Shown: in pieces, positions 1 to 64,000 of the stretch
How positions within the stretch are numbered: the first letter of the stretch is position 1
Layout of the letters: the number at the start of each line of letters is the position of its first letter
DNA from: Escherichia phage HermannAdler_Bas98
DNA: 64,000 nucleotides
Sequence record: PQ850608.1
Strand: one strand, 5' to 3'
Translations under genes and position numbers: made by a program
Notes under the pieces: model-generated
Told to the model about the DNA's origin: nothing
Seen by the model: only the letters and a program-made list of their open reading frames with translations
Database searches by the model: none

Positions 1-240
1 TTCATCATTAACCAAAATGATAATTATTCTGGCGAATTTGATGAACACAAGTGTATGCTTGGATTTGATTCAGCAGAAGAAGCGAAAGAAGCTTATCAGG
101 CGTCATTTGGTAACGGTTGGAACGGATTTGACTCAATCCACGAATTGGATGTCAACTCATTCAAGGAGTGGTTGAAGGGTGATTGCTCTCAAGCATATGG
201 AGCACTCAACAATCCTACTAATTCACCGAAGCAAGGTTGA
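1..240 (+). CDS. 3' end of a gene starting upstream of the window (probably portal protein)
   Basis: Frame open from base 1 to TGA 238-240; directly followed by Mu F-like head morphogenesis gene, the usual neighbour of portal; product not recognisable from 80 aa. Confidence 0.35.
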   Translation, partial: FIINQNDNYSGEFDEHKCMLGFDSAEEAKEAYQASFGNGWNGFDSIHELDVNSFKEWLKGDCSQAYGALNNPTNSPKQG

Positions 241-241
241 T

Positions 242-1093
242 ATGGCTTTTAAAGCTTCGAAAAAACGTGAACGCCGCTTACCCGATAGAGTCGGGCGCGG
301 CAGTCCGATAATCCCATCCAACGCAATCGCGATGGCCTATCGTCGTGAGATGAAAGGTCTTTGCTATGCGATGATTGACGACTATCAAGAAGGAATTGCT
401 GAGTGGCTTGAAAAGAAGCAGGTAAAAAAATTCTTTGCGCAAGACTCTGCTGATTCAACTTTTCAAACCTTGATGAAGCGCCTTCAACTGAAATGGGCAA
501 AAGCATTCGCCCGTGTCGGGTCAAAGATTGCCGCAGATTTCATCAAGTCAGTTGAAAAGGGCGCGACTTCTGCTACATTTGCAAGTCTTAAATCTGCAGG
601 AATAGAAGCGCCAAAAGCCACATATAATAAATTCGTTGAGAACACTCTTAAAACAAGCGAGACGTTCAACACGACTTTAGTGACTAAGGTTGGCGAGGAT
701 ATTCACAACAGGGTGTACGAAGCGGTGATGCTTTCGCTGACTTCGCCAGACCCAGCGCAACAAGGCACGTCCGGCATTCAGGCGGCATTAAGGCATGTAA
801 AACACTTCTCTGCAAAACGCGTAGACCTTATCGCCAAAGACCAAACGAGCAAACTTTATTGCGTATTAAGTGATGAAAGAATGCGACAGAATGGCGTTGA
901 GGAATTTGAGTGGGCGCATTCAGGAGCAGGAAAAGAGCCGCGAATATCGCATGAGCATGTCGATGGGATGAGATTCAAGCTTGATGACAAACGCTTATGG
1001 GAAGTAGGTGGAGAACTTAAGTTCAAAAAGGGTGACATCGGTCCTCCTGGATGGGCGATACACTGCAAGTGCAGAAAAATACCAATTATCTGA
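242..1093 (+). CDS. head morphogenesis protein (Mu F / SPP1 gp7-like)
   Basis: C-terminal HEHVDG...PPGWAIHCKCR matches the Mu F domain signature (H..DG ... nCRC); ATG 2 nt after upstream stop. Confidence 0.75.
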   Translation: MAFKASKKRERRLPDRVGRGSPIIPSNAIAMAYRREMKGLCYAMIDDYQEGIAEWLEKKQVKKFFAQDSADSTFQTLMKRLQLKWAKAFARVGSKIAADFIKSVEKGATSATFASLKSAGIEAPKATYNKFVENTLKTSETFNTTLVTKVGEDIHNRVYEAVMLSLTSPDPAQQGTSGIQAALRHVKHFSAKRVDLIAKDQTSKLYCVLSDERMRQNGVEEFEWAHSGAGKEPRISHEHVDGMRFKLDDKRLWEVGGELKFKKGDIGPPGWAIHCKCRKIPII

Positions 1094-1100
1094 GGTCATT

Positions 1101-2021
1101 ATGACGATACCAATCAACACATTCCCTCTATCTGGACAAACTCCAGTCTTGCCTGCGGTGTATGCTAATGGCTTGGCAATTGTCTCAGAATTCACTTCTG
1201 ATAAAAACTTGATTGTTCCACTGAGCCCGCCGCTTGCATCAGGGTATAACTCAGTAGGTCAATTCTTTATGATTGGAAATGATGGCGATTCGACCAGCAA
1301 GCCTAATCTGACATTGTCTGTACCTAAGATGGACATCACAGACGTTCAAACTGGCTTGACTGCATCAACAATCACCATTGCTTTTGGAGAAGCGGTGATT
1401 ATAGGAATGGAGTCTGGAGGGTCCAAGAATGCTGTCGCCGTTAAGGTAGTCAAATCCATCGACAACCAATACACGTTACCAGCTGCGACGGCTTCCGTTC
1501 TCGGCGGCGTCAAAATAGGAAGCGGAATAAGCGTCGCAGGTGACGGTACAATTAGCGTCACCCAATACTCATTGCCGATTGCGTCAGCATCTACTTTAGG
1601 CGGCGTAAAGGTCGGTACAACTCTATCAATTGATGGTTCCGGTGTGCTTAACGCAGCGGAAAGCACCGTCCAGAATGCCACGAACAGTGTTAGCAATCCT
1701 CCAACCACTTTGGTTAATCTGGCGACCTTAAACCTTCCTGCAGGAAAGTGGCTTGTGACGGCAAGTCAGTTGACTGTCGCGACAGCAGGAATTCAAGCGA
1801 ATACCGGAATTACATCCAAATTGTCAACAAGCGATTCAGATATTACGGATGATGCATTTACGATGTCAGCTGGCATTCGGGCTGCAGGTCGTTTCGGCGG
1901 CAATATTCCAACAAAGATAATTACTCTTGCCGCTCCTGGCGATGTGTATCTAAACTATCAATGCACAGATGCGTTGACATCTACCGTTTACGGACAGATC
2001 ACCGCAATCAAGCTGAACTAA
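1101..2021 (+). CDS. hypothetical virion protein with internal Gly/Thr-rich duplicated repeats
   Basis: ATG 1101 preceded by GAGGT; internal repeat ASVLGGVKIGSGISVAGDGTISV / ASTLGGVKVGTTLSIDGSGVLNA; position in head module. Confidence 0.5.
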   Translation: MTIPINTFPLSGQTPVLPAVYANGLAIVSEFTSDKNLIVPLSPPLASGYNSVGQFFMIGNDGDSTSKPNLTLSVPKMDITDVQTGLTASTITIAFGEAVIIGMESGGSKNAVAVKVVKSIDNQYTLPAATASVLGGVKIGSGISVAGDGTISVTQYSLPIASASTLGGVKVGTTLSIDGSGVLNAAESTVQNATNSVSNPPTTLVNLATLNLPAGKWLVTASQLTVATAGIQANTGITSKLSTSDSDITDDAFTMSAGIRAAGRFGGNIPTKIITLAAPGDVYLNYQCTDALTSTVYGQITAIKLN

Positions 2022-2031
2022 AGAGGAAGTT

Positions 2032-2169
2032 ATGCAAAAGATTATTCAGTCACGTTATGTTAAAGTGCGAAATATTAATTGCAACTCTTTGCTTTCTTGG
2101 AAATGGGCCGTTTACGACTCGATGTTAATTGGCGTTTTAGTTGCAGGAGTGCTATTTAATATTCACTGA
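2032..2169 (+). CDS. small hydrophobic protein (45 aa)
   Basis: ATG 2032 after AGAGGAAG; one hydrophobic segment (SMLIGVLVAGVLF); short ORF, weak support. Confidence 0.25.
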   Translation: MQKIIQSRYVKVRNINCNSLLSWKWAVYDSMLIGVLVAGVLFNIH

Positions 2170-2204
2170 ATTCATCGGCAAAGGATTGCCGCGAGTTTTA
2201 TACG

Positions 2205-2480
2205 TATAATGACGTATCATCCGTATCAAGTAAGTTATTGTTTTCAAAAGAATCTTACGGATGATACGGATGATACGCGTTGCCGCCGTACTATATAGGA
2301 ATTCAAATAAATTAATTTAAAATTATATATCTAATTTAATTTTATTTTTTTATAAACTCTTATATATGAAAAGTATCCGTATCATCCGTATCATCCGTAG
2401 CACACCAGTGATAGCGCGGCTTATACACCGATACGGATAAAAATACGCCTCATTTTATCCGTATCATCCGTATCACACTA
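2205..2480. repeat. iteron / AT-rich module A: tandem and inverted copies of the 9-mer ATCCGTATC flanking an AT-rich core
   Basis: ATCCGTATCATCCGTATCATCCGTAG at 2376-2399, ACGGATGATACGGATGATACG at 2259-2277, further copies 2213-2228 and 2458-2476; AT-rich core 2290-2360 contains GAATTC. Confidence 0.7.
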
Positions 2481-2532
2481 ATAAAGGCGCGGCTATATTG
2501 GTTGTTATACATATTCAAACCATAATTATTGT

Positions 2533-2561
2533 TTGCCTAAGTTTTTTTCATTAGATATAAT
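2533..2561 (+). promoter_or_regulatory. sigma70-type promoter candidate for the scaffold/capsid operon
   Basis: TTGCCT - 17 nt - TATAAT, 30 nt upstream of the 2591 start. Confidence 0.45.
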
Positions 2562-2590
2562 ACACAATACTTATTTGAGGGTGGATGCGA

Positions 2591-4006
2591 ATGCAAACGG
2601 CACGCGAAATTGACAAAAATGGATTCTTGACGATTATGGGTTGTCCAATTTCGTCATTTGGCATTTTTGATTATTCTGCTGGTCAAGTCGGTCTTGATGG
2701 TGATCCGAATCGCATCGTAAAAGTCTATCGCCCTGAGTCAGCGGTGAAAGACCCCGAAGCGATAGATTCATTCAAAAATATCCCTTTCATCGACAATCAC
2801 GAAATGCTTTCTGGATTTGAAGGTGATGAGGATAACACAGCACCCGAAGAGTATGGAGTTGATGGCGTTCTGACTGGCAATGTTTATTATGACAAGCCAT
2901 GGATGCGCGGCGACCTTAAAGTGTTTAGCCGTCGTCTGAAGAAGGCCATTGATTCTGGAAAGGTTGACTTGTCTTTGGGCTATGACTGTGAATTCATCAT
3001 ACAGTCTGGAGAGTTTGACGGGCAGCCGTATGAAGTGGTGCAGACAACTCTTCGCGGCAACCACATTGCTCTCGTGGACGTTGGTCGAGTACCAGGTGCA
3101 CGGGTGCTGGATGGTCGTTGCTTTGACCATCTTTGTTTGACGACTGTAACACCATCCAACGAGGATTTAGACATGCCAAAACCGTTAAAAGGTAAAGCGC
3201 GTGATAATGCTGTTGAACAGCTGAAATCACTGATCCCTGCGCTCGAACAATTTCTGAACGAAGAGAGTACTGAAGCTGCTCATCAGGACGAAGTTGAAGT
3301 GAAAGCAGAAGAGAAGGACTCAACCGAAAATCGTGAAGAAGTAATGGTTGATCCAGAAGTCAAGGCAGAAGCAGAAGAAACCCCAGAAGGTGAAGAGAAG
3401 TTTGAAGTTGAAACTGAATCTCACGCTGGCGGCGAACTTCCGCAATTGATCAGCCAAATCGAAGCACTTATTGCAAAACTGAAAGGTGGCGCGGTAGGTG
3501 ATGAAGAAGAAGTTGAAGCCGAAGTCAAAGACGAAGAAGAAGTTGAAGTCAAGGCTGAAGATGTATCACCTTGCGACAAAGCTGAAGATGTGGTTAGCGG
3601 CCTGCAAAACAGCAACGTAAAGGGGGCTTCGGTCGAAAAAGATGACAAACCGACAAAAGCGGCGAAAGCGTCGCCAGGTCCAGCAAAAGGGGAACACTCA
3701 ATGGCATCTGATTCAGCAGTTGCTGCTTTCTACGCTGATTCTGCTCGTAAGAATAGCCTCTACCAGCGCCTGTCTAAAGTTGTTGGTGCCTTTGATCATG
3801 CAACTATGGACTCCAAGTCCGTAGCGAAATATGGCGCTAAAAAGTTAGGCTTGAAGTGCGTTGATGGTGCTGAGTTTGACGTGGTGGATAATTATCTGCG
3901 CGGCGTTGAGCACGGTCAAAAACAGCGTGTAGTCGCAAAACAAAAGGCCGCTGCGGATTCTGCAGCAACTGACGAAGCATTTGAAGCTTGGTTGAAAGGG
4001 GAATAA
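2591..4006 (+). CDS. putative prohead protease / scaffolding protein
   Basis: Globular N-terminal domain followed by a long acidic E/K-rich coiled-coil-like tail (EEVEAEVKDEEE...); sits between head morphogenesis and capsid genes; GAGGGTGG RBS. Confidence 0.45.
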   Translation: MQTAREIDKNGFLTIMGCPISSFGIFDYSAGQVGLDGDPNRIVKVYRPESAVKDPEAIDSFKNIPFIDNHEMLSGFEGDEDNTAPEEYGVDGVLTGNVYYDKPWMRGDLKVFSRRLKKAIDSGKVDLSLGYDCEFIIQSGEFDGQPYEVVQTTLRGNHIALVDVGRVPGARVLDGRCFDHLCLTTVTPSNEDLDMPKPLKGKARDNAVEQLKSLIPALEQFLNEESTEAAHQDEVEVKAEEKDSTENREEVMVDPEVKAEAEETPEGEEKFEVETESHAGGELPQLISQIEALIAKLKGGAVGDEEEVEAEVKDEEEVEVKAEDVSPCDKAEDVVSGLQNSNVKGASVEKDDKPTKAAKASPGPAKGEHSMASDSAVAAFYADSARKNSLYQRLSKVVGAFDHATMDSKSVAKYGAKKLGLKCVDGAEFDVVDNYLRGVEHGQKQRVVAKQKAAADSAATDEAFEAWLKGE

Positions 4007-4008
4007 AC

Positions 4009-4626
4009 ATGACTTTCCAAACTAGTGTAGGCCGTCAATATACAACTGGCTTTCCTGGCGACATCGTTCGCGACGGCCCACAGCGTGGGAAGCCAGGTCG
4101 AATCGTTAGCGCCAACGATGGTGCAAACGTAAACGCCATCAGCCGTGTGTTCGGTTTTAAAGATGACGTATCTTTAATGGGTACTGGTCAAACCAAAACC
4201 TTGGGCGCGCAGGACTTTGAAGTTGAACTGGGCGGCACCAATTACTATGGCATCCTTGGCAACAGCAAGCGTTACGCTCTGTATGGCAACTCTACTGGTC
4301 CTTTGGGCGCCAGCATGGTTCTGCCTCAATATAGCGAAGGCGAGTTCTATGATATGTGCACGGGCCTCGTAGTTGAAGTATTCAACCCAAGCACCAGTCC
4401 GCAGACGCTGAACTACGGCGACCTGCTCGCTTATGTACCTAAAGGCATTTCCAGCGGTAACAACCCGAACAACTTGCCTATCGGTGCAATTATCGCCTAC
4501 ACTGGCTCACTGCCAACTGGCATGGTTGCCATTCCAGGCGGTATCGTGATTGACCCGACTGCTATTGCCCTTTCCGGCCCAAGCGTCCAGTCTTCCACTT
4601 ATACCACTGTACAATTGACTCGTTAA
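4009..4626 (+). CDS. hypothetical protein, possible head decoration / minor capsid protein
   Basis: ORF with AGGGG RBS lying between scaffold-like and major capsid genes (same position as decoration genes in lambda-like head operons); no motif recognised. Confidence 0.4.
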   Translation: MTFQTSVGRQYTTGFPGDIVRDGPQRGKPGRIVSANDGANVNAISRVFGFKDDVSLMGTGQTKTLGAQDFEVELGGTNYYGILGNSKRYALYGNSTGPLGASMVLPQYSEGEFYDMCTGLVVEVFNPSTSPQTLNYGDLLAYVPKGISSGNNPNNLPIGAIIAYTGSLPTGMVAIPGGIVIDPTAIALSGPSVQSSTYTTVQLTR

Positions 4627-4640
4627 TAGGCAGGTGAATA

Positions 4641-5780
4641 ATGACTCGCATTAGCCAAACACACTCTCGCCTCCCAGCGAGCAAGGTGCGCCCTTTTGAT
4701 ATGCAATCCGTCACCGACGCGGCTGTTTCCCAGCTTGCTCGTATCGGTATTGTGTTTGATTCCGCGATTGTGCGTGATCAGATTGAGCACTTAAACCGTG
4801 CAGGCGCTTTTCGCGTAGGTGACGCCGCGTTTACTGCGCCGCAGACTACTCCGTCAATCCCGACCCCGTTGCAGTTCCTGCAGCAGTGGTTGCCTGGCTT
4901 CGTCAAAATCATGACCGCTGCTCGTAAAATCGACGAGCTGGTTGGTATTGATACTGTTGGTCAGTGGGAAGATGCAGAAATCGTTCAGGGTATCGTTGAA
5001 CCAGCTGGCACCGCAGTTGAATATGGTGATTTCACCTCTATTCCTCTGGCAAGCTGGAACGTAAACTTTGAACGTCGTTCTATCGTTCGTGGCGAAATGG
5101 GCATGGCAGTTGGTATGCTGGAAGAAGGCCGCGCGTCTGCGATGCGTCTGAACTCCGCAGAAACCAAGCGCCAGCAGGCTGCTGTATCTCTGGAAATCAT
5201 GCGTAACGCAATCGGCTTCTATGGTTGGTACAACGGGAATAACCGCACGTTCGGATTCCTGAATGATCCAAACCTGCCAGCGGCGATGACTTCCAACACC
5301 ACTTCCGGCTGGGCTACTGCGACCTTCCAACAGGTTACTGCAGACATCCGTTTGATGGTTCGTCAAATTCGTGTGAACTCTCAGGACCAGATTGATCCAG
5401 AGAAGGTTGACATGACTCTTGCGCTGCCGACTAACTCTATCGATTGGCTGTCCAACACCACTGACTTCGGTATTTCTGTACGTGACTGGATCACCCAGAC
5501 TTATCCGAAGATGAAGATCAAATCTGCACCGGAACTCAACGGCGCACTTGGCAGTGACCCGACTTTCTTGAACGTGGCATACCTGTACGCTGATCACATT
5601 GATTCCTCAATCGATGGCTCAAGCGATGATGGTTCCGTATTCAGTCAGCTGGTTCAGACCAAGTTCATGACTCTGGGCGTTGAAAAGCGTGCTAAGAGCT
5701 ATGTCGAAGACTACGCAAACGCAACAGCAGGCGTTCTGCTCAAGCGTCCTTTCGCAGTCGTCCGTATGACTGGTATTTAA
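4641..5780 (+). CDS. major capsid protein
   Basis: 379 aa ORF after scaffold/decoration genes, GGTGA RBS, followed by a stem-loop; size and position typical of lambda E-like capsid proteins. Confidence 0.65.
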
Positions 5781-5805
5781 TTGCTGTGATTACACAGTAA
5801 AACAC

Positions 5806-5835
5806 ATGGGGCGTGGTCGAAAGGCTTCGCCCCAT
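5806..5835 (+). terminator. stem-loop after capsid gene (possible terminator/attenuator)
   Basis: ATGGGGCG - 14 nt loop - CGCCCCAT inverted repeat; no clear T tract. Confidence 0.35.
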
Positions 5836-5895
5836 ATCAATAGACCTCAAGGGCTGTAGGGGCTTATCTGAGGCTTATATAAATAGGACTACAAA

Positions 5896-6360
5896 ATGTC
5901 AAAATACATCGTTTCAACTATGTCTATGTCAGTTAACTACACTTTCTATACGGAAGTGAAAGAAAACCCGAATGCAAAAGCTGGTTCAGGCGCTCTTCCA
6001 AATATTCGCAAACAGATTCTAATCAAGGGCGGCGCTGGTCTTACTTCAGCAACTTCCGGCTTTGGTGAAATGGCAAAAGGCGCTGACGGTGCACCTTTGT
6101 GGACTCCTGAAGGAATCGTCACCGTTGTAAGCGATGCAGATTTTGAGCATCTGAAAGATCATCACGTGTTTAAGCAGCATCTTGAAAAAGGTTTGGTGAA
6201 AGTCGTAAATCACGACATTGTTGGCAATCACAAGGCCGTCGCTAAAGAAGTTCGCGGCATGTCAGACGACCCGTTTGCGCCTATGACGCGCGAAACTGCT
6301 GACAAGCGCATCAAGGTCAAATTGAGCGGCGACCAAGAAGATGATTTATTCCGCGTTTAA
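5896..6360 (+). CDS. hypothetical protein
   Basis: 154 aa ORF in head-tail joining region. Confidence 0.55.
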   Translation: MSKYIVSTMSMSVNYTFYTEVKENPNAKAGSGALPNIRKQILIKGGAGLTSATSGFGEMAKGADGAPLWTPEGIVTVVSDADFEHLKDHHVFKQHLEKGLVKVVNHDIVGNHKAVAKEVRGMSDDPFAPMTRETADKRIKVKLSGDQEDDLFRV

Positions 6361-6374
6361 ATAAGGTGAATGCC

Positions 6375-6830
6375 ATGTCATTAGATTACGAAAAGTTCAG
6401 AATTAAATTTCCACAGTTTGCTGATCAGGTCAAATTCCCTGACGCAACACTTCAAGTATTCTATGACATGGCATGTGAATTTATTGAATCACAAGACAGT
6501 CCTTGTCGTGTTTTAAATGGCAGTAAATTGGAGCTGGCATTGGAATATATGACGGCTCATCTTTTATGCATAGCCGCAGACCAACAAGTGTCTGTGTCTT
6601 CTGGTGACGGAGTTGAACAAGGCGGCTTCGTGACTGGCGCAACAATTGGTGACATCACAGTGAACAAAGTCGCGCCGCCTGCGAGTGATGGCTGGGAATA
6701 CTGGCTATCAAGCACTCCATATGGCATGGCGCTGTGGGCGCTTCTTCAAGCACTGGCCGTTGGCGGCTTGTCATTCGGCGGTCTTCCAGAGCGTGAGGGA
6801 TTTCGTAAAATTGGTGGGGTGTTCTGGTGA
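6375..6830 (+). CDS. putative head-tail connector/adaptor protein
   Basis: AAGGTGA RBS, ATG 6375; N-terminal FRIKFPQF motif resembles a conserved phage head-tail family; assignment from memory only. Confidence 0.4.
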   Translation: MSLDYEKFRIKFPQFADQVKFPDATLQVFYDMACEFIESQDSPCRVLNGSKLELALEYMTAHLLCIAADQQVSVSSGDGVEQGGFVTGATIGDITVNKVAPPASDGWEYWLSSTPYGMALWALLQALAVGGLSFGGLPEREGFRKIGGVFW

Positions 6831-7213
6831 GGATTCCTGGCGTAAACTTATATCGAGTTGCGACAAAGGTTATCGGTCGCCAACCGATTCAATATTACAT
6901 GTACAAGGGGCGCACCCTTGATAAGATGCGCAACTATGCCACTACATATGAAGAACCAATCACCTTACTTGCTTCGGTGCAGGCTGTACTTCGAAACCAA
7001 TACGTTGAGCTTGGCTTAGAGCTTCAAAAGAACTATGTCAAAATCTGGGTGGACAAAGACGTTGTTGACCTTGACCGCGACGCTTCCGGCGACTATTTTG
7101 TGTTTGGTGGCAAAACGTACAAGATGGAAGATGAAACGACATGGTTTGACCAAGATGGTTGGACGTCTTGCCTTGCCGTGGAAGTAAAACAAAGCTTTCC
7201 AGTGTCTACTTGA
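6827..7213 (+). CDS. hypothetical protein
   Basis: GTG start overlapping upstream stop (GTGA), GGTGGGG RBS. Confidence 0.45.
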   Translation: MRIPGVNLYRVATKVIGRQPIQYYMYKGRTLDKMRNYATTYEEPITLLASVQAVLRNQYVELGLELQKNYVKIWVDKDVVDLDRDASGDYFVFGGKTYKMEDETTWFDQDGWTSCLAVEVKQSFPVST

Positions 7214-7220
7214 GGTGTAT

Positions 7221-7796
7221 ATGACAGATGTCGACCTGATTGACATGCTGGCAACGCGAATTGAAGAAGGTCTGGCGGCGTATAGTCGTGCAGACCTTTC
7301 TGCTGTTCCGGTCCAGAAAAAATACCAACCGACTCAACAGGGCATTCCGACTGGTGATCAGATTTGGTTTAACCTTTTATTCTCAGTCCCATTCGGTTGG
7401 TCAATGAGAAAGAATGAATTTGTCAATGATGAATCTCAATTCGTTAATGGCAAATTTAAAGATATTGAAGATCAGATATATGCAACACGTTTTCAAATTA
7501 GCGGCTTATTTCCAGAAGTTCCTGGCAATCCAGAAAAGCCTACGGCTAATGACGTTTTGACTTATTTAGCAAGATTCATAACCCACAAGGCTAATTTGAG
7601 GGATTGGTTTAAAAGGCATCAAGCTTCAGTATATAGAGTCGACATGAACAACAATGAAAAGTTCTATGACGACATGTCTCAGTTTGAATCGTTTCCTTCT
7701 TTTGATTTGGTAATCCTTCACAGAAACGCAATTTCAATTGACACGCCTGCTGTTGCAAGAGCTGTTAATAACGATTTAGGCGATATTCCGGTGTGA
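7221..7796 (+). CDS. hypothetical protein
   Basis: ATG 7221 after GAGGTG. Confidence 0.55.
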   Translation: MTDVDLIDMLATRIEEGLAAYSRADLSAVPVQKKYQPTQQGIPTGDQIWFNLLFSVPFGWSMRKNEFVNDESQFVNGKFKDIEDQIYATRFQISGLFPEVPGNPEKPTANDVLTYLARFITHKANLRDWFKRHQASVYRVDMNNNEKFYDDMSQFESFPSFDLVILHRNAISIDTPAVARAVNNDLGDIPV

Positions 7797-7797
7797 T

Positions 7798-8283
7798 ATG
7801 ACAAAATCAAAAATGATAGAAAAACAGATAAAGGCGCTTCAATCGATGAAGGGTCTTACTGTTGAAGCAGGATGGTTTGATTCTACCAGATACCCTTCAG
7901 AAACTGGTGGGGAAGGAATGTTGGTGTCAGAAGTCGCGCGGCTTAATGAATTTGGTCACATAGCCGTTTTGAACTTTGGGCAAGGGCCAGTCAGGGTAGA
8001 AGTGCCACCCAGACCATTCATGAGATATGCCTATGAATTATTCGTTAGTGAGCGCAGTGAAATAGAGAATAAAATTGCTAAAAAGATTTTTTCCGGTAAA
8101 ATAGACGCTAGACAGGCATTAGGTCAGATTGGGCTTGCGATGGAAGCAAAGATTGTCGAATCAATTAAAAACGGACCTTGGCAAAGAAACGCCAGATATA
8201 CCGTGCGTGTGAAAGGATTCGACAAACCTTTAATTCACAGCGGCCTTATGTGGCAATCTGTCAACAGCCAAGTCATTAAATAA
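7798..8283 (+). CDS. hypothetical protein, possible tail completion/neck protein
   Basis: ATG 2 nt after upstream stop; position just before sheath-like gene. Confidence 0.45.
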   Translation: MTKSKMIEKQIKALQSMKGLTVEAGWFDSTRYPSETGGEGMLVSEVARLNEFGHIAVLNFGQGPVRVEVPPRPFMRYAYELFVSERSEIENKIAKKIFSGKIDARQALGQIGLAMEAKIVESIKNGPWQRNARYTVRVKGFDKPLIHSGLMWQSVNSQVIK

Positions 8284-8295
8284 GAGGACACCGAC

Positions 8296-9834
8296 GTGAT
8301 CAGTCAATCTCGTTATATTAAAATTGTATCAGGGGTCGGAGCAGGCGCGGCTGTTGCAGTTCGCAAACTGTCGCTTCGCATCATGACTTCCAATACAGTT
8401 CTGCCGCCAGGCATTGTCGCAGAATTTTCAACTGCTGATGCCGTTGGATCATATTTCGGTTTTTCTTCCGAAGAATACAAGCGTGCAGCACTGTATTTCG
8501 GATTCATCAGCAAGCAAATCAACTCGCCTGATTCAATCAGCTTTTCTCGCGTTGTATCCACGGCGATTCCTGCAATGGTTATCGGCGACACTGAGCCTAA
8601 AACGCTTGCTACTTTCCAGGCATTCACTGGCGCTATCTTAAGCATCACTTATGACGGCACAGACTACCTGACTGACGCCATCAACCTTTCAGCGGCAACA
8701 AGTCTTGCCAACGTAGCGGAACTTTTGGAAACGGCAATCAACACTAAGTTTGCAGCAGAAGGTGGCACGTCGGTGCCTGCACTTGCTGATGCAGAAGTGT
8801 ATTGGAATGCCAACACCCAGCAGTTCACTTTGGAAGCCGCTACGTCGACCGCTGGCGCTGGAAACCTTTCGATTAACGTCACAGGTCAACCGACAGACCC
8901 ATCTCAGGCGCTTGGTTGGACGACTACTGGCACCGTTACGGTTGCTGGCCAGGGTGTAGCAAGTCCGGTAGAAGCCATCGCGGCATCTGTGGAGATTTCC
9001 AACAACTTTGGCTCATTCCTTTTCGCTGGAGCAGACCGAACGCTGGAAGAAATCACAGCCGTTGCAGCTTGGACTCACTCGCAGAACAACATGTACATGT
9101 ATCTGTTCTCGACTGCATTCGCCAACATCGGCTCATACTATACCGCGTTGAAAGGTTACTCAGGCGTTGGTATGATGATCCGTGCAACTAACCTCGCGAA
9201 TGATTACATCGACCAGGCACCTGCTGAAATTCTCGCGGCGACAAACTATAACACTGTAAATGCAACTCAAAACTACATGTATTATCAGTTTGAAACGCGA
9301 AATGTAACCGTATCGACTGATTCACGCGCAGATACTGCTGATCAAAACCGTGCAAACTATATCGGTGCGACTCAGCAAGCTGGTCAAACTCTCGCGTTCT
9401 TCCAGCGTGGTGTTCTGATGGGCGGGTCTACCGCAGCAGTTGATATGAACACTTATGCCAACGAGATGTGGCTTAAATCTGCTATCACTTCTCAGCTGTT
9501 CAGCATGTTCTTGAATCTTGGTCGCGTGCCTGCAAACGAAGAAGGCAAAGCAACTGTACAAGCAATGATTCAAGTTGCTGTTGACAATGCGAAGGTTAAC
9601 GGCACCATCTCTGTCGGTAAGGCGCTGACGGAAATCCAGAAACAGTACATCACGCAAACTTCCGGTGATAACACTGCTTGGCGGCAGGTTGAGACTATCG
9701 GTTATTGGTTGACTGTCGATTTTGACACTGAAACCACTTCCGATAACCGCACCGAATACTATGCAACATACACGCTAATCTACTCTAAAGATGATGCTGT
9801 GCGTCGCGTTGAAGGTCGTGACGTTCTTATTTAA
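8296..9834 (+). CDS. putative tail sheath protein
   Basis: 512 aa ORF directly upstream of a 155 aa tube-like gene, followed by hairpin GCCGCCGTAACTGGCGGC; family assignment not verified. Confidence 0.45.
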   Translation: MISQSRYIKIVSGVGAGAAVAVRKLSLRIMTSNTVLPPGIVAEFSTADAVGSYFGFSSEEYKRAALYFGFISKQINSPDSISFSRVVSTAIPAMVIGDTEPKTLATFQAFTGAILSITYDGTDYLTDAINLSAATSLANVAELLETAINTKFAAEGGTSVPALADAEVYWNANTQQFTLEAATSTAGAGNLSINVTGQPTDPSQALGWTTTGTVTVAGQGVASPVEAIAASVEISNNFGSFLFAGADRTLEEITAVAAWTHSQNNMYMYLFSTAFANIGSYYTALKGYSGVGMMIRATNLANDYIDQAPAEILAATNYNTVNATQNYMYYQFETRNVTVSTDSRADTADQNRANYIGATQQAGQTLAFFQRGVLMGGSTAAVDMNTYANEMWLKSAITSQLFSMFLNLGRVPANEEGKATVQAMIQVAVDNAKVNGTISVGKALTEIQKQYITQTSGDNTAWRQVETIGYWLTVDFDTETTSDNRTEYYATYTLIYSKDDAVRRVEGRDVLI

Positions 9835-9881
9835 ATAATTGCCGCCGTAACTGGCGGCCATCTCTCTGAGAGGAATCTGTA

Positions 9882-10349
9882 ATGATTAACGTTTCCGGTT
9901 TTGGCGCTTCGATTCGTTTGGTAGCATCAAACACTTTCCCTAATGGTGTGACCCTTTCTGATTTTGCAGATGATGCTGATCCGATTGACGCGCCGGACCT
10001 GCAAATCTCTGAGGCTGCAATGGGCCTTAACGGTGACTTAGTAGTGTGGAACCGTGCAAACCCGCTTGAAGTAGGTGTGAACATCATCCCTACTTCTGAA
10101 AGTGATGTCAACTTGGACGTTCTTGCAGCCGCAAACCGCGTAGGCAAGCGCAAGAACTCCGCAAAAGACGTGATCACACTTGTGCTGACTTATCCTTCTG
10201 GAATGGTTATCACGCTAAACAAAGGCACCTTGACAACTGGTTCAGTAATTCCTGGCATCCAGTCTCAAGGTCGTGTGAAAACACGTCAATATCGCTTCAA
10301 GTTTGAGAACGTAGTCAAAACTGGCGTGAGCAACCAAGAGATTTTATAA
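9882..10349 (+). CDS. putative tail tube protein (copy 1)
   Basis: 155 aa; GAGAGG RBS; clear paralogue of 11300-11797 (MINVSGFGASIRLVA... vs MVNISGFGTSIRIVA...). Confidence 0.5.
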   Translation: MINVSGFGASIRLVASNTFPNGVTLSDFADDADPIDAPDLQISEAAMGLNGDLVVWNRANPLEVGVNIIPTSESDVNLDVLAAANRVGKRKNSAKDVITLVLTYPSGMVITLNKGTLTTGSVIPGIQSQGRVKTRQYRFKFENVVKTGVSNQEIL

Positions 10350-10678
10350 TGTATCAAATACCACTTGACAGCGTACCTAACCAGAATATCAGCTTTAACG
10401 TTGACGGTGCATATTGGCAGTTGCACATTTTTGCCGCTATCGAGCATATGTGTGCCGACGTATATCGCAATGGTGAACTTTTGATTCAAGGGGTGCGCTG
10501 TTTTGGTGGTATCCCAATGGTGCCTTATAAGTATCTCATGATTGGGTACGGTAATTTCATTTTCGACAGCGTACCTGATTATGAAAGGTTTAACTCTGGC
10601 GGCTGTAATCTATATTACATGTCAGAATCTGAGTTGGCTGAATTCCAGGCCACTGCTGAAGCGGAGTTTGCAATTTGA
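10349..10678 (+). CDS. hypothetical protein
   Basis: ATG overlaps upstream TAA (TAATG). Confidence 0.5.
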   Translation: MYQIPLDSVPNQNISFNVDGAYWQLHIFAAIEHMCADVYRNGELLIQGVRCFGGIPMVPYKYLMIGYGNFIFDSVPDYERFNSGGCNLYYMSESELAEFQATAEAEFAI

Positions 10679-11031
10679 CAACTCTAACCATTGAAGTGAA
10701 CGAAAATAATGACCTTTTTCTACCTGATGGAAGAAACTTAAATATTCTTTCAGGAGAAAAAGCGATGGTGCAAGTAATCAAGGCCGCGCATCAGATGCGA
10801 CTTGGTGAAGACTTGTACGATATAGAAAACGGGGTCGATTATTTGGGGACCGTTTTCAAGTCGCCCGTTGACGAAGACGGTGCGCGAAAGTCGATTGCAG
10901 ATGCTATTCTGAAGAAAGCAGACGTTGCCGGAATCGACTCATTGACTGTCACCATCCAAAACGGTATCCTTGGATTCACTGCAGAAGTGGTGACTATTTA
11001 TGGCGAACGTATAAAGGTGAGTAATCAATAA
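10675..11031 (+). CDS. hypothetical protein
   Basis: TTG start overlapping upstream stop; start uncertain. Confidence 0.4.
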   Translation: MTTLTIEVNENNDLFLPDGRNLNILSGEKAMVQVIKAAHQMRLGEDLYDIENGVDYLGTVFKSPVDEDGARKSIADAILKKADVAGIDSLTVTIQNGILGFTAEVVTIYGERIKVSNQ

Positions 11032-11297
11032 TGGCACAAGTAATTCATTTTGCAAATGGCGTCATGAAATTTGGCGAAAAATTTGAAGACGCATCAGAGC
11101 TGTTTAATAAGAAGGTTGAGCCTGTTACAGAAATCAAAGAGCAGGTCGAAGAAAAGTCCGTTGAACAAAAACTCGATTTTGATTCCATGAGCGTTTCAGA
11201 ATTGAAGTCTTATGCCAAAGAAAATGGCATCGACATCAAGGGTCTTTCTTATAAGGATGAAATTCTTGCTGCAGTTAAATCTGCATCTGCGGAGTAA
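11031..11297 (+). CDS. hypothetical acidic protein
   Basis: ATG overlapping upstream stop. Confidence 0.5.
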   Translation: MAQVIHFANGVMKFGEKFEDASELFNKKVEPVTEIKEQVEEKSVEQKLDFDSMSVSELKSYAKENGIDIKGLSYKDEILAAVKSASAE

Positions 11298-11299
11298 AC

Positions 11300-11797
11300 A
11301 TGGTCAATATTAGTGGATTTGGCACAAGCATTAGAATTGTCGCTCTTCAATCTTTTCCTGTTGGGCTGAATATCAGTTCTTTGTCTGATGACCAGGATTC
11401 GCTAATTATTGAGGAAGTTGAATCAGTAGGTTATCAACTTACTTACGACGGCGGCATTTGCATATACGACAAAGCCGCCGTCGTTCGCGTATCCATTGCG
11501 GTCATTCCAAACACTGAAGATGACATAAATCTTAAGCTTTTATTATCTGCCCGTAAAGGTGGATTCAAGTGGTTGCCAATTCAGGATGTGACATCGATGC
11601 TCATTACATATCCTGACGGTGGAAGGGTGGCATTCTCTAACGGAACGATAATCAGCGGTCCGCTTGGTGACTCCATAGAGCAATCAGGCCGTCGCAAGAC
11701 AAACCGATACACATTTGTGTTTGCCAGCTACGGTGGCGCACAGAGCACGTCTCAAATTGCCAAGGGCGTGGTGCAAAGCATATTGGGGTCCATTTAA
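11300..11797 (+). CDS. putative tail tube protein (copy 2, paralogue of 9882-10349)
   Basis: Shared SGFG.SIR.VA, IPN/TSE.D.NL and R.KT.RY.F.F blocks with copy 1. Confidence 0.5.
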   Translation: MVNISGFGTSIRIVALQSFPVGLNISSLSDDQDSLIIEEVESVGYQLTYDGGICIYDKAAVVRVSIAVIPNTEDDINLKLLLSARKGGFKWLPIQDVTSMLITYPDGGRVAFSNGTIISGPLGDSIEQSGRRKTNRYTFVFASYGGAQSTSQIAKGVVQSILGSI

Positions 11798-12330
11798 TGG
11801 CTATCGATTTACTGTCATATAGTCTATCAAACAGAAGCTTCACGATAAAGAGCTTCAACCTTGGAGAAGTATCCACGCTTGGATGGGCCATAGTCAACGT
11901 CAAAATAAGACTCCAAGCGAAGATATTCAAAAACCAAAGGGAAGACGGCAGCTATATTGTCGATGGCAGAGTAAAGATGCCGCGAATACTCACTGTCACC
12001 GTGATAGCTCAGACGAAAAGCGCATCAGATGCAATAGCTAAGATGTTGCAAAACAGGTCGACTATATACACAATTAATTCCCGTGGTCTAATATTCGAAC
12101 GTATGGTGCTGCAAAATAACAACTTCAGCCAGGACGCTGACAATATAACGTCTCAGCCCATACAATTGGTCTTCCATGAGATATTAACACAGCAGGATGT
12201 GTCTATTCAAACAGCGCAGGCAGGCGACTCAACAGTAATAGAGCGCGGCATTGCATACATAAAAGAAACTTCTGCCAGCGTCACTGGCGTCGCTACAAAG
12301 GTGATGAATGGTATCAAGGGGATGTTCTGA
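11797..12330 (+). CDS. hypothetical tail protein
   Basis: ATG overlapping upstream TAA. Confidence 0.5.
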   Translation: MAIDLLSYSLSNRSFTIKSFNLGEVSTLGWAIVNVKIRLQAKIFKNQREDGSYIVDGRVKMPRILTVTVIAQTKSASDAIAKMLQNRSTIYTINSRGLIFERMVLQNNNFSQDADNITSQPIQLVFHEILTQQDVSIQTAQAGDSTVIERGIAYIKETSASVTGVATKVMNGIKGMF

Positions 12331-12890
12331 TGGACTTCGTTTCGATTCTGCTTTCTGGTCAATCTTTGACCATAACGAATGAGTCAACAGGTCTTCCTGT
12401 CTGGACAAGGCTTTCACCTGTTTCTGCAGAAATAACATCCCCAGCAGAAACAACTCAATTCCCTCTTGCTGGTACAGCCATGCAGGTTGTCGAAGTATCA
12501 AGCACGTCATCAGTAAGCAATTTACAGGCGGCAAAGGTTGTAATGCCAGCCCATATGGCGTTAAACGTAATTTGCAATGACCAGTCTACAATTGAAAATA
12601 TCATAAATTCATTTGATGATGACGAAGTCACATTTTCAATAACTTCACGAAGCATCATTGCCAGTAAAATGTCGATGTCCGACGTTGAAATAACCCAGTC
12701 AGAAGAAAACTTGAATGGAGTCTCAATAGTAATAACTTTCGAGCAAACGTCATTTAGCATTCAAGGAAGCTTCGACCCTAAACAATCTGCAGACGAATCA
12801 TCAAATGGTGTTGCTATTAAAGAACCAGTCAGTTTGACTACAACTGTGAGTTCGTTATATAATAAAATAAAATCAACAGTAGGAATATAA
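12330..12890 (+). CDS. hypothetical tail protein
   Basis: ATG overlapping upstream TGA. Confidence 0.5.
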   Translation: MDFVSILLSGQSLTITNESTGLPVWTRLSPVSAEITSPAETTQFPLAGTAMQVVEVSSTSSVSNLQAAKVVMPAHMALNVICNDQSTIENIINSFDDDEVTFSITSRSIIASKMSMSDVEITQSEENLNGVSIVITFEQTSFSIQGSFDPKQSADESSNGVAIKEPVSLTTTVSSLYNKIKSTVGI

Positions 12891-12891
12891 A

Positions 12892-13308
12892 ATGAAGATC
12901 ACCAACAAACAAACTGGTCGTACAGTAGAAATTAAAATCAGCAAAATGACTGCGATGGAAGGCTGGAATATTCAGCGTCGCTTTGTCGAATTTGCAATGT
13001 CGAAAGACCCTGCGTTTCGTTCAGAGTATACGATGGAAGTGTTGAGCTTCGCAAAAGTCGAGCTTGATGTGGGCCAAGAAATCCCATTAAGCACTGGTGC
13101 ACTAATTGACAACCATCTTGGTGACTGGGAAAACCTTAAAGAAGTCTTCGAAGCAGTCCTCATGGAGAACGGTATAAACCCAGATACTCACGCCGAGCGT
13201 GAAGGCTACTGGGAACAAGCTGGCGGCGAAATGGCTGCAGCATTCATCGGCGAATCGATGCGATTAATCGCGCCATTCCTCAGCGGCGAGACTCCAAACA
13301 AGGGGTAA
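12892..13308 (+). CDS. putative tail assembly chaperone
   Basis: 138 aa ORF immediately upstream of tape measure gene. Confidence 0.4.
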   Translation: MKITNKQTGRTVEIKISKMTAMEGWNIQRRFVEFAMSKDPAFRSEYTMEVLSFAKVELDVGQEIPLSTGALIDNHLGDWENLKEVFEAVLMENGINPDTHAEREGYWEQAGGEMAAAFIGESMRLIAPFLSGETPNKG

Positions 13309-13311
13309 ACT

Positions 13312-15492
13312 GTGTCTGACTCATTAGAAAAATTTGTGCTTCAATATACGGTGGACTTGAAAGAGTCCATCAATCGTCTTGAGCAATTGCAAGATAAGGT
13401 TGATCAGACAAACAAAAAGGCAAAATCCGCTGGCAAAGATTTCTCTGGAGCATTCAAAGATGTTTTTGGCGAGCTAAAGCCGCTTACTGGTGAGCTAGGG
13501 TCAATTGACGGAATACTTGCGCGGCTGACATATCGTTTTGCCGCGCTCGTTCCTGTTGTCGCAGGATTGGCAGTCGTCGTCAAATCCATCGTTGATGTTC
13601 GAAAAGAATACGAAGCGCAAAGAAAGCTTGGTTTTGAAGCCGGACTCTCTCCAATGGGTGTCGAACAACTACAACGACAGTTGAATGAAAGTTCAGGTGG
13701 CATCCTTGGCGCACAGGGGTCGCGAGACTTAATCAGCAAAGCTTCTAATCTGGCATTCAATGCATACACCAACCCCGATGTGATGAACAAGGACAACTTG
13801 TTGTTGAACAAGATGGGGACAAGTCCTTTCAACAGTAACGGCGGCATCAAAGACACGAATCAGCTGCTTGATGAAATTGGAACAAAGCTGAGAAGTGTGA
13901 ATGAGCAAACCGCTCGTGCTATTGGTGCTCTGGCAGGTTTTACCGCCGATGAAGTCCGCGCCCTTCGCGAGCGCAACCAGTCTGTGAAAGAAAGCACACG
14001 CATAAGCGATGAGGAAACGGCAAAGCTGCAGCGCCAACAAGCTGCTCTTGAGACTATACGAAATAGTATGGGGCAAATTCAAGAAGATTGGCGGCGTATT
14101 GAGCTGGTTATCGGTGAAAACGTCATGCCTGCATTCTCGACGCTTGTCAGCAAAACCGCCGATACAGTCGAAGGATTCCAGATGATGTTCCAAAGAATGT
14201 CTGACGGATGGAGCGAATTTGTCGACAATTTCATCGCTGACTTGAAACACCCGTTTGATAAACAGGCGGCTGTTAACGAGCGTCACGAGCGTGCCGTTGA
14301 TAGATGGATCACGCAGATGGCCGAAGGCGATGTGAAACGCCAGAGGAACCAGGAGCAAAACGCAGCTGAACAACGTTCTGCGCAAGCACTTTTCACTCGC
14401 GATATAAACCTGTTTTCAAGCGCCGTTTCAACATTTGCTGGCGTCATTGATGAGCGACAAGCATGGGCTGCATGGGCTGGTGAAATAGGACGAAGCGCAG
14501 GTCAATCTGCTATGCCTGGAACACCAGCACTAAGTACTGGCGCGACCGTAGGTAACAACTTGGGATCAGGCAATCCGACCGCTTACGACTCAATCTATGA
14601 GGAAGCATCCAAGCGTTATGGAATCCCTGTTGCGATGATGAAGGCCGTAACAGAAGTCGAATCTGGATTCAACCCAAATGCCGTAAGCGGAGCAGGTGCG
14701 ACCGGACTGATGCAAATCATGCCTTCCAACTTCAAGGGTCTTGGTATCACAGACGGCAACGACCCTAGACAAAACATTATGGGCGGCGCTCAACTGTTGA
14801 AAGAGTATTTAAACGCTGCCAACGGCGATTGGAATCTTGCGCTGACGATGTATCACGGTGGCTACGACCGCAGCGGCTGGGGCAAGAATACACGCGCTTA
14901 TCCTGGAAAGGTCATGGCCGCTCTCGACCGACAATCCAATGGTGAGTATGCCACGGCAGCGCCGCAAGGTGCACCAGTTACTCCAGTACTTAGCGGTAGC
15001 GGAGCGGAAGCACCAAAGGGAAGCTATGCACCAGTACAAGGCCAATCGCGCCAAACGGTGCAATACAGGCAATTGCAAGAAGCCATTGCAGGATACCTGA
15101 ACGTACCAGTTGAGCAGTTGATGCAGGGACAAGTCAACAAAGGTGATATTGACTTTGCTCAAACTTACCTTAAGCTTGGAACGCAAAGGGATTATATTAA
15201 AAATATGCAGCTGGCTTCAACTCCAGGTGTAAGACCGAACATTCAAGCCGAAGCGATGAAAAACGCTCGTCTTGCTGCATTCCAACTTGAAGCATTCCAG
15301 AAATACGGCGGCGACCTTTCCGCGAATAGTCGACCTGGTGGGCGTGATATTACTATGGGTCAGAAAAACGTTGTCATCAACGTCAACGGCGCTCAAGACC
15401 CACGCAGCACGGCATTCGAAACGAAACGGGTGCTTGAACAAGATGATATCAACGACATAAACAACCTTACTGCTACACCTTTGAAGTGGTGA
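13312..15492 (+). CDS. tail tape measure protein with C-terminal lytic transglycosylase (SLT-like) domain
   Basis: 726 aa; N-terminal coiled-coil and hydrophobic segments; GIPVAMMKAVTEVESGFNPNAVSGAGATGLMQIMP matches SLT catalytic region. Confidence 0.7.
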   Translation: MSDSLEKFVLQYTVDLKESINRLEQLQDKVDQTNKKAKSAGKDFSGAFKDVFGELKPLTGELGSIDGILARLTYRFAALVPVVAGLAVVVKSIVDVRKEYEAQRKLGFEAGLSPMGVEQLQRQLNESSGGILGAQGSRDLISKASNLAFNAYTNPDVMNKDNLLLNKMGTSPFNSNGGIKDTNQLLDEIGTKLRSVNEQTARAIGALAGFTADEVRALRERNQSVKESTRISDEETAKLQRQQAALETIRNSMGQIQEDWRRIELVIGENVMPAFSTLVSKTADTVEGFQMMFQRMSDGWSEFVDNFIADLKHPFDKQAAVNERHERAVDRWITQMAEGDVKRQRNQEQNAAEQRSAQALFTRDINLFSSAVSTFAGVIDERQAWAAWAGEIGRSAGQSAMPGTPALSTGATVGNNLGSGNPTAYDSIYEEASKRYGIPVAMMKAVTEVESGFNPNAVSGAGATGLMQIMPSNFKGLGITDGNDPRQNIMGGAQLLKEYLNAANGDWNLALTMYHGGYDRSGWGKNTRAYPGKVMAALDRQSNGEYATAAPQGAPVTPVLSGSGAEAPKGSYAPVQGQSRQTVQYRQLQEAIAGYLNVPVEQLMQGQVNKGDIDFAQTYLKLGTQRDYIKNMQLASTPGVRPNIQAEAMKNARLAAFQLEAFQKYGGDLSANSRPGGRDITMGQKNVVINVNGAQDPRSTAFETKRVLEQDDINDINNLTATPLKW

Positions 15493-15496
15493 TAAT

Positions 15497-16369
15497 TTGA
15501 AAAAGAGAATCCTTAAAGTCACCTTATCTATGCCGGATGGCACAAGCCAAGTGCTTGATGAAGGATTGATGCTTAGATGCCGAATCAAAAAGGCAGCACT
15601 TTCCGTGCAAAATAAGGCCACAATCGAAGTCGCAGGATTGACAGGGTACTTGAGAGAGTACCTGCTTTCCAACTTCACCGCATTCAACAAACGTCTGCGT
15701 GATCAAGGCCAATTGGCGGCGAATTACGTCAACGTAACAATTGAAGCTGGATATAGAGAAGGCAACGTTGTTAGCAGCAACTTGGTATACAAGGGACAGG
15801 TGACGACTGTCGAGATAACAGCGCCGCCGCCGAACATCGTCATACGCATCACTTGCTACACCAACCAGATAAACAGGACTAAGTTTATCACTCAAGCTGC
15901 ACCGTCAAACCCAACCTTCAAAGAGTTTGTGGAGTGGTCAGCAAAGCAAATGGATATTGATACTGTTATATGCGATACGTCGATTAACAATCAACGTCTT
16001 GTGAACCCAGGCCGAACAACATATGTTGCAGCAGCCTTGCTGCTTGAGATTCAGAACTATCAAAGGAACTCTATTGCGGCATATATCGATGATGATACGC
16101 TCATCGTCAAGGATAAAGACAAAATTCTGAATCCAGAACAGATAACGGTGATTGAGGAATTTGTCGGAATACCGATGTGGAACGAGTGGGGCGCTGACTT
16201 CACTTGCATGTATAACGCGGATTTGAAGCTTGCCCAAGGTGTGAAATTCAAATCAGTCTTAAACCCAAGCTTGAACGACACCACATTCGTCATCATGCAA
16301 CTTGAATATGATTTAGCAAGTCGTGATGACATATTTACGGTGACGGGCGGCGTTGCACCATCGGCCTAA
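15497..16369 (+). CDS. tail/baseplate protein (hypothetical)
   Basis: 290 aa ORF directly after tape measure; TTG start assumed. Confidence 0.45.
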   Translation: MKKRILKVTLSMPDGTSQVLDEGLMLRCRIKKAALSVQNKATIEVAGLTGYLREYLLSNFTAFNKRLRDQGQLAANYVNVTIEAGYREGNVVSSNLVYKGQVTTVEITAPPPNIVIRITCYTNQINRTKFITQAAPSNPTFKEFVEWSAKQMDIDTVICDTSINNQRLVNPGRTTYVAAALLLEIQNYQRNSIAAYIDDDTLIVKDKDKILNPEQITVIEEFVGIPMWNEWGADFTCMYNADLKLAQGVKFKSVLNPSLNDTTFVIMQLEYDLASRDDIFTVTGGVAPSA

Positions 16370-16371
16370 AT

Positions 16372-16893
16372 ATGAGAAAGAATAAAGTAATTGAGTTGTT
16401 TGGAGTTACTTATGAAATACATCAATTCAGCGCAATAGATGCGTTTGAAATGGTTGATGCGATAAGCATATTAACTCCACTTGAATTATTAAGTGAATGT
16501 CATGTTATTAAATATGACGGAACTAAAGTCAGGTTGAATTCTGAGAAGGCCATCAGTGAAGAAGTGAAAAGTGTGCCAAATCACTTGCCGCCCAACCTTG
16601 TATTGAAAGTTCTAATGGAAGCGGTAAAGAAGCACAATTTTGGATTCCTCAGTGATTGGAAAGGCACTAAGATTCCAAATAGATTCTTGGCTGATGTTCC
16701 GACCGTAGAGCCTAATTATCTTGAGCCGATGGTTGCAAGCCTAATAAACAATGGTCTTGCTTCGTTAAAAGAATTGGAAGAATATTATTCATTGCGTGAT
16801 GCATTCGCTATGTTTGATGGACTAATAGCAAAATCACTTAATGAAGCCTACTCAAACGAAGCTGCCATTAAAGAATCAAAGTCAAATCGCTAA
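16372..16893 (+). CDS. hypothetical baseplate-region protein
   Basis: ATG 2 nt after upstream stop. Confidence 0.5.
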   Translation: MRKNKVIELFGVTYEIHQFSAIDAFEMVDAISILTPLELLSECHVIKYDGTKVRLNSEKAISEEVKSVPNHLPPNLVLKVLMEAVKKHNFGFLSDWKGTKIPNRFLADVPTVEPNYLEPMVASLINNGLASLKELEEYYSLRDAFAMFDGLIAKSLNEAYSNEAAIKESKSNR

Positions 16894-16950
16894 AATATTG
16901 CTTATAGACTCCTTATAGATTATAATTTGTTGATCAGATATAAGGAGTCT

Positions 16951-17679
16951 ATGATGGCAGAAAAGTTAACCCAACTTACAAGCCCCAACCAAACTGACAA
17001 ATCAAGTATGTTTGCCGCGCTGCAGGGAATGCTGGACCGTGGCAAGTATACCACTGACGGCATGATTCCTGCACAAGTAATATCTTATGACCGCAAACAG
17101 AATTTAGCAGTCATAAAGCCTGTTATTCATTTCGTAAGTCTTGATGATAAACCAGTGGAGCGTCAACCACTGGTGTCAATTCCTGTATTGGCAATCGGCG
17201 GCGGCGGCTTCGTAATCAACTTTCCTCTGAAAGAGGGTGATTTGGGCTGGATATTCGCTGGCGACCGCGAGTTGTCGACATTCCTTGAAGAATTGAAGCC
17301 GACCGCGCCTACCAATGGCCGCGCGAAAACTTTCGCTGATGGACTGTTCATACCGGATGTATTTCGAAAATACACCATAAGCGGAGAGGATGCAGGCTCA
17401 ATGGTGATCCAGTCACTCAGCGGCGCTGTCCGCATTGCATTAAGTGATGACTCGATAAACATAACTGCATCGGCTGGAGTAAATGTGAAAACACCAATAA
17501 CCACTATCGACCAACAATTGATAGTTAATGGAAAGGCAACGTTCAATGGTGGTATAGAAGGGAAAGAAGGAACGACGGCAACGCTTCCGACTGGTACAAC
17601 AATCGGCGGCACAAATGTATCCACTCACGGTCACATAGGTAACGGACCTGGAAACAGAACTGGGGATATGATAGAATGA
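16951..17679 (+). CDS. putative baseplate spike / gpV-like assembly protein
   Basis: TAAGGAG RBS; AQVISYD...PLVSIPVLAIGGGGFVINFPLKEGDLGWIFAGD resembles gpV-type OB-fold spike. Confidence 0.45.
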   Translation: MMAEKLTQLTSPNQTDKSSMFAALQGMLDRGKYTTDGMIPAQVISYDRKQNLAVIKPVIHFVSLDDKPVERQPLVSIPVLAIGGGGFVINFPLKEGDLGWIFAGDRELSTFLEELKPTAPTNGRAKTFADGLFIPDVFRKYTISGEDAGSMVIQSLSGAVRIALSDDSINITASAGVNVKTPITTIDQQLIVNGKATFNGGIEGKEGTTATLPTGTTIGGTNVSTHGHIGNGPGNRTGDMIE

Positions 17680-18947
17680 GTGCACAATATTCTTACATAG
17701 TAAGCACTGGTGTAATAACCATCGACACAGCCGATTTGCTGGCTGACGTTCAAAGTGAATGGATTGAGTCATTAGGGGTCGGGCTTGACGTTGATGCCTC
17801 GACACCGCAAGGCACCCTAATCGCGACAGAGACTTTGGCAAGAACTTCAGTCATGAAGAACAACGCCGAGCTGGGAAGTCTCATCAACCCTAATTATTCA
17901 TATGGCGTATACCTTGATGCCATCGCGGCATTGCTTGGTATTGAGCGAACGAAAAACATCAGCACGATGTTGAAAGGAATTACCGCAGAAGGAACGCCGC
18001 TGTTGGAAATTCCTGCTGGAAGTTTGCTGACGGATTCAAACGGTACATACTGGTATGTTCTTGAAGACGTTCAAATCACTTCGACTGGCAAGACAAGCAA
18101 TATGACTCTTGCATCAAAAGAGTATGGCTCATTTACTGTTGCACCTGATGAAGAGTTTACCGTGGTGCAAGGATATGACGTCATCGGATGGTCAAGAACG
18201 TATTCAACATCAGCAACGACGACCGTACCAGGTACGCAATACATGGGCGACGGAGCGTTAAAGGCCGCTCGCGTTAAGCGCCTTTACCAGCAGGGAATTG
18301 CATCGCTTGGTGCTATTCGCGCTCGCGCCATGTCGGTCGACGGCGTGGAATCGGTGATGGTCGTAGAGAACGACACGGGATTGCCTGGAACGGTGCGCGG
18401 CATCACCTTTTCAACGCCTAACGGTGTCTGGGTGTGCGCAAGCGGAACGTTCGATAAGCAAGTCTTTGCTGAGACTATTTTCAAGGCAAAGATGGGTGGC
18501 CAGCCGTGGGACTTTGGTGCTACCAACCAGGGTGATCCAGTCAACTCGCCTGATGGAATAGAAGTTGTCGACGAAGAATCGCAACTGTCTTATTTCGTAA
18601 AGTTCAACACTGCTGTCATATATGACTTGTATGTCGATATTACTGTTGTAAGAGGCACCGCAACCGCCGATGCCGAATCTATTATTGCCGCTGTGTTGAA
18701 TTACGGTAATGGAAATTTTAACGGCGAGCAAGGATATGCAGTGGGCCAATCTCAATCTTCTTTTGAGATTGCTTCAGCAGTGTCTTGCGAGTATCCAGGT
18801 CTGTACATCAAAGATTGCAAAATTGCAGCAGTAAAAAGCGGACAGGCAGCGCCAAATTATCCATCCGATTACGGCAGCGAGTGGATTGCCAACCCTTGGG
18901 ATAAGGCGAATACTATGCGCGGCTTCATCAACGTTAAATTTGTGTGA
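17676..18947 (+). CDS. putative baseplate protein (J-like)
   Basis: 423 aa; ATGA overlap with upstream gene; position after spike. Confidence 0.4.
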   Translation: MSAQYSYIVSTGVITIDTADLLADVQSEWIESLGVGLDVDASTPQGTLIATETLARTSVMKNNAELGSLINPNYSYGVYLDAIAALLGIERTKNISTMLKGITAEGTPLLEIPAGSLLTDSNGTYWYVLEDVQITSTGKTSNMTLASKEYGSFTVAPDEEFTVVQGYDVIGWSRTYSTSATTTVPGTQYMGDGALKAARVKRLYQQGIASLGAIRARAMSVDGVESVMVVENDTGLPGTVRGITFSTPNGVWVCASGTFDKQVFAETIFKAKMGGQPWDFGATNQGDPVNSPDGIEVVDEESQLSYFVKFNTAVIYDLYVDITVVRGTATADAESIIAAVLNYGNGNFNGEQGYAVGQSQSSFEIASAVSCEYPGLYIKDCKIAAVKSGQAAPNYPSDYGSEWIANPWDKANTMRGFINVKFV

Positions 18948-18953
18948 GGAACT

Positions 18954-21692
18954 ATGCAAAAGTTTGACACAAACCTGTTGCAAAACCTTAAGTGGATGCA
19001 GAACAATGCACCAAACATTACATCTTTGGTGCAAAAGAAAAGTGACTGGTATGAAAGATACCAAGATCAGTTTTGGACTGACTGGTACAATAACATTTTT
19101 AACATTGACACTTGTGATGCAATGGGCATTTATATTTGGTGCGACATTCTTTGCATACCAAGAGACTTTGTGGACTTAAGCAATTATGAGCACAACTGGG
19201 CGTTTGGACCGACGCGCGACAACTTTGAAGGTGCGGACAACATCGGCGGCAACTTCTTTGGTGCTGGCGGGAAGGTTGTAAAGAATATCGAAGAAGCGCG
19301 CATACTTCTTAAGCTTCGTTATCTGACGCTTACAAGTGATGGTCGCATCGAAAGTATCAACCGCATGCTTAAGTGGATTTTCAACCGTGGAGAGGCTTGG
19401 GATTACTCTTCATCACGCTACGCATACGTGACCGACAACACTCAAGGTGCGGTGTCTTCATCTGAATCAACAAATGGATCATTCCTTCTATACGACTGGC
19501 AGGGGTCGACTGAGATTCAGCACGATTATAAGCAGATACTTTTAAGCCATGGCAACAACGCCGGACTGACTATCAGCGGAGTGTCAGGCACCGTGTCACG
19601 GATGGCGCACCCAGATTGGTACTCATGGGGGAATGGTTCCGGCACAGGTCTTGTCGGCGGCGACACCAGACAGTATGGTGGGCCTGATTACTATGGGCAG
19701 TTGTGTGGTGATTACCCAGGCGAGGCCATAGAGAATTTTGCCAACGCAGTAAGGGTCATCAAGACGGCTTCAAGCGGTGATCCTGTGTATTCTTTGGCCA
19801 ATAATCCAAGTGCCAAATCAATTTCGCTTCCTTCGCAGGCTGGCGTCAACGTTTGCTATAGCTTCTACATAAAGGTGCTTTCTGAAAATGTCGCTTCTGT
19901 TTCTGTTACAGAGAATAGTGATGCATCGAGTAATGGAAAGCTGTTTGACCCCGTCACTGGCCAGTTCAACTTGGACCCGTCATTGAGTTATTTCATCAAA
20001 GGCAAATTCGATGGAGTAAGAAGGGAATCAAACCGTGGTGGCATAAAAGCAATTGGCGGCGATTGGTATCGAATCTGGATTGTAGAGCAGACGGCAACCG
20101 CTGCTTCTGGAGTAAGTACCAGCTTTTCAATAGAGTTGAAGGCGACTGCCGCTGGATCAACTCAAACTCGTGAATTGCCTGAAGGGTCTGATGCTCTTTT
20201 GTTTGGATACTCGATTTGCGTCTGCGACCCTGTTCAGAATCCAAATGGACCTGAGCCTTATTTTTATGGAACGCAAAACCCTCCTTCTGACGGAACAGCA
20301 ATCCTGTCTGTAACGGCGGGAACACTCAATAACATCTCCTGTGCAAACGGACCGCTGACGACAAGAAACGGTGTGGTTGGCGAGTCATTCATGCAACCTG
20401 GCTCATCACTTGCATACTCTGGCTCAATCGGTGGCTACCCGTACCCAGGGAACGCCACGCTGATTGCAGAGACTGATGGAATCAGACGCTCATGGAACGT
20501 TAGCAGGCTGGATGGAGTACCGCCGCCGCCGACCGCCGACTATTACATGGAATACGTCATCGGACCTTATTTCGCCAACAACCTGTCTGACAACTTTAAG
20601 ACGCTAGTTGGCGACAGGAATGAAGGATTCTTGCCAGCAAATGCCGGAATACGTTGGCAGCTTTACCAAGAAGTCGCAGACTTATCTGATATTGATTTGA
20701 CCGTCAGCAACATAACAGACACGCGAGTAGGATTCGAAACGGAAGGTGTCGCATGGATTAACACTGACGGCATCATCAGAGTTGGCGGCATTAACGAGTG
20801 GCCGCTGAACAACTTCAACGGTGTGATACGCCAGCTTGAATCTTTGAAAGGTGTAAACCAGGTCGTCGACGGCGCACTTGTCAACGACTATTCAATCTCA
20901 AAAGCATCAAGAGATGACTTTGGTCGTGAAATACCACGCGCGCCAATCACTAACTATTGGCGCTACACACAGCCAAATGACGGTACATCTTTTGGCAATA
21001 TCATTGAGGATGGCGCAAACACTGTCACAGCGACGCCAATCAGCGGTGCGCCCAACCAGTTCCCATCATTCAAGCTTTCCGCTACAATAGGGACTGTGCC
21101 AGCATCCGGTTATGCACGCGCTGTGCTTGCTACTAAATACACTGGCACCCTGACTGGCCCTTTGTCATTTATCGCAATAGTCAAAAACAACACGGTTAAC
21201 GGTCAAAAACTTTTTGTAACTGTACCGGATGGGATGGGTGGCTATATCCCTAAATTCTACAACATAGGCGCAGGTGATTTGCAACGTATCGAAATTGACC
21301 TTGCCGCTGAGATTGTTGAAGGCGCTACCTGGGATGGATCAACAGGCGGCATCAGCATCGGTTTGATATCAGGGAAAGACTTGCCGACCGAAGTTGGTAC
21401 GACTCTTGAACTTGATATTTTAAGCTTGATGCTTGTGTCTGGTAGTACGATGAATGCGCTTGCAATTTCAACAAGCGAAGATTTTGCAAAGAAAACTGCG
21501 ACTTCTATATACATCAAAAACCCAGGATCACTTGCCACTGGAGTTCAATTGATTGCTTCTAATGGTGATGTTGTAGCAACAGTAAACTTTCCGAGAAGTG
21601 CTGCTGGTGGTTATGTTTCAAGCATGAACATAACTGACTTAACTGGTGATTGGGCATCAACCCTTTTATCAAAAATTAAATACATCGTGTAG
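18954..21692 (+). CDS. large tail fibre / baseplate wedge protein
   Basis: 912 aa Gly/Ser/Thr-rich ORF, GAGGAA RBS. Confidence 0.5.
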   Translation: MQKFDTNLLQNLKWMQNNAPNITSLVQKKSDWYERYQDQFWTDWYNNIFNIDTCDAMGIYIWCDILCIPRDFVDLSNYEHNWAFGPTRDNFEGADNIGGNFFGAGGKVVKNIEEARILLKLRYLTLTSDGRIESINRMLKWIFNRGEAWDYSSSRYAYVTDNTQGAVSSSESTNGSFLLYDWQGSTEIQHDYKQILLSHGNNAGLTISGVSGTVSRMAHPDWYSWGNGSGTGLVGGDTRQYGGPDYYGQLCGDYPGEAIENFANAVRVIKTASSGDPVYSLANNPSAKSISLPSQAGVNVCYSFYIKVLSENVASVSVTENSDASSNGKLFDPVTGQFNLDPSLSYFIKGKFDGVRRESNRGGIKAIGGDWYRIWIVEQTATAASGVSTSFSIELKATAAGSTQTRELPEGSDALLFGYSICVCDPVQNPNGPEPYFYGTQNPPSDGTAILSVTAGTLNNISCANGPLTTRNGVVGESFMQPGSSLAYSGSIGGYPYPGNATLIAETDGIRRSWNVSRLDGVPPPPTADYYMEYVIGPYFANNLSDNFKTLVGDRNEGFLPANAGIRWQLYQEVADLSDIDLTVSNITDTRVGFETEGVAWINTDGIIRVGGINEWPLNNFNGVIRQLESLKGVNQVVDGALVNDYSISKASRDDFGREIPRAPITNYWRYTQPNDGTSFGNIIEDGANTVTATPISGAPNQFPSFKLSATIGTVPASGYARAVLATKYTGTLTGPLSFIAIVKNNTVNGQKLFVTVPDGMGGYIPKFYNIGAGDLQRIEIDLAAEIVEGATWDGSTGGISIGLISGKDLPTEVGTTLELDILSLMLVSGSTMNALAISTSEDFAKKTATSIYIKNPGSLATGVQLIASNGDVVATVNFPRSAAGGYVSSMNITDLTGDWASTLLSKIKYIV

Positions 21693-21702
21693 AGGAACGG
21701 CA

Positions 21703-23490
21703 ATGCCAACACTTATTAACAGACCTTTCGCGCAAAGCGGTGATGTATCCGTGGTGCCGGATGCAAGCCCAAGCGGTTATGTGAACTTCCAGCGCGGCTA
21801 CACCCCTGACTATGCACTTGCGCTGGAAGCCGGAAACGTCGCTGCGAAAGCAGTTGAACGTGAGTCGATGAACTGGTTGCTGAATCTGATCACCGACAAC
21901 CTTATGTTCATCCAGGACCACGGCGCTCAACAGTATTTCTCGTCTGACTTGAAGCCAGATGGATACCCGAAAAATGCCATCGTTGTCAGCAACTCTGGCA
22001 CCCCTTCAGCGCCTGAATGGCGCATTTTCCAGAGCGTGGTTGACGGCAACACCAGCGCAGTACCAGCTAACGGCGAAACGGAATCTTGGCAAGAATTGAC
22101 GCTGCCTAGCGAAGCGCGAAAATATATTCCTATGCCTGCTGGCGGCGATGCGCAAAACCCGTATTTTGTTCGCGGACTGATTTCAAACTTTGTGGACTTT
22201 GATAATATCACGACTTCCACAACTATTGTTATTCAATCTGACGCAGTCGCCGCTCTATGCTCTAACATCCCGAACGCGGTTGGTGCGACGAAGGTTGCAG
22301 GTCGTCTACAGGTTTGCGCTTGGCAGGTTGATGCGCAGACTTTCGCCCTGCAACAATACACGTCAATGAACGGATATGTTTTCACCCGCTCTTATACGTC
22401 TGGTGCTTGGAGTGCTTGGATTCAAAATGCAACTGTTCAAGACGTGCAAATCGGCACGCCGAATCTTGCATCAGGTAAAGGCGCACAAGATATAATCCTT
22501 ACCGTTCCGGCAGGTTATGCATGGCCGCCGTCAGCAGGTAGTCGCCTGACAATTGTCAATGATGTAACGACTACCGGACCTGTTACCGTGACCATTGGTG
22601 CAAACAAAGTTGCAGTCCTTGGATTCGACGGCGGCGAGCTGCCAGCAGGGTCCATCGTCGGCCTTCTTCCTTTTACTATTATTTATGACGGCACCGTTTG
22701 GCGTCTTCTTCAAGCATTCGGCGCGGCGCAAATCGGTGTCGATGCTAGTGAGCCGCAACAGTTTGTTACAAAGCGCCAACTCGATGCTCTGGCCGCGAAG
22801 TTGATCACTATGGGTGATGTGTTCGAAGTCGGTGAGACTCGATTCTTGACTAATGGCACCAACCCAAATACTAAACTGGGCGCTTACGGTCAGGTATGGA
22901 CCAGATTGCCTGATAACATGGTCATCAGGACGTCTGGCACGGCAAGAAACGGTCTTGACACTGGAGGTGCAGACTCTGTTACTCTTACTGCCGCCATGCT
23001 TCCTCTGCACAATCACAGCGTGAACATAACTACGCGACAAAGTGGTCCATGGTCCAATACCACTGGAGACGCAGGCAACCATAACCACACAGGCGATACC
23101 AGTCAAAACGGTGCTCACGTGCACGGAATGGATTCAGCAGGTAACCACCACCATGACAGTAGCTGGGGTGAAGCAAATACGAATGATGCGCGGTATGGCG
23201 TGTATGATGGGACGCACAACAACTTCGGAAGTCGAAAGGGCGGCGACTGGGACAACTATAAATACAACACCTCAACTAACGGCAACCACGTTCACAATAT
23301 TCAATCTTCTGGGTCACACACTCATGGGTTGAATATAAATTACGCTGGCAATCACAGCCATGGATATACCCTCCCCGCTCACACTCACGATGTGGTCGGT
23401 AACACTGGCGATGCAGGGCAGTCCGTCCCAACGGCTGTTTCAACTCTGCCGCGATATGTCGTCTTGAACGGCTGGTACAGAAGCGCATAA
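21703..23490 (+). CDS. tail fibre protein with C-terminal histidine-rich repeats
   Basis: GAGGAA RBS; C-terminal NHNHTGDTSQNGAHVHGM...NHHHDS...HTHGLNINYAGNHSHGYTLPAHTHDV repeats. Confidence 0.55.
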   Translation: MPTLINRPFAQSGDVSVVPDASPSGYVNFQRGYTPDYALALEAGNVAAKAVERESMNWLLNLITDNLMFIQDHGAQQYFSSDLKPDGYPKNAIVVSNSGTPSAPEWRIFQSVVDGNTSAVPANGETESWQELTLPSEARKYIPMPAGGDAQNPYFVRGLISNFVDFDNITTSTTIVIQSDAVAALCSNIPNAVGATKVAGRLQVCAWQVDAQTFALQQYTSMNGYVFTRSYTSGAWSAWIQNATVQDVQIGTPNLASGKGAQDIILTVPAGYAWPPSAGSRLTIVNDVTTTGPVTVTIGANKVAVLGFDGGELPAGSIVGLLPFTIIYDGTVWRLLQAFGAAQIGVDASEPQQFVTKRQLDALAAKLITMGDVFEVGETRFLTNGTNPNTKLGAYGQVWTRLPDNMVIRTSGTARNGLDTGGADSVTLTAAMLPLHNHSVNITTRQSGPWSNTTGDAGNHNHTGDTSQNGAHVHGMDSAGNHHHDSSWGEANTNDARYGVYDGTHNNFGSRKGGDWDNYKYNTSTNGNHVHNIQSSGSHTHGLNINYAGNHSHGYTLPAHTHDVVGNTGDAGQSVPTAVSTLPRYVVLNGWYRSA

Positions 23491-23498
23491 GGTGATTT

Positions 23499-24143
23499 AT
23501 GATTAATGCAAACGTAATATCTAAAGGGACCGGATGCAGCATGGATGTTGCTGAAAAATGGGTCGACCCCTTCAAGCAGGCTTGTGAGCACTACGGAATC
23601 AAAAGCAAGAATGCCATCGCTGCGCTGCTTGCAAACGTAGGAGTGGAAACAGGCAGTCTGAAGACCTTTGTGGAAAACCTGAATTATTCCGCTCAAGGTC
23701 TTGCTAATACGTGGCCTAGCCGTTACAGCGCCAGCGGTCGTTTCGGTGGCGCACCAAACTCCTTGGCATTGTCGATTGCCCGTAAACCAATGGAAATCGC
23801 CAATAATACATATGCAAACCGAATGGGAAATGGTTCGGTAGCATCTGGCGACGGTTGGAAGTACCGTGGCCGTGGTGCCATTCAGCTGACTGGAAAGGAT
23901 AACTATGCAGAGTATTCAAAGCAATCAGGGTATGACGCATTGAATAACCCTGACATTTTGACTGAGCCGAAATACATTGCTGACAGCGCGGCATGGTTCT
24001 TCAAGAACAGCGGTTGCATTCCACTTGCCGATGCGGGCGCATTTGATTCGACCGTGAAGCGGATTAACGGGGCCGCGCCAAATACGGCTAACCATGGGGA
24101 TTTGCGACGGAAGCGTTACAAGGAAGCACTAGCAGTTATGTAA
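23499..24143 (+). CDS. endolysin, glycoside hydrolase family 19 (chitinase-like lysozyme)
   Basis: AALLANVGVETGSL and YRGRGAIQLTGKDNY match GH19 catalytic blocks. Confidence 0.7.
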   Translation: MINANVISKGTGCSMDVAEKWVDPFKQACEHYGIKSKNAIAALLANVGVETGSLKTFVENLNYSAQGLANTWPSRYSASGRFGGAPNSLALSIARKPMEIANNTYANRMGNGSVASGDGWKYRGRGAIQLTGKDNYAEYSKQSGYDALNNPDILTEPKYIADSAAWFFKNSGCIPLADAGAFDSTVKRINGAAPNTANHGDLRRKRYKEALAVM

Positions 24144-24144
24144 G

Positions 24145-24175
24145 AAAAGGCCCATATGGGCCTTTGTTTATTTTA
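24145..24175. terminator. bidirectional terminator between convergent modules
   Basis: Perfect palindrome AAAGGCCCATATGGGCCTTT followed by T-rich tract. Confidence 0.55.
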
Positions 24176-24398
24176 CGGCTTCAACCTGGACGGGCGGCGC
24201 GGAACTTGTATCGATGTCTGGCAAGTCGAAGTAATACCCCGCCATGCCAATCACGCCAACAATCGCGGCCCGTGCCACCTTGTTGCTAATTGACTCCCCA
24301 ATAAGCTTTACCAACAGGGACAAGATTTGAGACGTCAAAGCCTTTTTCAGCCTTTTGTTTTCTTCCAAATCTTTCTGCATAACTACCACCCATGTCAA
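24168..24398 (-). CDS. small membrane protein (possible holin)
   Basis: 76 aa; hydrophobic segment AAIVGVIGMAGYYF; adjacent to endolysin. Confidence 0.3.
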   Translation of the reverse strand: MTWVVVMQKDLEENKRLKKALTSQILSLLVKLIGESISNKVARAAIVGVIGMAGYYFDLPDIDTSSAPPVQVEAVK

Positions 24399-24937
24399 CG
24401 CACATCCTGTGTCTTAACATTACCTGAAGCATCTCTTAATGGCAGTGGATAGTAGGCCATTTGGTAGTCTGATACGCCTTCAACATGATAAAACACGATT
24501 ACGTCTTTGCTGTTGATGAGCATGTTAACGACATCTGATTTATCTTCTGGAGTGAGTATGAGTGCGCCGCCTGTCCTGCTGTCTACTGCAACAGGGTATG
24601 TCTTATCGACAAGGCCGCTGTCCAATGTATTATACCTGACAACGATTTCAGGGGCATCAACTTTTGCAATTGACATTCCGAACACAAACGACACGACTTG
24701 GCGACCGCGATCATTCATTACGCACATCTTTTCCTTGTCAAACCTTTCCTTTATCACATCGTATTTATTCCAGCAAAATTCGAACGATTGGCCGTTGTTA
24801 AAATATCTCGTTAACACTTTGGCATTACTATTTGGCGGCGTAAACATACTTTCAGCCGCTGCACTTTTGGTGAAGAACAAAACTGTCAGCATAGCCATGA
24901 TGATGATCAAAACAATCTTTAAGTTTTTCGATTTCAT
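24395..24937 (-). CDS. secreted protein of unknown function
   Basis: N-terminal signal peptide MKSKNLKIVLIIIMAMLTVLFFTKSAAA. Confidence 0.5.
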   Translation of the reverse strand: MKSKNLKIVLIIIMAMLTVLFFTKSAAAESMFTPPNSNAKVLTRYFNNGQSFEFCWNKYDVIKERFDKEKMCVMNDRGRQVVSFVFGMSIAKVDAPEIVVRYNTLDSGLVDKTYPVAVDSRTGGALILTPEDKSDVVNMLINSKDVIVFYHVEGVSDYQMAYYPLPLRDASGNVKTQDVR

Positions 24938-25113
24938 TATAATTCACCTTTTGATTACGAATATTAATAGTATAGGCCGAAGGTTTTGAAAGTAAATAAG
25001 GCGAAAGGTAAATAAAAGAAAAGCCGGAGATTTCCGGCTTTATGTATACACTGTATATTAAATTCTATAAAACGACGCGATAGATTATCCGCACCAATTA
25101 CTTATCTAGTGTC

Positions 25114-26091
25114 TTAAAAATACTCCATATCGGTAATATCACGGAAGCATTTATACAAAGCAGAGCGCGGCACGTCGACGATGCCAAAGTTAAAGAATTT
25201 ATACGTTAGGTATTTATCGCGATAGTTCTCGCGATTCTCCCAAAGCATTTTACGCTCTGCCATAGGCATTGAACCAGCGGAGACGCGGAAAGGAATCATT
25301 TCACCTTTCTCATCCACATATTTTGGATTGACGACTACGAATGAGCCAAGGTATCCTTTCGCAACTAAACCTTCAGCCTCTTTTGAACGCTTGGTGCGAC
25401 CCAATTCGTCAATGAATGCTTCGTTGTTGTTCTCCATCATCTCAACGAAGTCTATGATCAACCCTTCTTCATCGGTCCACGGCTTGTCCTTCCACACATC
25501 ACGTGACTTCGGCGTCGCGCGGCCATGCTTATATTTGCCCGTCCAAGACTTGCCATACAAGCCTTCATAGCCAAGCTGGTCTGCTTCGATTTGCATTGCC
25601 GCGTACTGGTCCATATTTTCGATGTTGCGATATTCGAGAGCGCGAAGGAATGGACGTCGGCCATGGTCAATGAGATGTTGATTGACCTCAGCAACACGTC
25701 GATTGTACTTCTCATAACGGGCCGAGAATGGCAAATCAGGTTCGCTAAAGTCATCAAACACCCACCATGTAAAGTTAGTGATTGCATCAGTGTTCATGCA
25801 TGCAGTATAGGCCTGTTGCATGACGTTCTTGTCATTTGGATTGCCGTCGATTAGCTCTCCATCAAGTCCGTGAATTAATTCACCCAAGAAGAGGAACTCT
25901 TTTTTGATTTGAATGTTGCGCAGCGCCATGCCGGACGTGCCCATTGGCAAGTTGTCATACGCCATTGCGCGTATGCCATCGACCTTGAATGACAATCCGC
26001 AAGGCAGCGGCACGTCTTCGCCGCGCTCGATTATTTGCTTACGCTGGCAACCCTTCATTGGTTTTAATGCTTTGATTTCTCCTGCCATCAC
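25114..26091 (-). CDS. ATP-dependent DNA ligase
   Basis: Motif I FKVDGIR (KxDG) and motif IV-like EGLVAKG. Confidence 0.65.
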   Translation of the reverse strand: MMAGEIKALKPMKGCQRKQIIERGEDVPLPCGLSFKVDGIRAMAYDNLPMGTSGMALRNIQIKKEFLFLGELIHGLDGELIDGNPNDKNVMQQAYTACMNTDAITNFTWWVFDDFSEPDLPFSARYEKYNRRVAEVNQHLIDHGRRPFLRALEYRNIENMDQYAAMQIEADQLGYEGLYGKSWTGKYKHGRATPKSRDVWKDKPWTDEEGLIIDFVEMMENNNEAFIDELGRTKRSKEAEGLVAKGYLGSFVVVNPKYVDEKGEMIPFRVSAGSMPMAERKMLWENRENYRDKYLTYKFFNFGIVDVPRSALYKCFRDITDMEYF

Positions 26092-26681
26092 TCAAACTCC
26101 TTATTCATCACTTGTTCCAGCGCATAGGCGTAATCCTGATCAGTCGATTTGATAAACGTGCCGTTGTACATGACGCCTTTGCGGTCTTTGATGTCTTCGT
26201 AGGCAGCTTGCGCACAGTCGGATAAGCGAAGGCCATAATCATGAGCTACGCCGGAAAGGTAATCGACTGCGGCCATGATGGTGACGTCAATATCCATGGT
26301 TTGATTCTTGGCAATAGCATCACCAAGTCGTCCAAGGGTCTTTGCCAGGCGAAGGATAAATGAATGAGGGTGAGCGCCTTTATCAGCGCAACCGCCGCCA
26401 TTAATGTTTTCGATTTCAGCACCGTTTTGCGCTGCCAGGATGGTCAACACAACAAGGCAATCGCCAATGTCGTCCTTAATTGCAGCTTGCAAGTCACAGA
26501 TGGCCTGCTCTGTATATCCAATTTCAGGGTCGAAGAACACAAGGTCATGGAGTTGATCAACGTGGTCGGTTAACTCCCCAAACTCGCTGATAAGCTTCGG
26601 GTATTGGTCCTTAAGGTCGCAACCTTGGATGATGTTACGGTCAGAAGCCCACTGGCGAATGTTTGCATAAATCTGTTTCAT
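26088..26681 (-). CDS. MazG-like nucleotide pyrophosphohydrolase
   Basis: Two all-alpha repeats with EFGELTDHV...DIGDCLVVLTILAAQNG pattern. Confidence 0.5.
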   Translation of the reverse strand: MKQIYANIRQWASDRNIIQGCDLKDQYPKLISEFGELTDHVDQLHDLVFFDPEIGYTEQAICDLQAAIKDDIGDCLVVLTILAAQNGAEIENINGGGCADKGAHPHSFILRLAKTLGRLGDAIAKNQTMDIDVTIMAAVDYLSGVAHDYGLRLSDCAQAAYEDIKDRKGVMYNGTFIKSTDQDYAYALEQVMNKEFE

Positions 26682-27196
26682 TTATTTTCCTTTGATGCAT
26701 TGAATTGATCGATTTTTATTTTAGCCTGATTATAAGTATCAATCAAGCCATTAACTTTCTCTTTTAATCGATTTGTTTCTGCGGCGAACTGAACAAGAAA
26801 TCTGACATCTTCTTCTGATAGTCCACAGTTTCCTTCTGGGATAGAGAGGCGTCCAGTGGTCGCAGAGTCGGGCACACTCCTGAGTAACTCACGGGAGCAG
26901 CTGAGTTGCTCGCGCAGCTTGATATTCCCAGACTTGTAACGAGCAATAGTGTCATCAGCAACCAGTTGCGCTTCCTGGCGACCTTTCTCATATGCCGATG
27001 CCGATTCAACCTGTAAAGATGCAATTTGCTCTTCGAGTGCATTTATCTTGTCCTTACGCTCATTAAGCGATGTCAGATATTGATTATCCTTGGCCAGTGA
27101 TGCGTTGGTTTGCTGCAGGTCTTCAACGTATGATCCAGCGGCAAACGCGCCAACAAGGGCCAGAATCTTCAGGAGCGGTACAATTCTTTCTATCAT
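26678..27196 (-). CDS. i-spanin (Rz-like)
   Basis: N-terminal TM anchor LLKILALVGAFAAGSYV then coiled-coil-rich periplasmic domain; contains embedded lipoprotein ORF. Confidence 0.5.
   Translation of the reverse strand: MIERIVPLLKILALVGAFAAGSYVEDLQQTNASLAKDNQYLTSLNERKDKINALEEQIASLQVESASAYEKGRQEAQLVADDTIARYKSGNIKLREQLSCSRELLRSVPDSATTGRLSIPEGNCGLSEEDVRFLVQFAAETNRLKEKVNGLIDTYNQAKIKIDQFNASKENK
26764..26991 (-). CDS. o-spanin (Rz1-like), embedded in +1 frame within the i-spanin gene
   Basis: MRKVARKRNWLLMTLLLVTSLGISSC: lipoprotein signal with lipobox-like ISSC, Pro-containing mature part; entirely inside 26678-27196. Confidence 0.4.
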   Translation of the reverse strand: MRKVARKRNWLLMTLLLVTSLGISSCASNSAAPVSYSGVCPTLRPLDASLSQKETVDYQKKMSDFLFSSPQKQID

Positions 27197-27253
27197 GATG
27201 CACCAGATAAATAAAAGGCCGCCAATCGGCAGCCTTGTTGATTTGATTGTCGA

Positions 27254-28114
27254 TTAAAACTCTTCTGCGTCGGTCGGAGTTTCATTGACAGGACCAGCGG
27301 CACCGCTTGCTTCTTCCTGCTTGCTGCGGTCGATGTTGACGTTGCCGCCCACTACGTCATTGTGGAATGCCTTGGCGACTTCGTACAGACCTTTGTCCTG
27401 CACCAGACCTTCCAACTCAAACTTCAGAACGGACCAGGTGTTGCCGTCTTTGGACTGAGATGCAGTGCCCATGCGAACAATGTTCATAAAGGTCGGCGGC
27501 GTTTTCAGGCCCTGCGGAGTCTGAACTTTCTTCTGCTGCAGAGCGGTCATCAGCATGCGAGACGGCTTGATCATGGAAGAAGTCAGGGACAGCATTGCGC
27601 TACCAAATTCACCCGTTTCTTCGTTCAACAGAATCACGAAGTGGTTACGTGTATCTGCATAGTAAGGAGATTTCTTCTCGTGCACTTTGCCGTTTTCGTC
27701 CGGCACAAATACCTTACCGTTGATCTCAACAGCGCGGCCTGCCGCGACTTCTGCATCAACGTGCTCTTTGGTGAATTCACCTTTAAAGCCTTTATCGTCG
27801 GACTCGCGACCGCCCCAAAGGATGAAGGTGCGTTTGAATGCGCAAGGGATGATCTGCACGCCTTTCTTGCCGTCATACAACTCACCAGTGACGGTGTTGT
27901 ACAGCATGCCAGCTTTTGCGCCAGGAACGTGTTTAGGATCATCTTCGTCGACCATAGGTGACATCTTCTGCAGGACGACGATAAAAGGAATGGCATACGC
28001 ATCGGCATCGGCACCTTCAAAACCAGCGCCAAAATCGGTCATGTCGACAAAATCAGCCATAGCGGACATCTGGGTGTTTTTCACTGCAACTTCGGTGGTT
28101 TCTTTCTTAGACAT
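27254..28114 (-). CDS. putative ssDNA-binding protein (gp2.5-like)
   Basis: Acidic C-terminal tail ending ...ETPTDAEEF (terminal Phe as in T7 gp2.5-type SSBs); location in replication module. Confidence 0.3.
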   Translation of the reverse strand: MSKKETTEVAVKNTQMSAMADFVDMTDFGAGFEGADADAYAIPFIVVLQKMSPMVDEDDPKHVPGAKAGMLYNTVTGELYDGKKGVQIIPCAFKRTFILWGGRESDDKGFKGEFTKEHVDAEVAAGRAVEINGKVFVPDENGKVHEKKSPYYADTRNHFVILLNEETGEFGSAMLSLTSSMIKPSRMLMTALQQKKVQTPQGLKTPPTFMNIVRMGTASQSKDGNTWSVLKFELEGLVQDKGLYEVAKAFHNDVVGGNVNIDRSKQEEASGAAGPVNETPTDAEEF

Positions 28115-28173
28115 TTGATATTTTCCTATAGTATCAAGTTTCGTGGCAACCTGATTTCAAGATAAAGGTTAAA

Positions 28174-28731
28174 TTACTTTTTGCTTTTAGGCAAGGTTAT
28201 TTTAGCTTCTTTGTATTCAAAAACGCTAATATCTTCACTAACTGGATTGCCTGCTTCCAGCTGTTCTTTTACAAACGACTTCAGTGTAGCAGAATGAACG
28301 CCTTGTTTCAATGTGGCTTCAACACCATCTTCACGCAGCGCGGCAACAATCTCTTGCGCCTGTTCGATTTCTTCGCGACCGAACTCAGCCGTGACGCTGG
28401 ACTTGATCAGGCCGCCGTAACCGTTGTTGACAAGCCAATCGAAAACTTTTAATTCGTTTTCTTTCTTGATCGAAGCATTCACCTTGGACTCGACCTTGAT
28501 TTTGGTCTTGTCCTCAAGCTTGATCTCAGACACGCCAAGCTCCTCCATAACGCCAGGAAGCAGAACAGTTTTGATTTCACTGATGCGCTGCTTTTGCATA
28601 TCAGCTTCATCTTCAAGCTCTGTCAAAGCCTCTTGGCGTTCTGCCAGTTCAGATACTAAGCGCGCAAGGCGCTCTTGAATGCTCTCAGGAGCGACCTGCG
28701 GCAAATCATCTTCCCAATTAATATTGCTCAT
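28174..28731 (-). CDS. hypothetical protein
   Basis: 185 aa coiled-coil-rich ORF. Confidence 0.5.
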   Translation of the reverse strand: MSNINWEDDLPQVAPESIQERLARLVSELAERQEALTELEDEADMQKQRISEIKTVLLPGVMEELGVSEIKLEDKTKIKVESKVNASIKKENELKVFDWLVNNGYGGLIKSSVTAEFGREEIEQAQEIVAALREDGVEATLKQGVHSATLKSFVKEQLEAGNPVSEDISVFEYKEAKITLPKSKK

Positions 28732-28991
28732 ATTTTACCTTCTTGCATTAACCCTTCAACACGGGTCATTTGATAACGTTCAGGTTTCCAAGCAGCCAAA
28801 GCCTTCTCAGCGCCTTTTAAGGTTTTATACGCCTTGATGCCAGGCATAATAACGGTATTCACCCCAGCACCGTTGCCATGATCAAACTCTTTAACAACGC
28901 GAAACATTCCGTCAATTTCTTTGACCAAAAGACGTTTGAAAGCGATTGCGCCAGTAGCTTCATTTTTGTAACGTTCAAGGATGCGTACCAT
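28728..28991 (-). CDS. hypothetical protein
   Basis: 87 aa ORF overlapping downstream gene start. Confidence 0.5.
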   Translation of the reverse strand: MVRILERYKNEATGAIAFKRLLVKEIDGMFRVVKEFDHGNGAGVNTVIMPGIKAYKTLKGAEKALAAWKPERYQMTRVEGLMQEGKI

Positions 28992-29065
28992 TTTGTATTC
29001 CTCTGTTTCGTTTCGATGAAGTAATTATGACTCATCTTCCGTGACAAGTCAAATTATTTTTGATA

Positions 29066-30589
29066 TTAATTCATCTTTTTGCCGTCGAGGATGTGATCAG
29101 CAAGCATAGATTTCATGCTCAGTGAACGCTGAATTTCTTCGTCGATGGTATCAACACCAATAAAATCAACATACAACACGCTTGATTTGGTGCCGATGCG
29201 GTGATTTCGGTCTTCGGATTGCTTGCGCAACTCGTTGTCATAGTTGCAAGAATAATAGATTGCCAAGTCAGCGGCGGTAAGCGTGATTCCGATGCCTGCC
29301 GCAGCTGCGTGACACACCAACACTTGCGTTCCACCGTTCTCGACTGTGTTTTTCTGGAAGTCATCAATCAAGAACTCGCGCTGCTCTTTTGATGTTTCAC
29401 CGTTGTACGCACCAGTGACCACGCCTTCAGACTCAAGCCAATCCTTAATCTGGTTCATCTCTTCCTTAAAGATGGCCCACACGATGAATTTGCGCTCTGG
29501 GTCGTCTTCCAGCACCCCTTCCACATAGTCCTTAAAGGCCGTGAATCGTGGGTTGTCTTCCATGTAGACCATCTCATCATACACCTTAACAAAGCCTGAT
29601 GTCACCTGCTTCATCTTGGTGCGAGATGCGATCATCTCAAACTTAACGTTTTCTTCTTCGCCTTTGTACTCCATCAAATAGTTGTACTCATTCTTGAGTT
29701 CATCGTAGACATCGCGCTGCTTAGGCGACAACTCGAAGTCGATAAACTTGTACACCTTCTCTGGAAGGTCCGGCAAGTATTCCGCTTTTGTCGCGCGGAA
29801 ATAGTGCGGCTCCATCAGCCGGATAAGCTTGTCAAGGTTTTTGTACATCGGTCGACCAAACTGGTCTTTGCGCGGCACTTGCGGAATGCCATAACCGTTG
29901 CCGCCGATTTTCTTGAGAATGGCCTGCATCTCTGGGTCGTGCGCTTCAAGTAGAACTGTGAATTCAGAGTTGAATGCACGGAACGATTTGGTGCCAAGCA
30001 AGCCAGCTTCAAGGAAGTGATATTGCATGTAAATATCAGCAGGCGAGCGTGGCAGCGGCGTACCAGAAAGGATTCGACGGGCCTTTGCCAGCCGTCCCAA
30101 TTCCACAACCTTGATGGAGCGTTTGGCTGTGTTATTTTTGATACGCGTCGATTCATCAATGATCATCAAACAGCGGTATTTCTTCAAGACCGACTCAATG
30201 TGTTGATAACCGACTGGTGTGTTGACGGTGTCAATGTTGAATGAGAAGATGCGCGCAGGCACTTCGCCTTCAGGGTAGTGATCAGCAAACATCTTCTCCC
30301 AAAGCGCCTTGCCCTTTTTAGTCTTCATCTTGTCATTGCCGCGCCAGTAATGCCCAATCCACTTGATGGAAAGGTGCTCTGGCGCTTCACGACGAATCCA
30401 GTTTGAGTGGACACCGTTTGGAGCAATAACAACCATGGCATCAAACGCGCCAGCAGTGAAGTGCTTTTCAAACTCTGCCAAAGCAGTCCAGGTTTTGCCA
30501 AGACCCTGCTCCATAAAATAAGCAAAGTATTTTCTGCGGCCTGCTTTATCAAGCGCCAATAATTGGTGGCGCATTCCTTGTGTTTTCAT
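29066..30589 (-). CDS. SNF2-family helicase
   Basis: GLGKTWTA Walker A, DESTRIKN DExx box, C-terminal helicase domain. Confidence 0.75.
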   Translation of the reverse strand: MKTQGMRHQLLALDKAGRRKYFAYFMEQGLGKTWTALAEFEKHFTAGAFDAMVVIAPNGVHSNWIRREAPEHLSIKWIGHYWRGNDKMKTKKGKALWEKMFADHYPEGEVPARIFSFNIDTVNTPVGYQHIESVLKKYRCLMIIDESTRIKNNTAKRSIKVVELGRLAKARRILSGTPLPRSPADIYMQYHFLEAGLLGTKSFRAFNSEFTVLLEAHDPEMQAILKKIGGNGYGIPQVPRKDQFGRPMYKNLDKLIRLMEPHYFRATKAEYLPDLPEKVYKFIDFELSPKQRDVYDELKNEYNYLMEYKGEEENVKFEMIASRTKMKQVTSGFVKVYDEMVYMEDNPRFTAFKDYVEGVLEDDPERKFIVWAIFKEEMNQIKDWLESEGVVTGAYNGETSKEQREFLIDDFQKNTVENGGTQVLVCHAAAAGIGITLTAADLAIYYSCNYDNELRKQSEDRNHRIGTKSSVLYVDFIGVDTIDEEIQRSLSMKSMLADHILDGKKMN

Positions 30590-31008
30590 GACAATTCCTC
30601 TAAATACTTGATGATGTGATGAATAGTTCCCTTCACGATTATCTCACGTTGAACGTCTGCAGTATTATAACGCTTTAATTCAATAGAAGGGTGGACTAAA
30701 TAAAACATCTTCTCAGAATCAACCTTAAGCAAAACGAATGATGGGTATCGCCAATCATTCCACGAAGAAAGGAAGCTGCACTGTCCTTTCTCAAATGCAT
30801 TTCTGAAAGGTGCAGTGGTGGCCCTTGCAGGCCACGATTCAAAGAACTTCATTTCAAGCCAAAAGCCGCGCCCTTTCCGGTTGGTGCCGATTACGTCCGG
30901 CACGCCATCACCAGTCATTGACTCGATTCGTTGAAGCTTCAATACTGATTCTGAATGCTTCTTCAAAGGTACGAATATGTATTTCTGCTCACGGTTATTT
31001 GTTGCCAT
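30586..31008 (-). CDS. VRR-NUC (PD-(D/E)xK) nuclease
   Basis: GVPDVIG...GFWLEMK motif; adjacent to SNF2 helicase. Confidence 0.55.
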   Translation of the reverse strand: MATNNREQKYIFVPLKKHSESVLKLQRIESMTGDGVPDVIGTNRKGRGFWLEMKFFESWPARATTAPFRNAFEKGQCSFLSSWNDWRYPSFVLLKVDSEKMFYLVHPSIELKRYNTADVQREIIVKGTIHHIIKYLEELS

Positions 31009-33892
31009 CTGGATACACCTGTTTGATCACGTCAACGATGAACATGTCAATGCCTTCAAGCTTACGACCTTTCATCAGGAAGAATGCGCCGTTCCCGACG
31101 TTTTCAGCAATGTACTTCCCGTACTTCTGGAACTTCTCTGGACGAATCCTGAAGCGCATTGGCGAGTCGGTCGAGTCGTCTTTGCACATAAGGTCAATGA
31201 ACTGAGTCTCAAGCTTGTTTCCATACTGGTCAAACTCTGCGTAGCGGCCATCAGCTTGAAGACCCTTTTTAAGTTTGCCGTGCTTTGTATAAATGCCGCG
31301 CTCAAGACGTTTACGGATGCGTGTTGCTTCGTTCTCGTCCGCAAGCACTTTCTTTGTCAACTTGCCGATTACTATTGCGCGCTCGTCATCACCGACTTCC
31401 TTCATCTGGCGTATTGAAGCGCCGGACGTCACACCAATCAGATACGGGTCATTATACGCCCAGCCAAACTTTGTGTGCATCTCTGTAAGGTCGCCGTATT
31501 TGACTTCAGCATTGGCCAATGCGTCCTTTTGCTTCTGCGTTAAGGTTCCGGCTTCACGCGCTTCGATGTACTTCATCGCCTTCACCATTCCGTACCCTTT
31601 CGCGTTCATAATGCCGCCGATTAGCTTTCCGTTCGCGATTGTCCAGTTCATTGAAGAGTGATCAGGGTCGATTGGAACGTAATCCACGCCTTCCTTCGCA
31701 AGTTCACGTAATATCGCAATCGTCTGGTCTTCGTCCTTAGCAGCGCGTAAGCAGGCTGCGGCAAATTCCAACGGGTAGTGTCGCTTAAGCCACAATGTCC
31801 AGTAGGTCACGACCGCGTATGACACGGAGTGTGACTTGTTAAAGCCCCATGACCCGAACGTAGCCATCGCTTGCCAAAGCTTTCTTGCATCCGCTTCCGG
31901 TACTCCGTTATTGATTGCGCCTGCAACAAAGTCCTCGCCAAGCTTGTTAAAGTATTCTTCACCCTTACGGCCTGACATCGCCTTACGCACAGCTGACGTT
32001 TTCGCCCAGTCAAATGAACCAATCTCTTTAACCACGGCCATGATTTGCTCTTGGTAAAGAAACACGCCGTAAGTCTCTTTCAAGTACGGCTCAAGCTGCG
32101 GCACGTCGTACTCAATCGGCGCACGTCCTGCCGCGCGTTCAATGTATTTCTGGGCCATACCGGATGACAACGGGCCAGGTCGACCCAAAGCTGTCAGGTT
32201 GTCGATTTTGTTAAAGTTGTCGACGTGCACAAAGTTTGTTACTGAGCGTACAGCGTCACCTTCAAACTGGAAGATGCCTGACATCTTGTTTTCGTTAAGA
32301 ATGTCAAGTACGCTTTGATCATCAAGCTTGATTCCGTAGAGCGTTTCAGCATCAATAACGCCTGTATCAGAAATAATGCCGAGAGTACGAAGGCCCAGCG
32401 CATCAAGCTTCAAAAGGTTAAGGTATTCGCTGTCAGGCTTATCGATTTGTGCAATCCCTTCCGCAGTTACAGTACAGTAATCAGAGATTGGGTCATTACA
32501 CACAATGATTCCCGCTGCGTGAACACCTGTGTGAGACGGGTGAATCTCAAGGTCACCCATGCAACGCGCGGCGTCAGGATATTTCGCCACGAACTCTTGG
32601 CCCGTGGTCGTTGTTGCAAAGGTATCCTCCAGGCCGTGGCCATAACGGGCGTCACCTGACGAGTATTCAAGCAGTGCGTTTTTAATGTTGGCCGTTTCGT
32701 GGTATCCAATGTTGAACTTCTTACCAACCTGCGCCATTACTGAGTTGGCCTTAAGCGTGTTGATGTTGCCAAGCTTTGCAACATTCATTTCGCCGTATTT
32801 CTCTTTAAGATAATCAAACACCATATAGCGTTTGGTATCTTCAAAGTCGATGTCGATGTCAGGGAGGTCGGCGCGGCTTACGTCGATGAATCGGGCAAAC
32901 AGCAGCTTATACGGGATTGGGTCCACTTCCGTGATGCCGAGGCAATAGCAAACAAGTGAACCAGCCGATGAGCCGCGAGCAGGACCGACGAGCATTTTTG
33001 TTTTTGCGAATCGTACAAGGTCCGCTACTACCAGAAAGTATGAGTCGAAATCTTTCAGCTGAATCTGGTGAATTTCTTCGTTGAAGCGGTCCTCATATTC
33101 CTGAGTCCATTCTTTGATGTGACCTGCTTTGAGACGGTACTCCATCCCCTCACGCGCAAGCTTTACCATATCACCAGCAAGGTGGATAATCGGTGCCTTG
33201 CGTAATTTCAGGTCAAGTCCGACTATGCCGTTTGCTATGTCAACAGCATTGGCCGTTGCCTGATTCAGCTCATCTTCCGTCAAGATGCCTTTAAGCTGTT
33301 TGCGCAAGTCTTCCGCGTCAACGATGCAGTGCGGCTTGACCGTGTCGCGCACTTCCCAAGCATAAGCAAAGTCAACGTGCTCAGGTGAAGGCATGTGGTT
33401 GTATCCGGTTAAAACCAGCGGCCTTCCACCGCTACGATGAGCCAATGCCTGGCGCTTTGCCAAAAGGAACGATGATGGGTTGACGTCTATATAGTCGTAG
33501 TCCTCTGGCCGCAGCAACTCCACGGCACCGCCACAGAATTTAACGACGCCATCGAGCGCCCCGAACTCTGCACGGGTAAGTCCACCGCGCTGCGTTGCAA
33601 GTGTTGTAGCGTTGTAAAAAGATTTTAAGTCAAGGGCCAATATCCAAGCCTTCGGTTTGAATCCCTTTTTCGGGTCCGCATCAGGGTCGATGATTGGAAT
33701 CTCCATTCCAAACATAGGCTTAATATCATTTTTCTGGCATTCCTTTTCCCAGCGAACGTGACCCCATGTATTGTTATCAACTAATGCCGCGACTTCGCAG
33801 CCCAACTCTTTGAGCCGTGCTATAATTTCAGGATGCCGTCCATATACTTCTTTGAACGTGTAACCGCTGCGAACTCTCAATTGTGGAAACAT
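30995..33892 (-). CDS. DNA polymerase III alpha-like (DnaE-type) replicative polymerase
   Basis: 965 aa; N-terminal PHP-like domain; polymerase core blocks. Confidence 0.75.
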   Translation of the reverse strand: MFPQLRVRSGYTFKEVYGRHPEIIARLKELGCEVAALVDNNTWGHVRWEKECQKNDIKPMFGMEIPIIDPDADPKKGFKPKAWILALDLKSFYNATTLATQRGGLTRAEFGALDGVVKFCGGAVELLRPEDYDYIDVNPSSFLLAKRQALAHRSGGRPLVLTGYNHMPSPEHVDFAYAWEVRDTVKPHCIVDAEDLRKQLKGILTEDELNQATANAVDIANGIVGLDLKLRKAPIIHLAGDMVKLAREGMEYRLKAGHIKEWTQEYEDRFNEEIHQIQLKDFDSYFLVVADLVRFAKTKMLVGPARGSSAGSLVCYCLGITEVDPIPYKLLFARFIDVSRADLPDIDIDFEDTKRYMVFDYLKEKYGEMNVAKLGNINTLKANSVMAQVGKKFNIGYHETANIKNALLEYSSGDARYGHGLEDTFATTTTGQEFVAKYPDAARCMGDLEIHPSHTGVHAAGIIVCNDPISDYCTVTAEGIAQIDKPDSEYLNLLKLDALGLRTLGIISDTGVIDAETLYGIKLDDQSVLDILNENKMSGIFQFEGDAVRSVTNFVHVDNFNKIDNLTALGRPGPLSSGMAQKYIERAAGRAPIEYDVPQLEPYLKETYGVFLYQEQIMAVVKEIGSFDWAKTSAVRKAMSGRKGEEYFNKLGEDFVAGAINNGVPEADARKLWQAMATFGSWGFNKSHSVSYAVVTYWTLWLKRHYPLEFAAACLRAAKDEDQTIAILRELAKEGVDYVPIDPDHSSMNWTIANGKLIGGIMNAKGYGMVKAMKYIEAREAGTLTQKQKDALANAEVKYGDLTEMHTKFGWAYNDPYLIGVTSGASIRQMKEVGDDERAIVIGKLTKKVLADENEATRIRKRLERGIYTKHGKLKKGLQADGRYAEFDQYGNKLETQFIDLMCKDDSTDSPMRFRIRPEKFQKYGKYIAENVGNGAFFLMKGRKLEGIDMFIVDVIKQVYPDGNK

Positions 33893-34434
33893 TATTTACT
33901 CCAGATGTCATATACGCCAATTTGTTGGCAGACTTTGTGCAGTAATATTACGTCGTCTAATGCACGGTGCTTCTGTTCATATTTTCCGAAATATAATTCA
34001 TACAGCTCTTGAAGCTTAACTCTTCGGCCAAAAATAGGCAAGGTTTGCTCGACCGTACAAACGTTTATTTCTGGGAAATTAACATCATCAAGTGTAAGTC
34101 CTTCGCGCTGTAATGCATAATCAAGAATGTTTTTATCGAACGCATGGTTGTGCGCGATAGTGGCATCAGTTTTCTTGAAGATTTCTTTTAGCTGTGGAAC
34201 GAAGTTGATGAATGGTGGATTGCACTCAAGGTCTTCATTGGTTAATCCGGTAATCTTTGTAATGATTTCTTCAATCACAATTTCAGGATTAATTATGAAT
34301 TCAAACGTTTCAAGAATCTCTTTGCCGTCCGTCAACAGGCCTGCAAATTCAATAGGGCGCGGCTGCATTCCAAGCGGCGCTTTCGGGTGCACGGTCAGTC
34401 CGGTTGTTTCGAAGTCATAAGGGAGAAATAACAC
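33892..34434 (-). CDS. DnaQ-like 3'-5' proofreading exonuclease
   Basis: Exo I YDFETTGL, Exo II AHNHAFD, Exo III HRALDD. Confidence 0.8.
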   Translation of the reverse strand: MLFLPYDFETTGLTVHPKAPLGMQPRPIEFAGLLTDGKEILETFEFIINPEIVIEEIITKITGLTNEDLECNPPFINFVPQLKEIFKKTDATIAHNHAFDKNILDYALQREGLTLDDVNFPEINVCTVEQTLPIFGRRVKLQELYELYFGKYEQKHRALDDVILLHKVCQQIGVYDIWSK

Positions 34435-34488
34435 ATTAGCCTCCTACAAAAAGGCCGCCCATTAGGACGGCCACAGATTCACGATTCG

Positions 34489-35040
34489 TTATACAGTGTA
34501 CGGAGTACCTTCTTGATTCAAGCGCACGATAAACTTCAAATCAACGCCGATGATTTCACGCGTATCAAAGATCACATAGTTGTAACGACGTTGGCCAGCG
34601 ATGTTTGGGTTGGTGTGAGAATCAGTTACGACTTCCTGTGCAACCTGAATGCCTTCTTCGCTAAAGAACTTACGCCATTCAGCAAGTTCAGCAGCAGTCA
34701 CGTGCATACCAAGGTGGCTGACCTGATTATCGTGCGCATCGAGCATGTCGATGTTTTCATTAATCCAGTTGCAACCTTTTGTGTAGTCAAGGATTTCAAG
34801 CTCAAGAGGCTTACCAGCGCCGCCATCAGTACCGTTGCCAGCCTGATAGTTGAAGCGCAAGTCAGCTTCATTGGTGCAATCGCCGCGCTGACCTTTAAAG
34901 TCATCAGCTTCAAATACGCGACCAGTAGCAACAACGTGATCATGGAACCACTCTGTCAGGCCGATTTTAGCCAGGAAGTCCTGAGCGCGTTGAGCATCTG
35001 GAATGGACAGGGCGATTTGTTCAATTTTAAAATGTGGCAT
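34489..35040 (-). CDS. hypothetical protein, possibly glyoxalase/VOC-fold
   Basis: Two beta-alpha-beta-like halves with His-containing motifs (HDH, HLGMHV); weak. Confidence 0.3.
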   Translation of the reverse strand: MPHFKIEQIALSIPDAQRAQDFLAKIGLTEWFHDHVVATGRVFEADDFKGQRGDCTNEADLRFNYQAGNGTDGGAGKPLELEILDYTKGCNWINENIDMLDAHDNQVSHLGMHVTAAELAEWRKFFSEEGIQVAQEVVTDSHTNPNIAGQRRYNYVIFDTREIIGVDLKFIVRLNQEGTPYTV

Positions 35041-35060
35041 TTTGTTTCCTTAATTAAATA

Positions 35061-35276
35061 TTATTGATTAATTACTGTGTTGTCTTCGTCCTGTTTCTTT
35101 TCAGGAGCGGGTGTGACAACTTCAAATTTAGGTTTGGGTAATTCACCTTTAGCGCCTGGGACTTCAACGACAATCTTTTTGTCAGGCTCAACAGGATTTG
35201 GAACTTCAAATTTGATTGTGTATCCTAATACAACAAGAAGCACTAAACCGATTACCGCTACCCAGGCTTTGTTCAT
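35061..35276 (-). CDS. small membrane-anchored protein
   Basis: N-terminal anchor MNKAWVAVIGLVLLVVLGY followed by Pro/Lys-rich tail. Confidence 0.5.
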   Translation of the reverse strand: MNKAWVAVIGLVLLVVLGYTIKFEVPNPVEPDKKIVVEVPGAKGELPKPKFEVVTPAPEKKQDEDNTVINQ

Positions 35277-35278
35277 GG

Positions 35279-35446
35279 TTATTCGCCCTTATCTTTGCCT
35301 TCTATGGAATAAGTCTCAATGGAACCGACGCGCTCGTGGTTAACCTTTGCGTTTTCGATTCTTATTACTTCAAATCCAACGCCTTCTTGATCAATCTTCA
35401 CTTCTGCCACGTCGCCAATCACTTCTACAACAACTTTGATAGTCAT
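35279..35446 (-). CDS. small protein (55 aa)
   Basis: Short ORF below ORF-track cutoff, packed between neighbours. Confidence 0.3.
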   Translation of the reverse strand: MTIKVVVEVIGDVAEVKIDQEGVGFEVIRIENAKVNHERVGSIETYSIEGKDKGE

Positions 35447-35449
35447 GAT

Positions 35450-36133
35450 TTATTTCCCAAATGGAATATCAGTACCAGACATAAAGCGCCATGCGCCCGT
35501 AATTAAGATATGGCGAATGAAGTCAGCAATTACTTGCGGCTCAGTCTCCAATCCATTCATCAATGCCTTTTTCTGGTATTCAGCGGCGTATTCAGGAGTC
35601 CATCCGCGAGTCGCGCAAACAGCATCTTCAATCTGTTTAGACATACCAGTGCCGCGCAACTTGTTAGGACTAATAGAGAATACCGTGATGCCGTATTTAG
35701 GCGTAAGCTCGTGAGCCATCTGCTTGCTAATCATAAGCGCAGCAGCCTTGGATGCATTATAACACAAGCTGGACGTCATAGGAATATGCGCAGCGTTAGA
35801 AACGATATTGATCACAAAACCTTTGTTGTCGATAAGACTTTTCAGCGCGGCCTGAGTCGTGTTGACGAAAGAGAAGGCGTTGGTGTGCATAACGCGATTG
35901 AACTCTTCGTAGTTAACATCTTCGAACCAGTTGTTGGAGTTGACGCCAGCGCAGTTGATCAAGCCTTCTACATCATATGGGCTTAAAATTTCTTTCATCT
36001 GTTTAGCGTCGCGGACGTCATATCCGTATGCTGAATCGATTCCAAGCACGTTATGACCGTAAGCGCCAAGGGTGTCAAAAATAGATTTACCAAGACCGGA
36101 ATTGGAACCTGTTACAACAATTACTTTTTTCAT
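35450..36133 (-). CDS. short-chain dehydrogenase/reductase (SDR)
   Basis: TGSNSGLGKS (TGxxxGxG) and YNASK (YxxxK) motifs. Confidence 0.75.
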   Translation of the reverse strand: MKKVIVVTGSNSGLGKSIFDTLGAYGHNVLGIDSAYGYDVRDAKQMKEILSPYDVEGLINCAGVNSNNWFEDVNYEEFNRVMHTNAFSFVNTTQAALKSLIDNKGFVINIVSNAAHIPMTSSLCYNASKAAALMISKQMAHELTPKYGITVFSISPNKLRGTGMSKQIEDAVCATRGWTPEYAAEYQKKALMNGLETEPQVIADFIRHILITGAWRFMSGTDIPFGK

Positions 36134-36198
36134 TTATTTATCCTTTTTGGACTTCGTTTCGATGAGGTAAATATAACTCATCGAAACGCACAAGTAAA

Positions 36199-37074
36199 CT
36201 ATTTATTGAAATTAATATTATGGGTGTTAACAAGACGTTCACACATGGCGCTATAAACACCATCGTCGTGTATTGAGTCTTCGTGCTTCAGGCCGCTGAT
36301 TGCGAAGCGTGTAAGCTTGACAATCTTAAGCTCGAACAGATGCCACATGTGGTAGTCTTCCGGTGTCTTCAAAGTTACGCCATTAGGGAACAACACCTGC
36401 ATAACCTGACCTACCATCACAGCGTTATCGCCATAAACGGCATTGCGCTCACGGAAGGTCGCGGCCATCGCATCAAGAATATCAGCAGCGGTTGCTGGGG
36501 CTTGTTGTTCAACTTCAACAAGTTTAGTCTCTTCTTTCCCTGTTGCACTTGGATCAACTGCTAATTGTTGCACCACTTCACCTGCCTTGCAAAGATTAAA
36601 TGTAAAGGCGATTTTATTTTGCGCCATGGAATTATAGTGCAAAGCTTCTTCTTGCATCCGCGCGAGTACGTCTTGTCGGTCGTCGAATACATTGATGATT
36701 CGATAATCGCCGTGCCGCAAAGCGTGCGATAGCCATGCAGATTTCATAATAGTTGATGGACGTTTGTCGCCATAGTCTCTCATCTTGATTGTAAATTCAT
36801 CAAAAGGGAAAACATTGTCCAGACGTTCAAAAGTCACTTGTCTGTATTTTTCTGGCCTTGCAGTCCAATATTCAACCGCCTCACCGCGAAGAGATGCCGA
36901 CTCTACTGCTGATGCAATGTGAGGATAGAACTGATCATAACCAATACCGCTGTGATAGTCATCATAGTCTGACAACGGACCTGCCACCTTGATGCGGTCT
37001 AAGCGCCAACGGTCATCAAACAGCGTTCCGTCAAGGTCGAATACGTTTAAGATTTCGCTGTTTTTAATGCTCAT
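36199..37074 (-). CDS. HAD-superfamily hydrolase with C-terminal domain of unknown function
   Basis: N-terminal VFDLDGTLFDD (HAD motif I DxDGT); C-terminal ~130 aa unrecognised. Confidence 0.55.
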   Translation of the reverse strand: MSIKNSEILNVFDLDGTLFDDRWRLDRIKVAGPLSDYDDYHSGIGYDQFYPHIASAVESASLRGEAVEYWTARPEKYRQVTFERLDNVFPFDEFTIKMRDYGDKRPSTIMKSAWLSHALRHGDYRIINVFDDRQDVLARMQEEALHYNSMAQNKIAFTFNLCKAGEVVQQLAVDPSATGKEETKLVEVEQQAPATAADILDAMAATFRERNAVYGDNAVMVGQVMQVLFPNGVTLKTPEDYHMWHLFELKIVKLTRFAISGLKHEDSIHDDGVYSAMCERLVNTHNINFNK

Positions 37075-37880
37075 CCTTTTGATACTCCATCTTTAGCAAC
37101 TGGATTGTTGGTGATTGGCATTGCACTCCAAAACTGGATGCGCAACTCTTCTTGCTGTGCCGTGGTATCCATCCAATCACGATACCAAGGGCAATGGGCT
37201 TTGCCATGACGAGGAAACGCGCATTTACCCATACCGATGCATTGCGGCTGTAATAGTGGATTTGCCCACGGGTGCACCTTGAGGACTTCCGCAACCATTG
37301 CGCGGAATACTTCTTGATACTCGCCTTGGGTGCGCGTGCACAAGCGGTTTGACGCCATCTGCTGCAGCGTGCGCAAGTTGAACTTTGCCATGATATGCGT
37401 TTGCATATTAGAAGGCAACACGGCACGTGCATCTTGAATCTCTGCGCCAGCCGCGCGAAGCTCTTGGTATAGAGCGTCAATCGTGGCCATCGCATCATCC
37501 CACTTCTCTGCCAATGAGTGATTTCTTATGTGCACATCATCAAATGCATTTTCATCATTGCAGTCAAAAGGGTGCTCGAATGCCTTCGGACGAATCGCAT
37601 CAAATGCAGACGACTCCTGAGCGCGGCTGGTGCGTTCTTGATATGCGCCTGTGCGTGTGCGTACCATCTGATGGGTCATGTTCTTTGATACAGCTGTGAT
37701 ATCAAAGATATAGTCCACAAAGTCAAAAGGAGACCTGATTGTATCAAGCATGTAGCGCCAGTGCTCTTGCTTCTCTGATTCTGTCATCTCAGAGACTGGC
37801 TTACCAGTCATGCGCGTGTTCTTTGTTTCCAGCAAAAGGTCAAGTGCATCTTGGGTGTATCGAATTAATTCAACTTTCAT
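37071..37880 (-). CDS. thyX: ThyX-like flavin-dependent thymidylate synthase homologue (divergent)
   Basis: ThyX-like blocks but signature reads RTR-X8-S (MVRTRTGAYQERTSR) instead of RHR; VLPSNMQT...NLRTLQQM block; Cys-rich C-terminal extension. Confidence 0.5.
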   Translation of the reverse strand: MKVELIRYTQDALDLLLETKNTRMTGKPVSEMTESEKQEHWRYMLDTIRSPFDFVDYIFDITAVSKNMTHQMVRTRTGAYQERTSRAQESSAFDAIRPKAFEHPFDCNDENAFDDVHIRNHSLAEKWDDAMATIDALYQELRAAGAEIQDARAVLPSNMQTHIMAKFNLRTLQQMASNRLCTRTQGEYQEVFRAMVAEVLKVHPWANPLLQPQCIGMGKCAFPRHGKAHCPWYRDWMDTTAQQEELRIQFWSAMPITNNPVAKDGVSKG

Positions 37881-37893
37881 TTTAATTATCCTA

Positions 37894-38340
37894 TTAACGG
37901 TAATTCACTAGTTGCTGATCACCAGAGAAGGTGCAATGATAAACGAATTGTGCGTTATAAAGCAACTGAAAACTTTTCTTTGGTTCATTATTAGAACTCA
38001 TTGATGTAAAGATTTCTGCACCAGAACGGTTTTCACCAATCAGGTTAATAAAGTCGCCAGTTGAACGAGGCTGAACGAAAGTGAAACGCTGCATCCACGG
38101 AGTCCGGTTGGCACCTTTTCCGGTGAATCCCTGAATCTGAATATTCAGACCTTCTTGCTCGTTCACACCGATGTAAGTGGTAATTGTTGCGCCAGTCGTC
38201 GCTGCAGTCTTGCCGTCCATCGCTTCGCAATCGTAAACAGCGATTGAATCGGAAGTACGGACAGCGGCTTCAGTCGCTTCCATATACATGGTTCCGAGAA
38301 TAGCAGTTGCGGCAAGCGCGATTCCAGTGATGCGTTTCAT
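37894..38340 (-). CDS. secreted protein of unknown function
   Basis: Signal peptide MKRITGIALAATAILGTMYMEA; two Cys in mature part. Confidence 0.5.
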   Translation of the reverse strand: MKRITGIALAATAILGTMYMEATEAAVRTSDSIAVYDCEAMDGKTAATTGATITTYIGVNEQEGLNIQIQGFTGKGANRTPWMQRFTFVQPRSTGDFINLIGENRSGAEIFTSMSSNNEPKKSFQLLYNAQFVYHCTFSGDQQLVNYR

Positions 38341-38405
38341 TTTCGTTTCCTCTATGAGTTCTGCTTCAATGATTAAAGTATACGCCCATTGAAGCAGAAA
38401 GCAAA

Positions 38406-39401
38406 TTATTTATTAGCAATATAAGCAAATTTTTGATAGTTATTTGCTTTGATGAGTTTTTCAACTTCAGCAAGGTCATGAGCGACGTCATCAAGCAAAA
38501 TGTTTCGCCAAGTAGCGAATCGACCGACACTAAATACGTTCAAATCCATGGTCAGTTGCAGGAGTAGAGCGTGTCGCAAGTCTTTCGGAATGTCGACAAT
38601 CTTGCCATACTTCTGGTCGACCTTTTCAACTTCTTCGAGAGCGATGTCACTCCATGATAGGCCAAAGGCTGTCAATACTTCGTCAACTTCTGCACGCAAC
38701 TTAATGTCACGGTAACGAGTAATGCCGCCAGCGGCTTCAACTGCGGCTTCACTTACGCTAACCAAAGGAATTGTTTCGATGATCAGCGTGTCACCAGTGA
38801 TTGATGCGCGGTAAGTTCTGACGGAGTAGTCAGGGAAGTAAATTGTCTGATACAACTCACACTTACGTTTAATCTTAAAGCGGTAAACACGAATGTTTGC
38901 TTTATCAAATGAAAAATCAAGCTTTTGATCAATCCCAGCCAGCTTCATCATAACTGGCAGCGGCGACGTGTTGATGATTGGCGTCTCGCTATAGCCGCAA
39001 AGAGTATCAACAGGAGTATTAAAGAATATGCGGTCGCCCAGTTTGTCGACAAGCTGATCATAAAAGTCATCAGGCGCAATATAACGCGTTGCAGTTTTAA
39101 GCTTCATGATTGAACGGCTGCCAAACTGATTGGTGACCTTCATGGAATACATATTGGCAAGGTTGATTGGACAATGGTCGTGGTAGTAGTTGCCGCGAAA
39201 ATACACAGCCTTGTCAACTGTCACGGCCTTAAAAGGGATTCCGGTAATACGGCTTACTTCTTCGCCGCGAAAGCGTAGCAGTGCCTTGTGCTGTGGCGCT
39301 CGCTCCCCTGCTTCGTACACAATAGAGTTCGGGAAGTGACACGCGGTGATAAGTCCTGCCAAACCGCCGCCGATAATCATTACAGGTTGTTTCATGTTCA
39401 T
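38406..39401 (-). CDS. FAD/NAD(P)-binding oxidoreductase
   Basis: N-terminal VMIIGGGLAGL dinucleotide-binding motif. Confidence 0.45.
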   Translation of the reverse strand: MNMKQPVMIIGGGLAGLITACHFPNSIVYEAGERAPQHKALLRFRGEEVSRITGIPFKAVTVDKAVYFRGNYYHDHCPINLANMYSMKVTNQFGSRSIMKLKTATRYIAPDDFYDQLVDKLGDRIFFNTPVDTLCGYSETPIINTSPLPVMMKLAGIDQKLDFSFDKANIRVYRFKIKRKCELYQTIYFPDYSVRTYRASITGDTLIIETIPLVSVSEAAVEAAGGITRYRDIKLRAEVDEVLTAFGLSWSDIALEEVEKVDQKYGKIVDIPKDLRHALLLQLTMDLNVFSVGRFATWRNILLDDVAHDLAEVEKLIKANNYQKFAYIANK

Positions 39402-39535
39402 TTGTCCTTTGTGGGTGATATGAGAAGTATAATAGCTAAATTATTTTACAGCAACAAGTCATTTCTATTTAGTACAGACGAAAAAAGACCCACAACAAGT
39501 GTGGGTCAATTACCGCTATATAACCGTCCTACAGG

Positions 39536-40381
39536 TTATTCCGCTTGATCACCGTCTTCGGCATCGTCGTTGGATTCAACATCGACAAACTCGATGTGGC
39601 CCATCTCTTCCAGCTTGCTCAGGTAGGAGCGAACGGAAGCGCCAAACAGCTGATCTTTAACTTTCTCGCCCAGCTCATCGATAGACTGCGCCACGCCAAC
39701 TTCGCCTTCTTTGATCGCCGCCAGAACGCGCCCACGGGTGGAGTGCTCCTGCGGCTGGCTCAGGCCGTTGCCAGTGTAGATGAAGTGAGTAGCTTTTGCA
39801 CGGCGCTGACCGTTTGCCTTTTTGGCAGCCTTGCGCTCTGCGATGGCTTTGCGACGTTCTTCAGCTTCTTTCTTACGCTGTTCTTTTTGCTGTTCTGCAG
39901 CTTCTTTCGCCGCGATCTTAGCAGCTTCACGCTCTGCCTTGCGTTTCGCTTTCGCTTCTTCTTTAGCCTTCTCTTTTTCGGCCTTTGCTGCAGCACGGGC
40001 TTGATCACGCTCTGCTTTCTTAGCAGCAGCTTGTTCAGCTTTCAGGCGCTTGGCTTCTTCTTTGGCCTTTGCCTTTTCGATTTCTTTTGCTGCTTTAGCG
40101 GCTTCACGCTCTGCTTTCTTAGCAGCAGCCTTTTCTGCACGCTCTTTAGCTTTCTTAGCTGCTTCTTCAGCACGCTTCTGAGCCTTCTCATCAGCAGCCT
40201 GTTTGCGCTTCAGCGCGGCTTCTTCACGCTTGGCTTGTTTTTCCTGCTCACGCTTCTGGCGTTTTTCTTCGGCTTCTTTCTTTTTAGCCAGGCGTTTTTC
40301 TTCAGCCACGCGACGACGTTCTGCTGCGGCTGCTTGTTTTTCTTCTTTAGATAATACTTTGATTGCTTCGGCCATATTCAC
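39536..40381 (-). CDS. charged low-complexity (K/E/A repeat, TolA-like) protein with C-terminal globular domain
   Basis: About 190 aa of AEEKRQKREQEKQAKR / AKKAEREAAKAAKE repeats; DNA repeats such as CACGCTCTGCTTTCTTAGCAGCAGC occur twice. Confidence 0.6.
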   Translation of the reverse strand: MNMAEAIKVLSKEEKQAAAAERRRVAEEKRLAKKKEAEEKRQKREQEKQAKREEAALKRKQAADEKAQKRAEEAAKKAKERAEKAAAKKAEREAAKAAKEIEKAKAKEEAKRLKAEQAAAKKAERDQARAAAKAEKEKAKEEAKAKRKAEREAAKIAAKEAAEQQKEQRKKEAEERRKAIAERKAAKKANGQRRAKATHFIYTGNGLSQPQEHSTRGRVLAAIKEGEVGVAQSIDELGEKVKDQLFGASVRSYLSKLEEMGHIEFVDVESNDDAEDGDQAE

Positions 40382-40534
40382 AGTCCTTAAATAAATTAGT
40401 TTATTTTATATTCCCCGTTTGGGATAACTTAATTATGCCTTCAGTCGCCGCCAGTAGCAACTAAAAACTATGGCGGCAATGCCACTTTAATTAAACTGAT
40501 TTTCAGTTTTATTTTTCGTAAATTTACGTCAACA

Positions 40535-41719
40535 TTAACGCGCTTTCAAATCACGGTACACGGTCAGATTCTTCTTAGCACGGGTGATAGCGGTGTACAT
40601 CATCTTGGAGTACGGAACGCCGCGCAGGATTTCTTCCAGCACGCACACATTGTCCCACTCGCTGCCTTGCGATTTGTGCACCGTGATGACATAGCCATAG
40701 TCCATGCCTCCAACAGCGCGTTGCGCTTCTTTGCGCACTTCCTGATCAGTAGAGAAGGAAAGAGGATTGATCTTCACCTTTATATCTTTACCATCAGTTA
40801 ATGAACGTAAGTTGACATACATTATTTCATTCGACTCATCTTCATCCCTTTCGAAGTCCGGCACTGGCTCATAGCTAATAACAATCCCTTGCTCGCCATT
40901 ACAGAATCCTGGCCCGTGTTGGTTGAAGGTGCAAATAACCTTCTCACCGATTCCTGGCATTGGCGTTATACGTCCGCTCACTTGCCGTAATAATGAATTC
41001 CATTTATCTTTTGTGCTATTATAGGAGCAAATAATTTGATCATCTTCGCCCATGAATTTCTTCAATGCAGTAACGCGCGGCGATTCTGCCAATACTTTGA
41101 CGTCATCGTATTCACGCGGAGGAAGGCGGTTGCCTTGGCGCACGAAGAAGGAGGCGCGGATTATATTGGACTCTTTCCCTTGCCGCATGATTTCTGTTAA
41201 CAGTACGTCAACGGCATCTTCAGTAAAGTAGGCGGCGGCTTTTACCGGAGGGACTTGTCCAATGTCGCCTAATGCCAGGACAGGGATGCGGTGATCAAGA
41301 AGGCGCTCTGTGTCCCACTCGCCAACCATCGACGCTTCATCGAGTACAACAAGATGCGGCCTTTCATCCAGCTTTGACTTTCTCGAAAAGATTGGCTCAT
41401 TGTCGTCATTTACGCCGCGCACGTTATAGATGAACTGGTGAAGGGTCTTAGCGCCACGACAGCCTTTTTGCTTTAATCGGCTTGCAGCCTTTCCGGTCGG
41501 CGCAATATAGATAGCTCCATACTCACCGACACAACGGCGCACAATCTCGCGAGCAATAGAGGTTTTACCAGTCCCTGCATAGCCAGCAATGAAAAACACG
41601 CGCTTCGTCGTTTTACCGTCCTGCAATCGCTTGTACCATGCAACGGCTTTCTCGATGGCGTCGATTTGTTGCGCGTTAAACTGAATCACTGGCTCATCAT
41701 TAAATTCTGGAATGTTCAT
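40535..41719 (-). CDS. Dda/RecD-like SF1 DNA helicase
   Basis: AGYAGTGKTS Walker A, VVLDEASMV Walker B, VITVHKSQGSEWD and YTAITRAKKNL motifs. Confidence 0.75.
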   Translation of the reverse strand: MNIPEFNDEPVIQFNAQQIDAIEKAVAWYKRLQDGKTTKRVFFIAGYAGTGKTSIAREIVRRCVGEYGAIYIAPTGKAASRLKQKGCRGAKTLHQFIYNVRGVNDDNEPIFSRKSKLDERPHLVVLDEASMVGEWDTERLLDHRIPVLALGDIGQVPPVKAAAYFTEDAVDVLLTEIMRQGKESNIIRASFFVRQGNRLPPREYDDVKVLAESPRVTALKKFMGEDDQIICSYNSTKDKWNSLLRQVSGRITPMPGIGEKVICTFNQHGPGFCNGEQGIVISYEPVPDFERDEDESNEIMYVNLRSLTDGKDIKVKINPLSFSTDQEVRKEAQRAVGGMDYGYVITVHKSQGSEWDNVCVLEEILRGVPYSKMMYTAITRAKKNLTVYRDLKAR

Positions 41720-42045
41720 TATAACTCCACTACGCTGTCAAGGTCCAGATATACTGGAATAAAATGGCAATCTTCTTTTCGTTCAAACATCTCACCATCA
41801 ACATGGCTGAAGAAAACAGTTGTGTTTGGTATCTTCCATCCTTTCTCGTCGCGCACTAAGTACGCCATGGATTCAACAGGGATGTACAGCGATACCGGAT
41901 TTGCGGCAAAAATAAATTTGATTCTGTCTGGTTGACCCAGAAATCGCATGATTGTTAGGCTTGAATTCAATCTTGTATTAAGGAAGGACTCAACGATTCC
42001 GACGTGTGTTGCACGTTCGCGTTGCTTCGTCTCTTTTTCGTTCAT
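41719..42045 (-). CDS. hypothetical protein
   Basis: First gene of leftward operon; ATG overlaps downstream gene. Confidence 0.5.
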   Translation of the reverse strand: MNEKETKQRERATHVGIVESFLNTRLNSSLTIMRFLGQPDRIKFIFAANPVSLYIPVESMAYLVRDEKGWKIPNTTVFFSHVDGEMFERKEDCHFIPVYLDLDSVVEL

Positions 42046-42148
42046 TTCAGGCGACCTTTGTTAGTGCGGAAATATTTTCTGATAGTATAATTGCAGATAT
42101 AGTATAAAGCAAAGTAAATCGAAATTGTGAACTAAATGGTAAATATTG

Positions 42149-42176
42149 TTGACTTTGTATCACTCAATATTATACT
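42149..42176 (+). promoter_or_regulatory. sigma70-type promoter in divergent intergenic hub
   Basis: TTGACT - 16 nt - TATACT, about 30 nt upstream of 42206. Confidence 0.5.
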
Positions 42177-42205
42177 GCAGGTATTGATCACCGAAGGAAA
42201 GAAAG

Positions 42206-43288
42206 ATGGCTAGTTTAAGAGAAGAAGCAAAAATAATCGAAGAGTTTTTGACGGAACTCCAAAGAGGCATTCCAGAAGACGAACGCGTCATGACCGTGTT
42301 TGCGCCTGAAGCGACAGTGCAGACTGACGAGCGCGGCAAGAAGATCAACAGCAGCTTCTGGCCTAAGCCTTGGAAGTTGGGCAAGTCGCTCATGCAGCAC
42401 CAAAACGGCTATGCGTGCATCAGTTCAATGCGTAAGTCTCCCAACCCAAAGACGGGTGAGATGCGATACTGGCGTACAGAGTCGGCCTTTGGTCACGGCA
42501 TGGCGATGATGGTCGACGACATCGGTCACGGTAAAGGGTCCAAAGGCGATTTAGATTTGGAATTCTTTTTTGAGCGACTGAAGCCGACTGTCATCGTCGA
42601 GACTTCACCGAACAACCACCAGCTTTGGTACTTCTTTAAAGAACCGATTGACCATCTTATTCAGTTCAAAGCGTTCCTTGGGTCTTTCGTTAACATGGTA
42701 CTCAAGAAGGGCGGCGACAACACGATTAAAGACGTAACGCGCGTGGGCCGTGTTCCTGGGTGCATCAACAACAAGCGTGTGACTCACGACGGCCCCTATA
42801 AATATGTCGATGAGAACGGCGACCCGTTCCGCTGCCGACTTGTCCATGCAGACTACTCATTGCGCTACACCATCGAAGACATTTGTCAGGCATTTGGCTT
42901 TCACGTCGTCATGCCGCAAAAGCGTGAGATTCAAATTGACGTCGATGAATACAAGTATGATGCTGTTTGGTATAAAATAGCCCAGCAGATTCTATCGCGC
43001 AACAAAATGGGTGAAGGGTCTGATGGCGACGTCATCGAGAACATGTCAGGCAAGTGCCGCATAATCTGTCCTTGGGGTGAAGAACACACCAACGGCGACC
43101 CGTATGGCGCTTACTTTCGCGGCCCTATTCCTGGTGCAGAACATGAGTTTGTGTTCGGTTGCGCCCACGACTGTCACCGGAAAGGGGAAGGCAAGAAAGG
43201 TTGGACTGCTTTTGTTGAAGCAATCGTCATGCCTTATATTGAGAATCAACTTGACATGATAAATCGTCGTGCAGGTGGCATAAAATAG
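42206..43288 (+). CDS. primase-polymerase (AEP-family) protein with C-terminal Cys/His cluster
   Basis: MVDDIGHGKG, SPNNHQLWYFF and TRVGRVPGCINNK blocks resemble prim-pol motifs; C-terminal CPWGEEH...GCAHDCH. Confidence 0.5.
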   Translation: MASLREEAKIIEEFLTELQRGIPEDERVMTVFAPEATVQTDERGKKINSSFWPKPWKLGKSLMQHQNGYACISSMRKSPNPKTGEMRYWRTESAFGHGMAMMVDDIGHGKGSKGDLDLEFFFERLKPTVIVETSPNNHQLWYFFKEPIDHLIQFKAFLGSFVNMVLKKGGDNTIKDVTRVGRVPGCINNKRVTHDGPYKYVDENGDPFRCRLVHADYSLRYTIEDICQAFGFHVVMPQKREIQIDVDEYKYDAVWYKIAQQILSRNKMGEGSDGDVIENMSGKCRIICPWGEEHTNGDPYGAYFRGPIPGAEHEFVFGCAHDCHRKGEGKKGWTAFVEAIVMPYIENQLDMINRRAGGIK

Positions 43289-43346
43289 TTTGCTTTTATT
43301 TTCATAGCAACTATAATCATTTTATGAACTGAAGCAGAGGTGATTC

Positions 43347-43493
43347 ATGCAAAGCGAAGAATTGAACATCGAGGTTGAATGTCTGTTAAAGTCGTTAGAA
43401 CCTAAACCAGCAGAGCTTCCGACCCTTCAAGGAGTCATGGCTCACCATCAAGCGGCTGCGGCCCAACACTACTCTGAATTTGTTAAGGAATAA
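43347..43493 (+). CDS. small protein (48 aa)
   Basis: GAGGTG RBS; short. Confidence 0.35.
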   Translation: MQSEELNIEVECLLKSLEPKPAELPTLQGVMAHHQAAAAQHYSEFVKE

Positions 43494-43495
43494 AA

Positions 43496-43786
43496 ATGAA
43501 CGAACCAAAAATGATGACCGTTGAAGAAGCACAAAATCTTCGTGTTGAAAACGAGCTTAAGCTTGTCAACCAGATTCTTCCCTTGTTTGCAGGCTACGCA
43601 GTGGAGGAAGTTGTTGGTGCAATCCTTAACGTATCCACGCATGTCGCTATGAATCTTCAGGCCGAACGATTCAACACGCTGCTGACTATTAAAAACCTTA
43701 CGGTCAGTGCAACGTTCACCGTTGAGCCAGTCAATTTTGACGAAGCTTCAGCCGCGATTCAACAGCAAAGAGATCAAGAGGTGTAG
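43496..43786 (+). CDS. hypothetical protein
   Basis: ATG 2 nt after upstream stop. Confidence 0.5.
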   Translation: MNEPKMMTVEEAQNLRVENELKLVNQILPLFAGYAVEEVVGAILNVSTHVAMNLQAERFNTLLTIKNLTVSATFTVEPVNFDEASAAIQQQRDQEV

Positions 43787-43787
43787 C

Positions 43788-44051
43788 ATGGGCGCTTTCC
43801 GTAACGAGTTCATCTGGAACGTTACCAGCAATCTCTCGACCTGCCCTAACTGTGCAAGCGATGTTATCAAGGTGCGGCAACATCGCAACGCGGAGGAAGG
43901 TGCCTGGGAAGATGGCGACCTTGTAGAGTGCCAGTGCTGCTCTCATGAAGGAGTTGTTGAGCTTCAAGCTGGTGAAGGTTGCCCACCAGCAGAGCGCACA
44001 GCACGCGTTGAATGGGATGCGACAGACTCCATTGGTGATCCTCAACAGTAA
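43788..44051 (+). CDS. small Cys-rich (zinc-ribbon-like) protein
   Basis: CPNC ... CQCC pairs; ATG 1 nt after upstream TAG. Confidence 0.45.
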   Translation: MGAFRNEFIWNVTSNLSTCPNCASDVIKVRQHRNAEEGAWEDGDLVECQCCSHEGVVELQAGEGCPPAERTARVEWDATDSIGDPQQ

Positions 44052-44069
44052 ATTTAGGTATAGATACTT

Positions 44070-44174
44070 ATGAAAGCCGTAAAGAAATACACATTAATCA
44101 TTTCCCTTGTTATCATCCTGGGGCTATTATATGTATTGGATATGGCATATTATTTGGCAGGGGTGAGTAAATGA
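44070..44174 (+). CDS. small membrane peptide (34 aa)
   Basis: Single hydrophobic helix; stop overlaps next start (ATGA). Confidence 0.3.
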   Translation: MKAVKKYTLIISLVIILGLLYVLDMAYYLAGVSK

Positions 44175-44461
44175 ATATTGTAATTCTTTATGGTGAAAAT
44201 ATCAGCGATGACGACATCGAAGTTGCCGTTGATGTTTACGGTATCGATGAGGTGAAACGTGTTGAAGAAATTAGTGGCGCAAATCTCAATGAGATTGTCA
44301 AAGAAGCTGGCTGTCCTTCGGAAGAGATTCTGGTGGTTACTAACGATGACCTGTCTTCTATGGATCATTTGCGCCGCATCTTCACCGATTGCCAATACCT
44401 TCATGCTGTTCAATCAGTAAACAAATTGAGAAAGGCATACGCTGACCAATTTCCTTGCTGA
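44171..44461 (+). CDS. hypothetical protein
   Basis: 96 aa ORF, GGGGTGAG RBS. Confidence 0.5.
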   Translation: MNIVILYGENISDDDIEVAVDVYGIDEVKRVEEISGANLNEIVKEAGCPSEEILVVTNDDLSSMDHLRRIFTDCQYLHAVQSVNKLRKAYADQFPC

Positions 44462-44510
44462 TAGTTCACCAGTTATATTGCTTTAAATTGAGTTTTACTA
44501 TATTAATATA

Positions 44511-44536
44511 CAACGCCAGATTTCTGGCGTTTATTT
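44511..44536 (+). terminator. rho-independent terminator candidate
   Basis: AACGCCAGA-TT-TCTGGCGTT stem-loop followed by TATTT. Confidence 0.45.
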
Positions 44537-44597
44537 ACCGCACCCTGAAAGGATATATCCATGCAACAATATAACAAAGCCGTATCAGGAGGATTAA

Positions 44598-46268
44598 ATG
44601 TCAATTAATAATGACAATCTTCCAGAGGATACAGGTGATGAATTTGGTGCAATCTTTGACGAAATTCAAGATGCAGGCGTTTCGGAAGAAATGCAGGCAG
44701 CAGAGCAGCAAGGCACCAGAGCTAAAATCAGCCTTCAACACAAAGCCGTTGAAAAAGATTCAGAGCGCATGGAATGCTACGGTGAAGAAGACTTGGTTGA
44801 AAGAGCACGCTTGCTCGCCTCACTTCAGGTAATCAAGTTCCCTCACTACAAGCCTACCAAAGATGACTTCGTTCTACAGGCAGACCGGACGAGTGACATG
44901 AACCGTTATGCGGTTTTCGACGCGTTGTTTGATAAGGGAAGTGGCGTTGTTCCATTCCCTCACAAAGATACTTTTCGTGGGCGCTTAGTCGACCATCGCG
45001 GCGAAACTTTCACCGACCGGACGTTGGAAGTCACAGAGATAGTTGCCGCTGTCGACGCAGCAGGTCTGTCCAACCCAAACTCACGTCAGGTAGCTCAATC
45101 CTATAAGGAATGGGCTATGCGTTATCAGCGTGACGACCTGATGGACTTCTTCTACAAGAAGCTGCCTGAATGGGACGGTACTGCGCGCATTGAGAAATAC
45201 CTTATCGAGCTATTCCGACCGTTCGATACAGAGTTAAACCGACAAATCGGTGTGTATTTTTGGCTATCGCTCTACAACCGACTGACCAACCCTGGCTGTC
45301 AAGCGCCAATCTCCATCGCGCTCATCGGCGGCCAGAACGCAGGGAAGAGTTATTTTAGCAAGCTACTTTGCGAAGCTATTATGAACGACCGCCACGCAAC
45401 ACCGATTCCGTTGAACTTAGCCGCGCAGAACTTCAACCCGTTCTTGCGAGCTATTACGGGTCGCTCAATTATCGCGAACGTCGGCGAGATGACAGGCTTT
45501 AAAAAGGCCGACATCGAAAACATGAAAGCATTCCTGACTAAGACGGAAGATGACCTGGACTTCAAATTTGAAGATACTCAGGTTAAACCACGCCAGTGGA
45601 TTGCTATCATGGACGGCAACGAATACGCAGGCATGCAGCGTGATGACACGGGCAACCGTCGTGTGTATCCTATCTTTGTTGGCCAACTCGCTGACAAGGA
45701 CGGGCAACCGAACTGGTCGAAAGATTTCCAAGCTGACCTTTCCACTTTGAAAGAAGACGTTTGGCAGTTGATGGCTGAGTGCGCTGCATGGATGGAGAAG
45801 CACGGCGAAGCAGGCTATAACGCGTTTGTTGGTGAAACATCTCGCATGCTTACTGAGTTCAGTAAAAACGAAATGGAACGTGCACGCGGCGTTATTCGTG
45901 ATGAGATGGTTGACAACGACCTTGTTGAAGTCGTCATCACCGCGCCTTATGACCGACATCACAGCGGACGCTGGCACATCACCAGTGGTGCTATTGCTAT
46001 GGGATTCAGAGCGAAGTGCGGCAAGTCGCCTTTCTCTCGTACCCTTGCGCCGCACATGTCGAAGCTTGGTTTTGAGCCTGCGACCTATCGCAACCAGCGC
46101 GGTTACTTTACGCCGCTGATTAAGAATGAAGCAGGGGAATACATTTCCGACTTGATGACCATCTTAGCGTATCTTATCCGTGATGAGTCTGACCCTGAAG
46201 ATATTGAATTCTTGAAGAAGGTTATCGAGCGTAAACGTTCTTTGGGAAGAGATAAGGATGAATTCTGA
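44598..46268 (+). CDS. VirE/D5-like P-loop NTPase (putative primase-associated helicase)
   Basis: Walker A GGQNAGKS; downstream acidic Walker B-like region; AGGAGG RBS; partner of prim-pol gene. Confidence 0.55.
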   Translation: MSINNDNLPEDTGDEFGAIFDEIQDAGVSEEMQAAEQQGTRAKISLQHKAVEKDSERMECYGEEDLVERARLLASLQVIKFPHYKPTKDDFVLQADRTSDMNRYAVFDALFDKGSGVVPFPHKDTFRGRLVDHRGETFTDRTLEVTEIVAAVDAAGLSNPNSRQVAQSYKEWAMRYQRDDLMDFFYKKLPEWDGTARIEKYLIELFRPFDTELNRQIGVYFWLSLYNRLTNPGCQAPISIALIGGQNAGKSYFSKLLCEAIMNDRHATPIPLNLAAQNFNPFLRAITGRSIIANVGEMTGFKKADIENMKAFLTKTEDDLDFKFEDTQVKPRQWIAIMDGNEYAGMQRDDTGNRRVYPIFVGQLADKDGQPNWSKDFQADLSTLKEDVWQLMAECAAWMEKHGEAGYNAFVGETSRMLTEFSKNEMERARGVIRDEMVDNDLVEVVITAPYDRHHSGRWHITSGAIAMGFRAKCGKSPFSRTLAPHMSKLGFEPATYRNQRGYFTPLIKNEAGEYISDLMTILAYLIRDESDPEDIEFLKKVIERKRSLGRDKDEF

Positions 46269-46915
46269 TGAATAAAGCAATCAACATCGCTAAATTCTTT
46301 CAACATCTTGGTGAACTGAACAAAGAAAGTGACGTTCACGGCGAAGAAATGAACCGGATGATCTCAACCGTGTTGCGTGGCTTTGGTTATGATAAGGACT
46401 CAATCACTTGCAAGCGTACAAAGCTTGTTGATGAGTCTTATCTTTACTACGTAGAGCTGCGCATCGGGAAAGATGTGATGATCATTGACCCTAAACTGGA
46501 AGGGGCGCACTGTTTTGGCGCTCACCCTCGTGCGAGTGAATTCAAGGGGCGCGGTCGCAACCGAATCCAGAAGCTTGATGACGCAGGCGACTTGAACATT
46601 GCAATGTTCCTTAAAGAGTTCCTTGCGCTACCGAAGGTTGCATCATCCACTGGCCGTGATGACCCTTGCAAGATTGGATTCAGAACTAAAGATTTGCGCA
46701 ATGCGCTACGCAAGAAGGGATTTGTGCCTTCTTATGACAACGTCGCCGCGCTGATGGCTTCAATGGAGGAAGCTGAAGCAATGGATAAAGTGCGCGGCTA
46801 TTTCCTGAATACAGGCTTCACCATGTATGAATGGCACACGAAGGGATTGACTGTCGCCGACTTCATCTATTCATTAGAGCAGAAGTATGTACGCAATATG
46901 CAGGCCACAGGATAA
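46268..46915 (+). CDS. hypothetical protein
   Basis: ATGA overlap with upstream gene. Confidence 0.55.
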   Translation: MNKAINIAKFFQHLGELNKESDVHGEEMNRMISTVLRGFGYDKDSITCKRTKLVDESYLYYVELRIGKDVMIIDPKLEGAHCFGAHPRASEFKGRGRNRIQKLDDAGDLNIAMFLKEFLALPKVASSTGRDDPCKIGFRTKDLRNALRKKGFVPSYDNVAALMASMEEAEAMDKVRGYFLNTGFTMYEWHTKGLTVADFIYSLEQKYVRNMQATG

Positions 46916-46954
46916 TTATCATCAAAATATTTGCTTTTCTGACGAGGTGATATT

Positions 46955-47179
46955 ATGATTAATTTAGACAGGATTGAGTTAGCACTTAGTACCTTAATCA
47001 AATATTACCAGTTTGCTTTTAAGGCTAGTTTGTTTGGCTTGTTCAATCCTCATCAAGCAGCAAAGGCGCGAAGCAATGCCAACCGCCTGCGCTGCACTGG
47101 TATAGTTATCCACGACCGGATATTGACAGAGGGTAGATTCAGCCATGAATACACAAGGGAGAATAACAAAGCAACGTAG
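46955..47179 (+). CDS. hypothetical protein
   Basis: GAGGTGA RBS. Confidence 0.35.
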   Translation: MINLDRIELALSTLIKYYQFAFKASLFGLFNPHQAAKARSNANRLRCTGIVIHDRILTEGRFSHEYTRENNKAT

Positions 47180-47350
47180 GGCTTTACAAGTCCTCATCCA
47201 CTACCTGTCACGCCTTTATCCAACGGCGCACGAGCAGAATCCAGCAACTGGTCATCTGTTTAAGCGCCGTAACCTTTCGCTAAAAACATTCGCTTTAATC
47301 CAACATGACCGCTACCTGGACGGGCGCTATTGCGGCCCGAAGGATTCTCT

Positions 47351-47629
47351 ATGATTACTACATACAAAGTATTCTTCGTCAAGTGCACATCATCTATTGA
47401 TGACCAATTTACTGCTGGCAAGAATTATCCCGTGATTTCTGAGTCAAAGCTAGATATAATCTTGAACGATCATGAAATCTATGAGCCGATGCCAGCGACT
47501 GCGTTTGATGTTATCGGTCACGTTCGGATTAAGACGAATGTTGAAACGATGCATGATCCGTTGTTCAAGAAGCAAATTAAGAATGCCATGCAAGACTTTT
47601 GCGCGGCTATGTTTAAATATTATAAGTGA
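47351..47629 (+). CDS. hypothetical protein
   Basis: AAGGA RBS, ATG 47351. Confidence 0.4.
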   Translation: MITTYKVFFVKCTSSIDDQFTAGKNYPVISESKLDIILNDHEIYEPMPATAFDVIGHVRIKTNVETMHDPLFKKQIKNAMQDFCAAMFKYYK

Positions 47630-47636
47630 GTTGAAG

Positions 47637-47858
47637 ATGAGCAAGAAAACCCTTAAGGCTGGCGACCGTATCCGTTGGGTATCAGGACAGCACATGCGTG
47701 CAGGCACCATCCTTGAGCTGGACGAATACCTTACCGATTCGCGCGGTCGTAATCACTACCGTGTAAGAATCGATACAGTAAAAGAAGATGACAAGTCGCT
47801 GGTTGGTGAAGTCGTCATTGTAACTCCACGTCAAATAAAGGCGGCTTGTGAAGCATGA
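47637..47858 (+). CDS. hypothetical protein
   Basis: 73 aa ORF. Confidence 0.45.
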   Translation: MSKKTLKAGDRIRWVSGQHMRAGTILELDEYLTDSRGRNHYRVRIDTVKEDDKSLVGEVVIVTPRQIKAACEA

Positions 47859-48010
47859 ATAAATATCAATTTAACGATAATAAAATCAGTAAGGCAGACG
47901 CAATCAAGCAGCTTCGCCGCGTACTTGAAGCCAGCGGCCATACGAAAGAGCGCGCACGCGTCCTAGCCAAAGAACATTATAAACGTTTTGTGTCACAAAT
48001 CAGAGGTTAA
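47855..48010 (+). CDS. small protein (51 aa)
   Basis: ATGA overlap with upstream gene. Confidence 0.35.
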   Translation: MNKYQFNDNKISKADAIKQLRRVLEASGHTKERARVLAKEHYKRFVSQIRG

Positions 48011-48012
48011 TT

Positions 48013-48507
48013 ATGATCATCCATCGCCCTTTAATGTTAAACAAAGAAGAGTGTGAAGAAATTTTACACGCATTGAGACGTGCAGAAGCAGATGTTAACC
48101 TTCGTGTAAGGGTAAGAGACTTCATCATGAAGGAGTTTGAAAGTGATGATGTTGACTATGCCATTGATGAATTGCTGAAGCGCAACGTCAAGGGTGCAAC
48201 AAGACCTATTCACCATCAATCACGTTGCGTACAAGTTCCTATTCAAACTTATGTTGATAAAAAGCCGCGCCTTAAGCCTGTTCCGGCTGATAAGATAGAA
48301 GTTGGTGACGTTATTGTTTGCGTATATTACGGCAGTCAGATTTTCAATGCTGTTGTGGTAAGGCGATACAGCATAAACGGTTGCCAATACATGGAAGTGA
48401 CAAACACAAAGAAAGAACCTGGCAGCTTGAACGTGGCTTACGCATTAAGTGAATGCAGCAGTCCTTCTTGCACTCTTTATAAGGTACTCGACCATGGCTC
48501 ATGTTAA
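48013..48507 (+). CDS. hypothetical protein
   Basis: 164 aa ORF. Confidence 0.5.
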   Translation: MIIHRPLMLNKEECEEILHALRRAEADVNLRVRVRDFIMKEFESDDVDYAIDELLKRNVKGATRPIHHQSRCVQVPIQTYVDKKPRLKPVPADKIEVGDVIVCVYYGSQIFNAVVVRRYSINGCQYMEVTNTKKEPGSLNVAYALSECSSPSCTLYKVLDHGSC

Positions 48508-48841
48508 AGACGAAGTGCTTTTTGGCGCAGAGATTAAGAAACGTGTCAGAGAAATGGCAGGAGAAGAAAGAATGAAGCCGTTGCGAAAAGGTTTTGATCA
48601 CATCAATGGCGTATCCGGCACGAAGGAGATGGGCGTGTTGGTAAAAGACATTCGCATTGGCGATGTCATGGTCATCGACCGACAAGCGCGCGTCGTTATC
48701 CAGGTGCAACCGAACGATGATGAAGGTTGTGTTCTATTGAAGCTGAAGAAGCTTTCATCCAGCCCAGCGAAGGCCGTCATCAAGAAGGTATGGCCCGAAG
48801 GATTACGCAAACTCATTCGTCGACCCGTGGAGAATGTTTAA
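48494..48841 (+). CDS. hypothetical protein
   Basis: ATG 48494 overlapping upstream gene by 14 nt. Confidence 0.4.
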   Translation: MAHVKDEVLFGAEIKKRVREMAGEERMKPLRKGFDHINGVSGTKEMGVLVKDIRIGDVMVIDRQARVVIQVQPNDDEGCVLLKLKKLSSSPAKAVIKKVWPEGLRKLIRRPVENV

Positions 48842-49077
48842 TGGAAGATTATATTAACGCGATGTATATGGCATTCTATGTCGTGCAAATTCCCAATGGC
48901 GCGGTATTCTATGGCGAGTATACCTTTGACGTTCAATATGACGTTTCAGAGCGTACAGTGTTAACAAGGGAGCTAATCGCGGACCTTAAGGACGACATCA
49001 AGCGCGTCGCGCGGCAGCAGTTCAATTTAGATGACACCGTAATCGTTCGCATTACCGGAATAACAGAGGTGCAGTGA
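48841..49077 (+). CDS. hypothetical protein
   Basis: ATG overlapping upstream TAA. Confidence 0.45.
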   Translation: MEDYINAMYMAFYVVQIPNGAVFYGEYTFDVQYDVSERTVLTRELIADLKDDIKRVARQQFNLDDTVIVRITGITEVQ

Positions 49078-49406
49078 TGACCCGTGATCAGATACTCGCC
49101 GCGCATGAGCGTGGGTTGATAAAGGAAGTGTGGAAGAAGGCCAATGCCTTTGCTGATTCTTATTACTTCTTAAAGAAGTGCATAAAAGAAAATGCAAGAA
49201 TGGGCAATACAGTATTGACTTTTAATCTTCTTTCTTATGGCGAAAAGCTTAATGCAATATATGCTTGTCGACTAGCCAGCATGAAGTTCGATAGAGGAAA
49301 TGACGGAGAGTTGACCATCTATCGATTCTCCCACAGGACGGGAGATACAAAGATAACAAGGACGCGTGACCAGATAGAGATTGACTTACTCCACTATGCA
49401 AAATGA
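49074..49406 (+). CDS. hypothetical protein
   Basis: ATGA overlap. Confidence 0.5.
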   Translation: MMTRDQILAAHERGLIKEVWKKANAFADSYYFLKKCIKENARMGNTVLTFNLLSYGEKLNAIYACRLASMKFDRGNDGELTIYRFSHRTGDTKITRTRDQIEIDLLHYAK

Positions 49407-49409
49407 ATA

Positions 49410-49491
49410 TCAAAAAGGTGAGCTAAATGCTTGCCTTTTCTTTTATCAATACTTATACTCTTTTCATCAAGACGAACAAGTGAGGTGAATT
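49410..49491 (+). promoter_or_regulatory. repeated promoter cassette copy 1 (conserved 30-mer + sigma70-type promoter)
   Basis: TCAAAAAGGTGAGCTAAATGCTTGCCTTTT identical to 50947-50976; TTGCCT - 17 nt - TATACT; conserved TCATCAAG. Confidence 0.55.
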
Positions 49492-49809
49492 ATGATTTAC
49501 TTAGGAATGGACGAAGATGCGCACAAAGACCTTTCAAGGGTGCCAAACGTTAAGTTAGACACAGCCGTACACATCAAGCCTTGGCCAATCGTCCACCCAA
49601 ACGTAGTTGTACCAGTCGCGCCTGGCACGCGTTACGTGGCCATTGATGACGACGGAGTCATTCACTGTTATTCGGAAAAACCAAAGTACATAGAGCAATA
49701 TCACGGTTGGTTCTTGGATGAGCGTGCAATGGCGCGTTACTGCGGCGAAGTCGGTCTGGAAGGCTGGGGATTCAAGGCTAGTGAATCGTGTGTCGAGGTG
49801 CAATTATGA
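49492..49809 (+). CDS. hypothetical protein
   Basis: GAGGTGA RBS. Confidence 0.5.
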   Translation: MIYLGMDEDAHKDLSRVPNVKLDTAVHIKPWPIVHPNVVVPVAPGTRYVAIDDDGVIHCYSEKPKYIEQYHGWFLDERAMARYCGEVGLEGWGFKASESCVEVQL

Positions 49810-50024
49810 ATGCCGCGCTGGGTAAGCTGTCTTTCAACAAGCGTAATGAGCTGAGAATGGTGTCGCGCTTTCAACAAACATATTCATCACTAATAAAGAT
49901 TACAAATAAGGCCGACTCTCGTGTTTGCTCTAAAGAAGAATGGGAAGAATTGAACGAGCGTCGTAAACAATTACAACATGCCGCATTCAAGCTGCAGCAA
50001 TATGCTATGGAGTATGCAAAATGA
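49806..50024 (+). CDS. hypothetical protein
   Basis: ATGA overlap. Confidence 0.45.
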   Translation: MNAALGKLSFNKRNELRMVSRFQQTYSSLIKITNKADSRVCSKEEWEELNERRKQLQHAAFKLQQYAMEYAK

Positions 50025-50305
50025 AGATGCAAAGATGTCCCCATTGCTTGTCCACGATGCAGCTTACTGCTGAAGAATATTTACATCACGTTAACGTTTG
50101 TGAGGCTAATCCTGAAAACTCGACGCGTTACTATTATCATTATCACGCAGAAGCGGAAGATGGATCAGGCGCAACAGGCATCGTCACCACTAAAGAAATG
50201 GTGATAACTAAAAAGGCATATGAAAGCTTGCTGGAGACGATTAAAGAAGTTTCTGGCAAAGAAATCACCTGTATTAAATCTTTATCTTTCTTGCACGAGG
50301 TATAA
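50021..50305 (+). CDS. small protein with N-terminal Cys/His zinc-finger-like module (paralogue A)
   Basis: MKMQRCPHCLSTMQL..EEYLHHVNVCEANPEN. Confidence 0.5.
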   Translation: MKMQRCPHCLSTMQLTAEEYLHHVNVCEANPENSTRYYYHYHAEAEDGSGATGIVTTKEMVITKKAYESLLETIKEVSGKEITCIKSLSFLHEV

Positions 50306-50306
50306 A

Positions 50307-50690
50307 ATGAGAATGAAGCGTTGCCCTTACTGCCACGATGTGATGCATCTTCCACACGAAGAGTTTGTGCAGCACATGACTAACTGTGATAAGAATCCTA
50401 ATAGCGAAAGCCAACTTGAAGAAAGAATGTTTCTTGTGTCATTCAAAGCTTCTGCTTATGAAGTGCAACGGGCTTACGGCGCACCAAGTACGATTTACTG
50501 TCCAACAACATTGAGAAGCGACATCGACTCAATTCAGCTTGCGGCCTGGATTAACGTTAAGGAAGGCATCACGCCGCACTTTATTGCGCGCATCCAATCT
50601 CAGATTCTACAAATGAAGCGCGAATACAACCGTGACATCACTGAAGTGAAGGTGCTGTCTATCACGCCGATGAATAAGGAGTTGCCGTGA
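50307..50690 (+). CDS. small protein with N-terminal Cys/His zinc-finger-like module (paralogue B)
   Basis: MRMKRCPYCHDVMHL..EEFVQHMTNCDKNPNS; same module as 50021-50305 with different C-terminus. Confidence 0.5.
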   Translation: MRMKRCPYCHDVMHLPHEEFVQHMTNCDKNPNSESQLEERMFLVSFKASAYEVQRAYGAPSTIYCPTTLRSDIDSIQLAAWINVKEGITPHFIARIQSQILQMKREYNRDITEVKVLSITPMNKELP

Positions 50691-50947
50691 ACAAGGGTCC
50701 GATGACTAAGTTAGCCGTTGCCGCGCGGAAGCTTCGACAAGCCGTTAATGGGTCGCGGCCCGTGGCGTTAACACTCGACGATGCAAAGGCACTGGTAGAG
50801 CTACTCGACGAGCACAACCGACGCAAGAATCTGGAGAACACATTACGCTGGCGCGTTACTCCGAAAGGGCGGGAGAGCGAAAAGAAAGCTTACTTGCGGC
50901 GCAAACTAAGGTCGGTCGGCCTTCACGAAGAGGCGAAGAATATTTAA
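50687..50947 (+). CDS. hypothetical basic protein
   Basis: AAGGAG RBS before GTG 50687. Confidence 0.45.
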   Translation: MNKGPMTKLAVAARKLRQAVNGSRPVALTLDDAKALVELLDEHNRRKNLENTLRWRVTPKGRESEKKAYLRRKLRSVGLHEEAKNI

Positions 50948-51019
50948 TTCAAAAAGGTGAGCTAAATGCTTGCCTTTTTATTTGCCTGTATTATACTTAG
51001 TTCATCAAGCAAAGGAGAA
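50946..51019 (+). promoter_or_regulatory. repeated promoter cassette copy 2
   Basis: Same 30-mer as 49411-49440; TTGCCT - 16 nt - TATACT. Confidence 0.55.
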
Positions 51020-51328
51020 ATGATTATGAGTTACGACGAAAGGTTTGGCAGAAGCGGATTATTTCATGACGCTGTACACAAAGACAGCAAAGATGTTGTC
51101 TGCGCATTCAAGGTTGATTCTTACGGTACGCTGAAACCATTTAAGGTCGGCGAAACATACAAGCTGTTTCACGGATGGTTGACGCGTCGCAACAACTTGC
51201 CTGACATGGAAGTCTGGTGGATAGAATACAAGGGTCAGGCTCATCGTTGCAAGGTTGTAGAGGTGCGCGGCGTGGAATACTATCAATCTGTTATCAGCGG
51301 CTTTGTTTTTAAAGAGGGTGAGCTATGA
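51020..51328 (+). CDS. hypothetical protein
   Basis: AAGGAG RBS. Confidence 0.5.
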   Translation: MIMSYDERFGRSGLFHDAVHKDSKDVVCAFKVDSYGTLKPFKVGETYKLFHGWLTRRNNLPDMEVWWIEYKGQAHRCKVVEVRGVEYYQSVISGFVFKEGEL

Positions 51329-51510
51329 GTACCGAAGTCCACAACGCATCAGCCTTGGTCAGCTTTTACCGTAACAAAGGCGTGTCACTCGTTAAAACGC
51401 CGCAAGGCATGCTGTTCTTTGGCACGCGCTTCCTTAAGGCTTCGGAGCGTGAAACGCTGTCCAAGTTCGACCAGAAAACATTACACGCAGTTTGGAGAAG
51501 ACAACCATGA
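51325..51510 (+). CDS. hypothetical protein
   Basis: ATGA overlap. Confidence 0.4.
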   Translation: MSTEVHNASALVSFYRNKGVSLVKTPQGMLFFGTRFLKASERETLSKFDQKTLHAVWRRQP

Positions 51511-51743
51511 CATCCAACCTTAAGGCCCGTTTATTATTCATCAAGCCGCATGTGCCGTATAAGATTAGTAAGCGCACCTGGCTTAACATTTACAACCGCA
51601 GCGGCGACCGTTGTTTGTACAAGGCGAAGCGGCGCAAGAAGGTATATTTAAAGGCTGTGATGTCGCAGCCAGTCGATGCATTCATCGTCGGCGAAAATGA
51701 ATTATCAATCGGCTATCAAATTGAACTCGGAGTAAAGAAATGA
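51507..51743 (+). CDS. hypothetical basic protein
   Basis: ATGA overlap. Confidence 0.45.
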   Translation: MTSNLKARLLFIKPHVPYKISKRTWLNIYNRSGDRCLYKAKRRKKVYLKAVMSQPVDAFIVGENELSIGYQIELGVKK

Positions 51744-52243
51744 AAATCGAACAACTCGAAGCAGTATTGGAAATGGCTGTTAAAGCAGGCGCAATCAAAA
51801 GCTGGCATCGCGAGAAGTCGGATGACGCCGCGCACTTTTGTCGCAACTTCTATATCGTTGGCAACCTTAATGACCACTACACCATCGAGTGGTATACTAA
51901 TATGATGACGCTTAAGTCGCGCACCATGGAGCTTTGGTGCAATGACATTTGCTTATCCAACACTCATCCATCCTACGACGTGGCATTGGCATTCTATTAC
52001 GGAAGTCATCAACCAGTAGCCCACATTGGTGAGAAGCACGAACACCTGAAGGCGGGACCAGAAGATTCAATGGAAGGTTGGATTGAATGGTCTGGCGGCA
52101 AGAATCCGGTGCCTGGTAAAAAGGTCATGTTGATGTGGAGGAATGGCGCAAAGTCATCATACGCTTTCAATTCAAAAGGATACATATGGACTCACGACGG
52201 AAGCACCCATGACATCATTGCTTATCGCGTCGTGGAGGAATAA
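51740..52243 (+). CDS. hypothetical protein sharing a C-terminal module with 53125-53550
   Basis: C-terminal W..GG.NPVPGK.V......G..S...W.......I.AYRVV.E shared with 53125-53550. Confidence 0.55.
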   Translation: MKIEQLEAVLEMAVKAGAIKSWHREKSDDAAHFCRNFYIVGNLNDHYTIEWYTNMMTLKSRTMELWCNDICLSNTHPSYDVALAFYYGSHQPVAHIGEKHEHLKAGPEDSMEGWIEWSGGKNPVPGKKVMLMWRNGAKSSYAFNSKGYIWTHDGSTHDIIAYRVVEE

Positions 52244-52584
52244 TGGAAGAGCAAGAAGGCCGTGAGCTAACGTTCGATGAACAGATGGCCGAACTTCAGC
52301 GCACATCGCCGCTGCGCGGTAAGGTTGTTGACATCGAGGCAAGCGAATCCAACCTCACCCAGTGGCGGCTCATGTGCACCAGCGCAGGCAAAGAGTTGTC
52401 AAGCTTCAAAGTCGGTCAGTCTTATTTGCTTTATGAGGCAAAAGGACTTATTATTGATGGAAGGCAAATCGTCTTCACTGTAGTCAGCGGAATGCGTTGG
52501 TTCGTGAAGCGTGATGTCGAGGGTCGTGACATGTTTGTCGCAGGCTTTCCAGAAACAAGATTCCAATTGGAGAAGGTTAAATGA
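52243..52584 (+). CDS. hypothetical protein
   Basis: ATG overlapping upstream TAA. Confidence 0.5.
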   Translation: MEEQEGRELTFDEQMAELQRTSPLRGKVVDIEASESNLTQWRLMCTSAGKELSSFKVGQSYLLYEAKGLIIDGRQIVFTVVSGMRWFVKRDVEGRDMFVAGFPETRFQLEKVK

Positions 52585-52913
52585 AATTGAAATGGTATGT
52601 GGACCCTGAGCCGACAGGCTCATACAGGTCATTCCAACGTCGCGGCTGGCCGATTTGTTACAGCGGCAATCCCGATAAAGAAGACTGCGAGGTGCTTGCC
52701 GCGATAGTAAGTCTTAATCATGACGGCTATGAAGGCCACTACGCGAGAGCAACCAACCTTCGTCTCAAGGTGCGCATCCATTTCAAGGTCGCAGGCGAGG
52801 ACCGCACCGGACTCTCCAAGGAAGAGTTCAGCAGCATTGCCGAAGCAAAGGCATGGCTCAAGGCGTTCTACAAGAACAATCCTAAATTTTATCCAACTAA
52901 GGGTGCATTATGA
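52581..52913 (+). CDS. hypothetical protein
   Basis: ATGA overlap. Confidence 0.5.
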   Translation: MKLKWYVDPEPTGSYRSFQRRGWPICYSGNPDKEDCEVLAAIVSLNHDGYEGHYARATNLRLKVRIHFKVAGEDRTGLSKEEFSSIAEAKAWLKAFYKNNPKFYPTKGAL

Positions 52914-53128
52914 CCGATAATCAATACGCAGTCGGGCAACGTGACATCGAGCAACTCGACGAGGGCGGCTATTATACGCGCCACATCTATGCCATGACTC
53001 ATGAAGGACTTTACAGCAAGTCGGACATCGCCGCTGAACTGGCCCATCGTGACTTGCAAATTGACCTTCTCAAGATAGAAATTCAAAACTTACGCAACAC
53101 CCTGTTAAACACCTGGAGCTTAAAATGA
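52910..53128 (+). CDS. hypothetical protein
   Basis: ATGA overlap. Confidence 0.45.
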   Translation: MTDNQYAVGQRDIEQLDEGGYYTRHIYAMTHEGLYSKSDIAAELAHRDLQIDLLKIEIQNLRNTLLNTWSLK

Positions 53129-53550
53129 TACAGCGTTACGACCTGACATATGACGTGGCATCAGACGATTTCGCCGTCACTCCCGTTCCAGAAAGTCATG
53201 AAGGACGTTTTGTTGCATATGAGGACTATGAATCACTACTCAAGCTTAATGAGTCGCTAACAAAAGAGATTGAGCAATACCGCGAGCGCATCAAAGCCGC
53301 TGAAGATGTTATCAAGCTTTTTAGCGAGGCTGTTGAGAAATACAAGGAGCGCAACGTGCCGATTAAGGAGGAAGCGTGGACCGTGTGGTTTGGTGGCGTG
53401 AATCCGGTGCCTGGGAAGATGGTTGAGTTTGAATTACTCAACGGTTATAAATCAAAAGGTGCTGTTCCTTCGGATAGTTTGACATGGGATAAAGTCACAA
53501 GCCCGACTGGTGCAAAGATTGTTGCTTATCGGGTCGTTAAGGAGGGGTGA
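53125..53550 (+). CDS. hypothetical protein sharing a C-terminal module with 51740-52243
   Basis: Coiled-coil N-terminus; same C-terminal NPVPGK...AYRVV module. Confidence 0.55.
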   Translation: MIQRYDLTYDVASDDFAVTPVPESHEGRFVAYEDYESLLKLNESLTKEIEQYRERIKAAEDVIKLFSEAVEKYKERNVPIKEEAWTVWFGGVNPVPGKMVEFELLNGYKSKGAVPSDSLTWDKVTSPTGAKIVAYRVVKEG

Positions 53551-53999
53551 TGGGTAACAAGCTTATCGCCGCTGGTTGGGCCATACCGAAGTGGGCTCAT
53601 CGTGCGCACTACTTTGATGAAGGAGAAGTGCAAAGCCTTTGCGGTCGCGCAACATACTTTGGTGATGAGCGCGTCAGCGGCGATTACATCGACTCGCTTT
53701 TAGGCAAAGGTGATTGCAAGAAATGTCAGGATATATTAAGAGATATTCTAACGCAAAAAGGACTGCTTGAGCTTGATGAGTCGGAGGAAGTAATAGAGCT
53801 TAAGCTTGAAGCCAATCACCTTATTAATATGTTCAAGAATTATTACTCAACGAATATGCGCTCAAAGATGCGTGAGGAAGTAATAAAAGAGGTGCTCACT
53901 TACAATCCGTTAAGGATGAATAAAACTAAACTGAAGAAGTTTAATGCAATAGTAAGAAAGGAATTTAGACGGCTTGGAGTGAAGAATTTTATATTTTAA
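53547..53999 (+). CDS. hypothetical protein
   Basis: Last gene of + strand operon; followed by terminator. Confidence 0.5.
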   Translation: MMGNKLIAAGWAIPKWAHRAHYFDEGEVQSLCGRATYFGDERVSGDYIDSLLGKGDCKKCQDILRDILTQKGLLELDESEEVIELKLEANHLINMFKNYYSTNMRSKMREEVIKEVLTYNPLRMNKTKLKKFNAIVRKEFRRLGVKNFIF

Positions 54000-54016
54000 T
54001 TATGATTAATGTTAAG

Positions 54017-54037
54017 AGGGCCGATTGGCCCTTTTTA
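54017..54037 (+). terminator. rho-independent terminator
   Basis: GGGCC-GATT-GGCCC hairpin followed by TTTTT; then TTTGCCT resembling cassette -35. Confidence 0.55.
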
Positions 54038-54529
54038 TTTGCCTGTGTAATGGGAGGCTTTTGTGGTTATTTACGATTCAAGGCTGTAATTTAAGAGAGC
54101 GAAAATATTATAATAATTTATCAAGATTATTGCATATTGTGGCAATCAACGTTTATACGTATTTATGACAGTTTAATCCACTAAATAATACGGATAGAAC
54201 AGTGAGGAAAATACAGCGGTGTATTTTAGTGTAAATATTGAATCAAAAATAAATAATTATGGTGCTATTATATACGCAGATTGTTTGTAATTTATAGGAT
54301 ATTTTATCGTGGAGTATTGGCTAACGGTGCGTTAGCCGTGGGTCTTGGTGCTTGTGGTGTTGATGCTCAGAATTTTAATAATGTTTTTAGTTTTAGTAAT
54401 CGTAGTCAATGATGATACGTATAAGAAAATGAGAGTCACCCCTTCACAGGATATTGTACCGTGGCCCTGTGGTGCGCCGCGCCTGGGATTGCTGGTATAC
54501 ACTGGTGCTATTTTGCCGCGAAGGCAGTC

Positions 54530-54790
54530 ATTCATACGTATCATGACGTATCATTGGGCTATTGATTTATAAGGAAAAATACGCTGATACGGATGATACG
54601 GGTGCAAACATAATATATATAGAATTCCAGAAAATTAATTAACTCCATTTTGAATTAATTTAAATTAATTTTTTTCTACATCCTCATACTTATACTAAAC
54701 TTATATTCATACGTATCATCCGTAAGATATAAGTAAAAACAAGGACTTGCGGCAATACGGATGATACGTCATGATACGCTTCGACCAGCC
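54530..54790. repeat. iteron / AT-rich module B (homologous to 2205-2480)
   Basis: CATACGTATCATGACGTATCAT, GATACGGATGATACG, AT-rich core with GAATTC and AATTAATTTAAATTAATTTTTTT, then CATACGTATCATCCGTA and AATACGGATGATACGTCATGATACG. Confidence 0.7.
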
Positions 54791-54943
54791 AGCAGCGGCT
54801 AAGTCATTGATTTGCATAGCAAGCGGCGAAAGGGATGGATTTCTTTTATACGTATCAAACAGTACACCACGCACCACGGTCCGCAATCCTATTTGCAATA
54901 TGATTTGTGTACGTTTATAGCCATAATGAACATCAATCTGCAC

Positions 54944-54972
54944 TTGAATATAATGTCCATCCATTGTATAAT
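54944..54972 (+). promoter_or_regulatory. sigma70-type promoter candidate
   Basis: TTGAAT - 17 nt - TATAAT. Confidence 0.45.
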
Positions 54973-54992
54973 TCACACTATTAATTTGCACT

Positions 54993-55481
54993 ATGGGATT
55001 TTGCACTATGAGTCAAGATTATGTAGCGATGCCTGAAGACTTTGAAGACCCGCGATTCGCAGAGCACAATCAGGCTTTATTCGATGAGTTCATTGACCTT
55101 GTTATTCAGGGTCATGACATGCGCGCAGCTTTTGCACTAGTATTTGGAATGGAAGTTGCAACGGATAACTACACTGGCCAGCGAATCCTTTGCACGCAAC
55201 GCAATCCATACTACAAGATGCGCTTCAAAAAGCGTATGGAAGAGATGCCACTCAAGGATTTGTGGAGCGTAAAAGGTGCAATTCACAATTTGGTCAAGCT
55301 TGTGCGTGATCCAGAAGTCGCGGCGTCAGCCAAGCTTAATGCTATTCGTGAACTGAATATCATCTACGGCATCACGATGATTGATGAAAACGGCAATAGT
55401 AAAATGGGCCGTTCTATGGACGATTTCTACAAGGATTTTGGAGAGGCTGCCAAAGAAGGAGAGCAATTCTCCCGCCACTAG
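54993..55481 (+). CDS. hypothetical protein (possible helix-turn-helix; terminase small subunit-like)
   Basis: 162 aa ORF; no Shine-Dalgarno; the repeat motif TTTGCACTATG lies on its start region; functional call speculative. Confidence 0.4.
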   Translation: MGFCTMSQDYVAMPEDFEDPRFAEHNQALFDEFIDLVIQGHDMRAAFALVFGMEVATDNYTGQRILCTQRNPYYKMRFKKRMEEMPLKDLWSVKGAIHNLVKLVRDPEVAASAKLNAIRELNIIYGITMIDENGNSKMGRSMDDFYKDFGEAAKEGEQFSRH

Positions 55482-55500
55482 CCAATTTGCACTATAAAAC

Positions 55501-55534
55501 GGCCCTAGAACACATGTTCTCCACTTCTAGGGCC
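55501..55534 (+). terminator. stem-loop (possible terminator)
   Basis: GGCCCTAGAA - 14 nt - TTCTAGGGCC; no T tract. Confidence 0.35.
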
Positions 55535-55595
55535 ATCGGTAATACGACGGGGAAGGTCGCACCCATAAACGCGTTAGAAAGTGTATTATTATAAG

Positions 55596-55859
55596 TCATC
55601 TTTTAGTCGCTTTACGTAACAATTTACGACCTTCAACCGTCCAATCGAACGACTCCACCAGCAGATTCGCACTATAACCTAAGACGATGCGCCCTTTCTC
55701 GTTATCGACCCGCCAACAAGTCTCGAATAGCATTCGATTTGCACTATTAACTATTGCCGCAACGCGCGTAGGGTAAGCGCAATTTGCACTATGGTCGTAA
55801 AGGGATAAGGTGCGACCACTTCCGATGGACAATGTAGCGATGAGAATAAGCGTATTCAT
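55596..55859 (-). CDS. hypothetical protein (doubtful ORF within repeat array)
   Basis: 87 aa ORF with GGTGG RBS, but contains three motif copies (translated as SAN). Confidence 0.3.
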   Translation of the reverse strand: MNTLILIATLSIGSGRTLSLYDHSANCAYPTRVAAIVNSANRMLFETCWRVDNEKGRIVLGYSANLLVESFDWTVEGRKLLRKATKR

Positions 55860-55909
55860 AAGCCACCAATTTGCACTATGAAAAGCGACCCCGAAGGGCC
55901 GCCATTCGA

Positions 55910-56536
55910 TTAGATAATCTGGAAGGTGTAGGACTTGTTGCCGAACTCGAAGTTCAAGCGTCCAGCTTCTTTAAGCTTCATGCGGAAGCGAATGTGCTTG
56001 CTATCCGGTAATCCCAGCGCGGCGAAGGCTACGCGGACCGATTTGAACTCGCCTACACCCTCGACCATAACGCCGTTACGGGTGAGACGCTTTTGCGCCA
56101 CTTCCTTATTATCCCAACTTTTTGCAATACCTTCGCTATTCGAACGGCGATGGGAAGGAGTTCCATTTTGCACTACGCAATTTGCACTATCGTTTAAGCC
56201 GCTCTTAACGAAGGCTTCATACTCTTCATCGCTCATCGCGTCGAGTTCTTCCTGGGTCGGCTCAGCCTTTTTAACGACCGCACGCGCCTTATGCGTTTTT
56301 ACATCACTGGACACTTCCTCACGCGGCTTCGCGTCGGGAATGGGCGATTCGTTGGACGGCTCATCGAGCGCGTTTAAGGACTCGATTAACGCGATTACGC
56401 GAGTCTCGGCGGTCCGGCGGTCCGCAAATTTCTTAATCGGCTTCGAACCGGAATTTGCATTATAAAATGCAACGAGGTCGGCGGTCTTAGTTGCGATAAC
56501 GTCGCCGCTAGTAGAAAAGCGATTTAAGCTAACCAT
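55910..56536 (-). CDS. hypothetical protein (candidate DNA-binding protein of the island)
   Basis: 208 aa; RBS context AGGAGTTTATTATGG identical to the next gene; two motif copies inside coding sequence. Confidence 0.5.
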   Translation of the reverse strand: MVSLNRFSTSGDVIATKTADLVAFYNANSGSKPIKKFADRRTAETRVIALIESLNALDEPSNESPIPDAKPREEVSSDVKTHKARAVVKKAEPTQEELDAMSDEEYEAFVKSGLNDSANCVVQNGTPSHRRSNSEGIAKSWDNKEVAQKRLTRNGVMVEGVGEFKSVRVAFAALGLPDSKHIRFRMKLKEAGRLNFEFGNKSYTFQII

Positions 56537-56616
56537 AATAAACTCCTATTTGTTAGGGCGCTAGGCGCGAAAGAATTTTATTAAAGCGCCGCGCACGACG
56601 CTCTAAAAATCCTCTC

Positions 56617-56931
56617 TTACTCTTCGTCGTCTTCGATTAATTCGAGGGCGAAGGCGTAAGCTTTGCTATCGTAATTAACTAAAACGGCGAGTTCGAACTC
56701 GTTAATAAACGCCGTTTTACCGCATAAATTTAATTCCGCATCGACTTCGAAGAATCCGTTTTCGTCGCGCTCTAAGCGAGAAGCAGCGAGTTGCTCGATT
56801 ACCGTCGCGTCGTTAATTTCTTCGCCTAAGCGAACGCCGGAGAATTTCGCGAGAATTTCGCCGTAAGTAAGCGTAACGCCCTGGACTTCGGCGGCGGCGT
56901 TTTCGAGGGTAAAGCGGGTAACGATAGCCAT
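56617..56931 (-). CDS. small very acidic protein (104 aa)
   Basis: 22 Asp/Glu vs 7 Lys/Arg; AGGAGTTTATTATGG start context; C-ending codon bias distinct from neighbouring early genes. Confidence 0.6.
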   Translation of the reverse strand: MAIVTRFTLENAAAEVQGVTLTYGEILAKFSGVRLGEEINDATVIEQLAASRLERDENGFFEVDAELNLCGKTAFINEFELAVLVNYDSKAYAFALELIEDDEE

Positions 56932-56999
56932 AATAAACTCCTAGTTGGGAGAGGCGTTAACGACCTATTCGTTAACTCATCCCGTCCCGATATGAGTAC

Positions 57000-57027
57000 A
57001 TTATAATATAGTGTAGAAAAAAGTAAA
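57000..57027 (-). promoter_or_regulatory. promoter cassette copy (minus strand) driving 56617-56931
   Basis: Minus strand reads GTGCTTTACT - 16 nt - TATAAT ... ATATCGGGACGGG, matching the two plus-strand cassettes. Confidence 0.5.
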
Positions 57028-57071
57028 GCACTTTTTCGATAAAAATGCGATAAATTATTTTATCTTTTTTC

Positions 57072-57099
57072 TTTACTTCTTCGTACACTCGCGTATACT
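57072..57099 (+). promoter_or_regulatory. promoter cassette copy driving 57156-57458
   Basis: CTTTACTTCTTCGTACACT ... TATACT (16 nt spacer) ... TTTATATCGAGACGGG. Confidence 0.5.
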
Positions 57100-57155
57100 T
57101 GTTTATATCGAGACGGGCGATGGCCCTTTCTTCTACTAGCATCGGGAGCTTTATT

Positions 57156-57458
57156 ATGACTACTTTAATCTCTTCCATCCTTACTTACGACGAAGACCGC
57201 TTAACCGTTCGCTCTCTTATCGCCGCCGTTAACGCGGAACTAGAATCTAGCGCCATTAAGGTCCGCGCGGTCGCCTTCATCGGCCTTTCCTTCGACGATA
57301 TGAAGTATGCCGAACGTAGCGCCATCCGCTTCGCGAAGACCGACGACGAAGCCGTTACCCTTATCGAGACGGTTACGCCGCGCGGCGAAGCGTTAATTAT
57401 CGTCGAGTATATCGACGTAGAAGGCGATAAATCTTATAAACATTTTATCGCAGAATAA
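57156..57458 (+). CDS. small acidic protein (100 aa)
   Basis: 18 Asp/Glu vs 11 Lys/Arg; C-ending codon bias. Confidence 0.6.
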   Translation: MTTLISSILTYDEDRLTVRSLIAAVNAELESSAIKVRAVAFIGLSFDDMKYAERSAIRFAKTDDEAVTLIETVTPRGEALIIVEYIDVEGDKSYKHFIAE

Positions 57459-57470
57459 CGAAAAAAGTGC

Positions 57471-57499
57471 TTTACTTCTTCGTACACTAAGACTATAAT
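57471..57499 (+). promoter_or_regulatory. promoter cassette copy driving 57567-57857
   Basis: GTGCTTTACTTCTTCGTACACT ... TATAAT (17 nt spacer) ... TTTATATCGAGAGGGG. Confidence 0.55.
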
Positions 57500-57566
57500 G
57501 TTTTATATCGAGAGGGGATGAGGTAGCGAATAGGTCACTACCCTCCCGACTAACTAGGAGAATATT

Positions 57567-57857
57567 ATGATTACTTTAGCCGCTATCCGTTCCGCTCGCG
57601 TCGAAACTTCCGAAAACTCTAACGTATTTGGCGAAAAACTTAAAAACGTTTATCTCTTTAACGTAGATGCGACTATCGAGGAGCTTCACAGTCCTATCGA
57701 TTTTAGCGAATTTACGGAACTCGAAGAGGAAGATATTTCTACCTTCCGCGTTACTATCGAAGGCAAGGTTTATTTTGCTACGGAGTTCGGCGGCGAATAT
57801 CTCGCGGTATCCGAAGGCGAAGGCCGTTACTCTTTCTTTAAAATCGTTTCCTTATAA
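57567..57857 (+). CDS. small acidic protein (96 aa)
   Basis: 18 Asp/Glu vs 8 Lys/Arg; TAGGAG RBS. Confidence 0.6.
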   Translation: MITLAAIRSARVETSENSNVFGEKLKNVYLFNVDATIEELHSPIDFSEFTELEEEDISTFRVTIEGKVYFATEFGGEYLAVSEGEGRYSFFKIVSL

Positions 57858-57877
57858 TACCCTTCCGTTACTAATAG

Positions 57878-57900
57878 GCCGCGCTTAGTCGCGGCTTTTC
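57878..57900 (+). terminator. rho-independent terminator
   Basis: GCCGCG-CTTAGT-CGCGGC followed by TTTT. Confidence 0.6.
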
Positions 57901-57904
57901 TTCG

Positions 57905-58555
57905 TCCCTATCTCGATGCGCTCCTACGCGAAAACTCCTTTATCCTTCCCTTCGTCGTCGCATAATCTTCTTCGAGATGCGTCTTAGTTCGCATAACAGG
58001 TATTACGTTAAATGGAGAACATCGCGTAAGTCCTTGTTTTATATAGACACCTATATCGGACCGTTAGGGCGGGTCGCGTAAGTCGTTGTTTTATAAAGGC
58101 ACAAAACTTTCCCTTCGTTCCGAACTAAAACGAGAAATATGCCGACCCTTCGCCCGAAAATAGTACGTATGCGAAATTACATTCATCTCGAATAATCCCT
58201 CCCGATATTATCCTACACGCAATCATTCGCTTTCGAATCATTATGCTTCATATTATTATGCGTCGAATCATTCGCTTTCGAATTGTAACGCTGGAAACTG
58301 TAACGTCGATTGATTATTGCGTTCGTGTGGTTTTTATGGCATGGGTCTTTTGGTGCGTTTTGCTACTTGATGGAATTTGCGGTACACTAATCAAAATACG
58401 ACACATTTGGTCCACTAACTTTTCAAAGAAAAAGTCCTAGACAGTACCGTACTATTTTGTACCCACAGGAAATTTGCAGTACACTCCTGAGCGGCAGGCA
58501 AAATAAAGGGCCGCACTAAGCGACCCACGATTCACGGTTAAATCAGCAACACCCA
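57905..58555. repeat. noncoding repeat-rich region
   Basis: No credible ORF; duplicated GCGTAAGTC(C/G)TTGTTTTATA, duplicated AATCATTCGCTTTCGAAT (ATTCG...CGAAT arms), duplicated TTTGC(G/A)GTACACT. Confidence 0.55.
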
Positions 58556-58936
58556 CTATTCGCTCTTATGGGCATCACCAAAGCCATCCGCAATCTGGCT
58601 GATCAATGATTCAATGGACACAGTTTTACCAATTGATCGAGCGGTAATAGCAAGCATATTATCAATCAAACCATGATTGGATGCATATGGTCCAGGTTTT
58701 GAATCATCTTCAGGACAACCAAAAAGCTGGTCGCGCAAACTTTCGAGAGAACGCTCAATATTTTCCAGCTTCTCTTCTAAATCAGATTGGCGACGTAAAA
58801 CCCATGTTAAGTCTCGGTTGCCGACTTCCAATCCATCGAAATCGCAAGCTGGAACGTCAATTTTAATACTTGGATTAAAAGCAGTACCGCTGCCTTTAGT
58901 ATATTTGTGGTGATTGCGATCAATAGTTTGTGACAT
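58556..58936 (-). CDS. hypothetical protein
   Basis: Start MSQTIDR chosen (AAGGT RBS). Confidence 0.45.
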   Translation of the reverse strand: MSQTIDRNHHKYTKGSGTAFNPSIKIDVPACDFDGLEVGNRDLTWVLRRQSDLEEKLENIERSLESLRDQLFGCPEDDSKPGPYASNHGLIDNMLAITARSIGKTVSIESLISQIADGFGDAHKSE

Positions 58937-59030
58937 ATCATTACCTTTAATATTTGGGTGATTAACAATAACTATAATAAAGCCGCATAGCGCGGCATTC
59001 AAATCGGTTTGTTAATTGTAACGATTGAAT

Positions 59031-59126
59031 TTACTTATCCAACCAATCAATAAGCGCAATCATAGCAACAACAAATACTGCGCTGATTGCTAATATGATC
59101 AAGAACATCACAAAATCAACATTCAT
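59031..59126 (-). CDS. small membrane peptide (31 aa)
   Basis: MNVDFVMFLIILAISAVFVVAMIALIDWLDK; overlaps upstream gene end. Confidence 0.3.
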   Translation of the reverse strand: MNVDFVMFLIILAISAVFVVAMIALIDWLDK

Positions 59127-59352
59127 CAATCGATACCAATTGTGCAGGGTCGCCGGATACAGTTGCGCCGATGATACCCATATGAGAGAAAAATTCTGAA
59201 TAAACTTCTTTCCAGTACTTGCGCGCAGCTTTCTGGGCTTGCCCTTTGCGCTTGTAGCTTTTACCTTGGAAGATGAAGCGGTCGTTTGCTGCGTTATATT
59301 CCACCACACCTTCCAGCCATTGTAAGAAAGCTACTGATTCATTTTGATTCAT
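59116..59352 (-). CDS. hypothetical protein
   Basis: 78 aa ORF. Confidence 0.45.
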   Translation of the reverse strand: MNQNESVAFLQWLEGVVEYNAANDRFIFQGKSYKRKGQAQKAARKYWKEVYSEFFSHMGIIGATVSGDPAQLVSIDEC

Positions 59353-59359
59353 GTTAACC

Positions 59360-59755
59360 TCAACAATCTAATAAGAAAATTTTTAACCAGCTTTCTGCAA
59401 CCTCGCGGCCCGTAGCCAATCGGTCGGTATTTTCCATTGGTCTGGATTTACCGCATGGCAATCCTTTCTGTAGTTGTGTCCCACTGCCAATTCTTATCCA
59501 AATTTCCCCATCCTTGTCGACGTAGGCTTGGCAACCCATAATATCAAGTCTACTCATTAGGGTGTTAAAAACCTTGAGCCTTTCTTTGGCGATGTTGGCT
59601 GTTCCTCCATTTCTTGGACCACGGCGATTAACAGTCCGCTTCACAACCGGAATATCATTGGTGCGTCGCGGCTTGGGGCGGTAGTAGGCTTCTTCACCAG
59701 GAGTGACACCTGGCGTCAGTTCGCGCTTAAGCGCCTTTTCAATATCAATGATCAT
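59360..59755 (-). CDS. hypothetical protein
   Basis: 131 aa basic ORF. Confidence 0.5.
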   Translation of the reverse strand: MIIDIEKALKRELTPGVTPGEEAYYRPKPRRTNDIPVVKRTVNRRGPRNGGTANIAKERLKVFNTLMSRLDIMGCQAYVDKDGEIWIRIGSGTQLQKGLPCGKSRPMENTDRLATGREVAESWLKIFLLDC

Positions 59756-59849
59756 GATTTATGCCGCAGCAGCGTGGATGATTGCGTAAACTATGCCAAA
59801 CAGGGCAACAACACAAACTGTGCCCCAAAATGCAAAGCGTCGTGCCTCT

Positions 59850-60146
59850 TTATCCATTAGAGCCTTCTCCGCTGTTAATGTTGTCCAGAATCAAGGTTGG
59901 AATTTCATCTTGAGTCCTGACTTTGTAATGCGAAGGCATTTTGCTTTCTAACAATGCTTGTTCAGCTTCTCCCTTTGTCTCAAAGAGCGGGATGCACCAA
60001 TCAACTGCATTGCCGTGTTCATCACCCTTGACGGCTTTCAAAAAGACAAGGCGCTTGTCTTCAGGGTCGATGCCGCAAATTAAGTATTTTGGAAGAGCTT
60101 TTGCTTTTTGAGCTTTATCAATATCTTCAAATTTCATTTCATTCAC
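59850..60146 (-). CDS. hypothetical protein
   Basis: 98 aa ORF immediately downstream of tail fibre gene. Confidence 0.5.
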   Translation of the reverse strand: MNEMKFEDIDKAQKAKALPKYLICGIDPEDKRLVFLKAVKGDEHGNAVDWCIPLFETKGEAEQALLESKMPSHYKVRTQDEIPTLILDNINSGEGSNG

Positions 60147-60220
60147 CTCACTTGTTAACGTATAATGAGTATAACTTAATAGTGAATAAAGTAAAGGCGC
60201 TTTTCAGCGCCTTGAGTGAA

Positions 60221-62554
60221 TTATTTCGCTGCTTTCAGCGCGGCTATCTCTGCCTCTAGTGACTCGACCTTTTTCATCAACTCCTGCACCACGTGCATCG
60301 TATCCAAAAGCATAGGTGTGGTGTCAAGTTGCTTTTGCTCGACCTCTACACCTTCACTCGGATAAAACTTCACCGTTTTTACATACAACGGGTCGATTAT
60401 CTCTGCTTTTTGAGCGATGATGCCCCTTCTTACCCTTTCCTTTTCATCATTGTTGTAGATGAACGTTACATACTCCAGCGATGAAAGGTTGCTCCATGCT
60501 TTTTCAACCGTTCCTGGTTGTATGTCATGCTTCAAATTCTCATCAGAGATGGCATTCTTCTGAAGAGTGTAAAAGCTATCTGATCCAAGAATTGACACAG
60601 AGAAAAATACATCATGAGAGTTAGGCTGTATGTTCATCCTTGTCTGGTACTGAGCGTTGTCATCACCAACAACAAGCCAAGTCCCCTGCGCAAAACTTCC
60701 GTTATTATTATGGATCAAACCGTGATGAAGAGTGGTTGCATAGCCTGTATCTACTTGTTGACCGCCGCTGAAAAGGCTGTTGAATGCATAGTTTTGACCT
60801 ATTGACTGTCTCACCGTTGCATAAGTGCCGATTCTTGTGCCAGTCTCGCTCCAAGACATGAGACTTCCATATCTCGCAGCAAATCTGTCACTGCTAAGGG
60901 TGCCCGCATCGTCAAATGCAAGGTCTTTAGTCACCCCTTTTGTTTTATTGTACACAGACAGGATTGCATAATAAAACCCATCCATGTATGCATCACACCG
61001 CAATCCAGCATCCGCTTCAACAACAGCACCAATTTTGTATTGTGCTCTTACCTGCCCTGAAGATGCCTTGACTCCTGAACCTGGGCGAACAGCATCAGCA
61101 TTGATTACTTGCCATTGCGTATTCGCGGCAACAAATCCACCCGATGCACGAATCACCCAAACGCCGACAAAGTTGCGCGGAACGATTTCCGCTGCTGAAC
61201 GACCATAAACAGGACTGCAGCGAGAAGCGTCAAAGTTTGTTTGTATGAATCTTGACCCAGAGCCTGCTGCCGCAGGAGAGTCACCCGAAGTTATTGACTG
61301 AAAAGCACCATTAGTTGCCACCTGGCTTGGTGCAGAAGCCAGCGTCACCATTGTGTGCGGCGCTGCGTAAGTTATATTTGGCGCGCCTGATTCAGACACG
61401 ATACCGTTGGCTGATGAATTACCGCCATCACCTCTTCCAAACAAGGCCTGTATGGAACCAGTTTGAACACCGTTCCTGTCAGGCACTCGAAACGTCGTCG
61501 TTCCGTTACCCAGAGAATACTTGCCGCGTTTCGCTGGGTCCGCTAACCAATCTGCATCTGCAATAGGTGAAAGCATTTGCGCATACGCCCAAAGCTCAGG
61601 CCAATCCGCTCGATTCAGCAATTGCCCATCAGCAACGACTTCATACGGTTGAATATATGCACGACTGTCGCGTAAGTGGAAGTCGCCGACGCCATAGTTC
61701 ATAACACCGTTCATGCTTGGGCCAACGGTGCCTGTGTTTACTAAGTTCTCAACCCAACGCTTGGTCGCGGCATCATAATCGTTAACTGGGTCACCAGCCA
61801 GTGGCGTTGAACCTTGTGGGCGAATATTTAACCATGCTTGCGCATTATCTGCTGAGCCTGTGCCGCCCATGGAAGTTGGAACGATGTCTTGATCAGCAAC
61901 AGTCCCGAATCCAAAAGCAGACTTCATCCCTTGGATTGTCGTTTGGCCTGTGCCGCCATTAGCTACTGGGATTATGCTTGACTCGGAATAAATCATGACC
62001 CAAGGAGACCATGATTGAGTTTCCATGGTGAATCTTCTTTGATATGTATTGTTGGAATCGAATGTCGTATATCGCTGAATGCAACTTTCTGATATAACGC
62101 CTGTCTGCAATACTTCTAATACTCCTGCTTGCTGCGCAGGGTAATTCAAAGCTGAAGATGCACCACCGTTTGAATTTTGGAAGTACTGCCCAAACCAAGT
62201 CCCTGTAAGCGCATTAAGATTCATGCCGGATGGAACAATCCCAAAGTTTCGGACAGTACCCGTCAAAGTCGCGGCAGTTGTTCGAATGGAAAGCATATCG
62301 CCAGCCTCCCATGCACGCGCTGCAGTTCCTTCCTGTGCACGCTGTACTGTCAGCACGTTTCCAACCACGGCTGTTACTGTGACGATTTCGAATTGGAGGC
62401 CTGTTGCAGCGTCGACGATTGTCGCCACTACACGCTCATTTGCACTCAAGGTCGGAAAGCCCGACCCTGAGCGAATTGTGATTGTGGTGTCTGAAGTCGT
62501 CATTGGTTGGGCAAGCGCGACCTCAAAGTTGTTTTTGAATATTAGCCTTGGCAT
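60221..62554 (-). CDS. tail fibre protein with C-terminal intramolecular chaperone (peptidase S74-like) domain
   Basis: 777 aa; PVANGGTGQTT fibre motif; C-terminal ...AISDENLKHDIQP...coiled-coil tail resembles self-cleaving chaperone domain of endosialidase-type fibres. Confidence 0.6.
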   Translation of the reverse strand: MPRLIFKNNFEVALAQPMTTSDTTITIRSGSGFPTLSANERVVATIVDAATGLQFEIVTVTAVVGNVLTVQRAQEGTAARAWEAGDMLSIRTTAATLTGTVRNFGIVPSGMNLNALTGTWFGQYFQNSNGGASSALNYPAQQAGVLEVLQTGVISESCIQRYTTFDSNNTYQRRFTMETQSWSPWVMIYSESSIIPVANGGTGQTTIQGMKSAFGFGTVADQDIVPTSMGGTGSADNAQAWLNIRPQGSTPLAGDPVNDYDAATKRWVENLVNTGTVGPSMNGVMNYGVGDFHLRDSRAYIQPYEVVADGQLLNRADWPELWAYAQMLSPIADADWLADPAKRGKYSLGNGTTTFRVPDRNGVQTGSIQALFGRGDGGNSSANGIVSESGAPNITYAAPHTMVTLASAPSQVATNGAFQSITSGDSPAAAGSGSRFIQTNFDASRCSPVYGRSAAEIVPRNFVGVWVIRASGGFVAANTQWQVINADAVRPGSGVKASSGQVRAQYKIGAVVEADAGLRCDAYMDGFYYAILSVYNKTKGVTKDLAFDDAGTLSSDRFAARYGSLMSWSETGTRIGTYATVRQSIGQNYAFNSLFSGGQQVDTGYATTLHHGLIHNNNGSFAQGTWLVVGDDNAQYQTRMNIQPNSHDVFFSVSILGSDSFYTLQKNAISDENLKHDIQPGTVEKAWSNLSSLEYVTFIYNNDEKERVRRGIIAQKAEIIDPLYVKTVKFYPSEGVEVEQKQLDTTPMLLDTMHVVQELMKKVESLEAEIAALKAAK

Positions 62555-62592
62555 TTTACGGTCCTCGTTTTGTCGACAACCGTATTATAACC

Positions 62593-62934
62593 TTAATTTC
62601 TTTTGAGAGGAATATGACGGTGGCCGCCATTATTTGGTTTAATAATGAGCATAAAAACGATTAGAAAGATGATGGCTGATATACTTAATTCAATCAGCGC
62701 GGCTTGAGATATAGATTGATCTTCATGATACTGCTTTTGCATTTCCGCTTTCTTCTGAGCGCAAACTTCAGGTGATATGTAATCTCCTTTTGAGTTGCCA
62801 TAATAAATTTCGCCGTTTTCAGAAATCAGTCTGCCGCAAATATCCGTTTCAGCCTTTGCACTTGACATCATAATAACGGTGCCGATAATAGCGGCGATGG
62901 TCCAAATTAACAGTTGTGATAAAGTGTTGTTCAT
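62593..62934 (-). CDS. membrane-anchored exported protein
   Basis: AAGAGG RBS; signal peptide MNNTLSQLLIWTIAAIIGTVIMMSSAKA; C-terminal TM ALIELSISAIIFLIVFMLI. Confidence 0.5.
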   Translation of the reverse strand: MNNTLSQLLIWTIAAIIGTVIMMSSAKAETDICGRLISENGEIYYGNSKGDYISPEVCAQKKAEMQKQYHEDQSISQAALIELSISAIIFLIVFMLIIKPNNGGHRHIPLKRN

Positions 62935-62951
62935 GATAACCTCTTTAAATT

Positions 62952-62972
62952 CCCTTCCCATTTCGGGAAGGG
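62952..62972 (-). terminator. stem-loop (possible terminator/attenuator)
   Basis: CCCTTCCC-ATTTC-GGGAAGGG. Confidence 0.35.
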
Positions 62973-63130
62973 TGATAATCATTTTACGCGAAAGAATAGG
63001 CGCGTGCCACACAGCGAGTCCCAACGGCCCTCACCATCCCATATCGACCCAACACCAGCAGTGATTGGGCCAGCAGAATTGGCGGCATTGGCCCAGGCGA
63101 GACGTTTCAACTTCCAACTGCACCAACGAT

Positions 63131-63364
63131 TCACAGTTCGCCTCCAGACTGCAAAATCAGACCCGCATAGAGGATTGCCAGAGCTAAAGGCGCACCGCTT
63201 CCAGCCTCTCTATTCTCTTTAATTTGAAGCGTGTCCTTAAGGAATTGCAATTGAACGTTGAATTCATTTTCAATCCCAAGCACCACGGCCAATTCTTTTA
63301 CAGAATCTGCATATGCCTTATCTAGCACTTCTTTTGGTACTTTTAAAGTTAATTCACTTGCCAT
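63131..63364 (-). CDS. small protein with C-terminal hydrophobic segment
   Basis: ATG 63364; PLALAILYAGLILQ. Confidence 0.4.
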   Translation of the reverse strand: MASELTLKVPKEVLDKAYADSVKELAVVLGIENEFNVQLQFLKDTLQIKENREAGSGAPLALAILYAGLILQSGGEL

Positions 63365-63575
63365 TTTCTTTCCACTCCACAAATGTGCTGCCGCTTGTTT
63401 CTCTGTTTAGCAGGTATCTGCCGCGCATCCCATGAAGGCTGAACTCAACCGTCGATGGATTAGATTTTGAAAGCCATATAGGTTGCCCGTCGAATGGACC
63501 GCCTACGCATGTATATTTCGCTTTTGGCTCACTCCTTTTGGGACGTTTTGCCCGCTCTTTGATTGATAGTCTCAT
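63354..63575 (-). CDS. hypothetical basic protein
   Basis: 73 aa ORF. Confidence 0.45.
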   Translation of the reverse strand: MRLSIKERAKRPKRSEPKAKYTCVGGPFDGQPIWLSKSNPSTVEFSLHGMRGRYLLNRETSGSTFVEWKENGK

Positions 63576-63790
63576 CAGTCTTCACCTTGAGATTCCAGAC
63601 AAGTAAGGACAAGCCACGTCATCGGAAGAATCAAAACCAGAGAAATGAGGGACCAGATAGACCAGCACAAGATGACAGACTTAAATGTGTGAACGTCGCC
63701 AAACGCAGCAGTAAAACAGAATCCCATTACGAATGCAATAGCTGTGGAATGGTTATCTATGGCTTTGATGGCACGGTCGATGAGTTTCAT
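63575..63790 (-). CDS. small membrane protein with two predicted TM segments
   Basis: IAFVMGFCFTAAFG and ILCWSIWSLISLVLILPMTWLVLTCL. Confidence 0.45.
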   Translation of the reverse strand: MKLIDRAIKAIDNHSTAIAFVMGFCFTAAFGDVHTFKSVILCWSIWSLISLVLILPMTWLVLTCLESQGED

Positions 63791-63872
63791 ATTACCTCCG
63801 GTTTTGAGTTAATATGATTATAACGCAGACTTTCAGAAAGGCAAACTTTTTGTGAATTTTAATCAAAAAAAT

Positions 63873-63891
63873 GGCCAGAAAAAATCTGGCC
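63873..63891 (-). terminator. hairpin with flanking A/T run (possible minus-strand terminator)
   Basis: GGCCAG-AAAAAAT-CTGGCC preceded on plus strand by CAAAAAAA. Confidence 0.4.
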
Positions 63892-64000
63892 GAAAGATCA
63901 CCCTTTATCCACTACTAAGCTGGAATCATAATTTTACTTGATATAGCTTGTACAAGCAAACTATAATATGAATAAAATATTAACACATAATTGGAAATTC

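What the first reader, a model, noticed from the sequence alone, without database searches (positions are those of the whole stretch)
49410..51019. Repeated promoter / stem-loop cassettes in the early region
An identical 30-mer TCAAAAAGGTGAGCTAAATGCTTGCCTTTT followed by a sigma70-like promoter occurs before genes at 49492 and 51020. The -35 TTGCCT recurs at the capsid-operon promoter (2533) and after the terminator at 54017-54037. Repeated promoter-plus-stem-loop units of this kind have been described in T4-type phages as sites of modular gene shuffling. The genes between them include domain-swapped paralogues.
Basis: partly seen in the sequence, partly recalled or inferred. Interest (0 to 1): 0.45.

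Follow-up and report, generated by a model that had tools for sequence, protein, structure and literature searches.

The report
Twin terminator-promoter cassettes in a coliphage
Two near-identical 60-nt units, each a transcription stop hairpin fused to a host-type promoter, split a run of small phage genes into separate transcription units; this is a known kind of element, new only for this phage genus, with modest evidence that it also serves as a recombination point.

Summary
The exact 30-mer occurs at 49410-49439 and 50949-50978 and nowhere else in the window. Each copy is an 11-bp RNA hairpin plus U-run, read here as an intrinsic terminator. Its 3' arm carries a -35 TTGCCT, followed 16-17 nt later by TATACT and a shared TCATCAAG box.

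The window is a Wifcevirus (E. coli myovirus, ECML-117/WFC group). All 28 GenBank genomes carry exactly two copies. In 55 copies collected, the stem, -35 and -10 never vary, while flanking genes diverge to 72-78%.

About 16 similar sigma70-like sites lie in other intergenic gaps, and six directly follow a hairpin, so this layout is the phage's ordinary punctuation.

The anatomy matches the PeSL cassettes of T4-type phages, but the multi-copy family criterion fails. Shuffling evidence:
- indels whose junctions duplicate cassette parts;
- four unrelated genes found behind cassette 2;
- one 943-bp contig with a single hybrid cassette lacking the 1.5-kb module.

However, almost every gene junction in this region is a breakpoint.

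The hairpins are already annotated as putative terminators in the WFC record. No transcript data exist. Verdict: a new member of a known kind, of modest interest.

The parts
49413..49439 (+). Cassette 1 hairpin. The 5' arm is 49413-49423 (AAAAGGTGAGC), the loop 49424-49428 (TAAAT) and the 3' arm 49429-49439 (GCTTGCCTTTT). It is followed by the U-rich tail CTTTTAT, to 49446.
   Evidence: RNA fold gives -13.7 kcal/mol (z = -3.9) on the + strand against -10.1 on the - strand, because the stem holds two G.U pairs. It is listed as terminator-like. The WFC record annotates the same hairpin as a putative terminator. The stem is invariant in all copies collected.
49431..49459 (+). Cassette 1 promoter: -35 TTGCCT (49431-49436, inside the 3' arm of the hairpin), a 17-nt spacer, and -10 TATACT (49454-49459).
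   Evidence: The -10 is invariant in 55 copies, while spacer and discriminator positions vary.
49464..49471 (+). Shared TCATCAAG box. The predicted transcription start is at about A49466.
   Evidence: The box is identical in both cassettes. It is invariant in 53 of 55 copies, and the two exceptions differ only at the last base. The start position is inferred from its distance to the -10.
49482..49494 (+). Shine-Dalgarno GAGGTGA and the ATG of the first module gene.
49492..50947 (+). Five-gene module between the cassettes: 49492-49809, 49806-50024, 50021-50305, 50307-50690, 50687-50947. All five genes are of unknown function. The third and fourth are the paralogues with the shared Cys/His N-terminus.
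   Evidence: ORFs. No informative Pfam or PHROG hit. Paralogy. The third gene is absent from 6 of 11 relatives. The whole module is absent from L024.
50952..50978 (+). Cassette 2 hairpin, with the same sequence as cassette 1, followed by the tail TATTTGCC.
   Evidence: RNA fold gives -14.7 kcal/mol, z = -4.5. It is annotated as a putative terminator in WFC. Across relatives only the loop varies: TAAAT, TATAT, TAAGT.
50970..50997 (+). Cassette 2 promoter: -35 TTGCCT (50970-50975), a 16-nt spacer, and -10 TATACT (50992-50997).
   Evidence: A second TTGCCT in the spacer (50980-50985) varies freely among relatives (TTACCT, TTGTCT, TTGACT, TTGGCT), so it is not the functional hexamer.
51002..51028 (+). 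Cassette 2 TCATCAAG box (predicted start about A51004), the leader with SD AAGGAG (51012-51017), and the ATG at 51026 (an in-frame ATG also lies at 51020).
   Evidence: In Bas101 this leader is duplicated on both sides of an inserted gene.
54014..54044 (+). Terminator at the end of the gene run. Its stem is unrelated (AAGAGGGCC/GGCCCTTTT), but its tail TTTTTATTTGCCTGT equals that of cassette 2. There is no -10.
   Evidence: RNA fold gives -14.1 kcal/mol. Sequence. The tail is not conserved in relatives.

Best explanation
Each copy is a composite regulatory unit on the + strand.

Reading of the parts:
- The hairpin AAAAGGUGAGC-UAAAU-GCUUGCCUUUU plus U-run forms in RNA made from the upstream genes and stops host RNA polymerase, probably only partly (intrinsic termination).
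- The DNA of the 3' arm doubles as the -35 (TTGCCT) of a sigma70-type promoter with -10 TATACT.
- That promoter restarts transcription at about A49466 and A51004, into a leader with a Shine-Dalgarno sequence and the next gene.

Effect on the gene run. The two units cut the tightly packed rightward run (42206-53999) into successive transcription units: genes up to 49406, the five-gene module 49492-50947, and the variable genes 51026-53999. The run is closed by the terminator at 54014-54040.

Origin. The two copies come from an old duplication. The spacer has diverged, while the hairpin, -35, -10 and start box are held by selection.

Side effect. As the only long conserved non-coding stretches among fast-diverging small genes, the copies also serve as points of homologous exchange. 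Alleles and whole genes are swapped at their edges, and at least once the module between them was lost by cassette-by-cassette recombination.

Shown: sequence, fold, strand asymmetry, position, conservation, resemblance to other sites in the genome, and recombinant junctions.
Inferred: termination, promoter activity, start sites and timing.
For: 1. The exact repeat is far beyond chance.
2. The hairpin is stable on the + strand only to full extent: -13.7 and -14.7 kcal/mol against -10.1 on the - strand. It is followed by a U-run.
3. The cassettes occupy the only two sizeable intergenic gaps (85 and 79 nt) between 46955 and 53999, where genes otherwise abut or overlap.
4. All 28 Wifcevirus records have exactly two copies.
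5. In 55 copies from GenBank, IMG/VR and metagenomes, both stem arms, the -35 and the -10 are invariant. Changes fall in the loop, the A-run length, the spacer, the discriminator and the leader.
6. The cassettes are 92-100% identical to relatives, while adjacent genes drop to 72-78%.
7. The motif TT[GT]NNN-16/17-TATA[AC]T gives 21 hits against 6.9 in shuffles. Nearly all are intergenic and correctly oriented, including the start of this gene run at 42149 (TTGACT-16-TATACT) and the capsid operon at 2533.
8. Six of these sites directly follow a hairpin: 24996-, 39454-, C1, C2, 60195-, 63844-.
9. The distantly related Pbunavirus 14-1 transcribes mainly from sigma70-like promoters that also work in E. 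coli (PMC10914365).
10. Recombination. All four combinations of upstream and downstream alleles exist across cassette 1. Indel junctions duplicate cassette parts. The hybrid cassette in L024 lacks the module.
Against: - No transcript 5' or 3' ends are available for any Wifcevirus.
- The hexamers match the consensus at only 9 of 12 positions, a score that random sequence also reaches often (43 found against 33.6 expected).
- The stem has only 4 G-C pairs, so termination may be weak. Cassette 2 failed the simple terminator scan because its tail has fewer T.
- The stem never varies, so there is no compensatory change to prove pairing.
- Invariance of the -35 cannot be separated from invariance of the stem.
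- The module-deletion variant rests on one 943-bp contig in a Xanthomonas draft assembly. About 45 other contexts all keep both cassettes.
Confidence: 0.72

Rival explanations
1. The cassettes are PeSL-type mobile regulatory cassettes. On this reading their main significance is to drive modular gene shuffling, with recombination between copies excising or inserting the interposed genes as mini-circles, as proposed for T4-type phages.
For: - The architecture is the same as defined in PMC4122927.
- Two direct copies flanking a five-gene module is the product expected from integration of a circle carrying one cassette.
- L024 has one hybrid cassette (C1 flank and spacer, C2 leader and downstream gene) and no module.
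- The extra gene in WFC and Bas100 is flanked by a 21-nt repeat that includes the 5' arm of the hairpin. The extra gene in Bas101 is flanked by a 24-nt repeat of the C2 leader. RCIP0319 has a 1.4-kb insert at the 5' edge of C2.
- L037 has a different gene in front of C1.
- At least four unrelated gene families follow C2.
Against: - There are only two copies per genome in 28 genomes, not a dispersed family.
- About 22 of 25 breakpoint clusters in the region lie at junctions without any cassette. Allele switching is as frequent at cassette-free junctions.
- No hybrid or reciprocal junction was found in IMG/VR.
- No circle has been observed.
- Only a single deletion example is known.
- The syntenic cluster of Pantoea phage Kyle has no cassettes.
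Confidence: 0.18
2. The hairpin is only a terminator or a 3'-end stabiliser. On this reading the downstream TATACT and TCATCAAG are conserved for another reason (an RNA processing site, or simple shared ancestry), and downstream genes are expressed by read-through.
For: The hairpin and U-run are the strongest single feature and the only part that earlier annotators marked. The match to the promoter consensus is moderate.
Against: - TATACT is invariant in 55 copies while neighbouring spacer and discriminator bases vary, and the spacers of the two copies have diverged at about half their positions.
- The spacing to the -35 is kept at 16-17 nt.
- The same -10 appears in about 9 other intergenic promoter-like sites.
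Confidence: 0.07
3. The repeat is a DNA binding site (operator) for a phage or host protein, or it encodes a small peptide from the ATG in the loop (SD-like AAGGTGAG, then ATG at 49427 or 50966).
For: The repeat is a near-palindrome. The 5' arm looks like a Shine-Dalgarno sequence and is used as one by the gene inserted in WFC and Bas100. The loop ATG opens an 18-codon frame in cassette 1, and in cassette 2 a frame that runs into the next gene.
Against: - The palindrome is imperfect as DNA, with two positions that pair only as G.U in + strand RNA.
- The two peptides differ after four residues.
- In WFC a 1-nt deletion changes the frame in cassette 2.
- The SD would be sequestered in the hairpin, and it lies upstream of the predicted start of the downstream transcript.
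Confidence: 0.03

Closest known systems
PeSL (promoter-early stem-loop) cassettes of T4-type phages RB49/phi1, T4/PST and KVP40/nt-1 (Arbiol et al. 2010, PMC2839356; Comeau et al. 2014, PMC4122927)
   Same: - A stem-loop that acts as a terminator sits immediately upstream of or overlapping a sigma70-like promoter, followed by an SD and a start codon.
- The A-run/G-rich stem/T-run form resembles the nt-1 type (A3-4G3-loop-C3T3-4), and the -35 fits TTGYVH.
- The unit sits at the border of a hyperplastic run of small ORFan genes.
- Indels and gene replacements occur at its edges.
- One hybrid-cassette deletion product exists.
- A 'half' element (stem-loop plus -35-like tail, no -10) lies at 54014-54044.
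   Different: - There are two sequence-related copies per genome, not a dispersed family.
- The host phage is a Wifcevirus (68 kb, related to Pbunavirus), not a T4-type phage.
- Most breakpoints in the region lie at junctions without a cassette.
- No mini-circles are known.
- 'Early' timing is unknown, and the same promoter type precedes the capsid operon.
Ordinary intrinsic terminator followed by a sigma70 promoter (operon punctuation in phages that rely on host RNA polymerase, such as Pbunavirus 14-1; PMC10914365)
   Same: A hairpin plus U-run at a gene end, with a host-type promoter before the next gene. Several other sites in this genome have the same layout with unrelated hairpins.
   Different: Here two units are near-identical over about 60 nt, with the -35 embedded in the terminator stem, and they are conserved across the whole genus.
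Putative terminators annotated in GenBank MK373777 (vB_EcoM_WFC) and MK373776 (WFH), predicted with ARNold (Korf et al. 2019, PMC6563267)
   Same: These are the same two hairpins, each marked 'putative transcriptional terminator, -10.10'.
   Different: The annotation does not note that the two are identical, that a promoter is fused to them, or that they border variable genes.

Membership tests
PeSL cassettes (T4-type phages) | A composite unit: stem-loop just upstream of a sigma70-like promoter, ending in an SD and a start codon | tested here: met
   Sequence and fold, compared with the definition in PMC4122927.
PeSL cassettes (T4-type phages) | Many related copies per genome, clustered in hyperplastic regions | tested here: not met
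   There are two copies in the window even with 3 mismatches allowed, and exactly two places in each of 28 genomes. Other composite units in the genome have unrelated hairpins.
PeSL cassettes (T4-type phages) | Copies lie next to insertions, deletions and replacements between close relatives | tested here: inconclusive
   Indels occur at both cassettes and four gene families follow C2. But only 3 of about 25 breakpoint clusters are at cassettes, and nearly every gene junction is a breakpoint.
PeSL cassettes (T4-type phages) | Recombination between two copies removes or inserts the DNA between them (mini-circles) | tested here: inconclusive
   One hybrid cassette without the module was found, in a 943-bp contig. 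None was found in IMG/VR or in about 45 other contexts. Circles cannot be tested here.
PeSL cassettes (T4-type phages) | Host genome is a T4-type myovirus | tested here: not met
   The window is a Wifcevirus.
Intrinsic (Rho-independent) terminator | A stable G+C-containing hairpin followed by a U-run, on the coding strand just after a stop codon | tested here: met
   Fold energies are -13.7 and -14.7 kcal/mol with z = -3.9 and -4.5. With the A/U base pairs opened, the tails read UUUUCUUUU and UUUUUAUUU. The hairpins begin 7 nt and 5 nt after the stop codons.
Intrinsic (Rho-independent) terminator | Transcripts end there in vivo or in vitro | not testable with these tools
   No Wifcevirus transcript data were found.
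Sigma70-type promoter | -35 and -10 hexamers 16-18 nt apart, upstream of a gene | tested here: met
   TTGCCT-17-TATACT and TTGCCT-16-TATACT each match 9 of 12 positions. They belong to a genome-wide set of about 16 intergenic sites.
Sigma70-type promoter | Hexamers conserved more than the spacer among relatives | tested here: met
   The -10 and -35 are invariant in 55 copies. The spacer, discriminator and leader vary.
Sigma70-type promoter | A mapped transcription start | not testable with these tools
   No data. The predicted starts are A49466 and A51004.
Known RNA families (Rfam) | A match above the gathering score | tested here: not met
   The only match is a sub-threshold one to MicX (21 bits against 75 needed).

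The most novel reading that the evidence does not exclude
The five-gene, 1.5-kb module between the two cassettes is an excisable and insertable unit. Recombination between the twin cassettes would loop it out, as the single hybrid cassette in contig NZ_JPLE01000312.1 suggests, and could reinsert it or other cassette-bearing genes. This would extend PeSL-type modular shuffling from T4-type phages to an unrelated genus, where the -35 sits inside the terminator stem.
Probability: 0.25. Interest if true: 0.45.

Novelty: new member of a known kind. Interest (0 to 1): 0.3.

Why it matters
Wifcevirus phages are used against E. coli O157 and are reported to replicate unusually fast, yet nothing is known about how they are transcribed. 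This analysis offers three things:
- A testable transcription map for the rightward gene run, built from the twin cassettes and the roughly 16 related promoter-like sites.
- A compact natural part that combines a terminator and a promoter in 60 nt.
- A second phage lineage in which the idea that regulatory cassettes double as recombination points can be checked.

The element itself is of a kind already described, and the hairpins were already annotated as putative terminators.

Tried and rejected
- **More copies of the 30-mer.** None in the window with 3 mismatches allowed. Outside Wifcevirus, the only hits are weak 38-nt matches in jumbo phages and one identical hairpin in a Clostridia MAG with no other homology. 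I took the latter as an independent terminator.
- **Rfam.** Nothing above threshold.
- **Small ORF from the loop ATG.** Rejected. The two peptides differ, the frame is broken in WFC, and the SD lies inside the stem.
- **Second TTGCCT in cassette 2 as the -35.** Rejected. It sits 6 nt from the -10 and varies freely among relatives.
- **TTGCCT after the 54014-54040 terminator as a promoter.** Rejected. There is no -10 and it is not conserved.
- **Paralogy of the genes following the two cassettes.** None is apparent, and all genes are ORFans.
- **Analogous cassettes in the nearest other genus (Kylevirus).** The syntenic cluster has no gaps.
- **More hybrid or reciprocal cassette junctions.** None in IMG/VR. 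Ten context look-ups of neighbouring genes showed the standard two-cassette layout or unrelated contexts.
- **Covariation in the stem.** Impossible to assess because the stem never varies.
- **Three calls failed on wrong reading-frame coordinates and were repeated**.

Full report
**What is there**

The 30-mer TCAAAAAGGTGAGCTAAATGCTTGCCTTTT is exact at 49410-49439 and 50949-50978 on the + strand. With up to 3 mismatches these remain the only two matches in 64 kb, and none occur in shuffles. The similarity extends to 35 nt.

After a diverged spacer the similarity resumes at TATACT, then 4 nt, then TCATCAAG.

As + strand RNA the repeat folds into an 11-12-bp hairpin, AAAAGGUGAGC / UAAAU / GCUUGCCUUUU. 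Fold energies are -13.7 and -14.7 kcal/mol, with z-scores of -3.9 and -4.5. The stem holds two G.U pairs, so the - strand folds less well (-10.1). This points to an RNA made from the + strand.

A U-rich tail follows each hairpin. The hexamer TTGCCT in the 3' arm lies 17 nt (cassette 1) or 16 nt (cassette 2) before TATACT.

The two units fill the only sizeable intergenic gaps (85 and 79 nt) in a run of + strand genes that otherwise abut or overlap from 46955 to 53999.

**Where the window comes from**

The window is a Wifcevirus, an E. coli myovirus of the ECML-117/WFC group with a genome of about 68 kb.

A primase-gene query finds exactly 28 records of this genus in the phage collection. A 91-nt cassette query finds exactly two places in each of the same 28 records.

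IMG/VR, metagenome and genome scans for the hairpin return only Wifcevirus-like DNA, with one exception. That exception is a Clostridia MAG carrying the same stem in an unrelated terminator-promoter setting.

In the WFC record both hairpins are already annotated as 'putative transcriptional terminator, -10.10'. That prediction was made with ARNold (PMC6563267). No paper I could find reports promoters or transcript ends for this genus.

**Conservation**

I collected 55 cassette copies from GenBank relatives, IMG/VR and metagenomic contigs.
- Both stem arms, the -35 and the -10 TATACT never vary.
- TCATCAAG varies twice, only at its last base.
- Changes are confined to the loop (TAAAT, TATAT, TAAGT, TGAAT), the length of the A-run (4-6), the spacer, the discriminator and the leader.
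- A second TTGCCT in the cassette 2 spacer varies freely, so the hexamer inside the stem is the likely -35.

The cassettes are 92-100% identical to relatives, whereas the genes on either side fall to 72-78% in many of them. This is the pattern expected of a functional hairpin and promoter. Because the stem never changes, there is no compensatory substitution to prove the pairing.

**Context in the genome**

The motif TT[GT]NNN-16/17 nt-TATA[AC]T gives 21 hits against 6.9 in shuffles. Nearly all lie in intergenic gaps with the right orientation. They include:
- the start of this rightward gene run at 42149 (TTGACT-16-TATACT);
- the site at 2533 (TTGCCT-17-TATAAT), before the operon with the major capsid gene.

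TTGCCT with a TATAMT -10 occurs 4 times against 0.07 expected.

Six of about 16 sites directly follow a terminator-like hairpin: 24996-, 39454-, the two cassettes, 60195- and 63844-. The unit at 60213-60168 also has its -35 overlapping the stem, and it shares the leader AACAAGTGAGGTGAAT with cassette 1.

So terminator-then-promoter is this phage's ordinary way of punctuating operons. The two cassettes are special only in being near-identical.

The distant relative Pbunavirus 14-1 is transcribed mostly from sigma70-like promoters that also work in E. coli (PMC10914365). This fits reliance on host polymerase.

Because the same promoter type precedes the capsid operon, calling this an 'early' region is unsupported.

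**Is it a shuffling site?**

The anatomy matches the published definition of PeSLs: a stem-loop just upstream of a sigma70-like promoter, then an SD and a start codon (PMC4122927).

Evidence for exchange at the cassettes:
1. All four combinations of the two upstream and two downstream alleles exist across cassette 1.
2. WFC and Bas100 carry an extra 195-nt gene in front of cassette 1. It is flanked by a 21-nt direct repeat, AAATGAATATCAAAAAGGTGA, whose hairpin arm serves as the new gene's SD. One metagenomic phage has that gene instead of the usual upstream gene.
3. Bas101 has an extra gene behind cassette 2, flanked by a 24-nt repeat of the leader. RCIP0319 has 1.4 kb inserted at the 5' edge of cassette 2.
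4. Cassette 2 is followed by at least four unrelated gene families in different phages, while cassette 1 always precedes the same gene.
5. A 943-bp contig filed under Xanthomonas pisi DSM 18956 is plainly Wifcevirus DNA. It has one hybrid cassette: the cassette 1 flank, the 30-mer and the cassette 1 spacer, then TATACT-CAGT-TCATCAAG, then the cassette 2 leader and an ECML-117-type downstream gene. The whole 1.5-kb module is missing. The switch lies where the two cassettes share only 7-9 nt, so a k-mer assembly error is unlikely.

Evidence against a special role:
- There are only two copies per genome.
- About 25 breakpoint clusters lie between 47.8 and 54.6 kb, at nearly every gene junction, and only 3 touch a cassette.
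- Allele switching is as common at junctions without a cassette.
- No further hybrid or reciprocal junction turned up in IMG/VR or in about 45 other contexts.
- The syntenic cluster in Pantoea phage Kyle has no such gaps.

**Other points**

All genes around the cassettes are of unknown function.

The 'domain-swapped paralogues' are two adjacent genes sharing a Cys/His N-terminus (E = 9e-11). Six of 11 relatives have only one of them, and the junction lies in the shared N-terminal coding sequence.

An ATG in the hairpin loop, preceded by the SD-like arm, opens short frames. These differ between the cassettes and are frame-shifted in WFC, so I reject a coding role.

Rfam gives nothing.

**Verdict**

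The best reading (about 0.7) is a duplicated composite intrinsic terminator and sigma70 promoter. It divides the rightward gene run into transcription units and, being conserved, doubles as a point of homologous exchange.

It works like a PeSL and has the same architecture. It fails the multi-copy and T4-type criteria, so I file it as a new member of a known kind rather than as a PeSL family member.

Termination, promoter activity, start sites and timing are all inferred. The experiments that would settle them are listed separately.

Noticed in passing
window 2200-2500 and 54400-54800: Two long non-coding regions each carry arrays of the 9-bp unit GATACGGAT / ATCCGTATC in inverted orientation around an AT-rich core. 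They look like iterons or operator arrays. The second array coincides with the physical genome end of phage WFC.
   Followed up: partly
window 54647 to about 58430: Position 1 of the WFC record maps to window 54647, and its terminal repeat is 3784 bp (WFC 68689-72472). This stretch of the window therefore corresponds to the direct terminal repeat. The cassette-bearing gene run ends about 650 bp before it (PMC6563267).
   Followed up: partly
window 57000-57027 (-), 57072-57099 (+), 57471-57499 (+): This is a second repeated promoter family inside the terminal-repeat region. TTTACTTCTTCGTACACT is identical at 57072 and 57471, and a related copy lies on the other strand. These may be the true immediate-early promoters.
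   Followed up: no
window 60213-60140 (-): Another terminator-promoter unit lies here: the hairpin AAGGCGCT-GAAA-AGCGCCTT overlapping a -35 TTTACT, then 16 nt, then TATACT. Its leader AACAAGTGAGGTGAAT is identical to that of cassette 1.
   Followed up: partly
L025 3412-3437 (CANQCL010000002.1, Clostridia MAG from rabbit gut): The same hairpin stem (AAAGGTGAGCT-GTT-TGCTTGCCTTTT) occurs in a bacterial contig, followed by TTGACT-17-TATAAT. There is no other similarity to the window. This is convergence or chance among terminators.
   Followed up: partly
L040-L045 (about 44.6-kb phage contigs), protein P0019: Some relatives carry a 101-aa ORFan behind cassette 2. It has 70% identical homologues in unrelated phages of about 44.6 kb that carry HTH, AAA_25 and lysozyme genes, which indicates gene exchange between phage types.
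   Followed up: no
window 51740-52243 and 53125-53550: Two genes in the variable region share a C-terminal domain. The DNA is 76% identical over 54 nt (repeat finder D10), and both proteins hit phrog_11995.
   Followed up: no
window 56516-56552 and 56911-56947 (-): Two minus-strand genes start with the same 37-nt ribosome-binding region and N-terminal codons (81% identity). They are probably paralogues (D17).
   Followed up: no
window 50021-50690: This is a tandem pair of small genes with a shared CxxC...H...C N-terminus. Six of 11 relatives have a single gene, with the junction at 50024-50047/50304 inside the shared coding sequence, as expected from unequal recombination between the paralogues.
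   Followed up: partly
window 58526-58490 (-) and 54029-54045 (+): Two terminators with unrelated stems are followed by tails that resemble the TTTTTATTTGCCTGT tail of cassette 2. The tail at 54029-54045 is identical to it, and the one at 58526-58490 is a close variant (TTTATTTTGCCTGC). The meaning is unknown, and the motif is not conserved in relatives at 54029-54045.
   Followed up: partly

What the first reader, a model, noticed from the sequence alone, without database searches (positions are those of the whole stretch)
54530..54790. Second copy of the iteron / AT-rich module, next to the motif array
Same element as at 2205-2480, listed separately for coordinates. It lies within 250 bp of the AATTTGCACTAT array and the acidic-protein island, so three distinct repeat systems are packed into about 4 kb. 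That density is typical of a genome end or a replication/packaging control region.
Basis: seen in the sequence. Interest (0 to 1): 0.55.

Follow-up and report, generated by a model that had tools for sequence, protein, structure and literature searches.

The report
Origin-like repeat module holding the genome end
The repeat-flanked, AT-rich stretch at 54.5-54.8 kb is a real control element of this E. coli phage: the packaged DNA starts in its centre, and it looks like a replication origin that also serves as the packaging start site, with a second copy 52 kb away.

Summary
The window is a Wifcevirus, a PB1-like E. coli myovirus. At 54530-54790 (outliers 54411-54857), nine TGATACG iterons form two inverted-repeat arms around a 110-bp core that is 80% A+T. 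The stretch at 2205-2480 is a true paralogue.

Five linear GenBank records of relatives begin at the base equal to window 54647, inside the core. One of them was opened at a PhageTerm-predicted boundary. The roughly 3.7-kb direct terminal repeat therefore spans 54647-58350 (58431 in WFC). The small-terminase gene lies 360 bp downstream, at 55008-55481.

The same two-module layout occurs in Serratia phage MTx and Pseudomonas phage Pa193, each with its own iterons. In both, the record start or PhageTerm terminus falls in the core of the B copy.

The phage encodes a full-length homologue of the SaPI Rep self-loading helicase. SaPI Rep origins are iterons in opposite orientation around an AT-rich centre.

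Best reading (confidence about 0.55): both modules are Rep-type origins, and copy B also carries a unique, invariant cleavage block (TTAACTCC|ATTTTGAA) that makes it the packaging start. All binding and initiation steps are inferred, not shown. I found no paper describing the element.

The parts
54411..54429 (.). Outlying left iteron (GATGATACGTAT...). It forms an inverted pair with 54841-54857.
   Evidence: (I2, 17 nt, 88%).
54530..54555 (-). Outer-left iterons: ACGTATCAT twice (54536-54544, 54546-54554).
   Evidence: (D5; I1 is 18 nt, 100% complementary to 54761-54778).
54583..54600 (+). Inner-left iterons: GCTGATACG and GATGATACG.
   Evidence: (I5). With the outer-left iterons this forms a hairpin-capable arm (z = -3.7).
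54601..54710 (.). AT-rich core (80% A+T). It is the second least stable stretch of the window and the presumed unwinding region.
54639..54654 (+). TTAACTCC|ATTTTGAA block, specific to copy B. The left virion end (first base of the terminal repeat) is 54647.
   Evidence: Five linear records start here. The block is invariant in WFC, WFH and a relative whose TerS is 69% identical, while the flanks diverge. It is unique in the window and absent from module A.
54711..54724 (-). Inner-right iteron: ACGTATCATCCGTA.
   Evidence: (I3, I5).
54755..54778 (+). Outer-right iterons: GATGATACG and CATGATACG.
   Evidence: (I1, I3). The right arm folds as a hairpin (z = -3.9).
54841..54857 (.). Outlying right iteron, partner of 54411-54429.
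   Evidence: (I2).
2205..2480 (.). Module A, the paralogous copy. Iterons lie at 2213-2228 (-), 2256-2277 (+), 2378-2399 (-), 2430-2442 (+) and 2453-2475 (-). The core is 2278-2377. It fills the 415-bp gap upstream of the prohead protease gene.
   Evidence: It is 96-99.7% conserved in all 28 Wifcevirus records.
54647..58350 (+). Direct terminal repeat (about 3.7 kb). The right end is 58350 by homology to WFH and Mansfield, and 58431 by homology to WFC.
55008..55481 (+). Small terminase (TerS) gene.
   Evidence: A profile of 7 homologues hits PDB 7UXE (phage E217 TerS) at E = 1.5e-45. The Mansfield record also annotates it as TerS.
54892..56463 (+). One-directional TTTGCACTAT array (12 copies with at most 1 mismatch), just inside the left end and around terS. 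It is a candidate terminase recognition array.
   Evidence: It is conserved as TGCACTAT in the distant relative. Its function is inferred.
44598..46268 (+). VapE / SaPI-Rep-like self-loading helicase, the candidate iteron-binding initiator.
   Evidence: Pfam PF05272 at E = 1.6e-28. phmmer hit to 7PDS at E = 4e-11. Foldseek hit to 7pds at E = 4e-16, TM 0.61, about 480 columns. The model shows a winged-helix-like fold at 436-505.
42206..43288 (+). RepB'-type (RSF1010-like) primase.
   Evidence: Pfam PF16793 at E = 2.2e-36. PHROG 'DNA primase'.
54927..54972 (+). Two overlapping sigma-70-like promoters reading into terS.
   Evidence: 10 of 12 matches each. This is a consensus match only.

Best explanation
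The module is a dyad-symmetric cis element of the Rep/iteron origin type. Short lineage-specific iterons (here GATGATACG) point in opposite directions on both sides of a very AT-rich core.

Inferred mechanism: the phage's SaPI-Rep-like self-loading helicase (44598-46268) binds the iterons through its C-terminal winged-helix domain. It melts the core and loads onto it. The RepB'-type primase (42206-43288) then primes synthesis. The genome would carry two such origins, A (2205-2480) and B (54530-54790).

Copy B has a second role. It contains a unique, invariant block, TTAACTCC|ATTTTGAA, where terminase makes the cut that creates the left end of virion DNA. That cut is the left boundary of the 3.7-kb direct terminal repeat. 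The small-terminase gene and a one-directional TTTGCACTAT array sit immediately inside that end and probably give terminase its specificity for B over A.

Shown here: the architecture, the paralogy, the position of the terminus (by homology to deposited records), the identities of TerS, the helicase and the primase, and conservation of the two-module layout across genera. Inferred: every binding, melting, priming and cleavage step, and any coupling between origin firing and repeat duplication.
For: 1. Architecture. There are two or more iterons in opposite orientation on each side of an AT-rich centre. That is how SaPI Rep origins are described (PMC9371898).

2. Initiator. The phage encodes a full-length structural homologue of SaPI1 Rep1 with a winged-helix-like C-terminal fold. 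That region is among the most divergent parts of the protein: 25% mean pairwise identity against 58% for the ATPase domain (the C-terminal tail is lower still, 15%). This fits lineage-specific iterons.

3. Stability. The cores of A and B are the two least stable stretches in 64 kb.

4. Conservation. Two paralogous modules at the same two syntenic places occur in Serratia phage MTx (iterons CGAAAAGT) and Pseudomonas phage Pa193 (iterons GGTAATTTGG). Within each genome, A and B share iterons. In a metagenomic relative (L032) only the copy between helicase and terS was read; its iterons are TTATCCGCAAGA.

5. Position. The B copy lies directly downstream of the helicase gene in Pa193, MTx and Xylella phage MATE2, and one gene downstream in L032, as the SaPI origin does. 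In MATE2 it stays next to the helicase and is separated from terS by 2.6 kb of genes.

6. Terminus. Five linear Wifcevirus records start at window 54647. PhageTerm boundaries in Mansfield and MTx fall in the B core. The cut-site block is invariant where the flanks diverge, and it is missing from A.

7. TerS lies 360 bp downstream.
Against: No experiment or read data for this genome was available, so the terminus is transferred by homology.

In this window the module is 8.2 kb from the helicase gene and adjacent to terS. That suits a packaging role as well as an origin role.

A terminus in the centre of the element is what a pac site would show, so the iterons could be terminase sites rather than origin sites.

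A second origin in the middle of the late structural operon is odd and unexplained.

The iterons are 9-mers, whereas SaPI iterons are 5-6-mers.

GC skew only follows transcription direction and says nothing about origins.

The winged-helix assignment rests on secondary-structure order in a predicted model and on a whole-chain match. It was not tested by a domain-level comparison.
Confidence: 0.55

Rival explanations
1. The module is purely a packaging signal, like the pac sites of P1 or SPP1. Terminase or an accessory protein binds the iterons on both sides and cuts between them. Module A is a second or vestigial recognition site with no origin function.
For: The terminus lies in the core. terS is adjacent in Wifcevirus. 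From my own knowledge, P1 pac (hexamer repeats flanking the cleavage region) and SPP1 pacL-pacC-pacR have a similar repeat-cut-repeat layout. Essoh et al. saw a single fixed read end and no repeat in PB1-like phages, which is pac-like behaviour.
Against: Module A has the same iterons and core, yet none of the records examined places a terminus there, and it lacks the invariant cut block. In Xylella phage MATE2 the module sits next to the helicase and 2.6 kb from terS, and there is no A copy, although TerS and TerL are retained. E217 TerS showed no appreciable DNA binding in vitro (PMC9611059). The B-specific TTTGCACTAT array is a better candidate for terminase specificity.
Confidence: 0.22
2. 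The module is a transcriptional control region. The iterons are operators for a phage regulator that controls the sigma-70-like promoters just downstream, those of the protease operon and terS.
For: Both copies are followed within about 60-170 bp by consensus-like promoters reading rightwards: TTGCCT-17-TATAAT at 2534-2562 and 54927-54972. MTx and Pa193 show the same pattern.
Against: This does not explain the terminus in the core, the extreme AT core, the dyad symmetry over about 250-450 bp, or the strand-polar GCGGC pattern. In MATE2 the module is not next to terS or the protease gene. Iterons occur nowhere else in the genome.
Confidence: 0.1
3. The module is a selfish or mobile palindromic repeat (MITE-like), or an anchoring or partition site, with two copies by chance insertion.
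For: It has inverted-repeat ends, exists in two copies and encodes nothing.
Against: Both copies are at the same syntenic positions in three genera, with sequences that differ between genera but match within a genome. That indicates in-place co-evolution rather than mobility. There is no similarity to plasmids or to other phage groups.
Confidence: 0.04

Closest known systems
SaPI (staphylococcal pathogenicity island) replication origin with its Rep self-loading helicase
   Same: Short iterons lie in opposite orientation on both sides of an AT-rich centre. The element encodes a VapE/D5-like hexameric helicase with a C-terminal winged-helix domain. In relatives the origin-like module sits directly downstream of the helicase gene. 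Iteron sequence is specific to each lineage.
   Different: The host element is a virulent 68-kb myovirus, not a satellite. The iterons are 9-mers, not 5-6-mers. There are two copies per genome. In this genome the module is 8.2 kb from the helicase gene. One copy contains the virion DNA end. Binding and melting are untested.
Phage P4 ori plus crr, bound by the alpha primase-helicase (from my own knowledge, not checked here)
   Same: Two separate cis regions carry the same iterons, and a primase-helicase type initiator is encoded by the element.
   Different: P4 alpha is a single fused protein. The P4 regions are 4.5 kb apart, not 52 kb (or 16 kb across the genome end). P4 uses cos ends that are unrelated to its ori.
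P1 pac and SPP1 pacL-pacC-pacR packaging sites (from my own knowledge)
   Same: Repeated short motifs lie on both sides of the stretch in which terminase makes the first cut, and the site is close to the small-terminase gene.
   Different: Those phages package by headfuls and give permuted genomes. Here a fixed 3.7-kb terminal repeat is predicted. Here the repeat module is duplicated at a place where the records examined place no end.
T7-type terminal repeats with end-proximal replication elements (from my own knowledge)
   Same: The genome is non-permuted with direct terminal repeats, and origin-like elements sit at a repeat boundary. This suggests a link between replication and repeat duplication.
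   Different: The T7 repeat is 160 bp and uses phage RNA-polymerase promoters, not iterons. No homology was found.
RSF1010 oriV (iterons, AT-rich stretch, ssiA/ssiB hairpins primed by RepB')
   Same: The phage encodes a RepB'-type primase domain. Each arm of the module can fold into a long hairpin on either strand.
   Different: No RepC-like iteron binder was found. The hairpins follow trivially from inverted iterons. There is no sequence similarity to ssi sites.

Membership tests
Rep/iteron origin of the SaPI type | At least two iterons on each side of an AT-rich centre, pointing in opposite directions | tested here: met
   Searches give the iteron positions and orientations. One search gives the AT-rich core. 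The definition is from PMC9371898.
Rep/iteron origin of the SaPI type | The element encodes a Rep-family self-loading helicase with a C-terminal winged-helix DNA-binding domain | tested here: met
   phmmer hit to 7PDS at E = 4e-11. Foldseek hit to 7pds at E = 4e-16 over about 480 columns. The predicted model has helix-strand-helix-helix-strand-strand order at 436-505. The winged-helix part is supported only by the model.
Rep/iteron origin of the SaPI type | The origin lies immediately downstream of the rep gene | tested here: not met
   In this window the helicase gene ends at 46268 and the module starts at 54411, with 8.2 kb of small genes between. The feature is met in Pa193, MTx and MATE2, and L032 has one gene between.
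Rep/iteron origin of the SaPI type | Rep binds the iterons and melts the AT-rich region, and replication starts there | not testable with these tools
   This needs EMSA or footprinting, permanganate probing, and marker-frequency or 2D-gel mapping.
Terminase initiation site (pac, or terminal-repeat boundary) | A fixed virion DNA end maps inside the element | tested here: met
   Shown by homology only. Five linear records start at window 54647. PhageTerm-based annotation exists for Mansfield and MTx.
Terminase initiation site (pac, or terminal-repeat boundary) | The small terminase recognises the site | not testable with these tools
   TerS is identified, but binding is unknown. E217 TerS did not bind DNA appreciably in vitro.
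Headful pac site (P1 / SPP1 / P22 type) | One fixed end, then headful cuts that give a permuted, terminally redundant population | tested here: not met
   For Wifcevirus both ends are reported as fixed. WFH and Mansfield end at the same base, and a terminal repeat is reported. For Pbunavirus the literature is contradictory.
Lambda-type cos site | Cohesive single-stranded ends and no terminal repeat | tested here: not met
   Records carry a 3.7-kb direct repeat at both ends.
RSF1010-type oriV | A RepB'-type primase acts on hairpin ssi signals on opposite strands | tested here: inconclusive
   The primase domain is present. The arms fold as hairpins with z = -2.9 to -5.8, but that follows from iteron inversion. 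There is no ssi similarity.
Known RNA family or plasmid origin | Sequence or structure match to a curated family or to plasmid DNA | tested here: not met
   Rfam gave no meaningful hit. There was no match in 72,556 plasmids.

The most novel reading that the evidence does not exclude
A single cis element is both a replication origin and the packaging start. The Rep-like helicase opens the AT-rich core at the left boundary of the terminal repeat, and terminase cuts the opened DNA at TTAACTCC|ATTTTGAA. A fork launched rightwards from the same spot copies the 3.7-kb repeat, so each concatemer unit regains two repeats.

The second copy, upstream of the protease gene, would be an obligatory partner origin, as crr is for P4 ori. 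The strand-polar GCGGC motifs would be the priming sites of the RepB'-type primase.

This would be a conserved mechanism across PB1-like myoviruses, and it would explain the conflicting reports on their genome ends.
Probability: 0.25. Interest if true: 0.75.

Novelty: new variant of a known kind. Interest (0 to 1): 0.58.

Why it matters
PB1-like phages (Pbunavirus, Wifcevirus, Myosmarvirus) are widely isolated and are used in phage therapy and in the BASEL collection. I found no paper that maps their origins of replication, and reports on their genome ends conflict.

This analysis points to a specific conserved DNA element and a specific protein, the SaPI-Rep-like helicase, as the likely origin/initiator pair. 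It places the fixed genome end inside that element. That gives direct, cheap experiments: gel shifts, plasmid origin tests and read-start analysis.

It also offers a possible route to how phages with long terminal repeats regenerate them. For genome engineering and rebooting, it matters which non-coding stretches must be kept intact and where the physical ends lie.

Tried and rejected
- GC skew as an origin indicator. It only tracks transcription direction.
- PHROGs and Pfam on the ten ORFs around the module. Only unnamed families came back.
- A third module copy in the window. There is none. The '3-4 places per record' in BLAST output come from the palindromic module matching itself in both orientations.
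- A second copy of the cut-site block at the right repeat end or in module A. There is none within 3 mismatches.
- A shared motif CACTAACTTTTC at the MTx left end and the Wifcevirus WFC-type right end. It did not recur at the MTx right end or at the WFH/Mansfield right end, so I treat it as chance.
- A DnaA-box reading of the iterons. TTATCCGTA matches TTATCCACA at 7 of 9 positions, and the L032 iteron TTATCCGCA at 8 of 9. It is not consistent across lineages and was dropped as a main explanation.
- An Rfam scan and a plasmid search. Both were negative.
- The Lokareddy 2022 E217 terminase paper could not be read because it is not held.
- Several fetched loci were not available to the Python sandbox, so some sequences were pasted in by hand.

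Full report
**What the window is.** Megablast of 53500-56500 finds 28 phage records, all Wifcevirus, which are E. coli/Shigella myoviruses of about 68 kb. The best is ManiWeber_Bas99 at 97.9% identity. These phages are distant relatives of the Pseudomonas PB1-like phages, genus Pbunavirus.

The sequence at 54530-54790 carries copies of the 9-mer GATGATACG, whose 7-mer core is TGATACG. They form a near-palindrome:
- two copies in minus orientation at 54536-54554;
- two in plus orientation at 54583-54600;
- a 110-bp core at 54601-54710 that is 80% A+T;
- one minus copy at 54712-54720;
- two plus copies at 54760-54778.

An outlying inverted pair at 54411-54429 / 54841-54857 extends the symmetry to 447 bp.

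TGATACG occurs 23 times in the window: 8 in 2213-2475, 9 in 54413-54857 and 6 in the remaining 63 kb. About 8.3 are expected overall, and either cluster has P of about 1e-17.

The stretch at 2205-2480 has the same plan and aligns with module B at 68.6% over 207 nt (E = 8e-13). It aligns in both orientations, because each module is its own near-reverse-complement. There is no third copy.

The two cores are the two most AT-rich and least stable stretches of the 64-kb window. Each arm can fold as a 14-18-bp hairpin when single-stranded (z = -2.9 to -5.8). That is a direct consequence of the inverted iterons.

**The genome end lies in the core of module B.** Two linear GenBank records, WFC (72,472 bp) and WFH (71,283 bp), carry the same genes at both ends. 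The offsets give terminal repeats of 3,784 and 3,701 bp, and the source paper states 'a terminal repeat of about 3.7 kb each'.

Both records start with ATTTT(G/A)AA. In the internal copy this is preceded by ...AATTAACTCC. An alignment shows that WFC, WFH, Mansfield, Ro157lw and SP13 all begin at the base homologous to window 54647. Mansfield's record annotates a 3,673-bp 'direct terminal repeat predicted by PhageTerm', and the paper says the genome was opened at that boundary.

The right end of the repeat is the same base in WFH and Mansfield (GGGTCTTT|TGGTG, window 58350). It lies 81 bp further on in WFC (window 58431). This is a transfer by homology, because no reads of this genome were available.

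**The cut site is constrained, and only in B.** I aligned module B from the window, WFC, WFH and a Logan metagenome relative whose TerS is only 69% identical. The longest invariant run, 13 columns, is TTAACTCCATTTT, which spans the end. The sequence to its left is almost unalignable apart from the iterons. This block is unique in the window and absent from module A.

**The neighbouring gene is the small terminase.** The ORF at 55008-55481 has no Pfam hit. A profile of seven homologues hits PDB 7UXE, the decameric small terminase of Pbunavirus E217, at E = 1.5e-45.

Between the end and this gene, and for 1.8 kb inwards, there are 12 copies of TTTGCACTAT (at most 1 mismatch). All are on the + strand, whatever the gene orientation. 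The array is kept as TGCACTAT in the distant relative. It is specific to the B side and one-directional, so it is a reasonable candidate for the terminase recognition array. This is inference.

**The two-module layout is conserved in other genera, each with its own iterons.**
- *Serratia phage MTx* (Myosmarvirus; protease 53% identical) has a 470-bp gap upstream of its protease gene. In it, CGAAAAGT / ACTTTTCG repeats sit in inverted arms around an AT-rich core. A paralogous stretch spans the join between the end and the start of its record, which was opened at a PhageTerm-predicted 3,566-bp repeat.
- *Pseudomonas phage Pa193* (Pbunavirus) shows the same with GGTAATTTGG-type repeats. One copy is upstream of the protease gene. 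The other spans the ends of its linear record, directly after the helicase gene and 600 bp before terS.
- *A metagenomic relative* (L032) has the module between helicase and terS, with TTATCCGCAAGA iterons. Only this one copy was read there.
- *Essoh et al.* reported 'a single fixed termination' of reads and no repeat in PB1-like phages. A record from that study (Ab28) opens 628 nt upstream of terS, the same layout as Pa193. Later papers argue for headful packaging.
- *Xylella phage MATE2* (Carpasinavirus) keeps TerS, TerL, protease, primase and helicase. It has no module upstream of terS or of the protease gene. Instead, one analogous element with GATTAAATAC-type repeats around an AT-rich core lies directly after the helicase gene, 2.6 kb of genes away from terS.

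**A second, family-wide signal.** The pentamer GCGGC is not enriched in number. In every module, however, it lies on the minus strand to the left of the core and on the plus strand to the right. The count is 9 of 9 in the window. In five modules from other genomes, examined after the pattern was noticed, it is 30 of 31 (binomial P = 1.5e-8). I cannot explain this. Priming sites are one possibility.

**Who could act on the iterons.** The window encodes a RepB'-type primase (PF16793, E = 2e-36), a Pol III alpha-type polymerase and a VapE-like helicase.

The helicase matches SaPI1 Rep1 (PDB 7PDS) by sequence at E = 4e-11. A confident model (pLDDT 82.6) matches it by fold over about 480 columns (E = 4e-16, TM 0.61).

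According to PMC9371898:
- SaPI Rep proteins are self-loading helicases and initiators.
- A C-terminal winged-helix domain recognises short iterons.
- The origin lies just downstream of rep.
- An AT-rich region sits at its centre, with at least two iterons on each side pointing in opposite directions.

The model has a helix-strand-helix-helix-strand-strand unit at 436-505. That region is among the most divergent parts of the protein across 30 homologues, at 25% against 58% for the ATPase domain; only the C-terminal tail is lower, at 15%. This is what one expects if it sets iteron specificity. It is supportive, not proof.

**Putting it together.** The part shared by A and B (iterons, AT-rich core, polar GCGGC) fits a Rep-type origin. 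The parts unique to B fit a terminase initiation site: the invariant cut block, the one-directional array and the adjacent terS.

I therefore read B as an origin-type element that also serves as the packaging start and left repeat boundary, and A as a second origin-type element. An origin at the repeat boundary could also supply the fork needed to duplicate the repeat before cutting, as has been proposed for T7 (my own knowledge). That step is speculation.

**Main rival.** The iterons could be terminase sites, making the whole element a pac-type signal. For it: the central terminus and the closeness to terS. Against it: module A has the same iterons but no reported end and no cut block; MATE2 keeps the element next to the helicase rather than terS; and E217 TerS lacked DNA binding in vitro.

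**Other rivals.** A transcriptional-operator reading explains the downstream promoters but explains neither the terminus nor the MATE2 arrangement. Mobility is excluded by conserved synteny combined with lineage-specific sequence.

**Novelty.** The terminal repeat itself is on record. I found no paper that describes these modules, their paralogy, their conservation across genera, or a link to the Rep-like helicase. The library does not hold every paper; Ceyssens 2009 and Lokareddy 2022 could not be read.

The kind of element is known, namely an iteron origin and a packaging site. The duplicated, dual-use arrangement in a virulent myovirus family is a new variant.

Noticed in passing
window 54892-56463: TTTGCACTAT occurs 12 times (at most 1 mismatch), always on the + strand, in the first 1.8 kb inside the left genome end. 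It runs across genes of both orientations, overlaps the terS start codon and follows its stop. Only one exact copy lies elsewhere (36634, - strand). It is conserved as TGCACTAT in a distant relative. It is a candidate terminase recognition array.
   Followed up: partly
window modules A and B; L012, L022, L026-L030: The pentamer GCGGC is strand-polar around every module core: minus strand on the left, plus strand on the right. The count is 9/9 in the window and 30/31 in five modules of other genera (P = 1.5e-8). This holds although the iterons differ completely between genera. It is unexplained.
   Followed up: partly
window 57900-58520: A non-coding stretch of about 600 bp at the right end of the terminal repeat carries its own repeats: TCGCGTAAGTC(C/G)TTGTTTTATA twice and a 28-nt inverted pair. 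The deposited right ends disagree by 81 bp: 58350 for WFH and Mansfield, 58431 for WFC.
   Followed up: partly
window 56617-57857: Three small acidic ORFs (104, 119 and 96 aa; pI 4.1, 4.9 and 4.4) lie inside the terminal repeat. They have no family match. Their position near the genome end suggests early host-takeover or DNA-mimic proteins.
   Followed up: no
L018 1-340 (IMG/VR contig 3300045988_152943), equal to window 2251: A 68.5-kb metagenome-assembled contig of a near-identical phage breaks inside the left arm of module A, between the outer and inner iterons. This is probably an assembly break at the inverted repeat, but it could reflect a real discontinuity.
   Followed up: no
window 54050-54585: The left flank of module B, including its outer-left arm, is hypervariable among Wifcevirus genomes. 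BLAST splits here and only query positions 86-311 align in most records. The right half and the cut block are conserved.
   Followed up: partly
window 2534-2562: A near-consensus sigma-70 promoter (TTGCCT, 17 nt, TATAAT) sits 59 bp after module A and reads into the prohead protease gene. The same arrangement is seen in MTx and Pa193.
   Followed up: no
L035 25300-25700 (Xylella phage MATE2): This Carpasinavirus has one analogous iteron/AT-rich element directly after its primase-helicase gene. It has none upstream of terS or of the protease gene. The element can therefore be single and uncoupled from terS.
   Followed up: partly
L032 6720-7190: The iteron of this metagenomic relative, TTATCCGCA(AGA), matches the E. 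coli DnaA-box consensus TTATCCACA at 8 of 9 positions. The window's variant TTATCCGTA matches at 7 of 9. Whether host DnaA is involved was not examined.
   Followed up: no
window 42206-43288 and 30995-33892: The replication set is unusual for a virulent phage. It combines an RSF1010 RepB'-type primase domain and a bacterial Pol III alpha-type polymerase with the SaPI-Rep-like helicase.
   Followed up: partly

What the first reader, a model, noticed from the sequence alone, without database searches (positions are those of the whole stretch)
54983..56463. Array of about ten same-orientation copies of AATTTGCACTAT
The 12-mer recurs at irregular spacing, all on the plus strand: two tandem pairs (54983/54999 and 56165/56179), single copies at 55484, 55664, 55736, 55781, 55868 and a degenerate copy at 56452. 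Several copies lie inside minus-strand ORFs (three inside the 87 aa ORF 55596-55859, read as Ser-Ala-Asn), so the DNA signal constrains or overrides coding. The pattern resembles iterons of a replication origin embedded in an initiator gene (as lambda ori lies within gene O), a centromere-like site, or a cluster of binding sites for a phage regulator. By eye I found the motif nowhere else in the window.
Basis: seen in the sequence. Interest (0 to 1): 0.7.

Follow-up and report, generated by a model that had tools for sequence, protein, structure and literature searches.

The report
Oriented repeat array beside phage genome end
A 12-base motif repeated about a dozen times, always on one strand, lies just inside the physical end of this E. 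coli phage's genome and around its small-terminase gene. It is kept in distant relatives, so it is most likely a DNA signal read by the packaging or genome-end machinery, not a replication origin.

Summary
There are 11 strong and 2 weak copies of AATTTGCACTAT, all on the + strand, at 54890-56463. Nothing comparable occurs elsewhere in the window.

The window is a Wifcevirus, a myophage distantly related to Pbunavirus. The array occupies the left half of the ~3.7 kb direct terminal repeat (54647-58350), starting about 320 nt from the physical left end. It overlaps the promoter and start codon of terS (55008-55481, homologous to the solved E217 small terminase) and runs through the next two minus-strand genes.

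The same core, RATTYGCACTAY, forms arrays of 9-14 copies in the same place and orientation in Kylevirus phages and related metagenomic contigs. There the DNA is only about 50% identical. A few copies keep their position and the rest have turned over.

Five other genera with the same synteny have no such array.

Best reading: a cis-acting array of sites for a phage DNA-binding protein involved in terminal-repeat or packaging recognition, most likely TerS (confidence 0.4).

Rivals: another phage DNA-binding protein, a Chi-like polar signal, a replication origin, or an RNA-level motif.

The origin and centromere readings are not supported. No binding was tested here, and the literature searches turned up no prior description.

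The parts
54647..58350 (.). Direct terminal repeat (DTR) of the phage genome, inferred by homology. The physical left end corresponds to 54647. The right boundary is 58350 (58431 in phage WFC).
   Evidence: Four independently deposited relatives start 360 nt upstream of the terS ATG: Mansfield (PhageTerm), WFC, WFH and Ro157lw. Three of them end at the same base.
54413..54857 (.). Nested inverted repeats of ATGATACG boxes centred on the left terminus. Arms: 54413-54429/54841-54857, 54537-54554/54761-54778 (18 nt, 100% complementary) and 54711-54724/54756-54769.
   Evidence: The centres lie at 54635-54657 and the terminus at 54647. The same architecture, with different sequences, occurs in Kyle, PA1 and MyoSmar.
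54944..54972 (+). Predicted sigma-70 promoter of terS (TTGAAT-N17-TATAAT).
   Evidence: 10 of 12 matches. Copy 54970 overlaps the -10 hexamer.
54890..54901 (+). Weak motif copy TATTTGCAATAT. Relatives have CAGCACTAT here.
54970..55009 (+). Three tandem copies at 54970, 54983 and 54998 (13 and 15 bp apart). They cover the -10 hexamer, the 5' UTR and the ATG of terS.
   Evidence: Invariant in 9 Wifcevirus genomes apart from one indel.
55008..55481 (+). terS, the small terminase (157 aa). It contains one weak internal copy at 55129-55140 (CTTTTGCACTAG).
   Evidence: phmmer hit to PDB 7UXE (E217 TerS), E=7e-34. Mansfield annotates the homolog as TerS.
55484..55495 (+). Exact copy starting 3 nt after the terS stop codon. 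A Chi-like octamer precedes it (CCACTAGC, 55475-55482).
   Evidence: Kyle has a copy at the aligned position.
55501..55534 (.). Hairpin between terS and the 87-aa gene, a terminator candidate for both strands.
   Evidence: Read from the sequence. WFC and WFH annotate it as a terminator.
55596..55859 (-). 87-aa gene for a small protein with a signal-peptide-like N-terminus. It carries copies at 55664, 55736 and 55781 (each read as Ser-Ala-Asn) and one Chi site at 55655-55662 on the minus strand.
   Evidence: It is a homolog of Kyle gp2. Copies 55736 and 55781 are at aligned positions in Kylevirus.
55868..55879 (+). Exact copy between the start of the 87-aa gene and the terminator of the 208-aa gene.
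   Evidence: Position conserved in Kyle and PA1.
55910..56536 (-). 208-aa gene of unknown function. It carries the tandem pair 56165/56179 in the part coding a disordered linker, and copy 56452 in the part coding the N-terminal helical domain.
   Evidence: The copies are absent in the ECML-117 clade. The protein is conserved in 7 genera. Fold matches to SAP/Rho-N-like domains are weak.
58372..58485 (+). Two copies of a related element, G(A/G)AATTTGC(G/A)GTACACT, at 58372-58388 and 58469-58485. They start 22 and 119 nt beyond the right boundary of the DTR.
   Evidence: Two copies of the equivalent element lie beyond the right boundary in Kyle. PA1 and L158 have similar paired elements, but their right boundaries are not mapped.

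Best explanation
The array is a cis-acting DNA element of the terminal repeat. It is a set of about a dozen co-oriented recognition sites (family consensus RATTYGCACTAY) for a phage-encoded sequence-specific DNA-binding protein, placed next to the physical left end of the genome.

The most likely reader is the small terminase TerS, whose gene the array wraps around. Several TerS rings, or HTH pairs, would load on the ~1-1.5 kb next to the terminus. This would mark the concatemer junction as phage DNA and position the terminase for the cut at the symmetric, AT-rich site 320 nt to the left. It would be the functional analogue of lambda cosB or of pac sites that lie in or beside terS. The three sites over the terS promoter and start codon would also give autoregulation.

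Shown here: the array, its strand lock, its position in the DTR beside terS, and its conservation across genera with turnover of copies. Inferred: that a protein binds it, that the protein is TerS, and that the purpose is packaging.
For: 1. Non-random and strand-locked. In the DTR, GCACTA occurs 10 times on + and 0 times on -. Shuffles give a mean of 0.9 and a maximum of 5.

2. Position. The copies lie 243-1816 nt from the physical left end shared by four independently determined relatives. They flank and overlap terS, which matches the solved E217 TerS at E=7e-34.

3. Selection on the DNA.
- Kyle (TerS 43% identical) has 14 copies on + and 1 on - in its DTR. T[TC]GCACTA occurs 9 times there and nowhere else in the ~66 kb outside the repeat.
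- PA1 has 13 on + and 0 on -. Metagenomic contig L158 has 9 on + and 0 on -. The short contigs L162 and L163 have 3 and 6.
- DNA identity across these regions is only 50-60%. Three copy positions are shared between genera and the others have turned over.

4. Synteny. In seven genera terS lies about 360-390 nt (616 nt in Pbunavirus) from the terminus or record start, far from terL.

5. A TerS signature tracks the array. Every array-bearing TerS has [Q/R/K]-R before the invariant Asn of 'RNPYY'. The five array-less lineages have Glu or Asp followed by Ser, Phe or Ala.

6. The other cut site. A related element (GRAATTYRC...GTACACT, two copies) lies just beyond the right DTR boundary in both the window and Kyle, so both cut sites have motif-like sequence nearby. 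PA1 has equivalent paired elements, but its boundary is not mapped.

7. Precedent. Per the TerS review PMC9611059, the P22 pac site lies within its TerS gene, and SPP1 has multiple TerS contact points flanking the initial cut. That lambda cosB R sites and P1 pac hexamers are short repeated elements is from my own knowledge.
Against: 1. Five genera with homologous TerS (30-41% identity), the same synteny and, in MyoSmar, the same symmetric terminus have no array of this or any other detectable motif. The array is therefore not needed by this TerS family in general.

2. E217 TerS showed no appreciable DNA binding in vitro (PMC9611059).

3. The spacing is irregular (13-355 bp) and the span is 1-1.5 kb. 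This is unlike the compact pac and cosB sites, and cannot be wrapped on one decamer.

4. In Kylevirus the array is interleaved and co-oriented with 7-10 Chi sites that are active for RecBCD entering from this same end. That suggests the end is open rather than occluded by terminase, as argued for lambda-type phages in PMC12315714.

5. The terminus itself is flanked by a different, inverted-repeat motif, which could be the true terminase site.

6. The TerS signature is confounded with phylogeny, because all array-bearing lineages may form one clade.

7. Within the genus, motif columns are only marginally more conserved than their neighbours (4.6% against 10.3% variable, p=0.058).
Confidence: 0.4

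Rival explanations
1. The sites are read by a different phage DNA-binding protein, not TerS. Candidates are the conserved 208-aa neighbour (55910-56536) or one of the uncharacterised proteins shared only by Wifcevirus and Kylevirus. The array would then serve end protection, pairing of the two repeat copies, or timed silencing of the early genes in the repeat, including terS.

For: Three copies cover the terS promoter and ATG like an operator.

At least five real-looking ORFs have Kyle homologs but no PS44 homolog, and none has a family assignment: 24395-24937, 41719-42045, 44171-44461, 46268-46915 and 47145-47354.
Against: The 208-aa protein, including its C-terminal domain (64% identical in Gekk3-15), is present in genera that lack the array. 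No Pfam or PDB sequence hit supports DNA binding, and the fold matches are weak.

Kyle has no copies at its terS promoter, so operator function is not conserved.

None of the lineage-specific ORFs has a recognisable DNA-binding domain.
Confidence: 0.25
2. The motif is a polar, Chi-like signal. A translocating enzyme entering from the left genome end would read it on one strand. The enzyme could be a helicase-nuclease or the packaging motor. Reading the signal would change that enzyme's behaviour, for example by stopping degradation, promoting recombination between the terminal repeats, or slowing the motor before the terminal cut.
For: The orientation is strictly single in six lineages. Spacing is irregular, the copies ignore gene boundaries and frames, and copies turn over while their density is kept. 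This matches the statistics of Chi clusters better than those of operators or iterons.

In Kyle, PA1, L158, L162 and L163 the copies are interleaved with clustered host Chi sites in the same orientation and the same ~1.7 kb.

Terminal clustering of Chi is an established phage strategy, seen in P1 and in lambdoid LLS (PMC12315714).
Against: No enzyme is known to read this sequence. A 10-12 nt motif is longer than the known Chi sequences (5-8 nt, from my own knowledge). It is not the host Chi, and Kylevirus already has plenty of genuine Chi. No phage helicase-nuclease specific to the array-bearing lineages was found.
Confidence: 0.12
3. The array is part of a replication origin. The sites would be iteron-like binding sites or priming sites used by the phage primase/helicase genes that lie just upstream of the non-coding gap.
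For: The repeats are direct. An AT-rich, symmetric, non-coding region (54000-54990) lies next to them. In all genera the replication module (primases and primase-helicase) ends just upstream.
Against: The spacing is irregular and most copies lie inside unrelated genes. No initiator gene overlaps them. The primase-helicase genes are conserved in the five genera that lack the array. GC-skew turning points follow gene orientation and give no independent origin signal. The AT-rich centre coincides with the packaging terminus, which explains it otherwise.
Confidence: 0.08
4. The motif acts at the RNA level, as repeated sites on the + strand transcript that starts at the terS promoter. It could work, for example, as a protein sponge or a regulator of antisense RNA.
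For: Every strong copy lies downstream of the predicted terS promoter and on its sense strand. The same holds in Kyle.
Against: A strong hairpin directly follows terS in both genera, and most copies lie beyond it. The region has no Rfam match. The flanks are not conserved, so no shared structure exists. The related elements beyond the right boundary are not in that transcript.
Confidence: 0.03

Closest known systems
Lambda cosB (R1-R3 sites for gpNu1), and pac sites in or beside terS (P22, SPP1 pacL/pacR, P1 pac hexamers)
   Same: Short repeated recognition elements lie between or around the cut site and the small-terminase gene. One set sits immediately upstream of the terS start. Their role is to mark viral DNA for the terminase.
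   Different: Here there are about 13 copies spread irregularly over 1.5 kb, all in one orientation and mostly inside other genes. The phage has a 3.7 kb direct terminal repeat rather than cos ends or headful packaging. The cut site has its own, different, symmetric motif. Binding by TerS is untested, and related TerS-bearing genera lack the array.
Terminal Chi clusters in phages (P1 terminal redundancy; lambdoid LLS; PMC12315714)
   Same: The motif is single-orientation, irregularly spaced and gene-indifferent, and it is concentrated within about 2 kb of a genome end. In Kylevirus it lies literally interleaved with such a Chi cluster.
   Different: The sequence is not Chi. It is specific to the phage lineage rather than to the host. 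No cognate translocase is known.
Phage T7 concatemer-junction signals (pacB, the CJ pause site, repeat arrays SRL/SRR next to the terminal repeat; from my own knowledge)
   Same: T7 is also a direct-terminal-repeat phage, with strand-specific and repeated short sequences next to the repeat that are needed for maturing concatemers.
   Different: The phage group is unrelated, the motifs differ, T7 depends on its own RNA polymerase, and its repeat is only 160 bp.
Plasmid and phage origin iterons (lambda ori in gene O; P4 ori/crr octamers)
   Same: Direct repeats of a short motif, some of them inside coding sequence.
   Different: There is no regular spacing, no initiator gene, and no evidence of origin activity. 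The surrounding genes are for packaging and small early proteins.

Membership tests
Small terminase (TerS), E217/Pbunavirus type: applies to the gene 55008-55481, not to the array | Sequence homology to an experimentally characterised TerS | tested here: met
   phmmer against the PDB finds 7UXE (E217 TerS decamer), E=7.2e-34, residues 3-147. The review PMC9611059 identifies 7UXE as E217 TerS.
Small terminase (TerS), E217/Pbunavirus type | Protomer of about 15-21 kDa with an N-terminal HTH and an oligomerisation core | tested here: inconclusive
   The size fits (157 aa), and the alignment covers the whole fold of 7UXE. The HTH geometry was not modelled here.
Terminase recognition site (pac / cosB type) | Lies next to the genome terminus and in or beside the terS gene | tested here: met
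   The copies lie 243-1816 nt from the left end and overlap the terS promoter, ATG, body and 3' flank.
Terminase recognition site (pac / cosB type) | Bound specifically by TerS | not testable with these tools
   Only indirect evidence exists: a two-residue TerS signature co-occurs with the array. E217 TerS did not bind DNA in vitro (PMC9611059).
Terminase recognition site (pac / cosB type) | Required in cis for packaging | not testable with these tools
   This needs plasmid-transduction or recoding experiments.
Terminase recognition site (pac / cosB type) | A comparable element is present wherever the homologous TerS and terminus architecture are present | tested here: not met
   PS44, MyoSmar, XcP1, Maja and Gekk3-15 have no GCACTA array and no other over-represented oriented 8-mer above the shuffle level, apart from host Chi.
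Replication-origin iterons | Regularly spaced direct repeats of 17-22 bp next to an AT-rich unwinding element | tested here: not met
   The motif is a 12-mer with spacings of 13, 15, 131, 355, 180, 72, 45, 87, 297, 14 and 273 bp. The AT-rich segment lies 250-320 nt away and coincides with the terminus.
Replication-origin iterons | Located in or beside the cognate initiator gene | tested here: not met
   The host genes are terS, a small protein with a signal-peptide-like N-terminus, and an unassigned 208-aa protein.
Centromere-like partition site (parS/parC/sopC) | Partner partition genes (ParA/ParB, ParM/ParR) in the genome | tested here: not met
   None is annotated in Bas99 or Kyle. The DTR proteins give no Pfam hit.
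Chi-type polar hotspot | Single orientation relative to a DNA end, clustered near that end, irregular spacing | tested here: met
   Strand counts of 13/0, 14/1, 13/0 and 9/0 in four lineages, all within about 2 kb of the terS-proximal end.
Chi-type polar hotspot | Is the sequence recognised by the host RecBCD/AddAB enzyme | tested here: not met
   The motif is not GCTGGTGG. Genuine Chi forms a separate, interleaved cluster in Kylevirus.
Sigma-70 promoter | -35 and -10 hexamers at 16-18 bp spacing associated with the motif | tested here: not met
   Only the terS promoter overlaps a copy. No promoter-like partner accompanies the other copies on either strand.

The most novel reading that the evidence does not exclude
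RATTYGCACTAY is a new kind of phage-specified polar signal. It would be a Chi-like sequence read on one strand by an enzyme moving in from the genome end, either a phage or host helicase-nuclease or the terminase motor. The signal would control what happens to the terminal repeat: protection, recombination between the repeats, or the terminal cut. It would be maintained by selection on density and orientation rather than on position.
Probability: 0.12. Interest if true: 0.85.

Novelty: new variant of a known kind. Interest (0 to 1): 0.55.

Why it matters
How small terminases recognise viral DNA is described as "a key question still unanswered" in the TerS review PMC9611059. The solved E217 TerS, the closest structural relative of this protein, showed no DNA binding in vitro. 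From my own knowledge, packaging signals of phages with long direct terminal repeats are also poorly defined.

This array gives a concrete, multi-copy candidate ligand that is conserved across genera, for a TerS with a solved homolog. It occurs in phages that can now be grown on E. coli K-12 derivatives (BASEL Bas98-101, PMC11990801). The question therefore becomes directly testable by EMSA, DAP-seq, recoding and plasmid-packaging assays.

Tried and rejected
1. Sigma-70, sigma-54, MotA-box or extended -10 promoter. No consistent partner hexamers were found on either strand, and most copies would drive antisense or intragenic transcripts.

2. Host transcription-factor sites (NtrC, marbox, IHF and others), compared from memory. 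The flanks are not conserved, so no match holds.

3. By-product of protein repeats. The copies lie in three genes, in more than one reading frame, on both coding strands and in intergenic DNA. In terS the copies sit at different residues in Kyle, PA1 and Wifcevirus.

4. Scan of viral contigs for paired TTGCACTA. It returned mostly chance matches or coding repeats. Only ECML-117 was relevant.

5. The search for related loci with a 7-genus TerS alignment failed. With 3 sequences it returned only known phages.

6. Phylogenetic profiling of the 208-aa protein. BLAST at first suggested that its C-terminal domain was specific to array-bearing phages. MAFFT and BLAST against more loci showed it is in all genera, so the idea was dropped.

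7. Whole-genome profile of proteins shared with Kyle but not PS44. It yielded only uncharacterised ORFs with no Pfam or PHROG hit.

8. Within-genus conservation test. It was only marginal, p=0.058, because the genomes are 93-98% identical.

9. Pseudomonas 'Chi' (GCTGGCGC). There is no cluster near terS in Pbunavirus.

10. Rfam search found nothing.

11. The primary E217 terminase paper (PMC10026623) is not held in the library.
Full report
**Observation.**

The exact 12-mer AATTTGCACTAT occurs five times in the window. All five are on the + strand within 54983-56190, where 0.03 are expected. With up to two mismatches there are 12 copies in 54890-56463, all on +. The seven other matches in the window are scattered on both strands at chance level.

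A weight matrix built from the copies gives 11 strong sites of at least 15 bits: 54970, 54983, 54998, 55484, 55664, 55736, 55781, 55868, 56165, 56179 and 56452. It also gives two weak sites at 54890 and 55129. Nothing above 14.4 bits occurs elsewhere.

It omits 54970 and the two weak copies. The coding claim holds: the 87-aa ORF reads Ser-Ala-Asn three times.

The roughly 4.4 kb of the genome that lies outside the window has no hit in the 98%-identical phage Bas99.

**What the window is.**

The region is 93-98% identical to Wifcevirus phages of E. coli and Shigella: WFC, WFH, ECML-117, Mansfield and Bas99-101. These are about 68 kb myoviruses with a terminal repeat of about 3.7 kb (PMC6563267). 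They are distant relatives of Pbunavirus (PMC11990801).

Four independently deposited genomes begin 360 nt upstream of the same gene: Mansfield (ends called by PhageTerm), WFC, WFH and Ro157lw. Three of them end at the same base. By homology, the physical left end corresponds to window 54647, and the direct terminal repeat (DTR) spans 54647-58350.

That first gene, 55008-55481, is the small terminase. It matches the solved E217 TerS decamer (PDB 7UXE) at E=7e-34 (identity of 7UXE from PMC9611059). The large terminase lies about 8.7 kb further on.

The array therefore occupies the left half of the DTR, from 243 nt (weak copy) or 323 nt (first strong copy) to 1816 nt from the genome end.

**Anatomy.**

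- A predicted sigma-70 promoter for terS (TTGAAT-N17-TATAAT) lies at 54944-54972.
- The three tandem copies at 54970, 54983 and 54998 cover its -10 hexamer, the 5' UTR and the ATG.
- One weak copy lies inside terS, and one exact copy starts 3 nt after its stop codon.
- A hairpin follows at 55501-55534.
- Three copies lie in the minus-strand 87-aa gene. This is a real gene, homologous to Kyle gp2, with a signal-peptide-like N-terminus.
- One copy lies between that gene's start and the terminator of the upstream 208-aa gene.
- Three copies lie in the 208-aa gene. Two of them fall in the region coding a linker that is disordered in the model.

Across nine Wifcevirus genomes the nine central copies are almost invariant. 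The three copies in the 208-aa gene are lost in one clade, where that segment is a different allele. Because these genomes are so similar, the excess conservation of motif columns is only marginal (4.6% against 10.3% variable, p=0.058).

**Cross-genus evidence.**

This is the strongest result.

TerS homologs occur in seven genera with the same layout: replication module, non-coding gap, terS on +, then small minus-strand genes.

- Pantoea phage Kyle (TerS 43% identical) has its terS 356 nt from its left end. It carries 14 GCACTA copies on the + strand at 477-1483. T[TC]GCACTA occurs nine times per repeat copy and nowhere else in the ~66 kb outside the repeat.
- Pantoea phage PA1 has 13 copies on + and 0 on -.
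- Metagenomic contigs with TerS 49-71% identical to Kyle have 9, 3 and 6 copies, all on +. The last two contigs are only about 1 kb long.

Pooled over 55 copies, the consensus is RATT(T/C)GCACTA(T/C).

DNA identity across these regions is only 50-60%. Three copy positions are shared between genera: after the terS stop, the 'NSAN' codons of the small gene, and upstream of that gene's start. The rest differ, even inside terS. So copy number, orientation and location are maintained while individual copies turn over. That pattern argues for selection on the DNA itself.

By contrast, Pbunavirus PS44, Serratia MyoSmar, Xanthomonas XcP1, Burkholderia Maja and Aeromonas Gekk3-15 have no GCACTA array. 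They also have no other oriented 8-mer above shuffle levels.

**Other features of the genome end.**

*The left terminus.* It lies at the centre of nested inverted repeats of a different motif, ATGATACG boxes. One arm pair, 54537-54554/54761-54778, is 18 nt long and perfectly complementary. The centres lie at 54635-54657. Kyle, PA1 and MyoSmar show the same symmetric architecture with their own sequences. This is the more obvious candidate for the cleavage site itself.

*The right boundary.* Just beyond the right DTR boundary the window has two copies of a related element, G(A/G)AATTTGC(G/A)GTACACT (58372-58388 and 58469-58485). Kyle has an equivalent pair just beyond its mapped boundary. PA1 and L158 have similar pairs, but their boundaries are not mapped. 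Motif-like sequence therefore lies near both cut sites in the window and in Kyle.

*Chi sites.* In Kyle, PA1, L158, L162, L163 and MyoSmar the same ~2 kb carries 2-10 host Chi sites (GCTGGTGG) on the minus strand. That is the orientation active for RecBCD entering from the terS-proximal end. In Kyle, 9 of the 15 Chi sites in the genome, counting one repeat copy, lie there. Terminal Chi clusters are known from P1 and lambdoid LLS (PMC12315714). The window has only one Chi (55655) and one Chi-like octamer (55475) in this region.

**Who reads the motif?**

TerS is the natural candidate. Its gene is embedded in the array and is always tied to this genome end. Recognition sites in or beside terS have precedent: PMC9611059 describes the P22 pac site inside its TerS gene and the multiple SPP1 contacts flanking the initial cut. 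Lambda cosB and the P1 pac hexamers are added from my own knowledge.

Every array-bearing TerS has [Q/R/K]-Arg immediately before the invariant Asn of 'RNPYY' (Wifcevirus residues 64-65). The five array-less lineages have Glu or Asp followed by Ser, Phe or Ala. By analogy with SF6-type TerS DNA-binding domains, recalled from memory, this is the end of the recognition helix. The signature is suggestive, but it is confounded with phylogeny.

Several points count against TerS:

- E217 TerS did not bind DNA in vitro (PMC9611059).
- Array-less relatives manage without the array.
- The array is far larger and less regular than known pac or cosB sites.
- The Chi orientation suggests that this end is accessible rather than covered.

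A whole-genome comparison found several ORFs shared with Kyle but not with PS44. None has any family assignment.

**Verdict.**

The array is real, strongly non-random and under selection across genera. It belongs to the terminal repeat and packaging end of the genome, not to an origin-plus-initiator or partition system.

I commit to a cis-acting array of protein-recognition sites involved in recognising the terminal repeat for packaging, with TerS as the most likely reader (0.4).

The rivals, with my confidence in each:

- Another phage DNA-binding protein: 0.25
- A Chi-like polar signal: 0.12
- A replication origin or priming sites: 0.08
- An RNA-level motif: 0.03

No binding or function was tested here.

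The paper searches I ran found no description of this motif.

Noticed in passing
L012 (Kyle) 255-1972; L151 (PA1) 4361-5933; L158 4873-6570; L014 (MyoSmar) 5653-5993; window 55655 and 55475: Clusters of 4-10 host Chi sites (GCTGGTGG) lie on the minus strand within about 2 kb of the terS-proximal genome end in Kylevirus-like phages and MyoSmar. They are oriented for RecBCD entering from that end. In Kyle, 9 of the 15 Chi sites in the genome lie there. The Wifcevirus window has only one Chi and one Chi-like site (GCTAGTGG). Terminal Chi clusters are known for P1 and lambdoid LLS (PMC12315714), but I found no report for this phage group.
   Followed up: partly
window 54413-54857: The physical left end (54647) lies at the centre of nested inverted repeats of ATGATACG boxes, in an AT-rich non-coding gap. 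One arm pair is 18 nt long and 100% complementary. Kyle, PA1 and MyoSmar have the same symmetric layout with unrelated sequences. This is probably the cleavage-site architecture.
   Followed up: partly
window 58372-58388 and 58469-58485; L012 3628-3642 and 3967-3981; L151 8166-8180 and 8627-8641: A paired element, G(A/G)AATT(T/C)(G/A)C(N1-3)GTACACT, lies just beyond the right boundary of the terminal repeat in the window and in Kyle. PA1 has equivalent pairs, but its boundary is unmapped. Its first half resembles the array motif. In the window it overlaps a 65-aa ORF (58243-58440) that spans the boundary, so coding constraint is not excluded.
   Followed up: partly
window 57000-57100 and 57440-57500: There are two near-identical predicted promoters (TTTACT-N16/17-TATA(C/A)T), each with GTACACT in the spacer, about 400 bp apart, within long inverted repeats (57009-57060 / 57438-57489). 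PA1 has the same promoter form. GTACACT also occurs close to the left ends of Kyle, PS44 and MyoSmar.
   Followed up: no
window 55910-56536 (-): This 208-aa protein is conserved next to terS in seven genera (PHROG 4730, function unknown). The model shows an N-terminal helical domain, a C-terminal alpha/beta domain and long disordered linkers. Its fold resemblance to SAP/Rho-N-like nucleic-acid-binding domains is weak.
   Followed up: partly
window 55596-55859 (-): The 87-aa ORF is a real gene. It is homologous to Kyle gp2, and both have a signal-peptide-like N-terminus. It has no family assignment.
   Followed up: partly
L013/L157 (PS44, NC_028939.1) 1-2400 and 60397-62800: The second terS copy in the PS44 record is internal (60998-61567) and is followed by 6 kb of other genes. 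The record therefore does not have a repeat at both ends. It looks like an assembly or arrangement artefact, so it was not used as evidence for a Pbunavirus terminal repeat.
   Followed up: no
window 56617-56931 (-): This 104-aa protein, encoded in the terminal repeat, is very acidic (C-terminus ...LELIEDDEE). Only its first ~39 residues match a Kyle ORF. It might be a DNA mimic or host-takeover protein, but this was not examined.
   Followed up: no
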